DNA of 64,000 bases from Pseudogymnoascus verrucosus (GCA_001662655.1 KV460224.1), one strand, 5' to 3'; positions 1 through 64,000 are shown, counted from the first letter of the stretch. The notes: generated from the letters alone by a model not told the origin. Numbers and translations: made by a program.

Positions 1-819
1 GATTTAGAGGCTATTGGTTTTGGGCTATCATCCTTAGTCGTCCATGTTAAGGACACCAATTCTGTCGTCAAAACATTTCCTCCTCTTGACAAGGACCAAG
101 ATGGTGAGAGGAGGATATATGAGCATTTACAGCGTCAGAACTGCCACCACCCCAACATACTCAAATACTTTGGAAGGTGTGCCGCTGAATATGAGCTATT
201 GCGGGGTGGGTTAGCATTTGATTCCCACCCTCGTGGGACTCTTCTGGCCTCATTTGATAAACTAGATGCAATTGGGTTTCTGAGAGCGATCGACGACGGT
301 TTGTGGTCCTTGGATCTTCTCTGGAAATCGGCATGCTGCAATCCGGTCCAGCTCTAACATGTCTCTATTAGCTGGCCGTACCAGATTGTATCGGCAATGG
401 ACTTCATTCATTCACGCGGTGTTATACGCGGTGATATAGGGCTTCATAACTTGCTCACCCATGACGATGGGGGGATTGTCCTTTGTGATTTTGCTGGGTC
501 TGGCATGGAAGGCTTACCGCCAACCATTGGCGCTGGTGTGCGATATTCGGATCCGCAGCGTAACGACAACATGTATTCGACGAAAGAAGATGATATTTTT
601 GCTCTTGGAACTGTGTTGTACGAGCTCAGTGCTCGGAAACGGCTCTTCGATGGCCAAAGTAGTTAGTACATATATCGACATTTGCGCGACCGGCAATTCC
701 CCGATTTATCTACGGTTCCGTTGCCGCTGAGAGATATAATTAATAAATGCTGGAGCCTTCCGGGCTATCAAGCAAGTGACGCTCTGGTGGAAATAGACGG
801 ATATAATTCATCTCATTAA
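1..819 (+). pseudogene. Degenerate protein kinase gene (5' end outside window)
   Basis: Frame 1 reads IGFGLSSLV...VVKTF...HPNILKYFG. After a GT..CTAAC..AG intron (299-371) it reads WPYQIVSAMDFIHSRGVIRGDIGLHNLL...LCDFAGS...DIFALGTVLYEL. Splicing requires a frameshift. An in-frame TAG at 664-666 is followed by kinase-like C-lobe sequence FPDLSTVP...IINKCW. Confidence 0.75.
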
Positions 820-1221
820 AGAGAACAGCAAAAATTAAAAATATTAGGTGCCAAGAATTACTGTGATTCTACAGGTGTTGGTCGTGAATTGGACTCCTTG
901 GCAAACTCCATCTTTCGTAGTATCTCTATCAATTTATTTGGTTTTTTTCTTGCATGGCCTATAAATGATAATCCCCACAACTTATCACCTTCAAACGTGT
1001 GAGCCGGTAATTAATTTCCACGTTGCATGACACGGAATTTTAGATGAGAAATGACTTGGGGTTGAAAAAGGCGTCAACTATTAATTTACTGGCATTGAAA
1101 CGCCTGTTTGGTCTGTATATTGTAACACTGGGTATATAAAGTTAGAAGCTAGTCTTATCTTTTATCAATCTCTAATGTGAGACCTCGCGAACGCCAAGTT
1201 TCTGATCCGTATTGTCATTCT

Positions 1222-2416
1222 TCAAGGGTCTGAGTCTTCCTCAAGGTGACGGTACATTTCTTCCTTTTTATCGAACCCCCTTGAGCGCGATGCTTTCCAA
1301 TCATCCATGGTTGGATAATTCAGACCATCCTTCACGCCCCTAACCCGGCCATCCGGTTTATCCCGTGGTGGTGGCTTTCTTTCCCATTCATCTCTGTAAA
1401 TTCCAGTGTCTACGATTGGCTCTTCAGGATCGACCCGTTGACGATTGTCATCATCACCAAGGATAGGAAGGGGACATGAGGCTGGAGGGGTCTCCTCAGA
1501 GAGGAGGAAGTCAAGAAGCTGCTGCTTCTGGGAATCTAGGAGCCCATAGATACGATATGTGACTCGCTTCCGGTTCGAATGAAAGTAAATAGCGTCAGGC
1601 TATCTGGTTAGTTGTGGAAATGCTAGGGGTGGGTGGGTGTATCATACATCAATGCTGGGAAGATGCTCTAGCCCAATGGAGGGAACTGATTCTGGTTTAC
1701 GCCTGTCGAAAAGTGCAACCCCGCCCAAGATACGTGCCTCAGCCCAGTATCCCACTCCATCCGCAACTCCCTCTGGGTATTGATCGTAGTCGCGGTAAAA
1801 CCTATGCCGGAAGAGCGTCGGTGGGGGGTCGTTTGGGTTCCGCCGCCAGAACATGGTATTCTCCTTCGGTGGTGTCCAAGAAGCAATGCCATCATCTTTA
1901 TGCAACCCGGTATCTAGTTTGAATATTTGAACTGCTATCTGGTGTATAGCCACGGCAATGAGCTCAATCAGTCGTGTCTGAAATGCTCTCGAGCCTGGAG
2001 ACGCAGCTTGATATGCATGAATAAGCTATAGTATCTCTAGCTAGTATTGTCGATTGGGCTCAAAACAGCAAATATGTTCTTACCTTGCAATCCATACACA
2101 ATGTGTGAGGATTAAAATCGGCGTAAAGCTCCCTGGTTTTCTCCAAGGCCGTAGGACAGAGATCTATGTGATTCGTATGAAGTGGGTGGTCATACGTGAG
2201 TGCCCGAAAGGCATAAGTATCCTTCTCAACACTGGACAGTGGAAGGCCGTCAGCTATTTGTGCATACGTGATTTGTGCAATTTCGGTCGATAATACGTTC
2301 CCCACTGCGCGAGTAAAGATGTCTCGATGCTGGCCTGTCAATATCTCGATGGGCACGTTCTGGGACTGTTCGTCAGTGCTATATTCACTAAGTTTTGGTG
2401 TGTCTTGCGGCCCCAT
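1222..2416 (-). CDS. Fungal hypothetical protein, about 3 exons
   Basis: ORFs 2060-2446 and 1642-1953 plus a third exon (PDAIYFHSNRKRVTYRIY...EEDSDP*) are joinable by GT-AG introns. The motif YPEGVADGVGYWAEARILGGVALFDRR looks like a real conserved fungal protein. Confidence 0.7.
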
Positions 2417-3403
2417 GATCGCGTGTCTTGCAATATCTAAGAGCAATAATGATAGTATACACTTATATGCCCCAGTCGTATAAAGGAATGTTCATATTGA
2501 GATGGAAATCGGTTAACCTTGGTAGATAGGGAGGCGGAGCTCCGTGTGATTCTGCGGCTTCAGACCGCCTAGCGGGTAATGCGGGCCGCACTTAGCAGAC
2601 CCGGCGCTTAAAGGACGATGTTAAAAATAAAATTGTTTCGAAATGTCCGCGCGCCTACTGGAACTGCCTACCATAGGCGACTTTATAATACAAAGTCAGG
2701 GTTGTATGCGCCTGCCTGTCTAATTACCACATATTCAGCCAATTATAGGGGGCATGGTAGTCGCTGGCGGTTGTGAAAGAAACATGTCGCAGCTAGGCCG
2801 CTTACGCGCCGGGGAACCACATCACCAAGGGTTTTGCGTGCTTTTTGAGGTCCACTTTGTAACCAGTCTTCAGTGTTTCTCATCCTGACAGCGGCCTTGT
2901 ATTTGGCTAGTATTTGTAATTATTTTTTAAAGTGTGCTCCCATTTGCTAACTAAAGCGGCTAATGTTAACATTATGTCTTACTCCCCTGCCCAGCTCTGT
3001 TTCATGTTCCCATACTTAACTCCCACAACCTATGAAGCATCTATGAGCATGGAGAAGATTACTTAGCCACCCTATCGTGGGCATTGCTATCTTAAAATGG
3101 TCATACGTAGCTAAAATAGGCACTTGCATTTCCTGACTGATATTTCCCACTACGGTGATTCTATAAATAATGACAATTTATAAACTTAAGAACTTAAAGA
3201 AGACGATAGTTTCCCTTTGGTATTCACCTTGTCCTGGCTGCAGCCATCTCATATTTTACTACATATACCTTCTACAAATCTGCTGCCTACAATCCCGTTG
3301 AACTCACCAAAGCATCTTCTACAATGACAGAAACCCGACTCCAAAATCTCTGCGTTTATGTTCAGCAGGTCGGTATTGGGAGCTTGAATTCGTTGGGGGT
3401 ATC

Positions 3404-3870
3404 ATGGAATTCTATGCGCGGCCGGAAGATCGTAACCCTGACCAGTGTGGAACTCCCTACATATTTACGAACTACCTCGGCAACTCGCCTGGGACGCTTG
3501 TTTCAATGGCATATATTGTGAGGGTTTTCGATGGGAGTAAGTTTGGATCCGTTTGTTTATACTTTGTGTATTAGGTTTCTAACATTCTTGTTTAGGTGCA
3601 AACCTTCCTGTTGCGCCATCTACAAATGCTACCCCAAGAACCCGACGGGAAATACGACGACAATTAAGGGAAATGAGTGAAATTCGACGCCATAGAGTTC
3701 CTTCTACTCTTCCTGCACTCAGGGCAGGCGAATCGTCTGGGAGCTCAAGAAACCGCGCCGTTCCGGACTATCAGGACCAAGGCAATTATGGCTTAGTTCA
3801 AGCCCCAGACCCGAGGGCAGGGCCGAGTGCTAATAATCGTGGTGGCGGAGGCGGATATTACAGATACTAG
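3404..3870 (+). CDS. Small hypothetical spliced protein with G/Y/N/Q-rich tail
   Basis: MEFYARPEDRN...VFDG joins through intron 3537-3595 (GTAAGT..CTAAC..TAG) in frame to ORF 3673-3870. The true start is uncertain. Confidence 0.4.
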
Positions 3871-4092
3871 GCTCCGGTCCAATTGAATTGTTGAGTCAGG
3901 GCTCGTAGCTGGTCTATGTGGCATGGATTTCTGTAATTATAGTTATCGCCTAGGAGTTGGAGTTGGGTCTTTTACTATTGAGCTCATAGCATCTAGTATC
4001 TCGTACTGAATAGATAGTTTACTGAAGCACTACAACTGACACCAAGAGCGTGCTTTGAAATAAGGTATCTTGCAATATCATATAATAATCTA

Positions 4093-4918
4093 CTAGCCAG
4101 TCTTCCCCTTCACAAATGCTGCGGCGGCGCCAGCATCCATAGAGTACTATACCAGTTAGTTCTGACATTGAATATAACAGACGGAGAGATGCTTACAGTC
4201 AGATGCGCTGGCAGGATAATGATACCTCCATCACAGATATTGTCACCGGCGTGGCAGATTACATCCACCTTTGCAGCTGGTATGGACCCAACAGCGTCAC
4301 CATCGTCTGGGTCACCAAAGATCACAGCTAAAACGCCATATGTTAGCAGTGAACGAGAAAATGAGTTCTAGCAATGCAAGACGTACCAGCGGCGACTTTA
4401 GCGGAGTTGTCAGCACTTAGCTGATTTGCTGCATTATGCACAAGCTGTCCACCTTGTCTATTCTGTGTTAGTTATCATATCAAATGCTAATGTTAATAAT
4501 CGGCTTCGGAGACGTACGAGTAGCCGCTCATCACAACCTTCGTATCTGGGCACTGAGTAAAAGCCTGGCCAACCAGCTCCGCCATCTTCTTGCTGCCTGT
4601 AGCATCACCTCCAGCCAAAAACCCAGCAATATCAGCTGGATAATCGACACCCTGGACGGCAAGATTCTCTGTTCCGATGGCCGTGGCAAGAGCAGAAAAG
4701 AATGGTGGCCCAACGAGGGCCCCGACGTTGCCAGATTCCGTGGTACCTCGGGCAAAAATCACGGTCACAGCTTTGCAAGCACTGCCATCTGTGAGATCGT
4801 TCCGTGTGTCTGAGGACTGGCGGATGTTTAAGCCACCTTCAGGGATGGCGATGACGGTGGGGGCGGCGAGTGAGAGGGGGACGCTAAGGAGTGTGAAGAG
4901 GAATGTAGAGGTCCTCAT
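4093..4918 (-). CDS. Cutinase (CE5), secreted, 4 exons
   Basis: Signal peptide MRTSTFLFTLLSVPLSLAAP. Motifs FARGTTESGNVG, GYS|QGG nucleophile elbow split by an intron, FGDP, CHAGDNICDGG and AHLTY. Confidence 0.93.
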
Positions 4919-5576
4919 TTTGGAGGTTTGTGACGGGGGCTTTTCTGGAAGTTGTGAAAAGGTGTATGATGTGCGATTGGGATAGTCGGAAGGAGGAAAT
5001 AACATGGGAGATGCCACATGCTTATATAGAGAAAGATGGGCCCCCCTATCACAATACTCACCATCATCCACTAATCACCACATGACTTGTTAACCTGAGA
5101 ACTAGCATCTGGCGATCTCCCTCCTTCCTCTTTGAAACTGTAGCTTCCTCCATTTGTTGATGCCTGCGTATGTACCTGTCGAAATCACAACAAACTAGAT
5201 ATTTTAGCCATATGGTAAGCCTCTTGATGCGTCCATACTATGGCAATTATACAAATGTCAAAACGGCTCGGAGACAACACCCCCCCTGTTCCAAGTGTCC
5301 CAAACAAGAAACCCTTGCGACGTCTCTTCGATTCCACAGCCACGTGCACAGCCCAATTGGCCTACCCTGTGGGTCAATAAAATAAGACTTTGTGAACAGC
5401 ATGGTTCCCCACGGGGTAATCGAAAATCAACCCGAAGTAAGGCCAGAGAGATAATAGTGGCTCATTCGAATTGTCGGGTTTAATCGCACATATGGAACTA
5501 GAGCTGCCTATTCCATTGCAAAAGTGAGGGGTTGTGGGATTATAGTGCATTAATTGGAGCTGGGGCTGTCGATCTG

Positions 5577-5582
5577 CCTCGG
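5577..5582. promoter_or_regulatory. CCTCGG, possible FarA/CTF1-type site upstream of cutinase
   Basis: Exact CCTCGG about 660 bp upstream of the cutinase ATG. A single hexamer, so it could be chance. Confidence 0.25.
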
Positions 5583-6747
5583 CTCTTGACTTTTAAGTTG
5601 TGAGATCGCGTGCATCACGTTCGCGATCTTGGGATCGGCAGTCAAGTGCCATTTGTTTACCCACCTATCCTGGACGCCGCTGCCGCCGTAGATATTTCGA
5701 CGTTGAACGCATTGCGGGGCCGTTTCACTTGGCAGACTGTTCCTATCCTTGTGTTTCGCGCTATTCCTTGGTTCTTTGGGAACCGGAACTGGTGGTACCT
5801 GAATGAAATAAACTTCGACTTACTTTCTAGTTAGTATTTGCTCAAAAATTCTCGCGGTGGGCTTGTTCCCGTCTTGTCTCCTCAGTGCCACCCACCCCTC
5901 AAGTAAGTTGCCCTACCGGAATAGTAGTTCATAGTGTTAGATTTGCGTGGATATTGTTTCTGTGGGGTATTTTTGACGTGTGATCTGTTACAGGGTTATC
6001 TAGTGCAGAGTTACATACATCGTACTCCGCCATGGTGAGTTGATATGACGACGCATTTGCATGTGAAGAGGAGACAGCTGTAGCATTCTCAAACTCGACA
6101 ACCCCCGTGAAATTAATTAGTGCTTAACTTGTCATGATTCTCGTAGTTACTATAACGGAGGACTTTAAGAACAGTTCATAGCTACTCTTCGTTCACGAAA
6201 CCACTATGCTCATAGTTTATCCTCAGTCGCGAAATATGTTACGGTGGCTAAAAAGCATTATTGTTGTTTTTGTGTCCTTCCTTACGGTAGGGAGGAGTTA
6301 TGTTGCCACCGGGAGCTTTGTATCAGAGTTGAACCATCATTCCATCGCACTCCTCATAAGTGATTTGGGTTGAGAGGCTCTCAGCAGTATGGGTAGGCGA
6401 GAGGTCCGTCATCGCCCTCTTTGTTTCAATTTACGCCGGTTAAGATGGTTTGAAACTTGGAACACTTCTTTTTTTATTAATTATCTCTCGCTTTATATAA
6501 TGCCAGAAAAGCTGCACAACCAAGCTATACTTCGAGATCTATAGATACTGAATACATAGCCTGTTACGTCACCACACCTACTTTCATGATGCTCATCCCT
6601 CTAACTTCTTGCATTTTCGCTTGACCCTCCAACTTCTCGCATAGGTGATCGACCTCAGTTCGAGCAATGTAATAGAGTATTAAAGTCGAATTAACGGTAG
6701 CAAACCAAAACGTTATTAGAGTCTCTAGTTCTTGAAGACGCCGCCAT

Positions 6748-6776
6748 GCTCTTCACGCTCTTCACGCTCTTCACGC
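6748..6776. repeat. 9-bp tandem repeat (GCTCTTCAC)x3
   Basis: Read directly from the sequence. Confidence 0.85.
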
Positions 6777-7046
6777 AACAGGTAGACTTTAAAGCACCCT
6801 TAGCATCAAAGCCCAGGAATCGGGGAGGCATTTAGCCTAGGGTGGTATACGTGAGTCAGGCAAACAATAGCCTCATCCTCCAAAGCTCGCAAACACTTAA
6901 ACCCTTGCTAAATTCTCGAAATCGGGAGATAATAATACGGATGGTTCGACGGACTGACTAGCACTGACAGATATATATAAATTGAGAACAACATTTACAA
7001 AATAGCTAGCAACAGCAAGGCCATCCAAGTGGTACTACTACTATTA

Positions 7047-9194
7047 TCACATCCTCTGATCTACAAAGCGAATGCTCATGTCGTCAAAAATCGACCATGC
7101 CAGGTGATCTTCGACGTTAGGAGGCACAAAATCGGAGCTCATCACTGGTTGTATGGACGTGTTCTGCAAGCTAGCTTCGAGCTGCGCAGCCAGCTGATGG
7201 CGGAAGTTTACTGGCAGTTGTTGGGTTGCCCGGAGGGTGTGTAAGAGGTCTTGTACAAGGGGAATATCTACCGAAGTGTTAAGTACAGTCAGGACAGGAC
7301 AGTATGGGCCGCTTACCATCCGCTTCGCCAACTCCTCCGGATATAGCTTGGAGTACTATCAAGGCCGCCCATGTAATCATCTGTTTCGTCAGCGAAGCTC
7401 TACCCAAAAATATATACATGGGACTTACCACTAGATCCCAATTGGTCCATATGCTTTTGTCATCGAACTGCATCTTCAGTGCGGCACGTGTTGAAACCAG
7501 CAATTCGTGCCGCTCGGACGAAGTAGTAGATGTCGCGAAGAGATTGAATCCCCGAGCGGGGTGATAGATGGATAACACCAGCAATCTGTGGAGGATATAT
7601 TGGCGGAATACAACTCTACGATCGCTCTCGGACGTGAAGTGCCCTATGGATTTGTCAGAATAGTACGTATGTATTTTAAAATCGCGCACTTACGGCCTGG
7701 TTTGTTGAATCTCGCAAGCCATCTGTCAAGCTGAACAGCCCAGTCCCGAATTATAGCCGCATCCACAGCAGTAAGAGAAGCTGTTAACATTGGCCTTTCC
7801 TGGGGTGACGAGAAACATGACCATATAGTGGGAAGTCCTCGACCAGTAAAATGCGTCAAACCCGTGTGCAACATCTGAGTGAGAGAGTAGATGTCATCTT
7901 CGGATGAAATATGCAGACGAGCTAGGGGCGCTTGAAGTGGAATTATGGGACATGACATATGGAGAGATGCGTGCTCAAGGTCGATGATCTAGTGCTGTCA
8001 GTATGTGACCGTTGACGACTACAATAAAGCTAGAACATACCTGGAGTCCAGCAAAAAGTCTCTGCCACTCTCGGGACCTCTCATCGACTTCTTTCGGGCA
8101 CGACTCCAATATGAGACGGTAGCCAACAGAAATCCATATCCCCGTCGTCTTTATTGAAGCTTCGCAGGCGAGTCCAGCGAGTACTATACCAAGGACATCA
8201 TGGAATGCATTCTCTTCAGACTTAAATGACGGCTTATCTGCGACCAGTTCAGTCGTTGGAGAGGGAATGCTCAACTCGGCAATGGCCCGACACATGACTA
8301 GGAAGTAATCCGGCGCCAGGCCGGCGAGGTCTCGAGTGCCATGGTTCAGAGCCGAGATGTACAACATCGCAGATAGCAGTAGGGGTGTTGGGGAGGAGAA
8401 GTTTTGCTTATTGGGAAGGAAGTGGAGGCTCGGAATATTTATATGAAAGCTACGCGGTTAGATGCGCATCATACCATTGGTGGAACAGAAGGAAGCTCAC
8501 AATTGCCATAACTGCTGAATATTTGCTGGGAGCCATATCTTTTCGTTGACTGGATGATGCGTCTTCTGTCTGAGCTGCGTAGCAGCATTCCACACCTCGC
8601 TGAGCGCTGGATCTCTCGTGTCTATCTGTGGCATATTTTGCTCCTGCTCAACGATCGAACCAGTTGCAGAGTCCAGATCGAGGCGTGACTCGATAATATC
8701 AAGGCGGTTCAATACCGAATGTAGCGTCTGACTTGTCCATCTAACAGCATTGGGCGAGCCTTCTGAGGGCAAAACTTCTCGTGTCGATGAAGCCTTTGTC
8801 ACAATCAGTCTTGGGATGCCGTGCGTACACAGACGGAATGGTCATACGTTTGCTCTTGGTCTAAAGACGCATGGAACGCCAGTCCGCAAGCACCTCCGAC
8901 AGGAAGGCCCTTGGTCAACCTTGCACTTCAGCTGTGGGATAGTTCAGTGACTGTTTCAATATGACATATGACGATATGATACAGCACAACAAGAGACCAA
9001 CGATGAAGTGTAGGTCACGTGAACTGATTGGAATATAAAGTCACCTTCAATCCCCGGCATTTCACTGCACCCCGCATTAGTAAAGCGTACAGGGTCAATA
9101 AGATTATATTGCTCCGAGCCGATCATCAATAGGCAATCGGCCCCGGGGATTCTATGAGCTTACCACAGGCTTTGGTCATCTTAAAGGCCGGCAT
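7047..9194 (-). CDS. Zn(II)2Cys6 transcription factor, multi-exon
   Basis: The spliced N-terminus reads MPAFKMTKACVKCRGLK|LKCKVDQGPSCRRCLRTGVPCVF (C-x2-C-x6-C-x7-C-x2-C-x6-C). The downstream ORFs 8497-8802, 7975-8367, 7644-7958, 7279-7689 and 7047-7331 form the fungal TF body. Confidence 0.88.
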
Positions 9195-9399
9195 TTGCGC
9201 CGCTCCATCGTCCGAACTCATATTGGCGAAAGGGATAGGTATCCTCGCATTACCGGCCGCCTAGCTCCAACACGAAGGCGGAATCCGCAACAATACCGAA
9301 AGTTCTGGGTAAATTGAAGCTTATGTGGAGGTATGTGGAACGCGGAGAAGAATGTGGATGTTTATGGGGGATATGGTCGGGGAACGTGCTTATAATGTG

Positions 9400-9435
9400 T
9401 CGGCGAAGTCGGCGTTATAGTTCCGGCTTTGCCGA
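9400..9435. promoter_or_regulatory. Inverted pair of CGG-N6-CGG motifs (TCGGCGAAGTCGG on +, TCGGCAAAGCCGG on -)
   Basis: Copies at 9400-9412 and 9423-9435, 10 bp apart, in the TF/hexokinase divergent promoter. CGG half-sites are typical of Zn2Cys6 binding sites. Confidence 0.55.
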
Positions 9436-9684
9436 GTGATACCAGACGGATCGACAAGCCGCCTTGAAACCCTTACTCTCAACGCCTTCGGCGTCAAAAT
9501 ATACAATGTGATAGCCAGCTGTCCAGCAATTGCCCCGCTTTCTGTAACCTCATCAAAGCTACCTACCTTGTGGTGCCATGGATTCTCGATTTCGTGATGT
9601 AGGGCTCGTCCCTTCATCTCATATAATAACCCCGCGTTGGATATTCTGCTCTTGGAGTGCCCATGATATCAACAGCTCAGCGTC

Positions 9685-11532
9685 ATGTCAATCCATGACC
9701 ATGCGGATCGCGTCGCGGCGGAGTTCGAGTACGACGGAGAGCATGTCAGGGAGGCAGTGAAGCATTTCATACGTCAGATGCGTCAGTATTTTTGTTGAAC
9801 TACGCGTTTTCTGGTGACCAAACCCACAGAGAGCACGTGGTATCGAACTCTTGGCTAACAATGTATCCAGATGAGGGCCTTCGTGCCGATGGGGGCGCCA
9901 TGGCGCAGATCCCTACTTATGTTACCACGGTACCTGATGGCACCGAAAAGGTATGCCAACCTGTCCGTATCACAAGGTGGTTGCTAATGATAGCAACAGG
10001 GACTATATCTTGCTCTTGATCTTGGAGGAACCAACGTCCGCGTCTGTTCTGTTGACCTACATGGCGATACCAAGCTCACTACTGTGCAATCCAAGACGGC
10101 CATACCGCCCGAGCTGATGCACGCTGCGACATTCCGAGAGCTCCTCCACTTCCTCGCCCAGCAAATCGAGCTCTTCCTGCAAACCTACCACGATGATCTC
10201 CTCCAAGCCCATCGTGCACGCACTACAGAGACATCCCGGGACGCCTTACTTAAGCTCGGCTTTACTTTCAGTTTTGCCTTTAAGCAGCTCGCGCTCAACA
10301 GAGGCACCCTCCTCTACTGGACCAAAGGCTTCAACATCCCAGACGCAATTGGCCAGGAGCTTTGCGGCCTTCTCCAGGACGAGCTTGACGCACTGAATGT
10401 CCCTGTCCTCGTCGCCGCGCTTGTTAATGACACCGTCGGCACTCTGGTAGCCCGCTCGTATCAATCGCCTGGGGCGACGACTACCCTGCTGGGCGCTATT
10501 TTTGGCACGGGCACGAATGGCGCATATGTTGAGAAGCTCGATAATATCACTAAAATGCTCCCCGCTCAAGTCGATGGTAGCGCTGCACCTATTCCGTCAG
10601 GGGATATGATTTTAAACACAGAATGGGGCTCCTTCGACCCTGAGCTCTCTATTCTCCCCAACACCCCTTATGATATAGCTGTCGATCGTGAGTCTGTTCA
10701 TCCTGGGATCCAGATGTTTGAAAAGCGCGTATCTGGACTCTTTCTAGGTGAAACGTTGCGCCACGCCCTACTAGCCATTGCGCCATACAGCGAGACAATG
10801 GTCATCCCGCTCAATTCGCCGATCCATGACCAGTACAGTATCAGCACCACCTTCATCTCCTCGGCAGCCAGCGACGAATCCCCGACACTGGAGATTGTCA
10901 GAAGCGAGCTGAAGAGGATGCTCAACCTAGACGCTACTCCACAAGATGCGGAGGCGGTGAAAAAGCTTGTGCTTGCTATCAACAAACGTGCAGCTAGACT
11001 GGCAGGCGTTGCTATCGCAGCTATTGTGGTCAACTCTGGGCGTCTGACGGATGTATCCACACCGCCCGCTTCGCCACTGAGTGTTGTAGATGGGAAAGTG
11101 CCACTTCCAATCAGCCTCAAAGCTGTGGAGACCGAGAGTGATGAGGCCATTTCAGACGTCCACTCGAAGTCAAAACTACACATATCGCCGTACCGCCGCC
11201 TTCAATCTCTCCTTCGGCGTATCTTCTGCGCTGCTAACCCAAATTTGACAACCCCGGAATCCGACCTTCCCCCATCGAAACCGCAAACTCCGCCAATACG
11301 CCCTGTAGTCCAAAATGAGGGAATCATAGATATCGGCGTTGATGGCTCTATCATCGAATTTTGCCCCGGCTTCATCTCCTCCATTCGCAGCGCCCTCCGC
11401 GACGTAGATGAGATCGGGGTTGAGGGGGATAGAAGGATACGAATTGGGATTGCGAAGGATGGGAGCGGGATTGGAGCTGCGCTTATTGCGAGGATGGCCG
11501 AACTTGAGATGGGGCGTGGGGTGAAAGGATGA
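9685..11532 (+). CDS. Hexokinase/glucokinase family protein, 3 exons
   Basis: MAQIPTYV, YLALDLGGTNVRV, LGFTFSF, WTKGF, VNDTVGT, FGTGTNGAY, NTEWGSFD, FEKRVSG, DGSGIGAAL. There is a long Pro/Ser-rich insertion near the C-terminus. Confidence 0.93.
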
Positions 11533-12209
11533 AATCCCGATTAGTTTTGGTATGTGGATTGTAGTGATGGCAAGGAGAACGAGCTATGGTTGGGTTAGAG
11601 ATTGGCAAGTTAGCATATGAATAGACTGCCTAACGCTATCATTTTATAAAGCGCTTTTATGTAGGCAACTCTGTGACTGGCTGTGATTAAAACTGCACAG
11701 TTCCCCGGTATGGTCTCTTGAAGACGAGAAAATTGTGTGGTACGTCTGTGGTCCTCTGATTATTATTAGAAGTGAGTGGCTACATGTGTCAAATGAGAGA
11801 CGACCGCATAGTATCTAGTTGTAGTTCTGTTTCAGCATATTTTAAAGAGTTACGTATATCTCTACAGTCTATTGATTTAACGAGTATTCATATTTAATTT
11901 AATATAAAATAAAATAAAACAATTACTTTTTGCCCACTGTAAAATTATAATCGGTGCTTATATTTATTACCTGCATAATTAACTAGAAAAACGCCAAATA
12001 AAATGACAACGAGCTTCGTATAAAACCACTTTTAATATAAGATTAAGTCTAAATAGAAATATAGGAAACAAGAGACAATTTTAATACATCCATACCATCC
12101 TAAACGCCAAACCGAACGAGATGCTCTAGCGTAGCTATCTGCCAACTGCTGATATCTATACTTCCTTCAGTCCCCACACATCTTAATCAAACACAAAGCC
12201 CCATAACAT

Positions 12210-13274
12210 CTATTTAGAGATTTGAATCCTACGCATATTGTCCCAGCCATCTAGGAGCTCAACGACACCTAGATGATGATTCCATAAGGCTTCCGCTATC
12301 GCAGTATTGCCCTCATTATTTATATGGTTGCTATCGACGCGCCCTGTCTGGAGTAGTGCCCTCACCACAGATTTATGACCCCCGCTAGCTGCAAAAAGAA
12401 GCGGAGTTGAGCCGGAGTTATCTTTTGAGTCGGGGTCTACGCCCTCTGTAGCAAGGAGGAGCTTGACAACACCCTCATTCCCATTTATACATGCGGTAGT
12501 AAGGGCAGTCTGGCCCTTATTGTTCCGAGAACTAGGATTGACCCCCTTAGTAGCTAGAAGGAGCTCCACCATGTCCGAATTGCCTTTCCAAGCTGCCCAT
12601 GCGAGAGGCGTATTGCCATCGTTATCCCTCATATCGATGTCAACCCTCCCTGTTCCTATGAGGAGGTCTACAACTTCCTTGTGACCGTTGCCGATGGCGA
12701 ACCAAAACGGCGACTGTCCATCAACGTCCCTAGAGTCGGCATCAACCCCCTCAATGCTAAGAAAGAGTTCCACAACACCCACGTGGCCAGCCTCAGCGGC
12801 AAGGGAGAGCGCCGATCGACCATAATTATCGATGGGGTCGGGGTTGATTCCGCTGACCGAAAGCAGTAACGTCACTACGCCCGTATGTCCCATAAATGAG
12901 GATAGCGACAAGGGAGTTTGACAGTAGTCGTCTCTCTCATTCGGATCTGCTATGTCTGCTGCGAGGAGCAGCTCTAGTACCGGCTTGTGACCTGCTTTCG
13001 CCGCTACTGCCAGTGGCCCTCGATCGTCATCTCCTCGGGGGATGTGAACGCCATCACTAGCCGCGATAGCTTTCTTTATGGTCCGAACATTGCCGTTTTC
13101 CGAGGCCCATATTAGTGCAACTGGTTTCTTGCCATGGGCGTCCTGCCGATAATGAATTGGCTCAAAGAATTCTCTACATTTTTGACTGGCGGACAGCAAA
13201 GCAACTCTGTCTCTAGCTAAGACGTATGTAGAAATGATATAGAGGATTTCTTCAGGGAGGTTGAGGAGCTTCAT
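12210..13274 (-). CDS. F-box-like plus ankyrin-repeat protein, intronless
   Basis: N-terminal LLNLPEEILYII resembles an F-box. It is followed by about 8 ankyrin repeats (D..G.TPL..AA..GH..VV.LLL). Confidence 0.85.
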   Translation of the reverse strand: MKLLNLPEEILYIISTYVLARDRVALLSASQKCREFFEPIHYRQDAHGKKPVALIWASENGNVRTIKKAIAASDGVHIPRGDDDRGPLAVAAKAGHKPVLELLLAADIADPNERDDYCQTPLSLSSFMGHTGVVTLLLSVSGINPDPIDNYGRSALSLAAEAGHVGVVELFLSIEGVDADSRDVDGQSPFWFAIGNGHKEVVDLLIGTGRVDIDMRDNDGNTPLAWAAWKGNSDMVELLLATKGVNPSSRNNKGQTALTTACINGNEGVVKLLLATEGVDPDSKDNSGSTPLLFAASGGHKSVVRALLQTGRVDSNHINNEGNTAIAEALWNHHLGVVELLDGWDNMRRIQISK

Positions 13275-13516
13275 TGTCGTTTGGTAATTAAGAGGACATG
13301 CGGCTCTACCTTCCTCGAAACGGGAGTCACCATACGAAACTAAGCGAATTCTCAACAATGTCATCGGGCTGATAATTCGCCCGTCCTACGCCGATAGTAA
13401 AGGTTCTCTATAAGCCAAATTCCAAATGTAGCGGATGAAATACTCCAAATGATTTAAGCACAAAACAAAGTAGATTAAGCTGTCTAGCCGTAGTACGCGC
13501 CCTAAAGAGTCCGGAC

Positions 13517-15676
13517 TCACTCCCTCTTCTCGTCCCGACCCATCACCTCTGCTACGTGGTTCTCCTCCCTCGCCTTCAAAATCTTCGCCGTATATTCCTT
13601 CCCAGCGACGAACCACCACGCCGTCTCCAGCACGAGGAAGCCTCCAACACAGGCACATGTGTAGTTCATATTTTGCGCTACTCCGTATTAGCATTGTAAT
13701 CTATCATTTGAACCAGGACAAAGCTGGGAAGGGGGTTTGCATACCAGAAACAGGCTTCACGTAGGGAAACGAGAAAAACACAATCGCAAATATGAGCCAC
13801 GCGCAGGTTATGATATTGACCGTCATCCCAACGGCATAGCTCATATGGAAGCTGCCACGGTGAATTGTAGTTCGCCGCATCAGCACGTTGGTGAGGATTG
13901 GTATTAGGTAAGCAAGGTTGTTGATGGTGACGGCCGATCCCAGGAGGGCATTGAAAGCTGTGGATGAGCCGAGATACAAACATCCAAGAATCGCGATTAT
14001 GGCCGTGACGGCAAGCTGGGCGTTAAAGGGAATGCGGAGAGTGGGGTGAACTTTAGACCAGCTGGAGAAGTTTGTTAGTGGATGGGGGTGTAAGACAGGG
14101 GTTAGGGAGTCTTACGTGGAAGAGAAGGGGAGTGCGCCGTCGCGGGAGAAGGCCCAGAAGATGCGCCCAGTGCCTATTAGGAAATATTGTCAGCCTGGGA
14201 TGTGGAAGTTGGGACGCCAGACGCATACTTAGTTGAGAACCGACCATACACGGCCCAATGGCGATCCACAGCATGAATGTCAGAGCAAAAGCACCGCCGA
14301 CTGACTGGGTTGCCTGAAGGAACAGTTCCGCGAGCGGAAGGCCGGTGGAAGTCGTAGCTAGCGCCGCGTAATCCTGGACGGAAAACATGAGGGTGATGAG
14401 ATATGTTAAGCCAGTCACGAAGGCGATGGCGAGGGTGATGACTGTAAGTGTCTACTGTTAGGAAACATCTAATATTATACAATAGGAATGCACGTACCAA
14501 TGGCAAGTGGTGCGTTTCGTGAAGGCTACACAAAAGTCAGCTCTGAGTCCAAAAAACACGCAATTGAACAGGGTGGCTCATACATTTGGCATCTCCTCCG
14601 TGATATGAGTAATGCCGTCCAGCCCTCCAAGACTGTACAATGGGTTCACCAACCCCGTAATGAAGCAGATTACATTCGACTCCCATCCGGTCTTGTTTAT
14701 CCACGTCTTGAAGACAAACTCGGTATCCCGGTGAGATGGCGCTGTGGCAGCCACTGTGATCATAATCACGAACCAAGCGAGTTGGAGGTAGAAAACTAAA
14801 CACCGCATTAACACCTCAATAGAACCAGTTTAACCACAGCAAGACTCACGAGAAAATCGGTTGAGCCCGGGGATGGCCTTATTGCCAAACATAACGATCG
14901 ATGCCGTCGCCAAGTTCAAGACCTGATACACGACGAATGTCATCCAGGCCTTGATCACGAGATCTCTATGGTACAATGCAATCAATGCCATGAAATTCTG
15001 AGAATAAATCAGATTTGTCGATGCGGCAGTAAAGATCCCTGATTTGAGTCAACCCGCCATTCACCCCTGAAAATCAATGATCAAACTCACATCCGAAGAC
15101 AGTGCACCAGCCCGTGACGAAGCTGAGGTAACCTGTCATCCTCTTTGGGGCGATGGCGGCGATCCAATGATACATGGCACCCTCGGTTGGGTAGGAGGAG
15201 ACGAATTCGGCGAGCGACGCGCCCAAGAAGGACTGAAGGATCCAGACGAGGATGAAGCCATAGATAACTATCTGGAGTAAGCCCGGGCCACAATAAATAG
15301 ACCTTCCTTTACGACTCACCGGCTCCTGGCCCCCCAGCGGAAATCTCAGTCACCAGCCCGAGTCCAAGACCTAGATACAGGGTTAGCCTGGTTGCGTGGT
15401 ACATAGGCACGTGAGGGTATTTGCACACCTGTCCATGAGATGGTCGTAGTCGAGGCGAGGCCAATGAGACTGAAAATTCCAAAGTGACGCTCCAATTCTT
15501 GTTTGTGGCCTTTGCGGATTGGAGTTAGCTACTCGTGCTCTATTATTTGATTGAGAACATTAATAATTACCCATCTGTGCCAGTCTCAGCTCGTCGGCGT
15601 CGACTGGCTTCTCACTACCACTCATGGTCTCGTCTGCCGCCACAACGGACGCGATAACTTGTTTTTCCTCACTCAT
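13517..15676 (-). CDS. APC-superfamily amino acid/choline/GABA permease (HNM1/UGA4-like), many introns
   Basis: DADELRLAQM..HKQELERHFGIFSLIGLA, ASLAEFVSSYPTEGAMYHWI, GLDGITHITEEMPN, IFWAFSRDGALPFS, YLGSSTAFNALLG, NMNYTCACVGG. Confidence 0.9.
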
Positions 15677-16268
15677 GCTTGCTATGCTGTTAGTTGGCAA
15701 TGAATCCAAGAATTGTGGCTCTGCCAATAGATGTTATAACAAGGCCAAGCGACAAGACGGAGGGATCAGCGACTATTTTGATATCAAGCTTTCCCCGCAC
15801 TGGGTAGTTTCCCAAGATAAGACTCGGTATGCGGTAATGAAACGTAGTAGCGCTTTTCGCGTTTGTGACTCGTGGCGCAAGGGGGAAAGGAGCACGCGCG
15901 CAACATACTGCCGGTTCTCCACCCGAACCGAAAGAATATAGAGATAGGGAGGGATAAAGGAGAGCAGTACTTGAGCACCGTACAATATAGTACTACGAAG
16001 TTTGTATCATATAGATCCTATAGGAAGGAGATACCGGGTGAGACCGCGGCATACCGCGGCATCTGGAGTCCAGTGAGGAGTCGCACAGGGAAGGCGTGGG
16101 GAGGAGCTGCACAAGCTTTGGGGCCGGTTGTCGGCGTTGACCTCGGCATTGATAGCGGTGAACTTAAGGGGAAATACCAAAGGGGATGTTTACCGATGAT
16201 CATTTGCATATCATATCCGTATTAGGAAACTGCGAACCTCAATGTCTCGGTGATATCTCCGAGCCGTA

Positions 16269-16281
16269 TCGGCAAAGTCGG
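16269..16281 (+). promoter_or_regulatory. TCGGCAAAGTCGG (CGG-N6-CGG) in permease/GH2 divergent promoter
   Basis: Matches each of the two copies at 9400 and 9423 at 12 of 13 positions. Confidence 0.55.
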
Positions 16282-16883
16282 TGAAACGGAGGCCGGAGAA
16301 TCAAAGGTCCGTGCTGACAAGGTTTAAGTTTGGAGCTCAAGGGACGCTACCCGACGCTAACGGATGGTTACAGTAAGATCGGCCACGGGCTAAAATTATC
16401 TCCACTATGCATGAACATCACGGAAAATCAACAATAGCAATAGTAATGTCACTGACATCAACAGATCACCAGATCACCAGCTACGGACGGAATATCATTG
16501 TCAACAGCGACGCTATTGTATTGGCAAAGCTGTAAGAAGCTGTTGTATTTTCCCGTCCGAAGTGCGGCGTCATTGTTTCAACTGTGATTATGCTCAATGC
16601 TACTCTGATGGTATGGTAGTGGCATGCTGTAGCACTATACACAGTACAGTAGTTCGGCATGGGGCCCCCAGCTAGGCCTGTCAGGCAAGACACTCAACGG
16701 TCACCCCTCTCTAGAACGGGATGATCATCGTCATAGGTGCCCAGAACGCGAATATAAAGTTGAACGTGTAACCCTGATGGCACAGAGAGGATATCCCCAG
16801 TGAGGTATGTGCATTGTGAAAGCACTGAGCCTAACACAAGGAACCAATTCCTCGACAACGGCTCCCCATTGAATCGAGGCATT

Positions 16884-19694
16884 ATGCGTGTGCTCTCGCT
16901 GTCTCTTGGCGTAGTCGCTGCCATTGTTCAGGTAGTCACTGCTTCACCAGCTCGCCTTGATGATGCGCCACTTGTGACGACTGCCGGTGATGCTGCTGCC
17001 ATTAAGGGCTGGTATATGCAGTCGACGGCAAAGACTTCTAGTGACATGCTTGCTGTTTCGCAGCCTGGCTTTGATATGAGCTCCTGGTACCGTGTTGGTA
17101 GCCGTGGAACTGTCATGGTATGTGTGAACAGCGGCTAGATACTCCCAAGCGTATCAAGAACATTGAATACCGCTGACTCAACACAGGCTGGGCTCCTCGA
17201 GAACAATGTTTACAATGACAAATCCCTGTTTTTCTCCGAGAACTTGAAGACTATGGTTGACCGTTCCCAATTCGACGTACCTTGGCTCTACCGCGAAGAG
17301 CTCACCTTCGACCCGGCTACCAACCAGCGCTACTTCCTCGAGACACACGGCATATCTTCTAAGGCAGACCTCTACCTTAACGGCAAACAGCTTGCCTCCA
17401 AGGAAACTCTCACTGGCGCGTATGGTGGCGAGAAATTCGACATTACCCAGTACCTGGTGAAGGGAAAGAACGCTGTCCTAATACGCGCCTACCCAACCAA
17501 CTACCTCAAGGATTTTGCCCTAGGTTACGTTGATTGGAACCCATATCCACCGGACAATGGGACGGGTGTCTGGCGTGAAGTTTTTGTGTCACAGACTGGG
17601 CCAGTGTCACTATTGAAGCCCCGCGTTGTGACTGACTACAAAGGCAAAGCCGTCAGCAGCGTAACTGCTACTATCAAGGTTGTCGTCAAGAACAGCGAGA
17701 CCAAATCGGTCCAGGGGACGATTAAAGGCTCGATCGAAGACCCTTGCGGTTCCAAGCTTCCTATCTCGGCTTCCTACACTCTCAAAGCCAACGAAATCAA
17801 GACAGTCACACTGACAGCCAAGATCAACAATCCCCAGATCTGGTGGCCGAAAGCATGGGGCGCCCAACCGCTCTATTCGCTCGATCTTGCCGCCTATATC
17901 GGATCCGAGGTCTCCGACCGCGCTGCCCAACGCACGTTCGGCGTCCGCTATGTGACCTCCTCCCTCAACTCCCACCAGGACCGCGCCTTTGCCGTGAACG
18001 GAAACCCATTTCTCGTCACAGGCGCCGGATACTCCGCTGATGTCTTCCTTCGCTTCGATCCAGCTAAGCTTGTACAGCAGTTTGAGTATATCCTCGATAT
18101 GGGCCAGAACACTGTGCGTCTCGAGGGAAAGCAGGAGCACCCTGAGCTGTACGATATCGCCGACCGTATGGGTATAATGGTTCTCGCTGGGTGGGAGTGC
18201 TGCGATAAGTGGGAGGGTTGGAGTTATAACGACGAGGCAAATGGAGTCAAATGGGTTGATGCTGATTATGTCACTGCGGAAAAGCAGATGGAGCATGAGG
18301 CGTATATGATGCAAGGCCACGCCAGCATGCTCGGTTTCCTCGTGGGCAGTGACTTCTGGCCTGATGAGCGTGCATCGCCTATCTATGTCAACAAGCTGAA
18401 CGAGCTTGATTGGGATGTTCCTATCATTGCGTCTGCATCTCTGAGAGGATTTCCAAAGAATTTGGGTTCGTCTGGTATGAAGATGGGTATGTCCTCACAT
18501 CTACTTGCCAACTTTTACCTCCTCCCTTGCTAACAAACCCCCACAGACGGCCCATACGACTGGGTTCCCCCGAATTACTGGTACAACAACCAATATGGCG
18601 CCGCCTTTGGTTTTGGCTCTGAACTTGGCTCGGGAGTTGGCACCCCCGAGCTCTCCTCCCTCAAAAAGTTCCTCACCGCGTCCGACATGAAAGACCTCTG
18701 GACCGCTCCCAACAAGGGTCTCTATCACATGTCCACCATCGACTCCTCCTTCTACAACCGCAAACTCTATAACGACGCCCTCTACGCCCGCTATGGCGCC
18801 CCCACCTCTCTCGATGACTACCTCCTCAAGGCCCAGGCTATGGACTACGAAGGCACGCGCTCCCAATTTGAAGGCTACTCCGCGCTCCAGAGTGCCAGCC
18901 GCCCCGCCACGGGTATCATCTACTGGATGCTCAATAACGCCTGGCCCAGTCTCCACTGGAACCTGTTTGACTACTACCTCAAGCCTGCTGGGTCGTACTT
19001 TGGTGCGAAAGTTGGTGGTAGGGCAGAGCACGTTGCGTTCGGATATGGTAGTGCGAAGGGCGATGTGTGGCTTATTAACCACACGATTGACAAGAAGGGA
19101 TCTAGGACTATTAAAGTTGACTTGTTGAGCAAAGATGGCAAGACCTTGGTTTCTCGCTCGGTGGATGCGACTACGACACCCAACCAATCGAAGAACGTGG
19201 CGACAATCCCAGAAGCAACAACTCTTAAGGACGCTGCCTTCTTGCGCCTTGTACTGAGTGATGCCAAAGGCAAGGTGCTCAGCAGGAACGTGTACTGGAT
19301 CTCGCCCAAGGTGGATAAATTGGACTGGAAACACTCAGACTGGTACTACACCCCCGTCACGGAGTACGCGAGCTACAAGTCACTTGCGACAATCAAGCCA
19401 GCGCAATTGACCGCATCGTCAGGGAAGGGGGTTGTAGTTGATGGGAAGGTGAACGTGGACGTCACGCTAGTGAATAAGGCGGCTGTGGCGGCGTATTTTG
19501 TGCGTCTTGAGCTGAGAGATTCGAAGGGCGAGGATATCCTACCAGTGCTGTGGTCGGACAACTATGTTACGCTTTGGCCAGGTGAGAAGGTGGTGCTGAG
19601 TGTTAGTTGGGCTGCTGGAGGGAGTGGGCAGGGGAAGGTTGATATTTCGGGGATTAATGTCCAGGGTGTTGAGGCGGTGGTGGTGAAGTGGTAG
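16884..19694 (+). CDS. GH2 exo-1,4-beta-D-glucosaminidase (CsxA/Gls93-like), secreted, 3 exons
   Basis: Signal peptide MRVLSLSLGVVAAIVQVVTA. Motifs VDWNPYPPDNGTGVWR, NTVRLEGK, GWECCDKWE, FLVGSD (acid/base region), GMKM|DGPYDWVPP, GFGSELG (nucleophile region), YWMLNNAWPSLHWNLFDYY and WSDNYVTLWPGE. Confidence 0.92.
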
Positions 19695-19797
19695 GACTAG
19701 GGCCTGTTGATAGGGAAAAATTCCTTCTCTTAGAGTGGGCACTTTTGGATATGAAAATTATGAACACCCTTTTGACATCCCGCAACATGTGCTTAAA

Positions 19798-21630
19798 TTA
19801 AACCAGCATCCCTGTCCATACAATCATGCACCCATCCGCAAAATACTGCGTATCAATATCCGTCCCCTATAATCACATGTCAGCAATTCCATCCTCAGTA
19901 GACGCCCCACAGCGGGTGCCAACGAAAACAAGACCCCTCACCTTCGCAAACCTCGCCGCTTGTCCAATCCCCATATTCCTTGCAATCCACATCAAGCACT
20001 CCTGTAAGTACTCCCGCATCTCCTCTCCAACAGTCCCCACCCTCGACGCCACAAAGAGAGGATGCATCAGCAGTAGCCCACCCACTGCTCTCCCTGGTTT
20101 TAATTCCCGGTCTGCGCCTCCGTCGACAAAGGACCTCAGGTCATCAGTCAAGTGGTACGGTATACTCGCCGCGATATCGTCGATCAGTCGTGCCGCCTCA
20201 GTGCGCTCGCGGACGTGGTCTTCTCCGTCATTGAGTGCGTCGGAGAGGGCGAGAATAAGGTCCAGTAGGAGCAGCCTTGCAGCGCGCGAGGTATTCCATA
20301 CACCTGCTATGTAGTGGTCGAAGTAAGTTTCTACCCTCCCTGGCCACGCGCCAGCTTGTGCAGCTGATCCATGACAAAGCGCGGGAATGTGGCCTAGTAG
20401 GTGAGGTTTGAGAATATCAGGTTGCGTAGCTTGCCAGTGCGCGAACTGGTTATAGAGGGACATAGCGTCTGCTTTTAATATGGTGAGGTCTGTGGTAAGG
20501 GGGGCTGGAGAAGAAAGGACGTTGTGGGCCTTGTGGTAGAGAGGGCTGAAGTCGTGGAGGAGAGCTGAGAGGGGGTGTGGGGTGGTGGGTTGGGAGATTA
20601 CCCCAAGGCCTGCCGTTTTGGCTGATGGATGGTTAGAGCTGATGAAGTGCACGGCGCCAAATAAGTCTAGTGGCGAGTTTTCGATTTTTAGGATCGCGGC
20701 TACGCCCCGAGCATGTGTGTTGTGGTTACCAGCGTGGGATTCGCCAGCGACTATAATCTGCATCTTGTTAGCTACTTCATTAAGTTGATGGGATGCGTTA
20801 CAGATAAACCTCATAAAGCCCAAGTAGCATGGCAATCATCAATGCCTCAGGCGTCTCTGTAAAATCCGGGCACTCTATTGCAACCCTCAGCGCCCCAAGC
20901 AGTTCTTGGTATGCTTCCTCAGCGCGAGCTATAAGCCTAGGTCTGCACAGTTTCCGCCCATGATTGGCATTAGCTACGGCCCTACATGCCATTGCAAGGC
21001 TGGAATAATGGCCAGCATGGCTGAGCATAGACTCCAGTCCATCGAGATACCCCCGAGATAGGGTGTGGTTTGTTGAGGCGATGCAGTATTCATACAAGAA
21101 GGCTTGGATAATCCGCTTATCGGCTTCCTCCTGTGAGAATTCTCTGGGGTGAGTATCCTCTGGCAGAACTCCAGTATTGGGACAGGGAATTCGGATCGGT
21201 AAGGTGCACTTCCGGGCACTTGAGAGCTGTGAGGGGCTACCGGTCTGGATCTCTTGGGGCCGGAAAATAAGGCTGGCCCCGTCGCTATAACCCACGCAGG
21301 TGCGGTTCGATGTTAAGCATCTAGCACATGACTAGTTCCAAAATGTCAGTTGGTATTTGGTGGCATAAATAGGAGATGTAGCATTCAGGAAATATATCTT
21401 AGAAGGATTCAATTGGTAAATTCCAAGAACCACCACAAAACCCAAAGTAAAGCTTCTTCTTACGTACAGGACGAGCTTCATCACACTACAAACAGATCAA
21501 CGTTAGTTCTATTCCTCAATATTACAACAAATGGTCTATGGGGGTAATTTAGTATCAACGGGACAAAGCGAACCTTCTTCCTCCGACGCTTGCACGTCTC
21601 ACACCCTCGCGATGGGCCTAAATAGACCAT
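19798..21630 (-). CDS. Zn(II)2Cys6 transcription factor, multi-exon with an 18-nt micro-exon
   Basis: Spliced MVYLGPSRGCETCKRRRKK|CDEARP|SCARCLTSNRTCVGYSD. Body motifs MLLGLYE, HARGVAAIL, SIPYHL, GGLLLMHPL and MGIGQA. Confidence 0.88.
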
Positions 21631-22321
21631 TGTCGAATCTCTTTTATTTGCTCTTCAGACTCCCATGATAATTTATTCGTTCGACCACCTCGTCCAAATA
21701 TTGCAACCTATCGAGTTTCTAATCTCCGAGTATACTCCGCTCCAATTCCGAGAAGTTCAAACTCGTTATATTAGTGATTATAGTATACAACTGCCGAACT
21801 TACGCTTGGCTTGGCGACAAAATACGGTTAGCGTTGCGCTCTATAGATATGCAATAAATAATAATAACTGTGCAACGAAAATATTAACGAGAGAAGAAGA
21901 TATGGCGATGTGAGCATTGAGATCTTAGGTATGTTTAAGTCCGGGAAGGCGCCCAACGCTAGCCCCAATTGGATAGTGCGTCGAGGCTATTTTAGGTTTG
22001 TACTAGCAGATACACCAAACCCTGGATATGGGTCCTACCTCTTTGGGTTAGCGTTGCCCAGCTGGATATGGGCACTTGCTTGTCTGTCTTCATATTACGC
22101 CGTTATGGTTCTACAAAATATAAGCACTGGTGTCGCATTTGATACGGACGAGTTGGAGGTTAAAACGTCCTCGTGTAAGCTGCTTAAAATTGCAGGTTAG
22201 ATCTCTGTGTAGGTTAGAATAGCACTTTTTGCCTTTTTGCAGTTTTTTTTCTTCATATCCACTTTTTTTTTCACGACGGCATGGGAAATAACGGATTAGG
22301 GATCCGTAAATCAAAACAATA

Positions 22322-22393
22322 GGCCTGCTGGCCCAATGGCAAGGCGCTTGACTACGAATCAAGAGATTGCAGGTTCGATCCCTGCGTAGGTCA
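22322..22393 (+). tRNA. tRNA-Arg(ACG)
   Basis: Acceptor stem GGCCTGC/GTAGGTC, anticodon arm CTTGA-CTACGAA-TCAAG, T-arm GCAGGTTCGATCCCTGC and downstream T-runs. Confidence 0.95.
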
Positions 22394-22772
22394 CTATTCC
22401 AGTACTTCGGTATTTCTTTTTGATGTTCTTTTTGATATATTTTTGGATTTCTGGGCGGAACATAGTATGGAACCGCAACGGCAAACTTTTAGCATGAGTG
22501 TGGGACTCGACGATAGAGTAGTAGTAGGGCTAACAAAAAAGCGGAAAGGCAGGATGCCGAGGAGTGTAAGTAAAACAATTATATATAGCAAGAATATATT
22601 GGCTTCAATGTGTTCTCTTCAGTTCTTCAATGACCATCAGACATGCTAAGAAGAATCATTATAGTTGATTTTTGAGTACCGGTATTCGGTTGGAGAGGTG
22701 CGTTTGTTACGGGGAGATTCGACAAAAAAAAAAGAATACCATAGACGAGTTAACTCGTCTGAAGGGTTATAG

Positions 22773-22860
22773 TCCCTTCGCCCGGAATCGAACCGGGGGC
22801 CCCCGGATGATTTGCGTTACATTACAGTCCGATGCTCTAATCCAACTGAGCTACAAAGGG
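22773..22860 (-). tRNA. tRNA-Tyr(GTA) with about 13-nt intron
   Basis: Reverse complement CCCTTTGTAGCTCAGTTGGATTAGAGCATCGGACTGTAA-[tgtaacgcaaatc]-ATCCGGGGGCCCCCGGTTCGATTCCGGGCGAAGGGA. Poly-T terminator at 22724-22733. Confidence 0.92.
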
Positions 22861-22959
22861 GTATTGGTTGCGTGAATGCTCGAGGGTAGACTGTATCAAC
22901 ATGGGAAATTTGGAATGCTTCTGTGGCTTCAAACAATTTGTGGTATGAGAAACTGATGG

Positions 22960-23400
22960 ATGGGAGGGAATGTTACATCCCGTGCTTGGCTTAACGTCGA
23001 AACGTCGCGTCCCTCTGAAATCAGAGCCACGCCCCTGTGGATGCCAGGAAAAAATAGATCCTCATCCGTAACCGCGCTATTTGCCATTAACGGGGTTGAT
23101 GGCAAAAAAAATGTAAACAGCGCCCAAACACTCGTGGTCTCCAACTTACCCAGCCATTCACAGCTCGTACGTCGCTAGCGTTGCCGTCGCAGATAGATCG
23201 AACGTAATGCGCTTCAAGAAAGGTGATCAAGTTCTCGGGCATGAGGTGGGGATGTTTTTGAAGGAGCTCCAAGGCTGTGCTTTCCAAGCCCACACTTGCA
23301 GAAGAACGTGGCTTGTGAGATTCCTGATGGCCTCTCGTTTGAAAAATCCACTGTGATTCCATTGGGATTCTCTTTGGCTCCATGTGCGCTGTTCCAAGAG
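22960..23400 (+). pseudogene. Degenerate MDR zinc-binding/enoyl-reductase-like oxidoreductase fragment
   Basis: Across frames: RAWL...*ILIRNRAI/AINGVD, YPAI...SNVMRFKKGDQVLG...AFQ, IPDGLSFEKSTVIPLG...CALFQ. It has multiple frameshifts and stops and is 3'-truncated. Confidence 0.75.
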
Positions 23401-23571
23401 GCTTTTCGAATTTGCAGAAAGATGCTCGTGGGAGCATTCGATTACATTGGACAAAATGACTGGGAACATTATATGGACGTTATGCATAAGTCTAGTAGAA
23501 ACAAATTAATTGTTATGTTTCCATTAACAACTTCTTTCTAGTACAATAAAATCAACCTTCTATTTATCATC

Positions 23572-24294
23572 TCAGGAGCTGCTTTCCACCTTTTTTGTGA
23601 ATGGCCTATATGCCTCCTCTGGAATCCTTCCCAGCACCGACTCTGCAATCTTACTCGGCGCCAACCCATACAACTGCTGGAAACTCATAATCATTGGCCG
23701 CCACTTATCTGGATCAACTCTGTTCTCAAATCCCTCCATCCGAATCTTTTCATGAACATACGTCCTCACAACCTTAACCTCCAATGCCAACAGGTTCCCC
23801 TTCTTCTCCGTATCGCCCATCATCTCATGCACCTTCACTAGCTCCGCTTCCATCTGCACCGGACACTCCACAATCCTCGCTGGCTTTACAATTTCCGAGG
23901 CGGTCGGCGTCAATCCCGAATGCCCAAACTTATCATGGACATATTGATATCCATTCGCACGCTTAAACGCATACCTCGCATCCCCCGGCGCGGTCTCGAG
24001 GCCCTCGCAGCCTGTAGTTCTCGCGAGGGCGTTCACGAAGCTTCCCATATCGTCTGAAGCGAGGTTGAGCACGCACTGCTTAGTTCGACGCAAGTTGACA
24101 GTGGTTTGGCTATTGGCGGCGAGACCAAGCATGCAGCGGTTTCCGAGCCACCAGGCCGAAGACATGGGTGCGATGTTGGTAGTTCCGTCGGGGTTGGTGG
24201 TGCTGATTATGACAACGGGGGTGCCCCAGTAGAGGATTGCGGGGGAGATGGGTTGGTGTGTTGCGGATGAGAGAGGGACTGTGTTGGAACCCAT
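23572..24294 (-). CDS. Flavin reductase-like (FMN-binding split barrel) protein, intronless
   Basis: ISPAILYWGTPVVIIST..NIAPMSSAWWL, NLRRTKQCVLNL, RIVECPVQMEAEL, WRPMIMSFQ. Confidence 0.85.
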   Translation of the reverse strand: MGSNTVPLSSATHQPISPAILYWGTPVVIISTTNPDGTTNIAPMSSAWWLGNRCMLGLAANSQTTVNLRRTKQCVLNLASDDMGSFVNALARTTGCEGLETAPGDARYAFKRANGYQYVHDKFGHSGLTPTASEIVKPARIVECPVQMEAELVKVHEMMGDTEKKGNLLALEVKVVRTYVHEKIRMEGFENRVDPDKWRPMIMSFQQLYGLAPSKIAESVLGRIPEEAYRPFTKKVESSS

Positions 24295-24746
24295 TTTGTG
24301 TGTAGTTTCACAACTGATGATGATGGTTGGTAGAAAGAAACTCGTGTTGTTGAAGAATTACTGCGTCAAGAAACAGCAGATAATCATATTATTAATAGTC
24401 GCCGTTATTACAAGCCTCGTAATTTTTTGAGTCGTTGATACGTTTGAGGCTTTTGAGTCTGGTGGCATGTTAGCAACAGTGGCACCAAAGTAACCAATAC
24501 AGCAACAATTAATTATTGGGGATTTTTAATCGACCCACAACGTGGGTTGGTAGATATAACTGTATTGGCGACATTAGTATCAACAAATCTGCAAGTGCTA
24601 CTAGAAAAGATGATTTGAAGCTGGTCGATTGCGCCAATGTAAGAGTTCTCACTCGTTGTAGTTGAAGTGGCCAATCAGGCAACACAACAAAAGCTCCGTT
24701 CACCACCCAGTCTCTCAGTACGCGTAGGTATAGAATCTTGAGGAAT

Positions 24747-26273
24747 TTACCGCTCTTGAATTAGCTTGGCCATCGCTATGCTGTCTAAATAGAGGCTAAC
24801 ATCTACTCCCCCAATTTCCCGACTCGAGTCCATAACCTGTACACACCCATCCATTTTTGGCATCACAGCATGCACATACCTCGGAATACCACCACCAAAG
24901 TCAACCTCATAGACGTTTAGCCTCAGCCACGATGTCACAAGCGTATGACGATCACCTAGGAATGCCTGCCACAGCCGCTGTGGCGACCTCTCAAATGCAG
25001 CGTCGTGCAGCATCGCGCCGATTTTCTCCGGCGTAAAAATTGCGAGCGTCTCACGAATCGCACTCGCCGTGGACCCTAAACTCGCGGCACTGGCTTCACT
25101 GCCACTTGATCGAATGTGCGTGAGGAAGATGGGGGACCCAATGAATGAATCCGAGAGAGGAGGCTGCACACGCGCTCGCGCGCTTAAGGTCACGTTGAGG
25201 AAGACGTCGTCAGCGGAGTCACTGTAGCCGCGTGCACGGTTGATGGCAGACCATATGTGGGCGAGGAGAGCGTCGAGGCGTGAAATGTCAGGGCGGCAAT
25301 CTGGTAACTCGCGGGTGCTTGCGCGTAGGATACTCAGTTGTTCTTCGGTGAAGTGTAGGAGCGCTTGCGACACAGGGCGCGAAAAATCCCAGGTGCTCCA
25401 TGGAGCAGGAGTTGATGGAGAGAAAGAAAGAAGCGACTTCGAATCCCCCAGTGGGGGAGGCGGCTTTGAATTCTCGCTCGTGGGAGCGAGGAACGAGGGA
25501 AACGCGGGGTCTTTGGCGTCATTCCACCAGTCAAACCGATGGAGTGGCAGGAGACGTGCACTTTCAACTGAGGATGTGTCTGCCACATCTCCGTCAATGT
25601 CACCAGCCGCATGAGAATCGAGCTGCCCAGGGTTGAATATGGGTGGATCCATAGGAGATTTTGCGACTCCGTGGCATGCTGCCGCCCACTGGTGTATGAA
25701 CACCATCAGGGACTGTGCATCGGCAAGTGAGTGGGCCATCTTGACGGCAATAGCATAACCGCCACAGGAAAATTCTGTGACTTGCACGGACATCCCCGGC
25801 AGGCTGGCATACTCAACCAGGTTATGAAGCGCCAAGTTCGAGTCAGACAAGAAGATATTCTGGGGAAAATCTGTGGCCATCCAGGTCGCATTCCCCGCAA
25901 CACGCTCATGCACACTAGGGACGATGGAGTCAAGGGTCCTCTCCGTCTTTGAGACCACCCACTCAACCCCGGGATCAGAATCGCACCCGTAGACTACCAT
26001 TGGCCTCCCAAAACGCTCCGTGTGAAAGCCGCCATCGCGGACTCGGGACCATTGCAGCTGGCCTGCCCATTGTGGAAAGTCGTTCAGTGTGGCTACGAAT
26101 GACGATTGAAGGTTGGCGTGTGACGGACTTGGGCCGGAAAAAAGCCAAACTGCACCAGTTGATGAAAACCGAGCGACTGTGGCATCGAGAATCGACAGCG
26201 GTGTTGATACGGGCGTTGTCAGTCTCGGGGAAGGGAAGAGACGAAGCTTCTGTGGCGGTAGTGAACTGGACAT
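24747..26273 (-). CDS. BAHD/Tri101-like CoA-dependent acyltransferase, intronless
   Basis: HxxxD motif (HSLAD) and C-terminal VDFGGG (DFGWG variant); FPQWAGQL. Confidence 0.88.
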   Translation of the reverse strand: MSSSLPPQKLRLFPSPRLTTPVSTPLSILDATVARFSSTGAVWLFSGPSPSHANLQSSFVATLNDFPQWAGQLQWSRVRDGGFHTERFGRPMVVYGCDSDPGVEWVVSKTERTLDSIVPSVHERVAGNATWMATDFPQNIFLSDSNLALHNLVEYASLPGMSVQVTEFSCGGYAIAVKMAHSLADAQSLMVFIHQWAAACHGVAKSPMDPPIFNPGQLDSHAAGDIDGDVADTSSVESARLLPLHRFDWWNDAKDPAFPSFLAPTSENSKPPPPLGDSKSLLSFSPSTPAPWSTWDFSRPVSQALLHFTEEQLSILRASTRELPDCRPDISRLDALLAHIWSAINRARGYSDSADDVFLNVTLSARARVQPPLSDSFIGSPIFLTHIRSSGSEASAASLGSTASAIRETLAIFTPEKIGAMLHDAAFERSPQRLWQAFLGDRHTLVTSWLRLNVYEVDFGGGIPRYVHAVMPKMDGCVQVMDSSREIGGVDVSLYLDSIAMAKLIQER

Positions 26274-26605
26274 AGCTAATGAATATCCTGTAGTCAATTC
26301 TGACGTGATGTATTATATGTATTAGTTCGTCGACTATAGCCCAATGCCGGCAAACTTGGTCCTCGTCCACGGAGAGAGCTGTGCTCTTATTAACCAACCG
26401 ACGGAGTGGTGTAGGTGGATACGTATTTCACCAGTAGCAAACACAGCGACTGAGATTAACCTACCTACGTATCAATTGCGATATCAATATATTTTTTTAA
26501 AAAAAAACACCAAAAGTCTCATAGCTGACACATGTTACGTGTCGCTGATAAGTAGGTCGATCTCGTCTTAACTCAGTCGAATAAAATACCAGCTTCAACG
26601 CCGGC

Positions 26606-26612
26606 TGAGTCA
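26606..26612. promoter_or_regulatory. TGAGTCA, Gcn4/CpcA-type element
   Basis: Exact heptamer in the divergent promoter between the transferase and the DmpA-like peptidase. Confidence 0.3.
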
Positions 26613-26857
26613 TGCGGGGTAAACCAGTTGTGCTCCATAATATAATCCCGCTGAAAGGAGAAGGTGGGAAGGTGGTGGGAACAGGTTTGAGGGAACCCCG
26701 CCAAAATCTCGGTCTTTGAGGGAAGGATGGATTTTGCTGTAATTTATATATATGTATGCGCGGCGACGATATATTTATAAGTGAAAGCTTGCTTGTTGAA
26801 TTAATTTGACGAATATTCATTTTTATTATTATTAATAACGAAAAATATAATAGCAGA

Positions 26858-28202
26858 ATGGCTCGGTTGACAATTAGAGACGCCGGATACACTCCAGGAC
26901 AATTGCCCTCGGGCCCGAAAAACTCGATCCTTGACGTGCCAGGTACGTCTCTGACATAGCATGGCTCTATAAGAGCATCTTAGGATCTTACTGACACTCA
27001 ACCAGGTGTCCACGTCGGCCAAACCACCGTCGGAGACGATGGCGATGACGTCCGCCACGGTGTGACTGTCATCCTACCCCGCCACCCCGACGACATTAAC
27101 ACCCCCTGCTACGCCGGCACGCACACGCTCAACGGCAACGGAGAAGTCAGCGGCTCTTTCCAAATCAAAGACTGGGGCTTCATCAATACCGTTCGTCCCT
27201 TCCCTGTCCCTGTCCCTGGTGGTACTCTCTCACCACAGTTTGATTTACACGTGACAGCCCATCGCCCTCACCAACTCCCTCAGCTTCGGGACAGTCTTCC
27301 AGGAGGTATGGCAATGGATTCTACAGCGGGCGCGCGACAAGGGGATGTCGTTGAATGATATAAGCCACGATTATGGGACGCCGATTGTGGCAGAGACGGC
27401 AGACTGGTGGCTCAACGATGTGCATAACTCAGCGCTCAAGCCGGAGCATGTGCATAGTGCTTTTAAGAGGGCGCTCGAGCAGGAGAACGTTGAAGAGGGA
27501 CAGTATGGTGGTGGTGCCGGGATGACGTGTCACATGTTCCCAGGAGGGACGGGGACCAGCTCCAGAGTCGTGAAGTGTAAAGATGGGAAGACGTATACGG
27601 TTGGGATCTTGTGCCAGACAAACTACGGACACACACACGATATGCAAATAGCTGGGGTCCCAGTTGGAAAGCTACTGTTGAAGGATAGGAAGCTGGCAGA
27701 AGAGAAGGCTGTGAAGACCGCCAGCGGCAAGGTCGATGAGGGCAGCATCGTGATTATTCTTATGTGAGTGTTTTATGGGGCCCTGCCAACCAACTAGTAG
27801 CTAACAATAACCAGCACGGATGCGCCAATGCTCCCACATCAGCTCAATCGCCTCGCGCGACACTGCGCCGTTGGCCTCGCGCAGGTTGGAGGCCACGGTA
27901 TCGGGACTAACTTCTCTGGCGACATTATGCTTGCCATCTCGAATGGGAACAAGACCAATGAGAAGATCTCAGGCGAGCGCGTCAACGGCATCGCGGACGT
28001 AGAGGTTAATCAGATCGAGATCCTCAAGAGCGAGAGCGTGGATACGATGTTTAGGGCTGCATCTGAAGCGACGGAAGAGGCGATCTTGAACTCGCTCGTT
28101 GGAGGGAGGGCAGGAAGGACTGGGTTTAACGGCTTACACTTGGGGGGGTTCCCGGTGGAGAGGGTGAAGGAGCTGCTTGGGAAGTATCGTGTGGTTGTTT
28201 GA
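26858..28202 (+). CDS. DmpA/BapA-like aminopeptidase (peptidase S58 / P1), 4 exons
   Basis: GPKNSILDVP|GVHVGQTT, LNGNGEVSG, PIVAET, VEEGQYGGGAGM, G-S autocleavage-like DEGSIVI..TDAP, SGDIMLAIS, ATEEAILNSL. Confidence 0.9.
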
Positions 28203-28783
28203 TATGTCTTTAGCTATTTACTGTAGCATACTCCGAATTATTGCTACTTTGTAAGTTGTTTGGCTATTGAAGGTGTCTTTGCCGTTGTCTTTACCGTTGA
28301 TGTCAGCGAAGTTGTTGCATAAGTCACAATAATACCTGACTGATCACAGGTCTAATCACACTTATGAACTACATCAGCACATCAATCATCATCCACTGAC
28401 AAGGAGAGATATGGCACGTTCATGGCTGTGGCACAAATGTTTTGATGAGGTGGCCGGGGGCCGCGGCAAGAAAGAGACCCGTCCAAAATCCTGATTCGGA
28501 TAAACTATGTGACCGACGAACCCCTCTCTGACCAAGAGCTGAGATAACCCAATGAAAGCTATTCGTGGGGTTTTAGCGCCGTAATATATAGTGCAATATA
28601 TAGTGTTCCGTGTTGGTTTTGTTATTTTGTTCAGCTACGCTCTATGTACCAAGGCGGCTCGTTGGACCTCATTTGCGCATCCCCCGTCTACCCCTCAGCT
28701 GACTGTCCTATTACTACTGCGGGAACCCTTATTTAAAGTCTTGGGGCGCTAGCAATATACCCGATGGATGCTCTTCCGCTCCA

Positions 28784-28997
28784 CGGTTTGAGGCCCGCAA
28801 CACCGGCATGGCGGCGCCACATTCCCACCTTCCATGCTTCTTCTAGAAGGCCAAGAGAAGCGGCCAGAACAAACCAATAGATTGCTCTGTTCCCTAGCAT
28901 TAGCACAAAAGAGGCTACTGCAGGTACCCCGCATGCAAATCTCCCCCGCACTGTTTCCATTGGCGTCGATTTTATTATCACGGCGGTTTAAGGCCCG
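28784..28997. promoter_or_regulatory. Two CGG-N8-CCG sites (CGGTTTRAGGCCCG) upstream of GH7
   Basis: Copies at 28784-28797 and 28984-28997. CGG-N8-CCG matches the ClrB/ManR-type cellulase regulator consensus. A TATA-like box lies at about 29073. Confidence 0.55.
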
Positions 28998-29172
28998 AAG
29001 CCACCGCCTGCGGAAGTCTTGGTAATGCATTACAATAATAGGATGGATTGGCACTGGTTTTCCCGGTACCTAATATATAAACCTCATTGTTCCCCCTTCT
29101 TGGGGATTCTCGCAACTTCAGCCCTTTAGTCTTTTCACTATCCTCTGACTCGTCAGCATCGATTAAACGACA

Positions 29173-30526
29173 ATGGTTCGCAACCTCCCCTACGCTGCCC
29201 TGCTCTGCATTGGCCTGGTAGCTGCTCAGACTCCCGGAAAAATTCCAGAGAAGCACCCCAAGCTAGACACATGGGAATGCACCAAGAAACACGGTTGCAA
29301 GAAGCAGGAAAGCTACATTGTTATCGACCAGGCATCTCACCCAAATTATCAATTGCACCAGCCTAGCCTCAACTGTGGCAATTGGGGAAGCGCCCCCAAC
29401 GCGACGGTCTGCCCTGATGAGAAGACATGTGCTAAGAACTGCATCGTTGAAGGTATCCCTGATTATTCCAAAGTTGGTGTCACTACCAAGGGCGGAAATC
29501 TGTACTTGAAGCAACTGGCCAAGGATGGCAGCTCGGTATCCCCAAGAGTCTACCTCCTCGAGAAGAATCAACAGGAGTATGAGATGCTCCAGTTGACGGG
29601 CCGCGAATTCAGCTTCGATGTTGACACGTCCAAGCTTCCTTGCGGTATGAATGGAGCGCTGTACTTATCGGAGATGGATAAGAAGGGAGGCAAGAGCAAG
29701 CTCAACCCCGGCGGAGCTGCCTATGGATCCGGATATTGTGATGCTCAGTGCTTTACTTTCCCCTTCGTTGAAGGCGTTGTGAGTAGCCCAATTCCTCTAT
29801 CTGGTAATTAGAAATCCACTAATTTGAGGCCAGGGCAACATCGAAGGCAAGGGTGCTTGCTGTAACGAGATGGACATCTGGGAGGCTAACTCCAGAGCAA
29901 CCTCGATTGCACCGCATGTTTGCAAGCACAGCGGGTTGTATCGATGCACTGGAGCAGAATGTGAATTTAACGGTGAATGCGACGAGTGGGGATGCGGTTT
30001 CAACCCATATGCTCTTGGCAACAAGAACTACTATGGACCGGGATTGAAGGTCGATACCAGACGCCCATACACTGTTGTGACACAGTTTCCCGCCGTCAAG
30101 GGCAAGATGACAGAGATCCGTCGCCTGTACGTTCAGGATGGAAAGGTTATCCAGAACGCTGTTGTCAACATTGCCGGACCTCCCGCCCAAAACTTCATGA
30201 ATGACAACTACTGCACCAACAAGCCTGGCTCCGAGCGATACATGGAGCTTGGAGGTATGGGCGCCATGGGCGGTGCGTTGTCGCGAGGAATGGTCCTCAT
30301 CTTCAGCATCTGGTGGGACGAGGGCGGATTCATGCAATGGTTGGATGGCGAGTCATCCGGTTCCGGACCTTGCGACGCAACTGAGGGAGACCCCAAGAAC
30401 ATCATCAAGATCCAACCTGACCCAGCTGTGACTTTCAGCAACGTCAAATGGGGCGAGATTGATTCTACATACACCTGCAGCAAGGGTCCGGCAGGGCCAA
30501 AGGGCCCAAGGGGAATCTCCTATTAG
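29173..30526 (+). CDS. GH7 endoglucanase (Cel7B-like), secreted, no CBM1, 2 exons
   Basis: Signal peptide, QTPG..PEKHPKL, SPRVYLL, LPCGMNGALYLSEM, GYCDAQC, catalytic CCNEMDIWEAN, GMVLIFSIW. Confidence 0.93.
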
Positions 30527-31048
30527 AGCGCCTTTACACGAGTCGTACTTGTTCAAAGTAGTTTTGAATGAGTACTCGAATGCTTTTGATATTTTGAGCA
30601 AGTTGGGGGTAGAACGTATTTGTCGAGCTCTTTTTGGCCTTGGCAAAGAGGGGTAAGCAAATATAGAATAGATGAATATTAATTTACTTCCCCATTCGCC
30701 AAGCTTGCCGTTTGGCCAGTTCAAATGACCCTTGGACAACTACCTTGTCACTAATTTGACGACGCTCGGCCATTTTCGCCCATCCTGAACTTGTATCGTT
30801 TAATTGTCACAACTTCTTGTTTGCTCGCTCACCATGCCGCTTTGTTATTCTTGTACAAAAATGGATTATCTAAGTGGAAGAGTCCTCGATGGAGACCATG
30901 ATCATATTGATTCTCGGTATTACGTGGGTCTACTAACTCTCCATCAGGCAAATTCTCGTGGAGACGGTGGCCCCAAACGCTTCGTACGATGCTCTTTCCC
31001 CGCTTGATCTGACCACCACTCCGTGATGGTCGATCCTGCAGGAACTAG

Positions 31049-31330
31049 TTTAAAATGTCTTGAACTGAGCTGAGATCCAATACGACGAGATCGATTTACG
31101 GATCCCGATACTATGAGTACTTGGCAATTACAGATCCCGATCCCATGAATACTTGGCAAGGCCTAAGATTTAAGGAGAGTTGTGTGGTAGGTACACCACT
31201 ACACCACGATATCTCAACTTTAGCGCGCGAGCTTTTCGTTGTGTCTATAAACTCTCATACCGAGTCTATTTCAGGATCTGTAAATCGATCTCGCCGAATT
31301 GGATGTCAGCTCGCTTCAAGACATTCTAAG
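31049..31330. repeat. Imperfect 60-bp inverted repeat (MITE-like/hairpin) with internal ~32-bp tandem duplication
   Basis: Arm 31049-31108 matches the reverse complement of 31271-31330 with about 9 mismatches in 60. Tandem copies lie at about 31096-31127 and 31128-31159. Confidence 0.75.
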
Positions 31331-31790
31331 CGGCTATACTTTGTACCCCTCACCAAATAGATTGAAGGGCTGAATATTTTTCTATCCATACTCTTGCGAC
31401 AGCTACATATTAGGATACAAGAAGGATTAATATGTGTTGCAAACTAAACTTCAAGGCTTACCAATCACAGATAAGGGGGATTTGCAATCCCTCCTGCACA
31501 AAACCCCGCACAATCCCTCGTATTATCTACTCCAATAACGACCACAGAATCAAGTCTGACAGTTGTCAGCAGTGCCAAACTAGGGGATTTTGTAGCAGAA
31601 ATTTATGATCTAGCGAGATAATAAACACCAAGCACTTACATAGAGACTCGTAGATTCCATAAGAATGAAGAGAGGTGCAGCGGAGCGCTGGCCCCTATAA
31701 ATACCTCTTTCGTGCTACAGAAAATTAGAAAACAAAATTCCATTCAAAAACTACGAATCTTAAACATCTTCTAATTCGACAACACCTACA

Positions 31791-32376
31791 ATGGCAATTT
31801 TTTCCGACTTCTTGGCTATTCTCCTCGCTGCCAGCGTCGTTAGTGCCATAAACTTCTCAGAGGTTATCCCGGGTCCTGGCCTCCCAAGCTTGGCCTCGCT
31901 CAACCTTACAAGCGAAGCACTCCATGCCATGGGGCCTATAGAAAGTATGTCACTTTCAACTCGTCTCTCACCACAGATCATTAACCCTTCAAGTCCCCCC
32001 AGATTACCATATCGGCGACGTTAATCCCATGTCGAAGCGTGATAACCCCACGCCACCAGCTTGCATCTACTACGGCGGCGCGCTCATCGATCGCGCCAAT
32101 ATGCTCAGCTGCGTCAACTTTTTATACGCTCTCGGAACGACGCCGTGCACCCTCAGCAATAGCGCTGCTAGTGGGCAGTGGTGTAACGTTGGGAATGTGG
32201 CGTTATATGGGTTGAACTGGAACAATTTACCAACCGTATCCTCGTACTGCATCGACGTGGCTGTCGCAGCACAGTGGGTGTATAACAACTGCAACTACGA
32301 CAATGTTAACCAGTGGGGTGGTTTGGCTTATGTACATGGGAATGATGATATAATTGCGAATGTTACCAGACAATAA
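31791..32376 (+). CDS. Small secreted cysteine-rich protein with pro-peptide, 2 exons
   Basis: Signal peptide, then EVIPGPGLPSLASLNLTS, an intron at about 31945-31993, a Kex2-like KR and a mature domain of about 110 aa with 6 Cys. Confidence 0.8.
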
Positions 32377-33150
32377 GTTGGGCCATGGGAAGAAAGGATA
32401 GGGATAGGTGGAGTTGAAGTACACATCGGATGTTTATAGTACTTAGTAAATGTAGCAACAATATTACAGTTATTAAGTTGATTGTCTACAATCACCGAGC
32501 TCCAAAGGAATTATCCAGCACCATAGTGCGTTTGTGCTCTTTAGAGTTGTACAGCGACGTGGCCCATATCTAGTTGATCTAGAAATCGTCAAAGAGGTCT
32601 CGTAGGAATACTGGTACCGTGATAGAGAAAACGAATGTGTCATTAATTCGCTGCCATGTATTTTAATACTTTGTAGCTTAAATATAGGATATAAAAGTGA
32701 TAAAAAGGGAAGAAATGACGAGGGCATCAAGATTTTCTACAGACTTAAGTCCCTTTGACTTTAGTTAGTCTTTTAACCCATTTACCTGAGAATCAAGCTT
32801 TGGATCCTCACCGACGACTTACTGGCGATAACTCGACTAAGGACCTAATTCGCAAGTATTACTCCTCAAATACTATGAGACGTGCACTAGAGTGCTTTGG
32901 TGGCCAGTGTGTCACGTGGAAAGGTCACATCATCTTTATTCTATGGGTAGTTGTAGTGCTTGTAATGATAATTAACGCAAAGTTTATAGAGAGCTATTCA
33001 AAATGAGACAAAAAAGTATAACCGATCAGTAAAATAAGCCAAAATCTCCTCATCCGTGCAACTATGGTCAACCAATGTAGAATCTTAGTGTTGATCCTCC
33101 TAACTTCGTCTCAGACTATCTCCACGCCTGCAGCGAGAGCCTAAAAGCCT

Positions 33151-34374
33151 CTACAGCTTGATCACAACCTTACCAATATGCTTGCCAGAATAAAGGTAAT
33201 TGAAAGCAGCTTGCGAGTCCTCAAATGAAAAGACCACATCGTCTAGAATTGGCTTTAAGTTGACTTTCTTCTCAGTCAAAAATCCGCACAAATTTTGGTG
33301 ATCAATCTTTGTGCCAACGAGTATTCCCCTGAGACAACATACCATTAGTATCACTATACCCATATGTCTTGTGTTGGACAACGATATATACCGCATGGTG
33401 GAATTCTTCACTAATAGAGGCATCACTGTATCAGGGAAGCGATCCATATGATATCCTCCCAAGAATCCGACAAGGGAAACAGTCCCTCTCTGCGCGAGCG
33501 AAGCAAGACTTTGTGCAATTGCAGTAGGGCCTACATTGTTGATGACAACATCTGCCCCTCGTCCATTAGTGGGTCTATGTACCTCCTCCTCCCATTTTGG
33601 GTGGGTGCGGTGGTTGATAGTCTCAATGGAGTCGGGCCCTCCCACGGCCTTGGCAAGATCAAGCTTCCGGTCCCACGAGGAGGTAATTATGGGGCGGATG
33701 CCAGCGTTAAGGCAGATCATTAGGCCAAACATGCTTACTCCTCCAGTACCTGAGAGTGAAAATAAGCATTAAAAATCTTTGTAGGGGCAGAATAGTGGGC
33801 TTTCGTATACCTTGGAGCAAAGCAGTACGCTTTGCCTGAGGCATGCCAATTGCATTCCATGCTGTTGTCCCAGCGCAGGTGATGCAAGCGGCCTACCAGT
33901 AAATCAGCGCCCATTAATATCCTCCATTTATATAATGGCAGATAGATAACATACCTCCTCCCACGAAAGATGCTTGGGAAGGTGAAACAACACATTCTGA
34001 TCAAACACTGCATATTCCCTTAATACGCCATCCACATTCCCGCGTAAAAGCAACGACTCCTCCTCTGTGCCATTGAGGCCCTTTAAATTGAATATTGGTG
34101 CTACTCGGTCCCGATGGCAAAACCGTGGACCTCAGACCCCAGAGCGATGACTTCAGCAGAACAGTCAGAGGCTGTCGATGATTGGGGTTGGGTATATGCC
34201 GTGCATCATTACTACGTCTCTATAATTCAGTGACACGGCATGGACGCGGATCAGCACGTCATTGGGCTTGAGAGATGGGGCCTCTTCAATGACCGACTCA
34301 AGAGTTGTTGGCGAGTTACCCGTGCTGCGCCGGAAGGCTTTGTATGATTGAGGGATTGACTGAGGGATTGCCAT
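33151..34374 (-). pseudogene. Zinc-binding/quinone oxidoreductase-type MDR gene, frameshifted
   Basis: VLIRVHAVSLNYRD is followed by a frameshift before SDCSAEVIALG and a second 1-nt loss at ATCGGGACCGAGTAG (G-D-R-V expected). Later segments are GVLREYAVF, GTTAWNA, GTGGVSMFG and HIGKVVIKL. Confidence 0.75.
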
Positions 34375-34486
34375 TGTATAACCGATTATTGATGAGGATG
34401 ATATTTCAGTAGATTTCCGTCAACTATTGAACCTTTATACCTAACTTAAGAGGGATTTATCATGCATCAGAACATCATAGGCAGAT

Positions 34487-34672
34487 TTGACTAATTGGCC
34501 CGTGGACTCCATCACCGGGACATCTAATGGCCCATTGACTAATTGTCCCGTGGATTCCATCACCGGTGTGCAGTTCCAAGTCGAGGCTATATCGCAACAC
34601 TAAAAATGTGAATCCACACCCATGCGCGCGTATAGCCATTTGTTTACTCAACACCGGGACATCTAGTGGCCC
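34487..34672. repeat. 48-bp-period direct repeat carrying TGACTAA
   Basis: TTGACTAATTGKCCCGTGGAYTCCATCACCGG at 34487-34518 and 34535-34566. CACCGGGACATCTARTGGCCC at 34513-34533 and 34652-34672. Confidence 0.8.
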
Positions 34673-35243
34673 GAATCCGGGGAATCCGACAAGCTATTTG
34701 TTAACTCCACTTTAATATTAACGAAGTACTGGCTGTTGCCCACATTTTTACTTGCAATCTTTTTTGAAGTTACAAGTGGGAGTGCTTGTGAATTTCGAGA
34801 CTTTATTATAAGTATGTTGTTGGCCTGACAACTATGGCCGTAGTAAAATATTGTCGTGAAAAGTATGACTTAATTGGCGTGTACTGGACTTTTATTTTCT
34901 CGACCCTCATCTGACGAACACAGGCGATAATGGCCTAATCTAAATAATGTTCGTCCAGTAAAAAAATTGATATATCAACCGATATTCATGCATGCTATAT
35001 TTATCGCAGGTTGTATGTACTGAAGCCTGTTGGTTAATTCGTCTTTGTTTCGGCGAGACGAACATCGGCGAACCGAAATGGTTAGCCTGTGACATGTTTA
35101 GAACCGAAACAAAGACGACGCGCCCATATATCACTTAAATTATTTAAGCACCCAACCAAGACTTAAGTGTTACTCTGATGAACGCAACTGCACAAGCTTT
35201 CTTCGCCTCAGCCATATTCTCCCAAAATCTCTTATATCCTAAC

Positions 35244-36383
35244 ATGTCTCTTCCTCTACGACCCCTAGGCCGAGACGGTCCCCAGGTCCCTGCCATTGGC
35301 CTCGGTTTCGGGAGCATTGGCGGATTCTACGGACCCGCCGGTACCCTGGACGAGAAATTAGCCCTCTTAGACCATGCACACTCCATAGGGCTACGTTTTT
35401 GGGATTTGGCCGACGTTTATGGCGACAGTGAAGAAGTCGTTGGTGAATGGGTTAAGCGATCTAGCAAGAAGCGCGACGACGTATTCATAACCACCAAATT
35501 TTCGCTGCAGCGTAAACCAACTGGAGGGCACACCTTTCGGTCTGACCCCGAGTACGTGAAGGAGGCATGCAAAAAGAGTCTTGAGAGGCTTGGGGTGGAC
35601 ACAATAGATCTTTACTATTGCCATCGAGTGGATGGGATTACGCCCATTGAAAAGACCATCGAAGCCATGGTGGAGCTGAAGAAGTACATTATCTCTAACC
35701 AACCGTCAAATAGTATGCAAGCAAACAATTACTAACATTTTATTTACAGCCAAGGAAAGATTCGGTGCCTGGGTCTGTCCGAGGTCTCAGTAGCGACGCT
35801 GCGTCGAGCTCATGCCGTCCACCCCATTTCTGCCCTGCAGATGGAATACAGCTTATTCACAATGGACATTGAATCATCAACATCAGAGATATTGAAAACT
35901 TGCCGAGAACTTGGTATAACTATCGTGGCCTTCGGACCTATTGGTCGCGGTATTCTAACCGGCCAGTTCCAATGCCATGCAGACATCCCTGAAGGCGACT
36001 TGCGCCGCATGTTGCCCAAGTACTCAGAGGAGAATTTCCCCAGCATTTTGGAATTGGTGCAGGGATTGACGGATGTGGCAAATACCCATGGAAGCACGCC
36101 GGCACAGGTCGCTCTTGCATGGCTGCTGGCGCAAGGACCAGAGATCATCCCAATCCCAGGTACGAAGTCGACTGCCAAAATGGATGAGAATGCGGCAGCT
36201 GCCATGCTTCGGCTGAGCGACCAAGAGGTGGAAATGATTCGGACTCTAGTAGAGCGAACAGAGATCAAAGGTACTCGGTATCCTGCCGCGTAAGTGACCA
36301 CATTCTCATTTTCGATTCCACGGAGTATTGACTGGTCGGATAGAACATGGCACACTCTCTGCACGGATACTCCGCCGCTATAA
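35244..36383 (+). CDS. Aldo-keto reductase (AKR13/YakC-like), 3 exons
   Basis: [62 protein letters not shown] and spliced C-terminal DTPPL*. Confidence 0.92.
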
Positions 36384-37205
36384 AGATGCAAGAATGGATA
36401 TATGGATACATTACGTAACGTGGGGCATGGTACTCGGCGCTGTGCGTAAAGGGGTGAAGAACGAAGATCAGTTTGGTAAAGCCGCCACAGCGCGTAAGTG
36501 ATGGAAAATGTACACGTAGGAGCGATGGGTAAGACATTCAAGATGATTGATAACAAAGTGCACAAACGGCTCTAAAACCATGTGGTTGAACGTGAGAATT
36601 GAGTAGTCTGTGATGAACGATGCAGCAAAATTAAAACCGTCGCAACCACTAAATTACCATTGCCAATTCCACGACGCATATTTGACGACATTTACTCGAG
36701 TATCACAATTGATTGTAAATAGAAACCAGGTAGCTATATATGAGAATGAAATTGACCAGATTATGAAGCTTGCTTGCGAAGACTGCAAATCTCTATGGAA
36801 ATTAACAAAACGAAAGTTGCCTCTGTAGTTTCCCCTGTTTATATCGTCGGCTCATTCCAGCGAAGCATAGTTCAACTGTTGTTCGCTTTGGCAGTTGTTA
36901 CACATCATCTAGATTGGGAACCAAAAATATGGGCATTGATGCCAGAGGGAATGAAAAATGTGTTCTAGAGACTATTTTCATAAATCATTCATAATGGCCG
37001 CATGAAATATGCCATCAAAATATCTTAGTTTCGAAGCAGATATAGTATGTAAATTGGTAGATGGAAGAAAATATAGAACAACAACGACAAAACAAATAAA
37101 AAGGGAGACGAAAAAAATATGCGGGCCCTTGAAATCAATTGGTTTAAATGAAGTTCAAGCCTGCCCGCCGTTAATCGCTCTAACTCGGCTTTCCGTGCCT
37201 TGTCT

Positions 37206-39701
37206 TTAATTGTCAGACTCTTCTTCCCAATGACTCTCGTCGTCATTGTCACATCCCTCTTGCCTCTATAAGTCATTAAAATTTGTTCAACTTATTTTGA
37301 AAGCCAGTTACTCACTGGGCCATTTCCACCATCGGTGTTCTGCAACTCTGGCAAATCATAGATAATCATAGGGAGATCCACGTCTCTCGGAGCAGTGATG
37401 ATGCCAAACTGTTCTATTCCATCAAAGCAGTGGCCCCAGCTACTTCGACCGTAGAATCCAATAATCTTCTCGGATGCAGCCGGCTCTGTACCAGTGTTAG
37501 AGAGTTAACTGCGTTAAGGCGAATAGCTTAACTAACCTAGTGTCACAACAGGACTATCGTCGTACAAATACCCCCCTTCAAAGCCATTCGAGAGATGAAA
37601 GCGCAGGCCGTTTAACTCGTGTCCTCGACCAACTTCAACTTTAGTGACTTCAATACCTTCCGGCAAAAGAAACCTCTCTGATGCGTGACCACCTAAACAC
37701 GTTAGTCATTCCAAAGCCACGACATTCCATATGACATCGGCATTTCACATACCAAAATCGTGACCTCGACCCGCACTATTCCAGCGAGGGCCGCAATGAG
37801 TCCTGTGGCCGTCTTCAAAATAGACAACCGCACCATCGAGAAGACAACCTACTCTCGAGTCAATTTCCACTGCTCTTGACACTGGGTAATGTTAGCTTAA
37901 TCCACACGATGAAGGAGTGAATACTAACATTTTCCATCCTTGCCCTTCTCATTCAACAGGACAGCCCAATCCCATTTTCCATCTTCAGCATCATCCTCGG
38001 CTTCTAGAGTTGGGGACATGACAGACTTCTTCTGAAGTACGACCGAAGATCCTGGAATGCGGATAAACGACAGATTTGCGAATAGTTTCCATACATTGCC
38101 AATCTTCCTTGATTTCCCGTTCTTTCCAAGAACCTCAAGAGTAAGTGCATTCGTTCGGTCGAAACGGGCTTCAAGCTCGGCCATAGTGAATTGCATTTCC
38201 CTGACTGTATTTATGATAGATAATCCAGGTTCAGGTGTACCGTTAAACTTCACTTGACAGACCTGAGCAGGAGAGCTAATGACCAATTTTAGGAGGTCTT
38301 CTTGGCCATCCTCAGCAACAACTAGAGCACTAGGTTCAATTTTCAAATCCTTCACGTCAAGTGAAGGATCCATTGGAAGCCAGAAATGTGGTTGCACGCT
38401 GAATGATAATGCATCGCTGAGATCCCAGGTACAGTTATTAGTAGTCTTTCCGTCGACAACCGTAATTCCTTGGATCTTCCTAGCCGAGCAGTATGCGGTG
38501 CCTCCAAGGAAGGCCTTAGGCCAGTCTTGCGCATATCCTCTTTCCATTATTCCAGTTGTATGGGGGGCACCAAATGCATGTCCGACTTCATGCAAAAATG
38601 CACCTTGACCAATTGAACAGGCTTCCCACATGGTTCCGCATTCATTGTTGTCATTCCCAACGGTGTCACCGGGGATTGAGCAGTCAAGTAGACTGCTTGC
38701 GACTTCTTCTAGAAACCGGGGCCAAGAGTACGTAAGATGACTTCCAAAGACGCCAAGCGAAAGACCTCGAGTGTTCGAGCAACCAAGTGCAGCATGTCCG
38801 AGAATTAGATTCTGTTCCGCCGAAAATGTCGAGTCGAGAATCAGACCCGCCACGATAGGGTGGGCGGTGGCCACAAAAGGTCCGCCATGCTTCTTCAGCG
38901 CTTCTTCGAAATATTTGTGTAAGTCATCTCTCCTCCGGCCCTGTTTATTTTGTTGGGCGACTTGAGCATCACGGATCTCAGAGACTGTCTTTTCAGACCG
39001 TATTAGGTGTATCTTTGCAGTAGAGGACATTCGAGTTTTAGTAGGGTCGCTCAGAAACTCTCGACTCAATGTCTCGTCAGCCCATTCTTCTTCGATGCGG
39101 AACGATCGGCGACCAAGGTGCTTGCTTCGCAGGTCCTCTGCTGTCAGAGCTTGCCACATGTACGCAGTCATTCGAAACTTCTTAACTACTGCATCCAAGT
39201 CTGAGTGTGCCGATGAGATGGCGCCTCTCTTGTTTGGAGGGCAGTCGATTAGTAGTGGGGAATCCTTTGCTATCATGATAGCCAAGTGAAGAGGTGGAAC
39301 TTGGAGGAGTGGAACATAGTTGAGTTCCACCTGGATTGACCGACAATCCGCGCTGCCATAATGGTGCTCCAACAAGAGAAGGTTGGTCCCAGGTGATAGG
39401 ATAACGAGCGCTTTGAAATGCCCCTCAAAAACCGGCCAATTTTGGACCGGGAATGATTCTTTTCCAACATAGTCTGTGGACTTAACTATGAGGTAGTCAT
39501 CAACTGAGTCGTCCGAGGTACGGCAAGTACCACTGATTATAACGGCACGCTTGGGGATGTCAGCAAAAGATGCATTAAAGCGTACTCGTCGCAACTTACT
39601 TGATGTACTGTTTCCCCAGTGGCGATGTTATGTAGGACGATCTCCTGGTCGTCGATTTGCGTCATCGCGGGGGATTCCTTTCTTTTCTTATTAACAGTCA
39701 T
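37206..39701 (-). CDS. Putative zinc metallopeptidase with C-terminal jacalin-like lectin domain (YIL108W-like)
   Basis: PPLHLAIMIAKDSP, GHAALG, GSHLTYSWP, HEVGHAFGAPH. The C-terminal exons read RVGCLLDGAVV, GLRFHL and IIGFYGRS. Confidence 0.85.
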
Positions 39702-40295
39702 TGTAGTGATAGTCTGTAATGATATAAAAAATCGAGGAGAACAAACGCCTTTTGTACTATTCCTCTCGAATTAAAAAATAGAGTTTGCGGCACAGCAAAG
39801 CACGTTTCTGTCGCGTGCACACGTGAGAATAGGCAGCATCTTGGTATTGGGTTCTGGACCATAGGCTATTCCAGGCTACTGTAGGCTTCCGCGCTAAAAA
39901 TGGCTTGCTGTGGAGGTGCTGTGGAGCGCTGAGCACAGGTGCAATTTTAAACGACAAAGGTTGAAATGTTACTCTACGCTTGGCTGCTCTTGGCTCATAA
40001 TGGTGATAGCATCACAACGGTGCCTAGGAGGACAACGAACGCCTGCTGTATAGTATAATATATGGATTGTTCTAATATAGAGTAACGAATGTAGCTATGC
40101 GGTTTGATTGTCAGGCCATAAACCTTCCTAACATGGTCGCTACTCTCTAGAAGTAGGGCAAGGTGGCTGAGAGAAATTAACGGCTGAATCGTTCTTTGGG
40201 ATCTTGAAATAGATTCTATTATAGGATTTTAAACCTGATCATTCGCAGGTTGAATGCCAAAGTCATGATAATGGTTTGCAGGGTAACCTCATAAC

Positions 40296-41230
40296 CTATT
40301 TGGTCTGGGGAAAAGCCATGCCAACCAGAATAGCAGGCTCCTCAACATTATGATGGGCGTAACTCATGATACCAATGGCGCCTGGCTCCATCATCATCGT
40401 GAACTGGAAAGCCATAGGGTAGAGGAGCCATCGCTTTGTGAATGCGCGTAGGATATGACCGTGAGCAACCTATTTATAATAGTCTTAGTAATATGGCATG
40501 GAGTGGTAGTATAATAGACGAGTTCTTACAATCAGGACATCCGCAGGTTGGCCACTTTTTCCATCCATGTGTGGGGTCTGCAACTTGTAAATCTCCCCGA
40601 TGAGCCGATCAAGACGCTTTTGCACTTCTTCGGCGGATCTAGATTGGGCAGAGCATATTAAAAAGTTGTTCTCAGGCACTGACACTTTGCAATCTTTCCT
40701 TTCGAGAGAGGGTGGAATCGACTTACTCCCCACCCTCACAACCCATGGTCCAGATATCCCACTTGGGTAGTCCCCTCTCAGCCCTGCTCTCTTTGATCTC
40801 ATGCGGCTTCAAACCCTCATAAGATCCATAATCCCACTCAGTGATATCCTCTGTAACGGTGACTTTGCCCTCCTTCTCCAAGCGATCTTTATGGATGGGC
40901 CCGAGAAGCATATCTAATGTAACAACAGCACGCTGACGAGGTGAAGTGAAGACGTGCGCTAATTTGGACGGATCGATGAGCTTTCCTGGTCCGACCAATG
41001 CTTCACCTGTGCCTTTGACTTGGGAGATGCCATTTTCCGTCAGAGGGATCTCAGCGTTGCCGGTGCAGCGGCCGTTGATGGTCCATTCGGTCTCGCCTGG
41101 TATTCATAAAGGATTAGAAAAGATTTAAACTGGAAGATTTGAGGGGGTTGAGAGATGTGAGGGTGTGGAGTGGTTATTTACCGTGTCTGGCGAGGAAGAC
41201 TCGTGGTGTGGTTGCGTTTGCGTCAGACAT
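40296..41230 (-). CDS. Histidine phosphatase / phosphoglycerate mutase family (SHB17-like)
   Basis: PRVFLARHG|ETEWTINGRCTG, TSPRQRA, EWDYGSYEG, VAHGHILRAFTKRW. Confidence 0.88.
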
Positions 41231-42007
41231 TTTGTTGGATACCTCAGGCGTTACACAGATGGGGCGTCGAAGCTGAGTCGCGGAACCAATGTGCGAATAA
41301 AGGGCAGTTAAGTAAACTTTGGGTGCTTTTATTGGAGGTCAGAAATCTAGTATCACTGATTACGTTGCGCTGTGAGTTTCCGGTATCTGCCTCAACGGCT
41401 CAGTTTCGTTAATGCGGGCTGACTAGATTTGGGGGGTAATAATTATTCTACCCCCCATATCAAACCCTGGTCACCTTCATTTTGGTTGTGCAGGTTGCCT
41501 CACTGGGCACGCCCTGCATCATGCAGGCTAGATATAAAGGCGAGCCCTCGCGTCGTGCAACAGAATCTAATTGGCACGGAAAATTGCACTGCTACGCCTT
41601 GACCAGGCTACCCGTTGGCCAATCACTCTTCGGACATTTTCATAATGTACAGCAGGATCAACACAAATTTATAGGTCCGCCGGTCATTATGTATTCGTTT
41701 GAGGCTTCTCATAGTAAGCCAGACGTCGCCAATATTTACGCGGTTGGACTACCTACCCTAGGGGTCCAGTTTTTGTGGGGTCGAGCCTTATTCTCAAGTG
41801 ATGAGCGAGCTATCTTAGAGTGGGAGAGTTGACAACCTTATATTCTGTATGCAGCAGTTTCAAACCATCTCAGATGCATTACCAGCAGCTATCGAATCAT
41901 CAAAGACAAACCTCCAAGCCTCGCCATTATCCCATAATCAGTACTAACCCCAAGACTGGGATGACATGAACAAGACCAAATATCTATTTATGCCCCGTCA
42001 ATATAAT

Positions 42008-43601
42008 TTATTCAATGATCACCGTAGTCTCATAGGAATTCAAAGGGGTGCCTCTTTGAGGTTGTTGAATATCAGCCTTTGTGGAGGCTGAGGTTCGAAG
42101 TCCTGACAGGTAAGGTAGCCCATGGTTATTGTCGGCCATTTTCTCATTCCTTGTCAGCTCCGAAATGGAGGCGCTAGAAATTGATGTGGTTCTGTTATCA
42201 ATTGGGCGCTCTTCCAACTCCAGGCCTATAGTTGTAGGCGGCATAACTCGGTGAACGGGCTCTTCTCCTCTCTCCTTCGCCCATTCTTCATAACCACCTG
42301 GGAACTTTTCAATCAAAGTCTTCATAGTCTCTTTGGCCCTGTGGCGCAACCGTCTATTAGCGGTGTAAATCAAGTATAAGTGACGGTACTCACATGTTTC
42401 GGTACCTCAGGTTCCCAGAGAATAAGGCCGAGCTTTTGAGGTCCCATCGGCTTAAGATGTTGTCAATAACTAATCATATAACAGAATCAAAGATCTCACA
42501 GGTAGTAAAGCATGTTGCGATCATCTTGGTCTTCCTCGGGGGCAGAAACTGGAAAATAGTCGAAGTACGCTGCCATATATTGCCTTCCAATAAGGTGACG
42601 AATTGGTCGCCAAGCAGCCATTTCCACTGTGCGTGATCAGCATACACAATCCGGTTGCGGTCTCTCCAGTCCCGTTCCACGATGCCAGACCTACATTCAT
42701 TGTGGGCATATAGAGCTGCTGCATCGTAGATGACCGGCATGTTAGTGTCGATGTTCCATGAGGTATTTCCCGCCCAAAGATCGCCGTGGATAAGACGAGG
42801 CTGTATGTGGCGGCCCCCAGTCTCGAGTGGTCGAAGCAAGCGTGGAATTACCTTGTCAAGGATGCCCTGACAAAGATCTCGCATTTCTTCATCTACGCCT
42901 TGAGATTTCTCTTCGGCGTGCATGAACCACTTCATGGAGTGATAGTATGACTCTTCCCAGGTGTCATGCCAGGTAGTATACTGGGGGATTGTACCCTTAT
43001 AGGTAGGCACATGGAATCCGTACCTGCCCCCAGGGGAGACCCCCTTCTTGTGCAGCTCTGCGAGTTTTGAGGTGAAAGCTTGAATTTCAGGAATCTCATC
43101 CGTCATATTAATTAGCTGGCAGCAAAAAAAGTGAATGCCTGGAGCAGATGCATATGTGCCAGTTCCAATGGGCTCCGGTACAAACTCAGGCATTGTTTGA
43201 TATAAAGCCGTCATCGAGGAAAACTCTCCAGTAACCATACCCTTGCCATTGTCACCTTGAGATACCTGCCATAGTCATTAGCAATACTCCATATCAACTT
43301 GGCAGAGATTACTTTACTTTGAGGAAGTAGGAACGGGGGGTGCCATCAGCCATTTGAGTTGAAATTTCAGCAGTTCTAGTCCAATAACTTGCTCCATGAG
43401 GACGAATGCTCTCGACCACGGTGCCTGGAGGCAATACTGACTTTGTTAAGGGTGGCCAGTATGATTTGTTGAACATACCAAACTATACTTACTTGCTTTG
43501 ACGTTATCATCAACAAAATGAATCCATTTTTCATCGACATCGATTGGCTTGCCCCATTCCGCGGGGGTCATCACATGCAAAACCTCCAAGGGAGTAGCCA
43601 T
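42008..43601 (-). CDS. Fructosamine-3-kinase / ribulosamine kinase family protein, multi-exon
   Basis: HGASYWTRTAEI, YFLK, GEFSSM, YGFHVPT, RLLRPLE, LIHGDLWAGN, IYDAAALYAHNE. Confidence 0.88.
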
Positions 43602-44521
43602 ACCTGTGGTGGTAGAAGCAATGAGTTCAAAACAGCCAAAGTATGCCGTGACACCAGCCAAGTTTGGGGACTGAGGATAAAAGAGAAAGATGGGAGTGAT
43701 CGAGAGCGTGGCTAAAATTCCTTCCTCCCAGAACTGGCGGGCGCGTGAGCTTGGAGTCTCGGAATACCATAGACAGAATGAAGAGAAGCTAAGGGGGAGA
43801 CCTTCCTTTTGACAGGTTCAAAATGCAACTCTCGGTGAGTCCATATACCATAAATTTACTGGGCAAGGCTGTAGAAACAGTTAGTGGATTGGGCCGAATC
43901 AACTCGCTTGCGCCTGCCTGACATATACATGGTGCATAGTCCGACGCATTATGCATGCACATTCCATGGGCAATCACACAACGACGCCCCCCCCCGCTCT
44001 TGCTTATTGTACAATACTGTATTGAGTACGCTGCATACTATGCACGAGTTATTGGTTGGCCGTCTCAGCACCATCTTTCAATCACGATGCAATGCAACGC
44101 AGGATACAACCCTCGCAACCGTCCCGTCCTGATCCTTCGGACCGGTCTGGCTTTAAAGCGATAAGAACAAATCAATTGCTGGAGGGGCTGAAAGGACAAG
44201 GAAGTTGGGGAAGGCGGGGACGGGAGGAGTCGCAGGTCGTCGTACAGCTATCTTCTGGCCTCTTCAGCCGGTCGCAATCCATTTCGACCAGAGATGGAAA
44301 GTGGTCATGAGAGGCCGTGACAACTACTATGCGTATGACACTGGACCTCCCGGTTTGATCTGCAAGCCTTACCCGACAAGGCCTCAGGTTGTCTGTTTCC
44401 AACTTATATATTACTACCCGTATAGGACTTGCTCTAGTAGTTCTCTGTTGTTGGATCTTCCGACATCGCAGGTATCGCACCGACACCATGGTCAGGGTAG
44501 ATCTAGGCCCTTCTTCAGGCT

Positions 44522-47500
44522 ATGGATCTTAAGTCCCATCCAACCTCATCCTCATCCTCTACTAGTCGTTCTTTACTGTCTTCCACCCGAAGTTGGCTCC
44601 CTGGAGGAGGCGAAAACCAGAAAGCGGAGGACACGATAGGTCCTTTGGGACTGAACACCCTATATGTACCGTCATCTATCCCCGCGAACGCCGATCTGAT
44701 TTTCGTACACGGACTTGGTGGAGGGTCACGGAAGACATGGACGAAACCAAATGACCCGTCAACTTACTGGCCCAAAGAGTGGCTGCCAAATGACCAAGAT
44801 ATGCAAGATGTCCGAATACATAGTTTTGGATATGACTCCAATTGGGGCAAGAAGAGCAACCTGGGGATCCATGACTTTGCAAGTGCGTTGCTCAGTTCCA
44901 TTCTCCACTGCCCATCCATCCCCCAAGATACAAAGGTGTGTTCATTTCCCTTTCATATTATCAACCATAGCTCCATATTTTCATTCGGTACCTTTCGGTT
45001 CAGTAGCTCCAACTCATGGGGTCACATCTTACGAAGAGCGGATGCTCGTTGCAGGAATCATGTCCCGTTTCTGTTACTCGTGCGGACTTTTGCCCTAGAG
45101 ATCAATTACTCACCTCGTATTAGGCTCCTATTGTGTTCGTTGGCCATAGTATGGGGGGCCTGGTCATAAAACGTGCATATCTCCTAGCTAGAGCAAAGAA
45201 CGAGTTTGCATCACTAGTATCTCGCATTCAGGGTATACTATTCCTAGCGACACCCCATAGAGGAGCCGATTGTGCCCAGCTCCTCTCAAAAGTTCTCAAT
45301 TTGATGGGCGGAAAAAGAGGTTATGTCAACGACCTGAATCGCGATTCTACGGCCCTCCATTCCATCAATGATGAGTTTCCCGACTGCTGCCAAGATCTCC
45401 TCCTGTATTCGTTTTACGAGACTATTGCGACGAGCTTCGCTGTCACAAAGAGCGTTATTGTGGGGAGAGATCTGGCAACAATGGGATACGCAAACGAACG
45501 CAGAGCATACATTCATGCTAATCATCGCGGAATTTGCAAGTACGATTCCCAGAAAGATCCCGGCTATCTCACAGTCAGAAATGCACTCGCTTCAGTTCTT
45601 TCTATCTTGCGGGACCGTTTTGGATCATCAAAAGAAGAATTTGACACCGATAGGCGCCAGCTCGACGATTTATTGGGCGTATCCGACGCTCCTGAGGATG
45701 ATTTTATCAGCGCAGACAGTCATCGCATGGAAGGTTCAGTCGAGTGGTTGATCATGAAAGAAAACTTTCAAGAATGGATCCACAATGCTATCTCGCCGAT
45801 TTATTCCATTACTGCCAAACCGGCTACAGGTAAAACAATATTAAGTGGAAAGGTTATTGCATATCTGAGGAAACTCAAAAAGCAATGCAGCTTCTACTTC
45901 TTCCGGTATGACACAAAAGAGAAGGCCAATGTCACGTCATTTCTACTGTCTATGGCGTGGCAGATGGCTAACTCTGACAAGAGGATATTGACCACCTGTC
46001 TCAATATCCTCGAGAAAGATAAAAATTTAAAGAGTGACTACCGCACTATATGGCGCAAGTTGTTTCTAGAGGGCATTTTCAAGATCCTCTGCGAAGAAGT
46101 TCACTACTGGGTGATTGATGCCTTGGATGAATCCAACAACGAAGCAGAAATTATCTCCCTGCTCATTAAAACGGCCGAGGTATCTTTCATACATATCCTG
46201 ATAACGTCACGGAATCGATTTGAGCCTCGTCAAAGTTTAGGGGAGTCTAAAGTCAGTGTGATCTCGGAACCAATTCTAGAGGAGGACAGCAAGTCTGACA
46301 TAACGATGTATCTCCGTGCGAATATGGATGCTCTCCCTTCCGTCGATAGAGACGGCCAGCAATCAATTGTCCGCCAGATCCTGGAGAAGTCGAGGGGATG
46401 CTTTTTATGGGTAAGCATAGTTGTTCAGGAACTCAGAAATATACACACCTCTACGGACAAGCAAAGAATTCTAGACGAGGTTCCTACAGACATGAATGAG
46501 TTGTATGCTCGGATTTTGGATATCATGTCAAAAGCCACCTACGGGAAAGAGCTTGCGAAAGCTATTATTACATGGACGGTGTGCTCTATCCGTCCTTTAA
46601 AAGTTCCGGAGCTTCATGAAGCTCTTCAACTAGACCTCAAAGTGACAATCGACGACCTCGAAAATTCGATACGGTCCTGCTGTGGGCAACTAGTCTACAT
46701 TGATACAAACGGCCATGTACAAATAACTCATTTGACTGCTCGGCAATTCCTTCTCGACGCCGGCACAGATTCAGAGTTCTCGGTCAATGAGAAAGAAGGT
46801 CATCGACGCCTATTGTTGACAGGTTTACAGTTCCTCAATAGAGACCCAATAAAAGGCTTAAGGAACCGGAGATCCAATATCAGTACGATAGCTAGAGAAG
46901 ATTCCGCCTTCATCAATTACGCTTCAAATTCTTTGTGCGAACACATATCACACGCAAGTTCGACAGATCGAGACGTACTACTCGCGGTGGCAGCGTTTTT
47001 TAAGTCCCGTAGCGTGCTACATTGGATTGAATACATTGCGAAGCATTCTGATCAACAGCGCTTGGTAGAAGCTGGGAAGGCTCTAGGCACATTTCTCCAA
47101 GAAATTCCCGTACAGGCATCATCAACATCTGCGGAGGTGGCATTGCTAAGCTCGTGGGCGACTGATTTAGTGCGCTTAGTTATGCAGTTTGGAAAAAATC
47201 TGGAACAGTACCCTGGATCCATTTACCATCTCATCCCGCCATTTTGCCCGTCCGAGACTGCTCTGCGGAAGCAGTTCGGATCATCAGCTCGAAGCATCAC
47301 CGTTCGCGGACTACGAGCCGAGACTTGGGATGATTGCTTAGCAACGGTCATCGATATGCTTGAAAAATACTCAAGCATAGCATGTTCAAAGTCACAATTC
47401 TCAGTCGGATGTTTTAGTGGTAAAATATTTATCTTCAAACAAACTACTTGTCAAAAGATTGCGACTCTTCAACATGGTGAGCCTGTGAGGATCTTGATCT

Positions 47501-49431
47501 TCGGCGAGGTGAAGAACATTCTCGTTTCAGCAGGCTCAAAATCTATTTGTGTTTGGGATCTTAGCTCGAACACTAAACTGCACATGTTTGAAGCACCTCA
47601 GCAATGTATGGCGCTTTCTCTTGACGATGAAGATCGACTTCTTCTTGGAGCTTTAAAGGACCACCGCTTGAATTTCTGGGACTTAGATGCAGGGGGGCCA
47701 TCAGTGCCGGTTGAATGGACCCGAGGCCTAGAAGCTATGACAATTCAAGTTTATCGGCGTCCAACTACTGCCGCGTTTGGGATAGACTGTGGGTTATTGG
47801 CAGTCATATACAAAGGCCAAGATATATTGTTATGGAACCTCGATACTGATTCGTTCGAAGCTCTCTATAGTAGGGAGTCCGGCAAAATTGCTGAAAGCTT
47901 GGGAAGACCATATGGCTCATCGGGAGTACGGTGTCTGGTTTTCGGCAACGCATCTAATGCAAACCTACTAGCATGTGCATATACAGATGGTGAACTGGTA
48001 CTCTTTGATACCTCCATTGGAGAGGTCAAAGAGCGGATTGTGGCATTTGCTCACGTACTCGCTTGTTCGCCTGATGGCCGTATGCTAGCTACAGCTGATC
48101 CAGCGGGAACTATTCAGCTTTTCAGCTTAGAAACACTGCAGTTGATTTATCGAATTGGTTCAGTTGAGCCTGGACTCCAGGATCTCACTTTCAGCCTTGA
48201 TGGCCTACGTCTGCTTGACATCAGAGGATCGCGGTGCCGGGTTTGGGACCTGGCTGATCTGGTAACAGCAGCTACGGACGAATCTGGATGCGCCGCAGAT
48301 GACGCCAATACCACAGGAGGGGTCACTCCAGACCCTTCTGAAAATTCCATCTTAATCACATCAATAGCATGTGATGATATTGGAGAATCATTCTTTGTCG
48401 GTAAAGAAGACGGCTCTGTTCACGCGTACGCTATTGGCTCAGGCCTACATACTGGAGAACTTTTTCACCATGCCCATGGGGTTTCAATTTATTTTCTTCG
48501 CTTTGAAGCCGAAAGTCAGACGCTCATTAGCGTTGATTCATCCAGCAGGACCATGATTCATAAATTGATACGCCGAGGTCATTCTCTGTCGGCAACCCAG
48601 GTCCTATTTGACTATCGAACGCATGTAGCAGTGAGACAAGTCGTTTGCCAGCCAGGATTACAACGGATTCTTATAAGTTCGGCTCAGTCTGATATGCTCT
48701 GGTCCATATCACCAGATGACAATAACATTTTGGCCACCGCCGATTATGAAGACCGTGAGCCGTGTCGATGGACGAACCATCCACATAATCGCGATCAACT
48801 TATTGTCATAACGCACCTCAAAGCACATATCTACGATTGGAGAACATTACAGAGACTCACAGTTGAAGCGGGAATTGAACTCCAAGGAAAGATTCTACCG
48901 GAGCTCTCAATACAATCAGTGAGTCCTTGCTTTGATGGGACGGCTCTAGCAACTATGTTTAGCAAACCCAACCAGCCCCATTCAAAATCGAAACTCATAG
49001 TCTGGAATATATTGGACTTCACTCCTGAGTCGACTTCTGCGACCCCAGACCCAAGTTATCGCACATTATCTAACAACGTTGAAGTACTCATCGGCAACAC
49101 CTGCGCCATATCTGGTCAATCGCAGCGCTTGATTTTCCTAGGTGTTGGCCAATGGGTCTGCGCTGTTGACATGGAGGCGGCTAAGACAAATAGTTTCGTG
49201 CGGCACTTTTTCTTCCCTGCGGACTGGCTGACTACGAGGAAGGATTTGGATTTAACTATGAAGGTAACAAAGAACGGAGACCTATTGCTCATAAAAGATG
49301 ATGAGGTTGCGGTTGTGAGGAGGGGACTACTTACGCCCGAATTCGTGGAGGGTGGTGGAAATACGGGGAGTTCGACGCCATCGACAGGAATATCAGCACT
49401 TACGCGTAGGGTTCGCAGGGTTGGACTCTAA
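44522..49431 (+). CDS. Fungal NLR-like protein: alpha/beta-hydrolase - NACHT - WD40
   Basis: LIFVHGLGGG and, after an intron at about 44936-45123, VGHSMGGLVIK. P-loop AKPATGKT, Walker B WVIDALDE, GCFLWV and degenerate WD repeats (ICVWDL, LNFWDL, ILLWNL, CRVWDL). Confidence 0.9.
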
Positions 49432-50898
49432 TGAGGTTTGCAGTACCATATCGTGCAAAAAACCTTATTAGAGTCCACTCCCGGTTCATGCAAGCTTTGG
49501 TTCGTCGGTTCAGGGTCAACTTCACTATCGAGATATAGGAGAGAAAATTTGGAGGTATAAGTTTAGTTAGAGGTGCTGAAGTTGGATATTTTGAATCGTC
49601 GCGGCGATTGTCTAGGACTGGTGGGATGTTGGTGCTAGTGTTAGGTCGAGTTAGAGTCTCTATGAAGGATATAACTTATGGATATGATGTGAAGTAATTA
49701 GCAAGGCTTGGAGTTTTAAACTTCGGGTTTGAGAGGAATTGAGGGGATTTGAGGTGACTAAAGGAATCACTCACTCAAAAGAAATAATTTTCACTTAACT
49801 TTGGGTTTGTCAGTGTTGCGACATGATGTGCAAAAGGTTTCAGACACGGCCTAGAGCCCAACATTGGCAATCTTTTGGCCTATATAATCTTGCCACCATT
49901 AGTGTCCCTGTAATATGAGGGCCTTGGCTTAATATATTATAGACTATTCCAGTGGTGACTGTCCCTGTCTATGTCTCAGACCCTACAGGACGTCGGTGTG
50001 CCAATGCAGGCGGGACAAGAAGCTTGAATGATTATCTGACGTATCAGTATTGGCACTGCCAAGCTCCCACTCCTTCCTGTTTTTTGGCCTATCTTCGACA
50101 TATTTTCACTATTAAAAAAATATATGTCTCTTTGGAATTAATCCGGTTATCTCTACTTATTTATAGGATGTTCATGGAGACTGAAGATAATTTTTATTTA
50201 ATACCTTGTAGATTTAAATAAAAATTATATTGGCTAACCAGAGTTTATGCTACAGGATACGTAGCCTAAACTTATCAAAATATGATGCTTAAATACCTCA
50301 TCCTGGCCTACGTAAATAAGAATATATACAATAAAAGCATCTACTATATTAATGTTTACCATATGTTACTCCTCTTTCATGGAGTTACGATCACTTATAT
50401 AAGTTATAAAAAGGGGCAATAAACGTGACTGGCCAATGCCGCCAAGGCTGAAGGCGGGGCGGGGCGGAGAGGCGACGCCGACATTCCGATCGGCTGTTTG
50501 GGGATGGTGCGTGTACGAAGTAGCTCATGGTCCAATGTGAAAGGACACTTCCGGCCTTGGTTATCAGGGTATCGTCACCAATCCATGATTCTCACGACGA
50601 CAACGACGCTCTAAGTTCTCAATCCGCGATTGTTAACTGCCGCTGAAGCTCTTTTATTTATTATTACCTCTACTCTCAAGAGAGTTATTGGCTGGGCGAC
50701 ACGAGCGAGGCTACCACGCCAAGTGTTCCAACGACGTGACTTGATTGACACGAAGCTCTCCCATTGAAACGCGACTCTCGCCGCATAGCACGAAGATTAC
50801 GAACTCAACTTCCGCGGCCGGCACGGCTCCCGGCTACCTGCGCGCGCATGCCCACAACGGCCCAGGCTTGATGCGCGTCTGCACCGCGGCACAGGAGG

Positions 50899-52602
50899 AT
50901 GACCTCGCCGTATCCCTCGACGTCAAGCCGGACGAGGGATGAGCGCAGCGCAAATACAGGGACTCTATCTTCAGCTACGGTACGACCGCGCGTACGACGA
51001 CTTATAAGCACAGAGAGTGATGGAGAAGCTCCGCCAAAGGACCTTAGCCCTCTGCCGGCTGCACACCCGAGTCGGATAGGCGGCAGTGACAGCATAGGGG
51101 GCAGAAGTAATGGCGGGCTGTTGGGTGGATCAATGAGGGATGGGAATATACCGCAAAGGCAAGGGTTGGGAAAGGGCCTTTTTGATGGTGGCTGGACGGG
51201 GAGCTGGACCGCTCTCCAAGGGCTGGCAAGCTCAGTTCTCAGCGGAGACACGGCGGCCAGCCCGGTGCTGAAACCTGTTGGTGCTACAAGGAGGAAGAGA
51301 CAGAATAGTTTCACACCATCTCCGGCATTCTCGGAATGGGGACCCCCGGGCAAACCGAACAAAGGCAAAGGCAGAGATATCGCAGCAGAGTCACTCGCAG
51401 CGCGCAACTCGGCCGTCAACGTCCTCAAGACAGCATCAGCAATGCAGGATCACGAAGGCACCAATTCAGGCCTCCAGATCGGGCGGCACAAACGCCGCAC
51501 ATCCGACGACCTTACCGGCCCAGCTGTTGACGACGATACTGACGCCCTTGTATACGTCCACCACGTCAAACCAACTGATACCCTCCCTGGCGTTATCCTG
51601 AAATACAACTGCGACCCCGCCGTCTTCCGCAAAGCAAACCGTCTCTGGCCCAACGACGTTATTCAATTCCGCAAAACCGTTCTTGTACCCGTCGACGCCT
51701 GCGCCGTGCGCGGTGTCCCCTGCGACTCGCCCACAGAGCTCATCTCCCCAGCCTCAGCCCTAGCGGATGAAGAACCGCCTAACCTCTCCTCGCCCTCCGC
51801 ACCTTCCCCTTGGGCAAACTCCATCCTCTCCCCCCCAGATATCCCAGAAACAGATACCTCAGACCCAGATGGCGACCCCTGGATCCCTGTCCGCTGGGTT
51901 CTGCTCCCCTCCTCCCCAGCCTCCGAACCGACGCAAATAGCGCGCCTGCCGCGCAAGAAACTAGGCTACTTCCCGCGCCGACGCCGGAAAAGCGGCGATG
52001 TACCCTCGGGCGTGGCGTCATTACTTGATTCTCCGCGTGAATCAGTCGATGTCTCTGCCTCTGCGTCTCCTGCTGCGAGTCCGGGGCCGAGGCGACTGAG
52101 TAATCTGACCAGTGGCATGGCAGCGGGGCGTGCTGTGTCGGTGGGTCGACCGAGGCGGGAGTCTACGAGTGAAGCTGCGGCGAGGGGTGGATGGTTCCGG
52201 GGCCCTGGTGGTGTGGGAACGTTTGGGCCGGATGTGAAGAGGCCGGGCCCGGCACAGGATGGGCTTAACCGCTGGGTTAATAGGCACGTGCCGGGGTTGA
52301 CGATTGATGATGTAGCCTCTAAACATGGAGCTGGATTTTCCGATAGAGAAGGCATGAGTGGTGTAGGAGATGTGTCTGGAAGTGGCGGACGAGGCATCGA
52401 AGTTGCTGCTGCGGCTATAGAGGGCTGGGTGAGGCGGCTTGGAAGGCCAGTGACGCCATTGGGAAGGCAGGTGACGAGGGAGGAAGTCGGAGATCTGATT
52501 GAATTACGAGATGGGCCTGGAAGTGACGACGGAAATATGGGCGGATTTGGAATTGGCACTGGTGGTGTACCACGGGGGAGGAAAGGTGCAAAGGGAAATT
52601 GA
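50899..52602 (+). CDS. Intracellular LysM-domain protein
   Basis: VHHVKPTDTLPGVILKYNCDPAVFRKANRLWPND..LVP is a LysM module. No signal peptide; low-complexity flanks. Confidence 0.85.
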   Translation: MTSPYPSTSSRTRDERSANTGTLSSATVRPRVRRLISTESDGEAPPKDLSPLPAAHPSRIGGSDSIGGRSNGGLLGGSMRDGNIPQRQGLGKGLFDGGWTGSWTALQGLASSVLSGDTAASPVLKPVGATRRKRQNSFTPSPAFSEWGPPGKPNKGKGRDIAAESLAARNSAVNVLKTASAMQDHEGTNSGLQIGRHKRRTSDDLTGPAVDDDTDALVYVHHVKPTDTLPGVILKYNCDPAVFRKANRLWPNDVIQFRKTVLVPVDACAVRGVPCDSPTELISPASALADEEPPNLSSPSAPSPWANSILSPPDIPETDTSDPDGDPWIPVRWVLLPSSPASEPTQIARLPRKKLGYFPRRRRKSGDVPSGVASLLDSPRESVDVSASASPAASPGPRRLSNLTSGMAAGRAVSVGRPRRESTSEAAARGGWFRGPGGVGTFGPDVKRPGPAQDGLNRWVNRHVPGLTIDDVASKHGAGFSDREGMSGVGDVSGSGGRGIEVAAAAIEGWVRRLGRPVTPLGRQVTREEVGDLIELRDGPGSDDGNMGGFGIGTGGVPRGRKGAKGN

Positions 52603-52965
52603 ATCGGGTGAGAGGCAGCGTTTGGATGCGCACCCCACTTGGATAATCAGAGAGTGACGACACTTAGCGTTGCAGGAGGGAACCAGTGAGATATTTGGCT
52701 ACACGTAGCAGTATCCGCACATAAATTTTCTAGATCACATTTTCAGTTCATACCTAGCAAGAAGGTGCGCGCGGCGTTTGGGAGAGGAGGGATTGTGGAT
52801 TCCGCATTTTTTGTGCGGCTGATAGATGAGAGGAACCCGGAGAATGATATCTATATTTTACACGGTCATGAAAATAGCATGTGTGCGAAGAGCTAGGACG
52901 AGAGGTGACCAGAGAATTGAAGTTTGCATTGGCTTATCCCGCACGCCACCCACCCATTGCCCATC

Positions 52966-53334
52966 TCAGACACCACCAAATTCTCCTTTCACAACTTCAC
53001 CCTCGAATTCCCCTTTCATAACTTCCCCCTTTCCTCCCCACAATTGCTCCTTCTTCGCGACCCCCTCTTTCCCATCTCTCATCCCCACCAACTCCCCAAC
53101 TGGTGTAAACCGTCCGCTCAAGCAACTCGGACATCCCACACGCTCCTTCAGCATCTCGGTGTCCCGCCGTGTCTCCCATCGCAGCTCCTCAACAAGTCCT
53201 TTGAGCCTGTCGATCTTGTCGGACAGCTTGGTTTGCTCAGCGAGTAGCGAAATGATAGCATTTTGGAGGAAGGCGATGTGAGTGTTGAGGGAAAGGGAGA
53301 AGGGTGAATGGGATGGTGTGTTTTTGGTGCTCAT
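52966..53334 (-). CDS. Small hypothetical coiled-coil protein with CxxC
   Basis: ATG-initiated 122-aa ORF with heptad pattern LQNAIISLLAEQTKLSDKIDRLKGLVEEL and CPSC. Confidence 0.45.
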   Translation of the reverse strand: MSTKNTPSHSPFSLSLNTHIAFLQNAIISLLAEQTKLSDKIDRLKGLVEELRWETRRDTEMLKERVGCPSCLSGRFTPVGELVGMRDGKEGVAKKEQLWGGKGEVMKGEFEGEVVKGEFGGV

Positions 53335-53792
53335 GGTTGGTGTAGTTGGGGATGGAGTGGTGTTGAGAGGTGCCGAGATTTGGTGGGCATGGAAGGGTTT
53401 TGTGGAGGGTTGTTAAAGAAGCGTGGGTGGAAGGGAGAGGGAGGTTGAGCCGGAGTGTTCTACGGGATACTTGGAATCTTTCTTTAGGAGCTGGTCTTGC
53501 TTTGTGGGAGAAATGCAAAGTGTGAGAGCCACGGTGATAACCCATTGACATCTCCAGGACAAAAAAATCAATTGAACGCCTTTAATCCTCTATAAAATCA
53601 AAAACCCAAGTTTGCATCCGCCTATATCTCCCAGCAGAACTCTCTCCCAACACCTGGCGCATTCCACCCCTTCACCCTTCAGCAAGCCGCCACGGCCGCG
53701 GATGTTCAAGGTCCTAGCATGGCCCGCCACGCCCCTCATACACCTAACCTCCTACTCCATCACAAACATCTCGGCCAGCACCCACGCCCCAT

Positions 53793-54600
53793 TCACCCAG
53801 ATAATGCGCCTCCAGACCCTGCGACAGTCCCGCTGCTTGTGTCGTAGCCCGTAATGAAGAACGCTGCCTTTTTTAGAGCGGAGATATACACATCCAGCTG
53901 CCCAGACTCCCGCTCCATCTCAGCCCGTCGCTGCCCCATAACGGCCCGCAGCCGCTCGGCGCCGCGCAGAAGTCCCTGTATCCTTTCAAGGTCTTTTGGC
54001 ACTGGACGCCCTCCCAATAGCTCGATCGCTTGATGTAGGTTTGCCACCAACTGAGGTGCACAGTCTCGCTGAAGCGCACTCTCTTGTTGGAGCAGTTGCT
54101 TGTGTTTGTATGCAATGCCTCGCAGCATTATGACAAGATTACGTAGTGAGTTCTTGGTTTCCGCGAGTGATTGTTGCCGGGGCTGTTGTGCAACTGCTGT
54201 CTTGGGCTTTGATTCCCCTTCCATGATGCAAGTAGACAAGAATGGAGGCAATGTTTTGGGCGAGGAAGTGCGCGACAAGGTGTTGATTGATGGCCCCGAG
54301 CAATTGATGAAGGTTTTTGCTCTGTATAGAAGGGATGAGATTTCATATCTAAGTTAACACGACGATGGCGAGGACATTATATATGGAAGTAATGAGAGGG
54401 TTTTCACTCCCCCGAGGACAAAGATGTTTGATATGTGGACGAAACGCGAAAATTATCTTGACGAATATAGCACCTGCGTTTCATGCTGCTGCGAGACTGA
54501 AGTTCTGGTCTACCGTCCGTCTCCTCCAGACTTGACTCCAGCAGTTTGATAGTAGCGAAGACCTGGACCTGCTCGGCGACGTCAGTCGTCTGACTCAGGG
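53793..54600 (-). CDS. Hypothetical helical protein, start not resolved
   Basis: ORF 53793-54278 extends upstream to an AG acceptor at about 54349 and can join ORF 54404-54640. No clear ATG was found. Confidence 0.4.
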
Positions 54601-54947
54601 GTAAGAGATGCCTTTGTTCAGTACGAGACAACGGGCACAATGATGCACTCTCTACAACATCAAAACATGTGTGTCAGTCCTCACCTCCGCCCTCACGGGA
54701 CACAGAAAGAATCACATAGACAACCACCCCTCAACATCCCACCATCACAACCCCCGCTTTGAAACCACAACTGCTCGACGACAGCCCTCACCCACACAAC
54801 AAAACCTCAAAACAACAACGCTCCATTATCAGTCCAAACTATACATGGGTATACCTATCCCTATCTCATCCCATATCCCGCTATGATGCCGCTAACCCGA
54901 CCACTGCAATGCCCCATGCTGCACCATCTAGCCAATTTACCACGAAA

Positions 54948-56080
54948 TTAATAATCAACAGCCCACCCATTCTCCTTCAGGAACTCCTCGCACGCCTCCC
55001 GCAGCGCCAGGTTGGGCCGTAGCTCGTCGATGCGCAGTGGTTCGCGCGTGAGCGGGTCGGTGGGAGAGCGGCGGAGGTGCTCCATGATTGAGGCGCGCTC
55101 GTAGGATTTGCCCGTTTTTGTCTTTGGGAGGTGTGTTAATAAGGGTGCTTGAAGTGGTATAGGGGATACCAGTTGTGACGTTTGATGTCTCCAGGGGGGG
55201 GATGACTTACTATAACCGGATCGACCATGAAGGAGAAGGTAATATCATCAACCGCCCAATCCGGCACAACCCTCTTCTTCTCCGCCTTCCCAGCCTCAAC
55301 CCACACCCTCTCAACCTCCTCAATCATCTCCTCTCCCTCCTTCCTCAGGCCCTCCCTCTCCCCCTCCTCAGCCCCTTCAACTCTCCTCTCCAAATCCCGC
55401 CTCAACCCCTCCACAACCTTCCCCCTCACCCCCTCCGTCCCCGCAAGCCTCTCCTGCTCCCTCTCCTCCCACGCAGCTTTCTTACACTTCAACACCACAG
55501 ACACTACACTCCCCAAACTCCCCGCCTCCTCCTTCGCAGCAATCTTATACGCCTCCATCGCCTCCTTCAGCGCCTCCCTTCCACGCCCCAGTCCCACTAG
55601 CGCCTGCGCCCCGTAATGCCGCGCCTTCATATTCGCCTTCTCCTTAATCGCCAAACTCGACGAGCAGTCCTCCAGCACGCCTTCCAACAGCCCCAGCTTT
55701 AGCCTCGCCATCGCGCGGTTGGTATACAACATCGGAGCCGACGGGTCGATGAGAATAGCTTTAGTATACAGCGCCTCGGCCTGCACGAGGTCATTGGACC
55801 GGAAGTATCTGGATCCCTCGAGGTTAGCTGCTGAAGCGGCGGTGGTGGTAGTGTGAAGATAGAGCGCGTGGGCTCTTTCGGCCTCGGTCATGGGGGTTTT
55901 GGGAGTGGATACGCCGGTGCTTGGGTCTTCGTCCTCACTCGTGTCTTCGACTGCTTCGTCGGGAGTGGAACGAGTGGGCAGAGGGAAGTTGGTTGATGAG
56001 GTAGGGAGAATGATGATGGGGTTTTCGGGGGGAGCTGGGGTTGGGAAGTAGTCCTCTGGCTCGTCTGGAACGTCGTCCAT
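54948..56080 (-). CDS. CHIP/STUB1-like TPR-U-box E3 ubiquitin ligase, 2 exons
   Basis: TPR (AEALYTKAI, LYTNRAMARLKL) and U-box (VPDWAVDDITFSFMVDPVI|TKTGKSYERASIMEHL...DPLTREPL...LRPNLALREACEEFL). Confidence 0.92.
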
Positions 56081-57409
56081 GGCGAGTGTGATGTGCCCTT
56101 ATATCCACTCGTTGGAGTTTCTCTCGGCTTCTCTCATATGCCTGCTCTACTCACAGCCAGCACTTGCTTCGTGACCCAGCAGTGAGAACCAGAACTAGTA
56201 GTTGACTGAGTAGTTGACTGAAGCAAAGTAGAGACTCAGAAGCAGGAGTTATTCAAAACCACGGGGGCAATAGGACTAGAATGGAAGCAGAAAATATCAT
56301 CAAAAGAACCAACACAAAGACAAGCCAACCTACTTATTCCCCTCCTCCTTCAACTGCTGCGCGCGTGCCGCCGACATCTCTACTTTATTGCCCCTGCACC
56401 TATGCGAACCTTCCCGATGCCTCTCTCTGCCTACCACTCAGCTACTCCAGGCAGCTCTCTCCCTCGGTATGAGTCGCCGTGTGGGTCGTGCAGCCAGGGC
56501 GAGACAAGGCTGTGCTATGGAGCCAGCAGGCTGCAGCGGCGGCCTGGAGGGGGCCTGGGCGCTTGGGGAGTGTTGATTGGAATTCGAGAGCTGGGAGGGG
56601 GGATTGTTATCAGGATGCTTGCTGGCTGGGTCTGGAGCGCGGGGGGGGTTTCGAGCGTAGGCTGGTCTGCGTGGCTGTGCGTCGTTGGTTGGTTGAGTCG
56701 GCGTGGTCGGTCAGCCTCGTGGGTGTCTGAGTGACGGTGGGGGGTTCTGGATGTGAAGGTATGTAGGGACTCGCTATGCTGACGCTGATGATATCACCGC
56801 TAGGAGAATAAATGAGTGTAATATATACAGCTATTCCGGAAAGAAGAAATAAAAGAAGGGGGAGAGGAGAGCTGAGTTTAAATGTTTTATGTCGGCGTTT
56901 GTACTGGTGGGTGTGCTGTCGTGGGGTTCAGCTATCCGTCGGCCATCCCTGTTGGGGTTGTATCTGTCAGCCGTGGAGCTATTGGAAGCTGCTAGAAGAG
57001 GAAATATATACCGTGATTTACGATATCACTTACAACTTATCGTATCGACTTCAACAAGAGCTCTGCGAATATACACAAACACTAATATATATATGCGAAT
57101 GTATACTGCTGTTCTTACATTCTAGTCGGCTGTTTGGGCGTTGGTTGTCATCTTGGATTCATCTGGGAGTCATTGGCTCATAACTTCACCATGCAATCAA
57201 TATCACGAATATGACGATGTATCCCCGCAATATATCGCACTTCGGAAGAAACAGTTATCACTGTCCCATGAGCATGGTCGGTGGAATAACACGCCTTCTA
57301 GTTTATATAGCGCTTAATATACACTTTCTAAACATCTCTCTCTTCCCCTCCTTCTCCCATCCTGCCCTTCTATCCCAACCAACTTCCCCATTCGAATCAA
57401 ATAAGTCGA

Positions 57410-58105
57410 TTAGAAAGGCTGCCTCATAGTTAGTATCCCGCGTCATGCTCATTCATCCACCACACAAGAAGGGATATCACATACGTTGTCCGAAGCCGGA
57501 ATCTCCCTGATGAACCTTTGTCCGATGAAAGGCACCTTCTGCAAAGTCGTTAGCCCCCACTCTCCCTTGACACCATTTCCATTTCCATTTCCATATCATC
57601 TCATCTCTGGGGACGTACCGAGAGGATATCCTTGCGCACAATTGGCACCTCGCCGAAGAAGAAGAGGGCGAAGAAGCCGGCGGACGCGCCGAAGCCGGCA
57701 AGAGTCATGCCACTGTCAAACCGTCAGCATGTCTGTTCCAAGCACCTTGTCCATATCCATATCCATCCTCCATCCCCATCCGGCTCGCCATGCCTTCACT
57801 CGCATCTCGGATCGGCGGGAAACCCACAGCTTCGTCGTCGACTTGACGGTCCACCCGCCAATGTTTGGCTGGATCTTGTACCTGCGCCCTGTCAGCCCTC
57901 CATTCCTCCCTCTCTCATAATAGCCATTGCGGATTGTTAAACGTACTTAGGTCCATAAGCGGAGCGGTAGGTGCGGTACGCCTTCTGCGACGCCCACGGG
58001 GCGGTAGTCTATCGTAGCTCAGTCAGCCCAGCTCTGTCCATCATTCGCTGCTTCTGCGCGCAAATCTCTATGCGCGAGAGTATGTAAAGAGCTTACCCCA
58101 GCCAT
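57410..58105 (-). CDS. QCR10: Cytochrome bc1 complex subunit 10, about 6 short exons
   Basis: Spliced MAG|TTAPW..YRSAYGPK|YKIQPNIGGWT..|GMTLAGFGASAGFFALFFFGEVPIVRKDILS|KVPFIG..REIPASDN|PF*, matching the fungal Qcr10 pattern. Confidence 0.85.
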
Positions 58106-59427
58106 TGTATGCGATTAGGTTGCGCGGAGGCGTATGTGGAGGGTTCAATTGGGGGGTTTGATGCGAGTCGGAGCTTGTCTTTGGTCAATTGCAGATTTCC
58201 CGAGAGGGTATTCGCAAACATCACGTGACTAAAAACAAGAGGATAGCCGGGATGTTCCGAGAGTGACATGTGTGAACTGCTCTCTTGATCGAAGGTTTTC
58301 TTCGATTTGTGTGGCATATTTAAATATCTACAGCTTCATTATATCTCTAATAGGATATATGCTGTTGTTCCGTGATTATTCATACTAATTCCCATTATAA
58401 CGACTGTTTGGTTGAACTTGATAGATAGACAGCAACTATTTGTTGTACCCTCTCATACTAAACCAGTGCAGAGGTACTTGCTCCCTCTCCCCACACATGG
58501 ACCCTTCAGTACCTTCGTATCGGGCATAGCAGGAATCTGATACTCACGAGACAAACAGACAGACAGCCTTGCCACCGACGTCAAGATCAACGACAAACTG
58601 TTATAATATCTCGAACACTCACTCTTTTTCTCTCTTCTCTTCTCTTCACAATCACCGTCACTACTTTCGCCAGCTTCATATTTCTACAGACTCCCAGCTC
58701 GTCCCTTATAAACCCCCGTGGCCCCCCAAGAGTTACATCACCGATCCTCCAACCAACATCCTGTGCCCAGCCCAGCACAGTACAATCCCCATCCCGTCGC
58801 CCTCGGCAGACCTCGGAGCGCTGCCTGTAATTCCCATCCTCCTGATTCGACAACAACCATCCACCACCCCTCACTCGACCGTCCACGAACATACCCTCCT
58901 CACGTCACTCACACGGCACAACCGCGACTCGCTCACTCATCCAAACCTTTCCGCGGCTAGGCGTCCGGGCGACCTGTCAGTCAACCAGAGAAGAAGAGGG
59001 GGACCGACCACCATCCATAAAATACATCCAGATCCCCCATCGCTATCCCCCGAGATAAGACGCCCATTTCCCCGCAAACTCGACCCCGCGATCCCATTTT
59101 CCCCGCCGGCGACTGTTTGGTCCCCGTGTGGTGACGATATTGCATACGGCCAACGATTTGAAGACGACGAGACCGACTGTTGATCGGTATTGAGCGCGGA
59201 GGTGTTAAAAGCCGCCGACGTCGACAAGTTGAACAGCACCAACTCATACTGCCCTGAACGGAAGGAACGACTCGTTGATCGGGTCTGACACAAGAGGAAG
59301 CCACGACCTTCCTTCTTGTGATATAAAAGGAAGCGACGACCGCGAACGAAATCACCACCGCACCTTCCGAACCGGCCTCACCTGGCCATCCAACATCGCA
59401 TCTTCCAAACTGGCTTCACAACCCACC

Positions 59428-59943
59428 ATGCCTTCCCCAACCCAACACCCCCCCCGCCCCTTCCTCTCCAACTTCCTCGCCGCCTTCCGCGCCCGCTCCT
59501 CCTTCCAACAACCTACAAAACAACCCTCCACTACCACCTCCACAGCAAGCACCTCCACACAGCCCCCCTCGCCCTCCTCCCAGCCCTCTCAGCCGTCTCA
59601 GCCCTCACAGCCCTCACACCCCCGCACCATTACCCCGCCAAAATCCCACAACCACCCCACCACCTCCGCCCTCTCGGCCCTGCACTCCCCGCCGCTTTCT
59701 CGCTCACCAGGCACGAGCCCGGGGTACATGTCTACCATGGCCAACTCGGCTGCGGCGAGGAGGAGGGGGAGTGACAGTGAGAGTGAAGGTGGCGGGGGGT
59801 TTAGGGAGATTGGCAGTGGAGGGGGGGAGAAGTGGTATGTGGGTGGACGAACGGCGGCGGGGGAGGAGAGGTTCTTTAGATTGGGTGTTGTGAGGAGGGA
59901 TGGGAGTTTGGATAGGGTTAGTTCGGATAGGTTGAGTTTGTAA
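59428..59943 (+). CDS. Fungal hypothetical protein (disordered)
   Basis: PFLSNFLAAFRA..., QPS tandem repeats, RRRGSDS, EKWYVGGRTAAGEERFFRLG..S.DRLSL. Confidence 0.7.
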   Translation: MPSPTQHPPRPFLSNFLAAFRARSSFQQPTKQPSTTTSTASTSTQPPSPSSQPSQPSQPSQPSHPRTITPPKSHNHPTTSALSALHSPPLSRSPGTSPGYMSTMANSAAARRRGSDSESEGGGGFREIGSGGGEKWYVGGRTAAGEERFFRLGVVRRDGSLDRVSSDRLSL

Positions 59944-59999
59944 TGTGGAGAGAGAATGCGGAGAGTGCGGAGGGATTGGATGATGCATTGACTGCGGGC

Positions 60000-60101
60000 T
60001 GGATATGAACGATCATTGAGTCGATATGAGACACGGATATGACATTGGATACGGATATGACACTGGATATGGACAACATGACAAATGGATACGGATATGG
60101 G
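60000..60101. repeat. Degenerate GGATAT/GGATAC-based minisatellite in 3' UTR region
   Basis: Repeated ggatatga, ggatacggatatga and ggatatgg units. Confidence 0.6.
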
Positions 60102-60407
60102 AGGCAACTCGGCTTGGGCAGGACAGGACAGCTCGGACGGACGGCTAGGTTTGCTTTGATTTGGCGTTCTGGCGAACTTGGTAGATGTAGATGACCGACG
60201 CGACTCGGCGCGGTGACGGACAAAAGGCAGCTTCTTGGCTCAGCTTCGTCTGATGATACGATGAATACACACACATTACCGCTCTTCAATACCCGTGTCA
60301 GACTTGGTAGTTCCATTATGCATGCCATTTATTAACTCCGTAAACCCCTTAGAGACCCCACTCTCCAATATATCCCCCCTGGTATCACACCCCCCCTAGC
60401 CCCCCAC

Positions 60408-61098
60408 CTAAAACCCCTCACCCATCTCAATCCCCCCCTCCTCATCCTCATCCTCCTCCTCCTCCTCCCTCCTCCCCTCCGCCCCCCCCCCCCCACCCAA
60501 CCTCGCCAACCCCCCCCCCACCCCCGCCACAACCCCCCTCACCTCCCCAACCTCCCAAGCACCCACAGTCCCCACCCCCCTCACGCCCCCCTCCCCCGCA
60601 ACCACAAACCCCCTAACCTTTCCCCCCCTCACCTCCCTCACCCCCCTCACCAGCCGTCCCACGACCGCTTCTTCCCCGCCCAGACACCCGCCGCTCACGA
60701 GCGCCTGCGCGATCTCAACCCAGTGGAAGGGGAGCATGTCGCAGAACTCGGGGCTGGCGAGCTCGGCTGCTAATATCGTCTCGAGCCCCGCGGGAGTCAG
60801 CCACGGCGGGGGGACTAGCGTCGCGCGGTTTTGCCGGTGTAGTAAGAGCGCCAGCCACAGCGGTAGGGTTGTAGGGCGCGGGGGGTTGAGCTGGGGTGTT
60901 GGGCCCTGGTATCGTTAATAATTACTCTCTTTCTGGTCCTTGCGTTGCCCTGCTTCATGCGCGGGGGACTGGGGGGGAACGTACGGAGAGTAATTCGATA
61001 GACTGCATTCTCTGTCGCGGAATAACGGTTATAGGTTCGTTCTCACACAGGAAAGCCGTTTCTGCTGGTGTCAGCCCCGCGGGGAGAGGGAGGGCCAT
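60408..61098 (-). CDS. PSF2: GINS complex subunit Psf2, 2 exons
   Basis: [76 protein letters not shown]. Confidence 0.9.
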
Positions 61099-61604
61099 GG
61101 TATGTGTGTGTGTGGTGAGGAGGAGAGCGGGGAGTCGTGGAGTCGCGGGGCGGCGCGTTCAAGCGCGCTTCGGGGTGATGGTGAGGAGTGCTCGGCGTGG
61201 CTTGTTGGGGTGGATTGTGGGTCGGTAGGTAGATAGTGAGAGTTCGTGGATTTGGTATGTGTATCGTGGTATCGTAAAGGCGTGTTTGGCGTTATGGCGG
61301 TGGGAATGCTTGAGGTTGATGAGGGGATGTCTGTCGCGTCGTGGTGGTGAAGTTGCGAGGCTGTGGTGGGGGGTTGGCGAGGCTGAGGGTCTGGTGAGAA
61401 AATGGTCTGCGATTGATATTTCTCCTTGCGACGATATATTGTACAACATTTTAACTTTTGTATTCCTTTTATACATTTGTATACTATGTAACATGCCCCG
61501 GGAGGCCGCTGAAATATAATTATACACTCGGAGAATCCGTCATCATTAACATGAACACATCATCAACCACCACCCACCACCCACCACCCACCACCCACCA
61601 CCGC

Positions 61605-64000
61605 CTACTCCCACGCCGGCCTCTCCACATCCTGCAACCTCGCCAACTCCAAAAACAACCTATACATATAAACCCCCCTATCCACATCCCTCAACGCCTT
61701 CCCAAACCACCTCCTCCCCTCCTCCGCCACCTCCCTCGCCAACCCCTCCCCCGTCTGCGTCCCCGTCAAATACGCTACTATCTCCGGAACCTCCTCCATC
61801 TCCTGGCTGATAGGTATATAATGCACCCACGGCACCAACCGCTCGTCATGCCACTCCCTCAACAGTGTCTGCTTCAGCGGCACAGACTTGGACGCGAGGA
61901 GCTTGTAGTACCGCCCGCTAATGCCGTTGCCGTCGAGGTCGAACACCAGCTTTGAGCGTAGGGGGCGATCCTTATCCGACCACGGCTTGGTGGGGAAATA
62001 CGCGCTTTGATCTTTGCAATTGTCTTTCTCACACTGGAGTATTCTTGAGAAACCAACATCGTACAGCCGGCTATTAAGAAATAGACTCGTCACGCGAGTC
62101 ACTACCCCCTCAACCTCAGTGAGGTAGTAATGCGCTTTCCGCTCCAGATTCTGCGCCAGCATCACGAACCGCTGGCGGTGGTAGTATCGCCATTTATCAT
62201 TATTCGCGTAGCCCCCCGTCGTCGACCCAGCCCAGTAGAGGTTATTCCGCTTCGCCTCCCATTCCACATCTCCCGACTCATCGTAGCGGAAGCCCGGCTC
62301 GATGTACGCAGCGGGGGGGTAGACGAAGTCGCTCATGGTGGATGGCACGCCGCATGAGAGGACGGGCACGAGGCCTTCGATTAGTTTGAAGGAGGTGGGG
62401 CTGAGAGCGAGGCCGTTCAGGTCGCTGTACTCGGGGTGAGAGCAGAGATCTATGGTTGCGGTTAGGTTGTTGACGAAGGGGATGTCATAGCCTTCGACGG
62501 GGTAGTCGGGCTCGGCGGGGCGTGTGCTTTGTTGGGTGGGACAGAATTTGGTGAGTTTATCCCAGACGGGTTGGCCGCCCCTGTGGTTGATGGTGAATTC
62601 TGTCGAAGCATTGCTGGTTCTATTGAGTCCGCTATGGAAGTCTCCCACTGGCGATGGGGGGAATAGGACTCTCGGCTCGTCGAGGTGGTTGATGAGGAAT
62701 TTGACCTCGGGAAGAACGCCACGCAAATTCTCGAACATCCCATTTAGGTAGTTTTGAATATTCCTATCGGCAGTACGATAGGGATGACTGCAGCTCGTTT
62801 GAGCTTGGTCACTTGCGAAGGTACAGAACCACAGGTCGCTGTCTTTAGTTTCGTATACACGAGTAATTATTTCGTTAACCTCTCTACCGCTTAGTTTCCA
62901 GAGCGGCGAGATGCTATGGAAAAGCTGGTCAAAGTCATCAATTATAGGTGACTGGTGCAACGTCGCATATTCATGCCAGGCTTTGAATCCAGGTGGGGGA
63001 TCAACGGCATATCGACGACGATACTCGTTATGAGCTGCTGTGTAGTTCATGGACTGGCGCTCAACCAAGCTTTCAAAGCCTGCCTTGGCATTGTGGATCA
63101 AACTTGCGATCGGATGTTCTTGGGAGCGTACAAGTATGGATTGTGCCGTTTGGATGGCAATGGTGTTGGCAATGAATGGAACAAGAGAGGCGAGAGAGAA
63201 TACCCAGAGAGCTGACTTGGCTGCCGCCTGCCTGGGGAGGATGTGGATGACCTGGCCAAGGACGAGGAAAGATACTATGACATGTGATACAGCTTGGGTA
63301 TCCAAAGTCTGTACGAAAGGATCTAAGGTGGATACAATGCTGAATGTTGCAGTCGTAGTGACGGTACGCCAGGAAGAGTTCCGAGCCTAGGGCAGTGAGT
63401 ATGATGAAAGACTCAAGATAAGGACTTTACTTACTGTCTGTATAATAAAATGCCAAGTGAATGATTTGGCCAAGCCCAGGGTTAAAGTCATTAAAGGTTC
63501 GCTAGTTGCAAAATCAAACGCCACCTTCTCGACGCCAAGTAGAATGGCTAACAAGATGACAACCCGGACTGCGAGAGGGAGGATGGCGTTTTCGATATCA
63601 AAAGGCTGAATAAATCGGGAGCCTTTGATATTTCCTGAGGTCAAAACGTCGAAGAGTACCAATAGACCAGCACCCGGGATAATCAACAGCGTATACCACC
63701 GGAAATCCCAATCCAGCATGGTGAGAATGACAAACAAAGCAGCCAGGGCTGTGCCCCATACCGTGTTCACGAACGGGGAGAAGAAGCGCGAATCAGCGGA
63801 TGTACGGACATCAGACCGAAGATACCTCTGGGCTGCCAGAAGTAATGGCGTTAATATAGGCTGGTGATGTTAGCTATGTGAACATGTGTCTGGCACGTGG
63901 GCTGTCTTACCAAAAATGCAATCATGAAGCTCTCCGCTCTAAAAATACAAAACGTGACAATGCTCAACGAAACGAGCCATAATGACGCCGCAGTCGCAGG
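61605..64000 (-). CDS. Glycosyltransferase family 90 (CAP10/Cxt1-like) with N-terminal membrane region; 5' end outside window
   Basis: HPIASLI, EYRRRYAVDPPPGF..W, INHLDEPRVL, LYWAGSTTGG, DLDGNGISGRYYKLLAS, EWHDERLVPWVHYIP, YMYRLFLELARL. Confidence 0.9.

Follow-up and report, generated by a model that had tools for sequence, protein, structure and literature searches.

The window, a 64-kb stretch of the genome of Pseudogymnoascus verrucosus, a fungus of soils and caves, contains two divergent gene pairs, one consisting of a Zn2Cys6 transcription factor (TF) and a hexokinase, and the other of an APC permease and a CsxA-type GH2 enzyme. Both head-to-head pairs, which a first-pass annotation of this DNA had proposed, proved to be real, as judged by start codons and strands: 463 bp lie between the ATG of the TF gene (9221, minus strand) and that of the hexokinase gene (9685, plus strand), and 1207 bp between the ATG of the permease gene (15676, minus strand) and that of the GH2 gene (16884, plus strand). 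Annotated P. verrucosus proteins matched the window letter for letter. An ankyrin-repeat gene, absent from the first-pass annotation, lies between the pairs. The genes and promoter motifs are as follows.

7047..9221, minus strand: Zn2Cys6 TF gene; 9 exons, 552 aa (modelled by splicing at GT..AG introns)
9400..9412, plus strand: motif copy 1, TCGGCGAAGTCGG (CGG-N6-CGG), in the TF/hexokinase promoter
9423..9435, minus strand: motif copy 2, TCGGCAAAGCCGG, in the TF/hexokinase promoter, inverted relative to copy 1 and 10 bp from it
9685..11532, plus strand: hexokinase-family gene; 3 exons (9685-9780, 9873-9950, 10000-11532), 569 aa
12210..13385, minus strand: ankyrin-repeat gene (Pfam ankyrin families), in the spacer between both pairs
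13517..15676, minus strand: APC permease gene of the Hnm1-like group; 11 exons, 530 aa; exact match to P0470 (VE01_04883)
16269..16281, plus strand: motif copy 3, TCGGCAAAGTCGG, in the permease/GH2 promoter
16884..19694, plus strand: GH2 exo-beta-D-glucosaminidase gene, CsxA type; 3 exons (16884-17117, 17187-18485, 18546-19694), 893 aa

All five genes were represented in spliced RNA contigs (X16) from a relative. These contigs lacked seven of the eight TF introns (the eighth, 9044-8932, comes from sequence reading only), three permease introns, and both introns of the GH2 gene, to which P0453 (VE01_04884) maps exactly.

The GH2 protein is, judged by its sequence, a true exo-glucosaminidase of the CsxA type, in agreement with the identity first assigned to it. 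In comparisons run with P0121 (95% identity to the window GH2 exon), alignment to CsxA of Amycolatopsis orientalis (PDB 2VZS and related entries) was end to end and scored 671 bits over residues 7-885, as against 83 bits for beta-mannosidases. RLEG and GSDF stretches, also present in the window's own open reading frame, aligned with CsxA residues 392-395 and 467-470. The fungal enzyme thus keeps equivalents of Glu394, Ser468-Asp469, and Glu541, the last of which we take to be the nucleophile; at this position GSELG aligned with NSETS, and the glutamate was invariant in 15 fungal sequences. In CsxA, Glu394 pairs with the C2 amine of the substrate, and Asp469, which follows Ser468, is the acid/base residue (PMC6566704). 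Pfam matched GH2 domains and also the C-terminal Ig_GlcNase domain (PF18368), the latter with an E-value of 1.7e-35 and a score of 121.8 bits (cut-off, 26.3). Compared to CsxA, the P. verrucosus enzyme is fungal, intron-bearing, known here from sequence alone, and shorter by ~130 C-terminal residues (893 versus 1032 aa). Its secretion is predicted from a hydrophobic N-terminus judged by eye alone.

The product of the hexokinase gene was 100% identical to P0001 and exceeded the Pfam cut-offs for Hexokinase_1 and Hexokinase_2 (225 and 214 bits). It retains all of the motifs that presumably bind ATP and glucose (DLGGTN, FTFSF, WTKGF, NDTVGT, GTGTN, NTEWG, Q..FEK, DGS, and GSGIGAA) and looks catalytically intact. 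In a quick tree search with 39 sequences hand-picked from the 120 listed, the cluster copies fell into a clade of 16 (clade A, support 100) apart from a clade of 23 (clade B, support 100) to which the canonical glucokinases belong, among them a protein of Pseudogymnoascus sp. VKM F-4519. That strain also carries a cluster copy, V501_05049, and the cluster kinase is therefore an extra, divergent glucokinase copy. Its place in clade A sets it apart from the canonical fungal glucokinases, the orthologues of GlkA/Glk1. Clade A kinases, which among the matches listed came from Cudoniella, Halenospora, Xylogone, and Scytalidium, are distinguished by V153F, I158L, N293H (beside the sugar-binding Q..FEK stretch), L557R, and V558M changes and by an insert of 60-95 aa (~90 aa in P. 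verrucosus) that contains a basic-hydrophobic stretch recurrent within the clade; the insert was retained in the X16 RNA contig. Glucosamine is expected to be a substrate of any hexokinase, and a dedicated kinase would therefore be unnecessary.

No complete Zn2Cys6 pattern occurred in a single reading frame of the window. The N-terminal zinc cluster of the TF is split by two introns, and C-x2-C-x6-C-x7-C-x2-C-x6-C is intact once these are spliced out. Homologues P0363, P0366, P0372, P0380, and P0386 aligned with the protein over almost its whole length at 42-50% identity. Zn_clus scored above its cut-off in two of nine full-length homologues and slightly below in two more; the Fungal_trans middle homology region gave no Pfam match at E <=0.01 in five TF exon pieces or in the nine homologues. 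Outside the zinc cluster, the TF belongs to a small unmodelled family with 68 representatives (E <=0.001) among 1.84 billion.

The head-to-head position of the kinase and TF genes raises the question of whether the kinase paralogue might mainly sense sugar on behalf of the TF, as Gal1/Gal3 do with Gal4 in yeast. Such a role would suit a gene kept in addition to a canonical glucokinase, and the recurring basic-hydrophobic stretch of the insert, kept in mature RNA, could form a docking surface. We nevertheless regard a sensor as very unlikely, as the catalytic and substrate-binding motifs are all intact, and as the TF homologues (from Phyllosticta, Hyaloscypha, Penicillium, Tremellales, and others) and the clade A kinases had only Pseudogymnoascus in common among the matches listed.

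The two promoters had been said to share a 13-bp motif. No exact 13-mer was common to both, and their longest exact common word, at 10 nt, was the same as in shuffled sequences. What stood was a degenerate 13-mer, TCGGCRAAGYCGG (CGG-N6-CGG), with three copies in the 64 kb, two in the TF/hexokinase promoter and one in the permease/GH2 promoter. The copies differ from one another by 1-2 nt, and no others were found in the 64 kb even when one mismatch was allowed (expected number, 0.19). In a pattern-free test, which sought any 13-mer of the permease/GH2 promoter with at least two separate copies (<=1 mismatch) in the TF/hexokinase promoter, we observed one, a result given by 0 of 1000 dinucleotide shuffles. 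The X16 RNA contigs, whose ends are bounds only, extend to at least ~9233 (TF), 9486 (hexokinase), 16218 (permease), and 16450 (GH2), and the motifs thus lie within transcript-free stretches of at most ~250 bp. CGG-N6-CGG is the form of the Hap1 binding site, and direct CGG repeats would suit a Zn2Cys6 dimer. We also considered a common repeat element as the source of the motif and rejected it because the flanks of the copies could not be aligned.

The permease was proposed in the first-pass annotation as a possible glucosamine transporter, a role that our results leave unsupported. P0242, which is 97% identical to the window permease, matched AA_permease_2 with 183 bits over residues 45-491 of its full length. 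Its tree has short branches in roughly taxonomic order, which marks it as an ordinary, slowly evolving orthologue in a widespread Hnm1-like group and gives no sign of a new substrate at the sequence level. A role as glucosamine carrier is speculative and improbable. One alternative is a co-regulated nitrogen-scavenging unit in which the permease imports choline, ethanolamine, GABA, or similar small amines and glucosamine enters by hexose carriers. Names in the sources for permease relatives (choline and amino-acid transporters, all assigned automatically) agree with this alternative, as does the unchanged function that the shape of the tree suggests. When Pochonia chlamydosporia grows on chitosan, moreover, the carriers induced are of the MFS and OPT families, and a 'choline and nitrogen mustard permease' is down by log2 2.8 (PMC8518118); in mammals, glucosamine is carried by the glucose transporter GLUT2 (PMC4911601). 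The Pochonia permease need not be an orthologue, however, we found no demonstrated substrate for any member of the orthologue group, and the P. verrucosus permease has its promoter and motif in common with the GH2 gene. On balance, we consider the nitrogen-scavenging alternative unlikely.

Conserved linkage of these genes held within Pseudogymnoascus and failed outside it. The order hexokinase, zero or one gene, permease, GH2 occurred in P. verrucosus and in 10 further Pseudogymnoascus genomes, six of them with all three locus tags and four with two of the three, adjacent or with free tags between. In organism J, the four genes lie on one 37.8-kb contig, with 7.6 kb between the pairs compared to 2 kb here, and the TF/hexokinase intergenic region aligned over its whole length at >=80% in organisms J and K, with no alignment past the stop codons. 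In organism J the ankyrin-repeat gene sits on a separate contig, and it was not placed in organism K. In VKM F-4513 and F-4515 the locus tags run from hexokinase to permease with no room for a gene, and in F-4519 a single tag separates hexokinase from GH2. This gene thus varies between relatives and is probably no member of the unit.

Beyond the genus, none of 44 metagenome GH2 loci, some of them near-duplicates of one another, had a permease, hexokinase, or TF match in its flanks; 19 of the loci extend at least 5 kb upstream. Among 103 flank ORFs from 19 loci, none matched a permease, hexokinase, MFS, or Zn_clus domain. Two other Leotiomycetes, Xylogone and Scytalidium, each encode a kinase of clade A as well as a GH2 enzyme of 68-69% identity, but on separate contigs. 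In a survey of nine Penicillium species, the GH2 gene and the listed permease relative were unlinked in eight (on other contigs or scaffolds, or with distant locus tags), as were the TF and GH2 relatives in two, among the matches listed. The grouping was thus seen only in Pseudogymnoascus, and at 11-14% DNA divergence within one genus, descent alone is expected to suffice to preserve gene order. The four genes could then be unrelated neighbours, each with its own pathway (trimming of wall or necromass chitosan, sugar phosphorylation, choline- or amine-type uptake), and the motif could be bound by another factor or have no function. Beyond the missing linkage, the differing taxonomic spread of the four families, the variable spacer, and a conservative permease whose relatives elsewhere are not beside GH2 all fit descent without shared function. 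Against it, one 13-mer occurs in these two promoters and nowhere else in 64 kb, its form is the one that a Zn2Cys6 protein would be expected to bind, such a protein is encoded by one of the four genes, and the pairs are still adjacent in organism J despite a replaced spacer. Descent without shared function seems to us somewhat unlikely, though it is the strongest of the competing explanations.

The locus can be compared with three known systems. The first is the GlcNAc cluster, which in Trichoderma reesei consists of HXK3, DAC1, DAM1, NGT1, and the regulator RON1 (PMC12176254). Like the route proposed here, it is an amino-sugar pathway in which the genes for a regulator, a carrier, and a kinase of the hexokinase family adjoin. 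The P. verrucosus locus, however, has a Zn2Cys6 protein rather than the Ndt80-like RON1, its kinase is a glucokinase paralogue rather than HXK3, an APC permease takes the place of the MFS carrier NGT1, and it adds the GH2 enzyme with its predicted secretion. Domains of DAC1, DAM1, an Ndt80-like regulator, or the MFS carrier NGT1 were found in none of 76 ORF pieces of the window. With a different family at every step, the locus is distinct from the GlcNAc cluster, as originally claimed; the GlcNAc cluster is also conserved across fungi, whereas this neighbourhood is not. The reported absence of a glucosamine-6-phosphate deaminase gene from the window held as well, in that no such domain occurred in the ORF pieces scanned (15, and a further 61 of >=110 aa), a search that short exons may escape. 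In a second system, the CsnR operon of Streptomyces, an ABC uptake system and a ROK kinase are encoded. The CsnR chitosanase regulon is similar in that one regulator with a repeated operator governs chitosan-breakdown genes, with glucosamine and its oligomers as signals; CsnR is, however, a bacterial ROK-family repressor with a palindromic operator (PMC3048496), and its system has no homology with the P. verrucosus parts. Third, in P. chlamydosporia on chitosan, a 'Glucokinase' (RZR61856.1, up log2 6.5) responds jointly with GH2 enzymes, a precedent for the joint response proposed here and a likeness to our kinase in name; its partners there are GH75 chitosanases and MFS/OPT carriers, and that study is not known to describe a physical cluster of the four families (PMC8518118).

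The side-by-side genes and the common promoter motif suggest that this locus may be a chitosan/glucosamine salvage unit. One Zn2Cys6 regulator, most simply the local TF, would drive both pairs through CGG-N6-CGG in both bidirectional promoters. The extracellular GH2 enzyme would remove one glucosamine at a time from chitosan or chito-oligomers, working at their non-reducing ends, the sugar would enter through the adjacent permease or general hexose carriers, the spare glucokinase copy would trap it as glucosamine-6-phosphate, and a deaminase encoded elsewhere would feed glycolysis and free ammonium. Co-regulation, the inducer, the substrate preference of the kinase, and the permease cargo are what we infer here. 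The GH2 identity, the spare kinase, the motif, the genus-wide order, and transcription in a relative speak for the release, import, and phosphorylation module first proposed; linkage beyond the genus and the permease substrate do not. A co-regulated glucosamine/chitosan unit is thus plausible, and we advance it tentatively. In a more far-reaching version, to which we give little weight, the permease, perhaps with its whole orthologue group in filamentous ascomycetes, would be a carrier of protonated glucosamine and the clade A paralogue a dedicated glucosamine kinase, and with the local TF they would make up a regulon for free glucosamine or chitosan, the first to be described in a fungus. If true, Pseudogymnoascus would have a glucosamine/chitosan regulon separate from the GlcNAc cluster.

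The window was fungal, with many introns, and the transcription factor, hexokinase, permease, and GH2 genes were recovered in it with the identities and head-to-head pairing that the first-pass annotation had described. These four named genes stood, but the stretch holds a fifth, an ankyrin-repeat gene.

Genes of the locus
7047-9221, minus strand: Zn2Cys6 factor
9685-11532, plus strand: hexokinase-family gene
12210-13385, minus strand: ankyrin-repeat gene, which sits between the two head-to-head pairs
13517-15676, minus strand: APC permease
16884-19694, plus strand: GH2 gene

The long hexokinase exon was 100% identical to P0001, a 569-residue database protein named 'glucokinase [Pseudogymnoascus verrucosus]', and the annotated P. 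verrucosus proteins VE01_04883 (permease) and VE01_04884 (GH2) matched the window letter for letter. Comparisons beyond these 64 kb drew on databases of proteins, contigs from metagenomes, and public runs. Genes for a cutinase (4496-5074, minus strand) and a GH7 cellobiohydrolase (29167-30523, plus strand) flank the locus, and two long ORFs immediately downstream of the GH2 gene (19876-21331, minus strand) had no Pfam match. About 23 kb from the locus, a histidine-phosphatase ORF lies near a fructosamine-kinase-family ORF (40726-43274, minus strand); an ORF of 1435 aa (45124-49428, plus strand) has the layout of a fungal NLR-like protein, with an NTPase of the NPHP3_N type plus a winged helix and WD40 repeats.

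The reading that we tentatively place first is a lineage-specific, co-regulated unit that would salvage glucosamine from chitosan. Its GH2 step is well grounded, its kinase step plausible, and its permease step open.

First, the GH2 protein aligned over its whole length with CsxA of Amycolatopsis (671 bits; beta-mannosidases, 83 bits). The alignment retained equivalents of CsxA Glu394, Ser468-Asp469, and the nucleophile Glu541, and an exo-glucosaminidase Ig domain was found. This full-length alignment, together with the retained residues and domain, makes the predicted CsxA-type glucosaminidase a sound assignment. Glu394 holds the C2 amine through charge, and Ser468-Asp469 is assigned to acid/base function (PMC6566704).

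Second, a tree of 39 kinases, hand-picked from 120 listed hits, split into two groups with support of 100 on either side. One group (23 rows) contained the canonical glucokinases, arranged broadly by taxonomy; Pseudogymnoascus sp. VKM F-4519 contributed one of them. The other, clade A (16 rows), contained cluster copies from six Pseudogymnoascus genomes together with proteins from Cudoniella, Halenospora, Xylogone, Scytalidium, and unnamed contigs. Because VKM F-4519 has both the canonical copy and a cluster copy (V501_05049), the window kinase is, on phylogenetic grounds, an extra, older glucokinase paralogue. It retains all ATP- and sugar-binding motifs. Clade A kinases carry an insert of 60-95 aa, retained in an RNA contig of a relative, plus a few clade-specific changes, one of which (N293H) adjoins the sugar-binding Q..FEK stretch; no feature of the kinase sequence indicated a preference for glucosamine. 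The insert (window 11150-11440) precedes the DIGVDGS motif, and within it a basic-hydrophobic stretch, missing from canonical glucokinases, recurs in clade members from Pseudogymnoascus to Scytalidium.

Third, the permease carries the AA_permease_2 domain in full. A tree of 38 rows placed it near those of other Leotiomycetes on short branches, and its group spans Eurotiales, Dothideomycetes, Sordariomycetes, and some basidiomycetes. Automatically assigned database names call its relatives choline or amino-acid transporters. The P. destructans model VC83_01807 (P0465) ends at residue 372, precisely at an exon end of the 530-residue protein of its congeners. Across the intron region 14061-14114, one RNA contig of a relative reads through with small indels, which may mean that some relative retains the intron or has lost a splice site. 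Four Fusarium gene models (P0277, P0288, P0313, and P0353) are fusions containing a relative of the window permease; the partners are ankyrin repeats in F. avenaceum and a GH35 beta-galactosidase-like enzyme in F. oxysporum, and in other Fusarium fusions the extra region had no Pfam match (P0313 by scanning, P0353 by its listed domains only). These fused models imply that other glycosidase or ankyrin genes directly adjoin the permease relative there.

To our knowledge, uptake and phosphorylation of free glucosamine are poorly defined in fungi. Our search, which covered part of the literature, returned no paper on a fungal glucosamine-specific carrier, on a glucosamine or chitosan gene cluster, or on the window cluster, and queries with the locus tags or with Pseudogymnoascus plus chitosan or glucosamine found nothing relevant. 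Among the entries of Table 1 of one study, Pochonia chlamydosporia with chitosan induced a 'Glucokinase' (log2 6.5), three GH75 genes, and a GH2 gene (2.4), as well as MFS (4.6) and OPT-like (4.9) transporters, and repressed a permease annotated for choline and nitrogen mustard (-2.8; PMC8518118). This table supports a joint response of kinase and GH2 genes to chitosan; the repressed choline-type permease and the induced MFS and OPT carriers speak mildly against a permease of the choline type being the carrier normally used. That the window permease carries glucosamine is the boldest reading of the locus and, in our judgment, an improbable one. In Aspergillus fumigatus, production of an exo-glucosaminidase is reported to depend on chitosan (PMC4703589).

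The zinc-cluster pattern of the transcription factor was complete in no single frame of the window; two introns interrupt it, and the spliced model of 552 aa has the six cysteines in place. Outside the zinc cluster, no Pfam model matched. The factor is 42-50% identical over almost its full length to proteins of Phyllosticta, Hyaloscypha, a Phaeosphaeriaceae species, Periconia, and Penicillium and about 32-37% identical to Tremellales proteins, in a small family (68 representatives at E <= 0.001 among 1.84 billion).

The two promoters, namely the factor-kinase intergenic region (promoter A) and the permease-GH2 intergenic region (promoter B), had been said to share a 13-bp motif. No exact 13-mer was common to both, and the longest common word was 10 nt, the same as in shuffles, but a degenerate version, TCGGCRAAGYCGG, was present in both.

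Copies of the degenerate motif
9400-9412 and 9423-9435: copies 1 and 2, an inverted pair 10 bp apart, promoter A
16269-16281: copy 3, promoter B

Allowing one mismatch brought in no further copy in 64 kb; the three found compare with 0.19 expected, an expectation for a pattern derived from the sites themselves, so we applied a separate test without a preset pattern. One 13-mer of promoter B matched promoter A (<=1 mismatch) at two or more separate sites, a result seen in 0 of 1000 dinucleotide shuffles. Significance was confined to this three-copy test among the motif tests made; a plain count of 13-mers matching between promoters with <=1 mismatch gave 5, inside the shuffle range of 0-8. The motif consists of two direct CGG triplets with six bases between them, a known type of Zn2Cys6 site (Hap1). 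A repeat element as the source of the copies was ruled out because their flanks are unrelated. A looser pattern, CGGCNAAGNCGG, gave 5 matches with one mismatch versus 3.3 expected and added no support. In organism K, a coded relative, alignment upstream of the permease stops at 16236, just before copy 3, an end point that is neutral as to whether that copy is conserved.

Contigs of X16, a public run from a relative about 8-12% diverged from the window, covered all five genes. They are RNA-derived, because introns in the factor, permease, and GH2 genes are missing exactly at GT..AG borders. These contigs extend at least to about 9233 (factor), 9486 (kinase), 16218 (permease), and 16450 (GH2), positions that are bounds rather than mapped transcript starts, and leave stretches of at most about 250 bp in each promoter uncovered, within which the motif copies fall. 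The permease and GH2 5' leaders (15677-16218 and 16450-16883) appear long in these contigs of a relative, with minimum lengths of about 540 nt for the permease and 390-430 nt for GH2. The X16 contig for the ankyrin gene (12210-13385, minus strand) lacks three single bases that the window has (12547, 12979, and 13060); that copy could thus be a paralogue or frame-shifted.

Conserved linkage was found within Pseudogymnoascus and not in the loci and species compared outside it. A chance neighbourhood is a serious rival, which we judge somewhat less likely than the salvage unit. Within the genus, locus tags gave the order hexokinase, zero or one gene, permease, GH2. All three tags were found in six further genomes (WSF 3629, 03VT05, 05NY08, 24MN13, VKM F-3557, and F-4513), and two of the three in four more (VKM F-103, F-4519, F-4515, and 23342-1-I1), either adjacent or with free tags between them for the missing gene or genes. 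In P. destructans, the permease adjoins GH2 and the kinase is on the same 1.85 Mb contig. Organism J, another coded relative, has factor, kinase, permease, and GH2 in order on one 37.8 kb contig, with 7.6 kb between the pairs versus 2 kb in the window and the ankyrin gene on a different contig; in organism K the two pairs sit on separate contigs, and the ankyrin gene was not placed.

Outside the genus, tblastn (E <= 1e-5) with pieces of the factor, kinase, and permease matched none of 44 metagenome loci carrying a 30-75% identical GH2, 19 of which have at least 5 kb upstream and some of which look duplicated (L009/L010, L020/L021, and some others). Among flank ORFs of 19 loci, 103 of the 183 that reach 185 aa or more were scanned, namely those lying no farther than about 5 kb from GH2; Pfam detected in them neither a permease or hexokinase domain nor an MFS or Zn_clus domain, and the neighbours were mixed, for example acyl-CoA dehydrogenase and GH76. 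In Xylogone and Scytalidium, which each possess a clade A kinase as well as a GH2 of 68-69% identity, the two genes sit on separate contigs. Among listed cluster members, GH2 and the permease relative lay on separate contigs or scaffolds or had far-apart locus tags in eight Penicillium species, a genus with two related permease clusters, and the factor and GH2 were likewise unlinked in two. For Phyllosticta, where several assemblies are intermixed, accession numbers and contig sizes of the factor and permease relatives do not point to adjacency.

If the salvage model is wrong, the locus would be ordinary genus-level synteny. It sets out a separate clade of glucokinase paralogues in Leotiomycetes, and it supplies four specific candidates, along with a possible operator, that are open to simple genetics in a culturable and non-pathogenic species.
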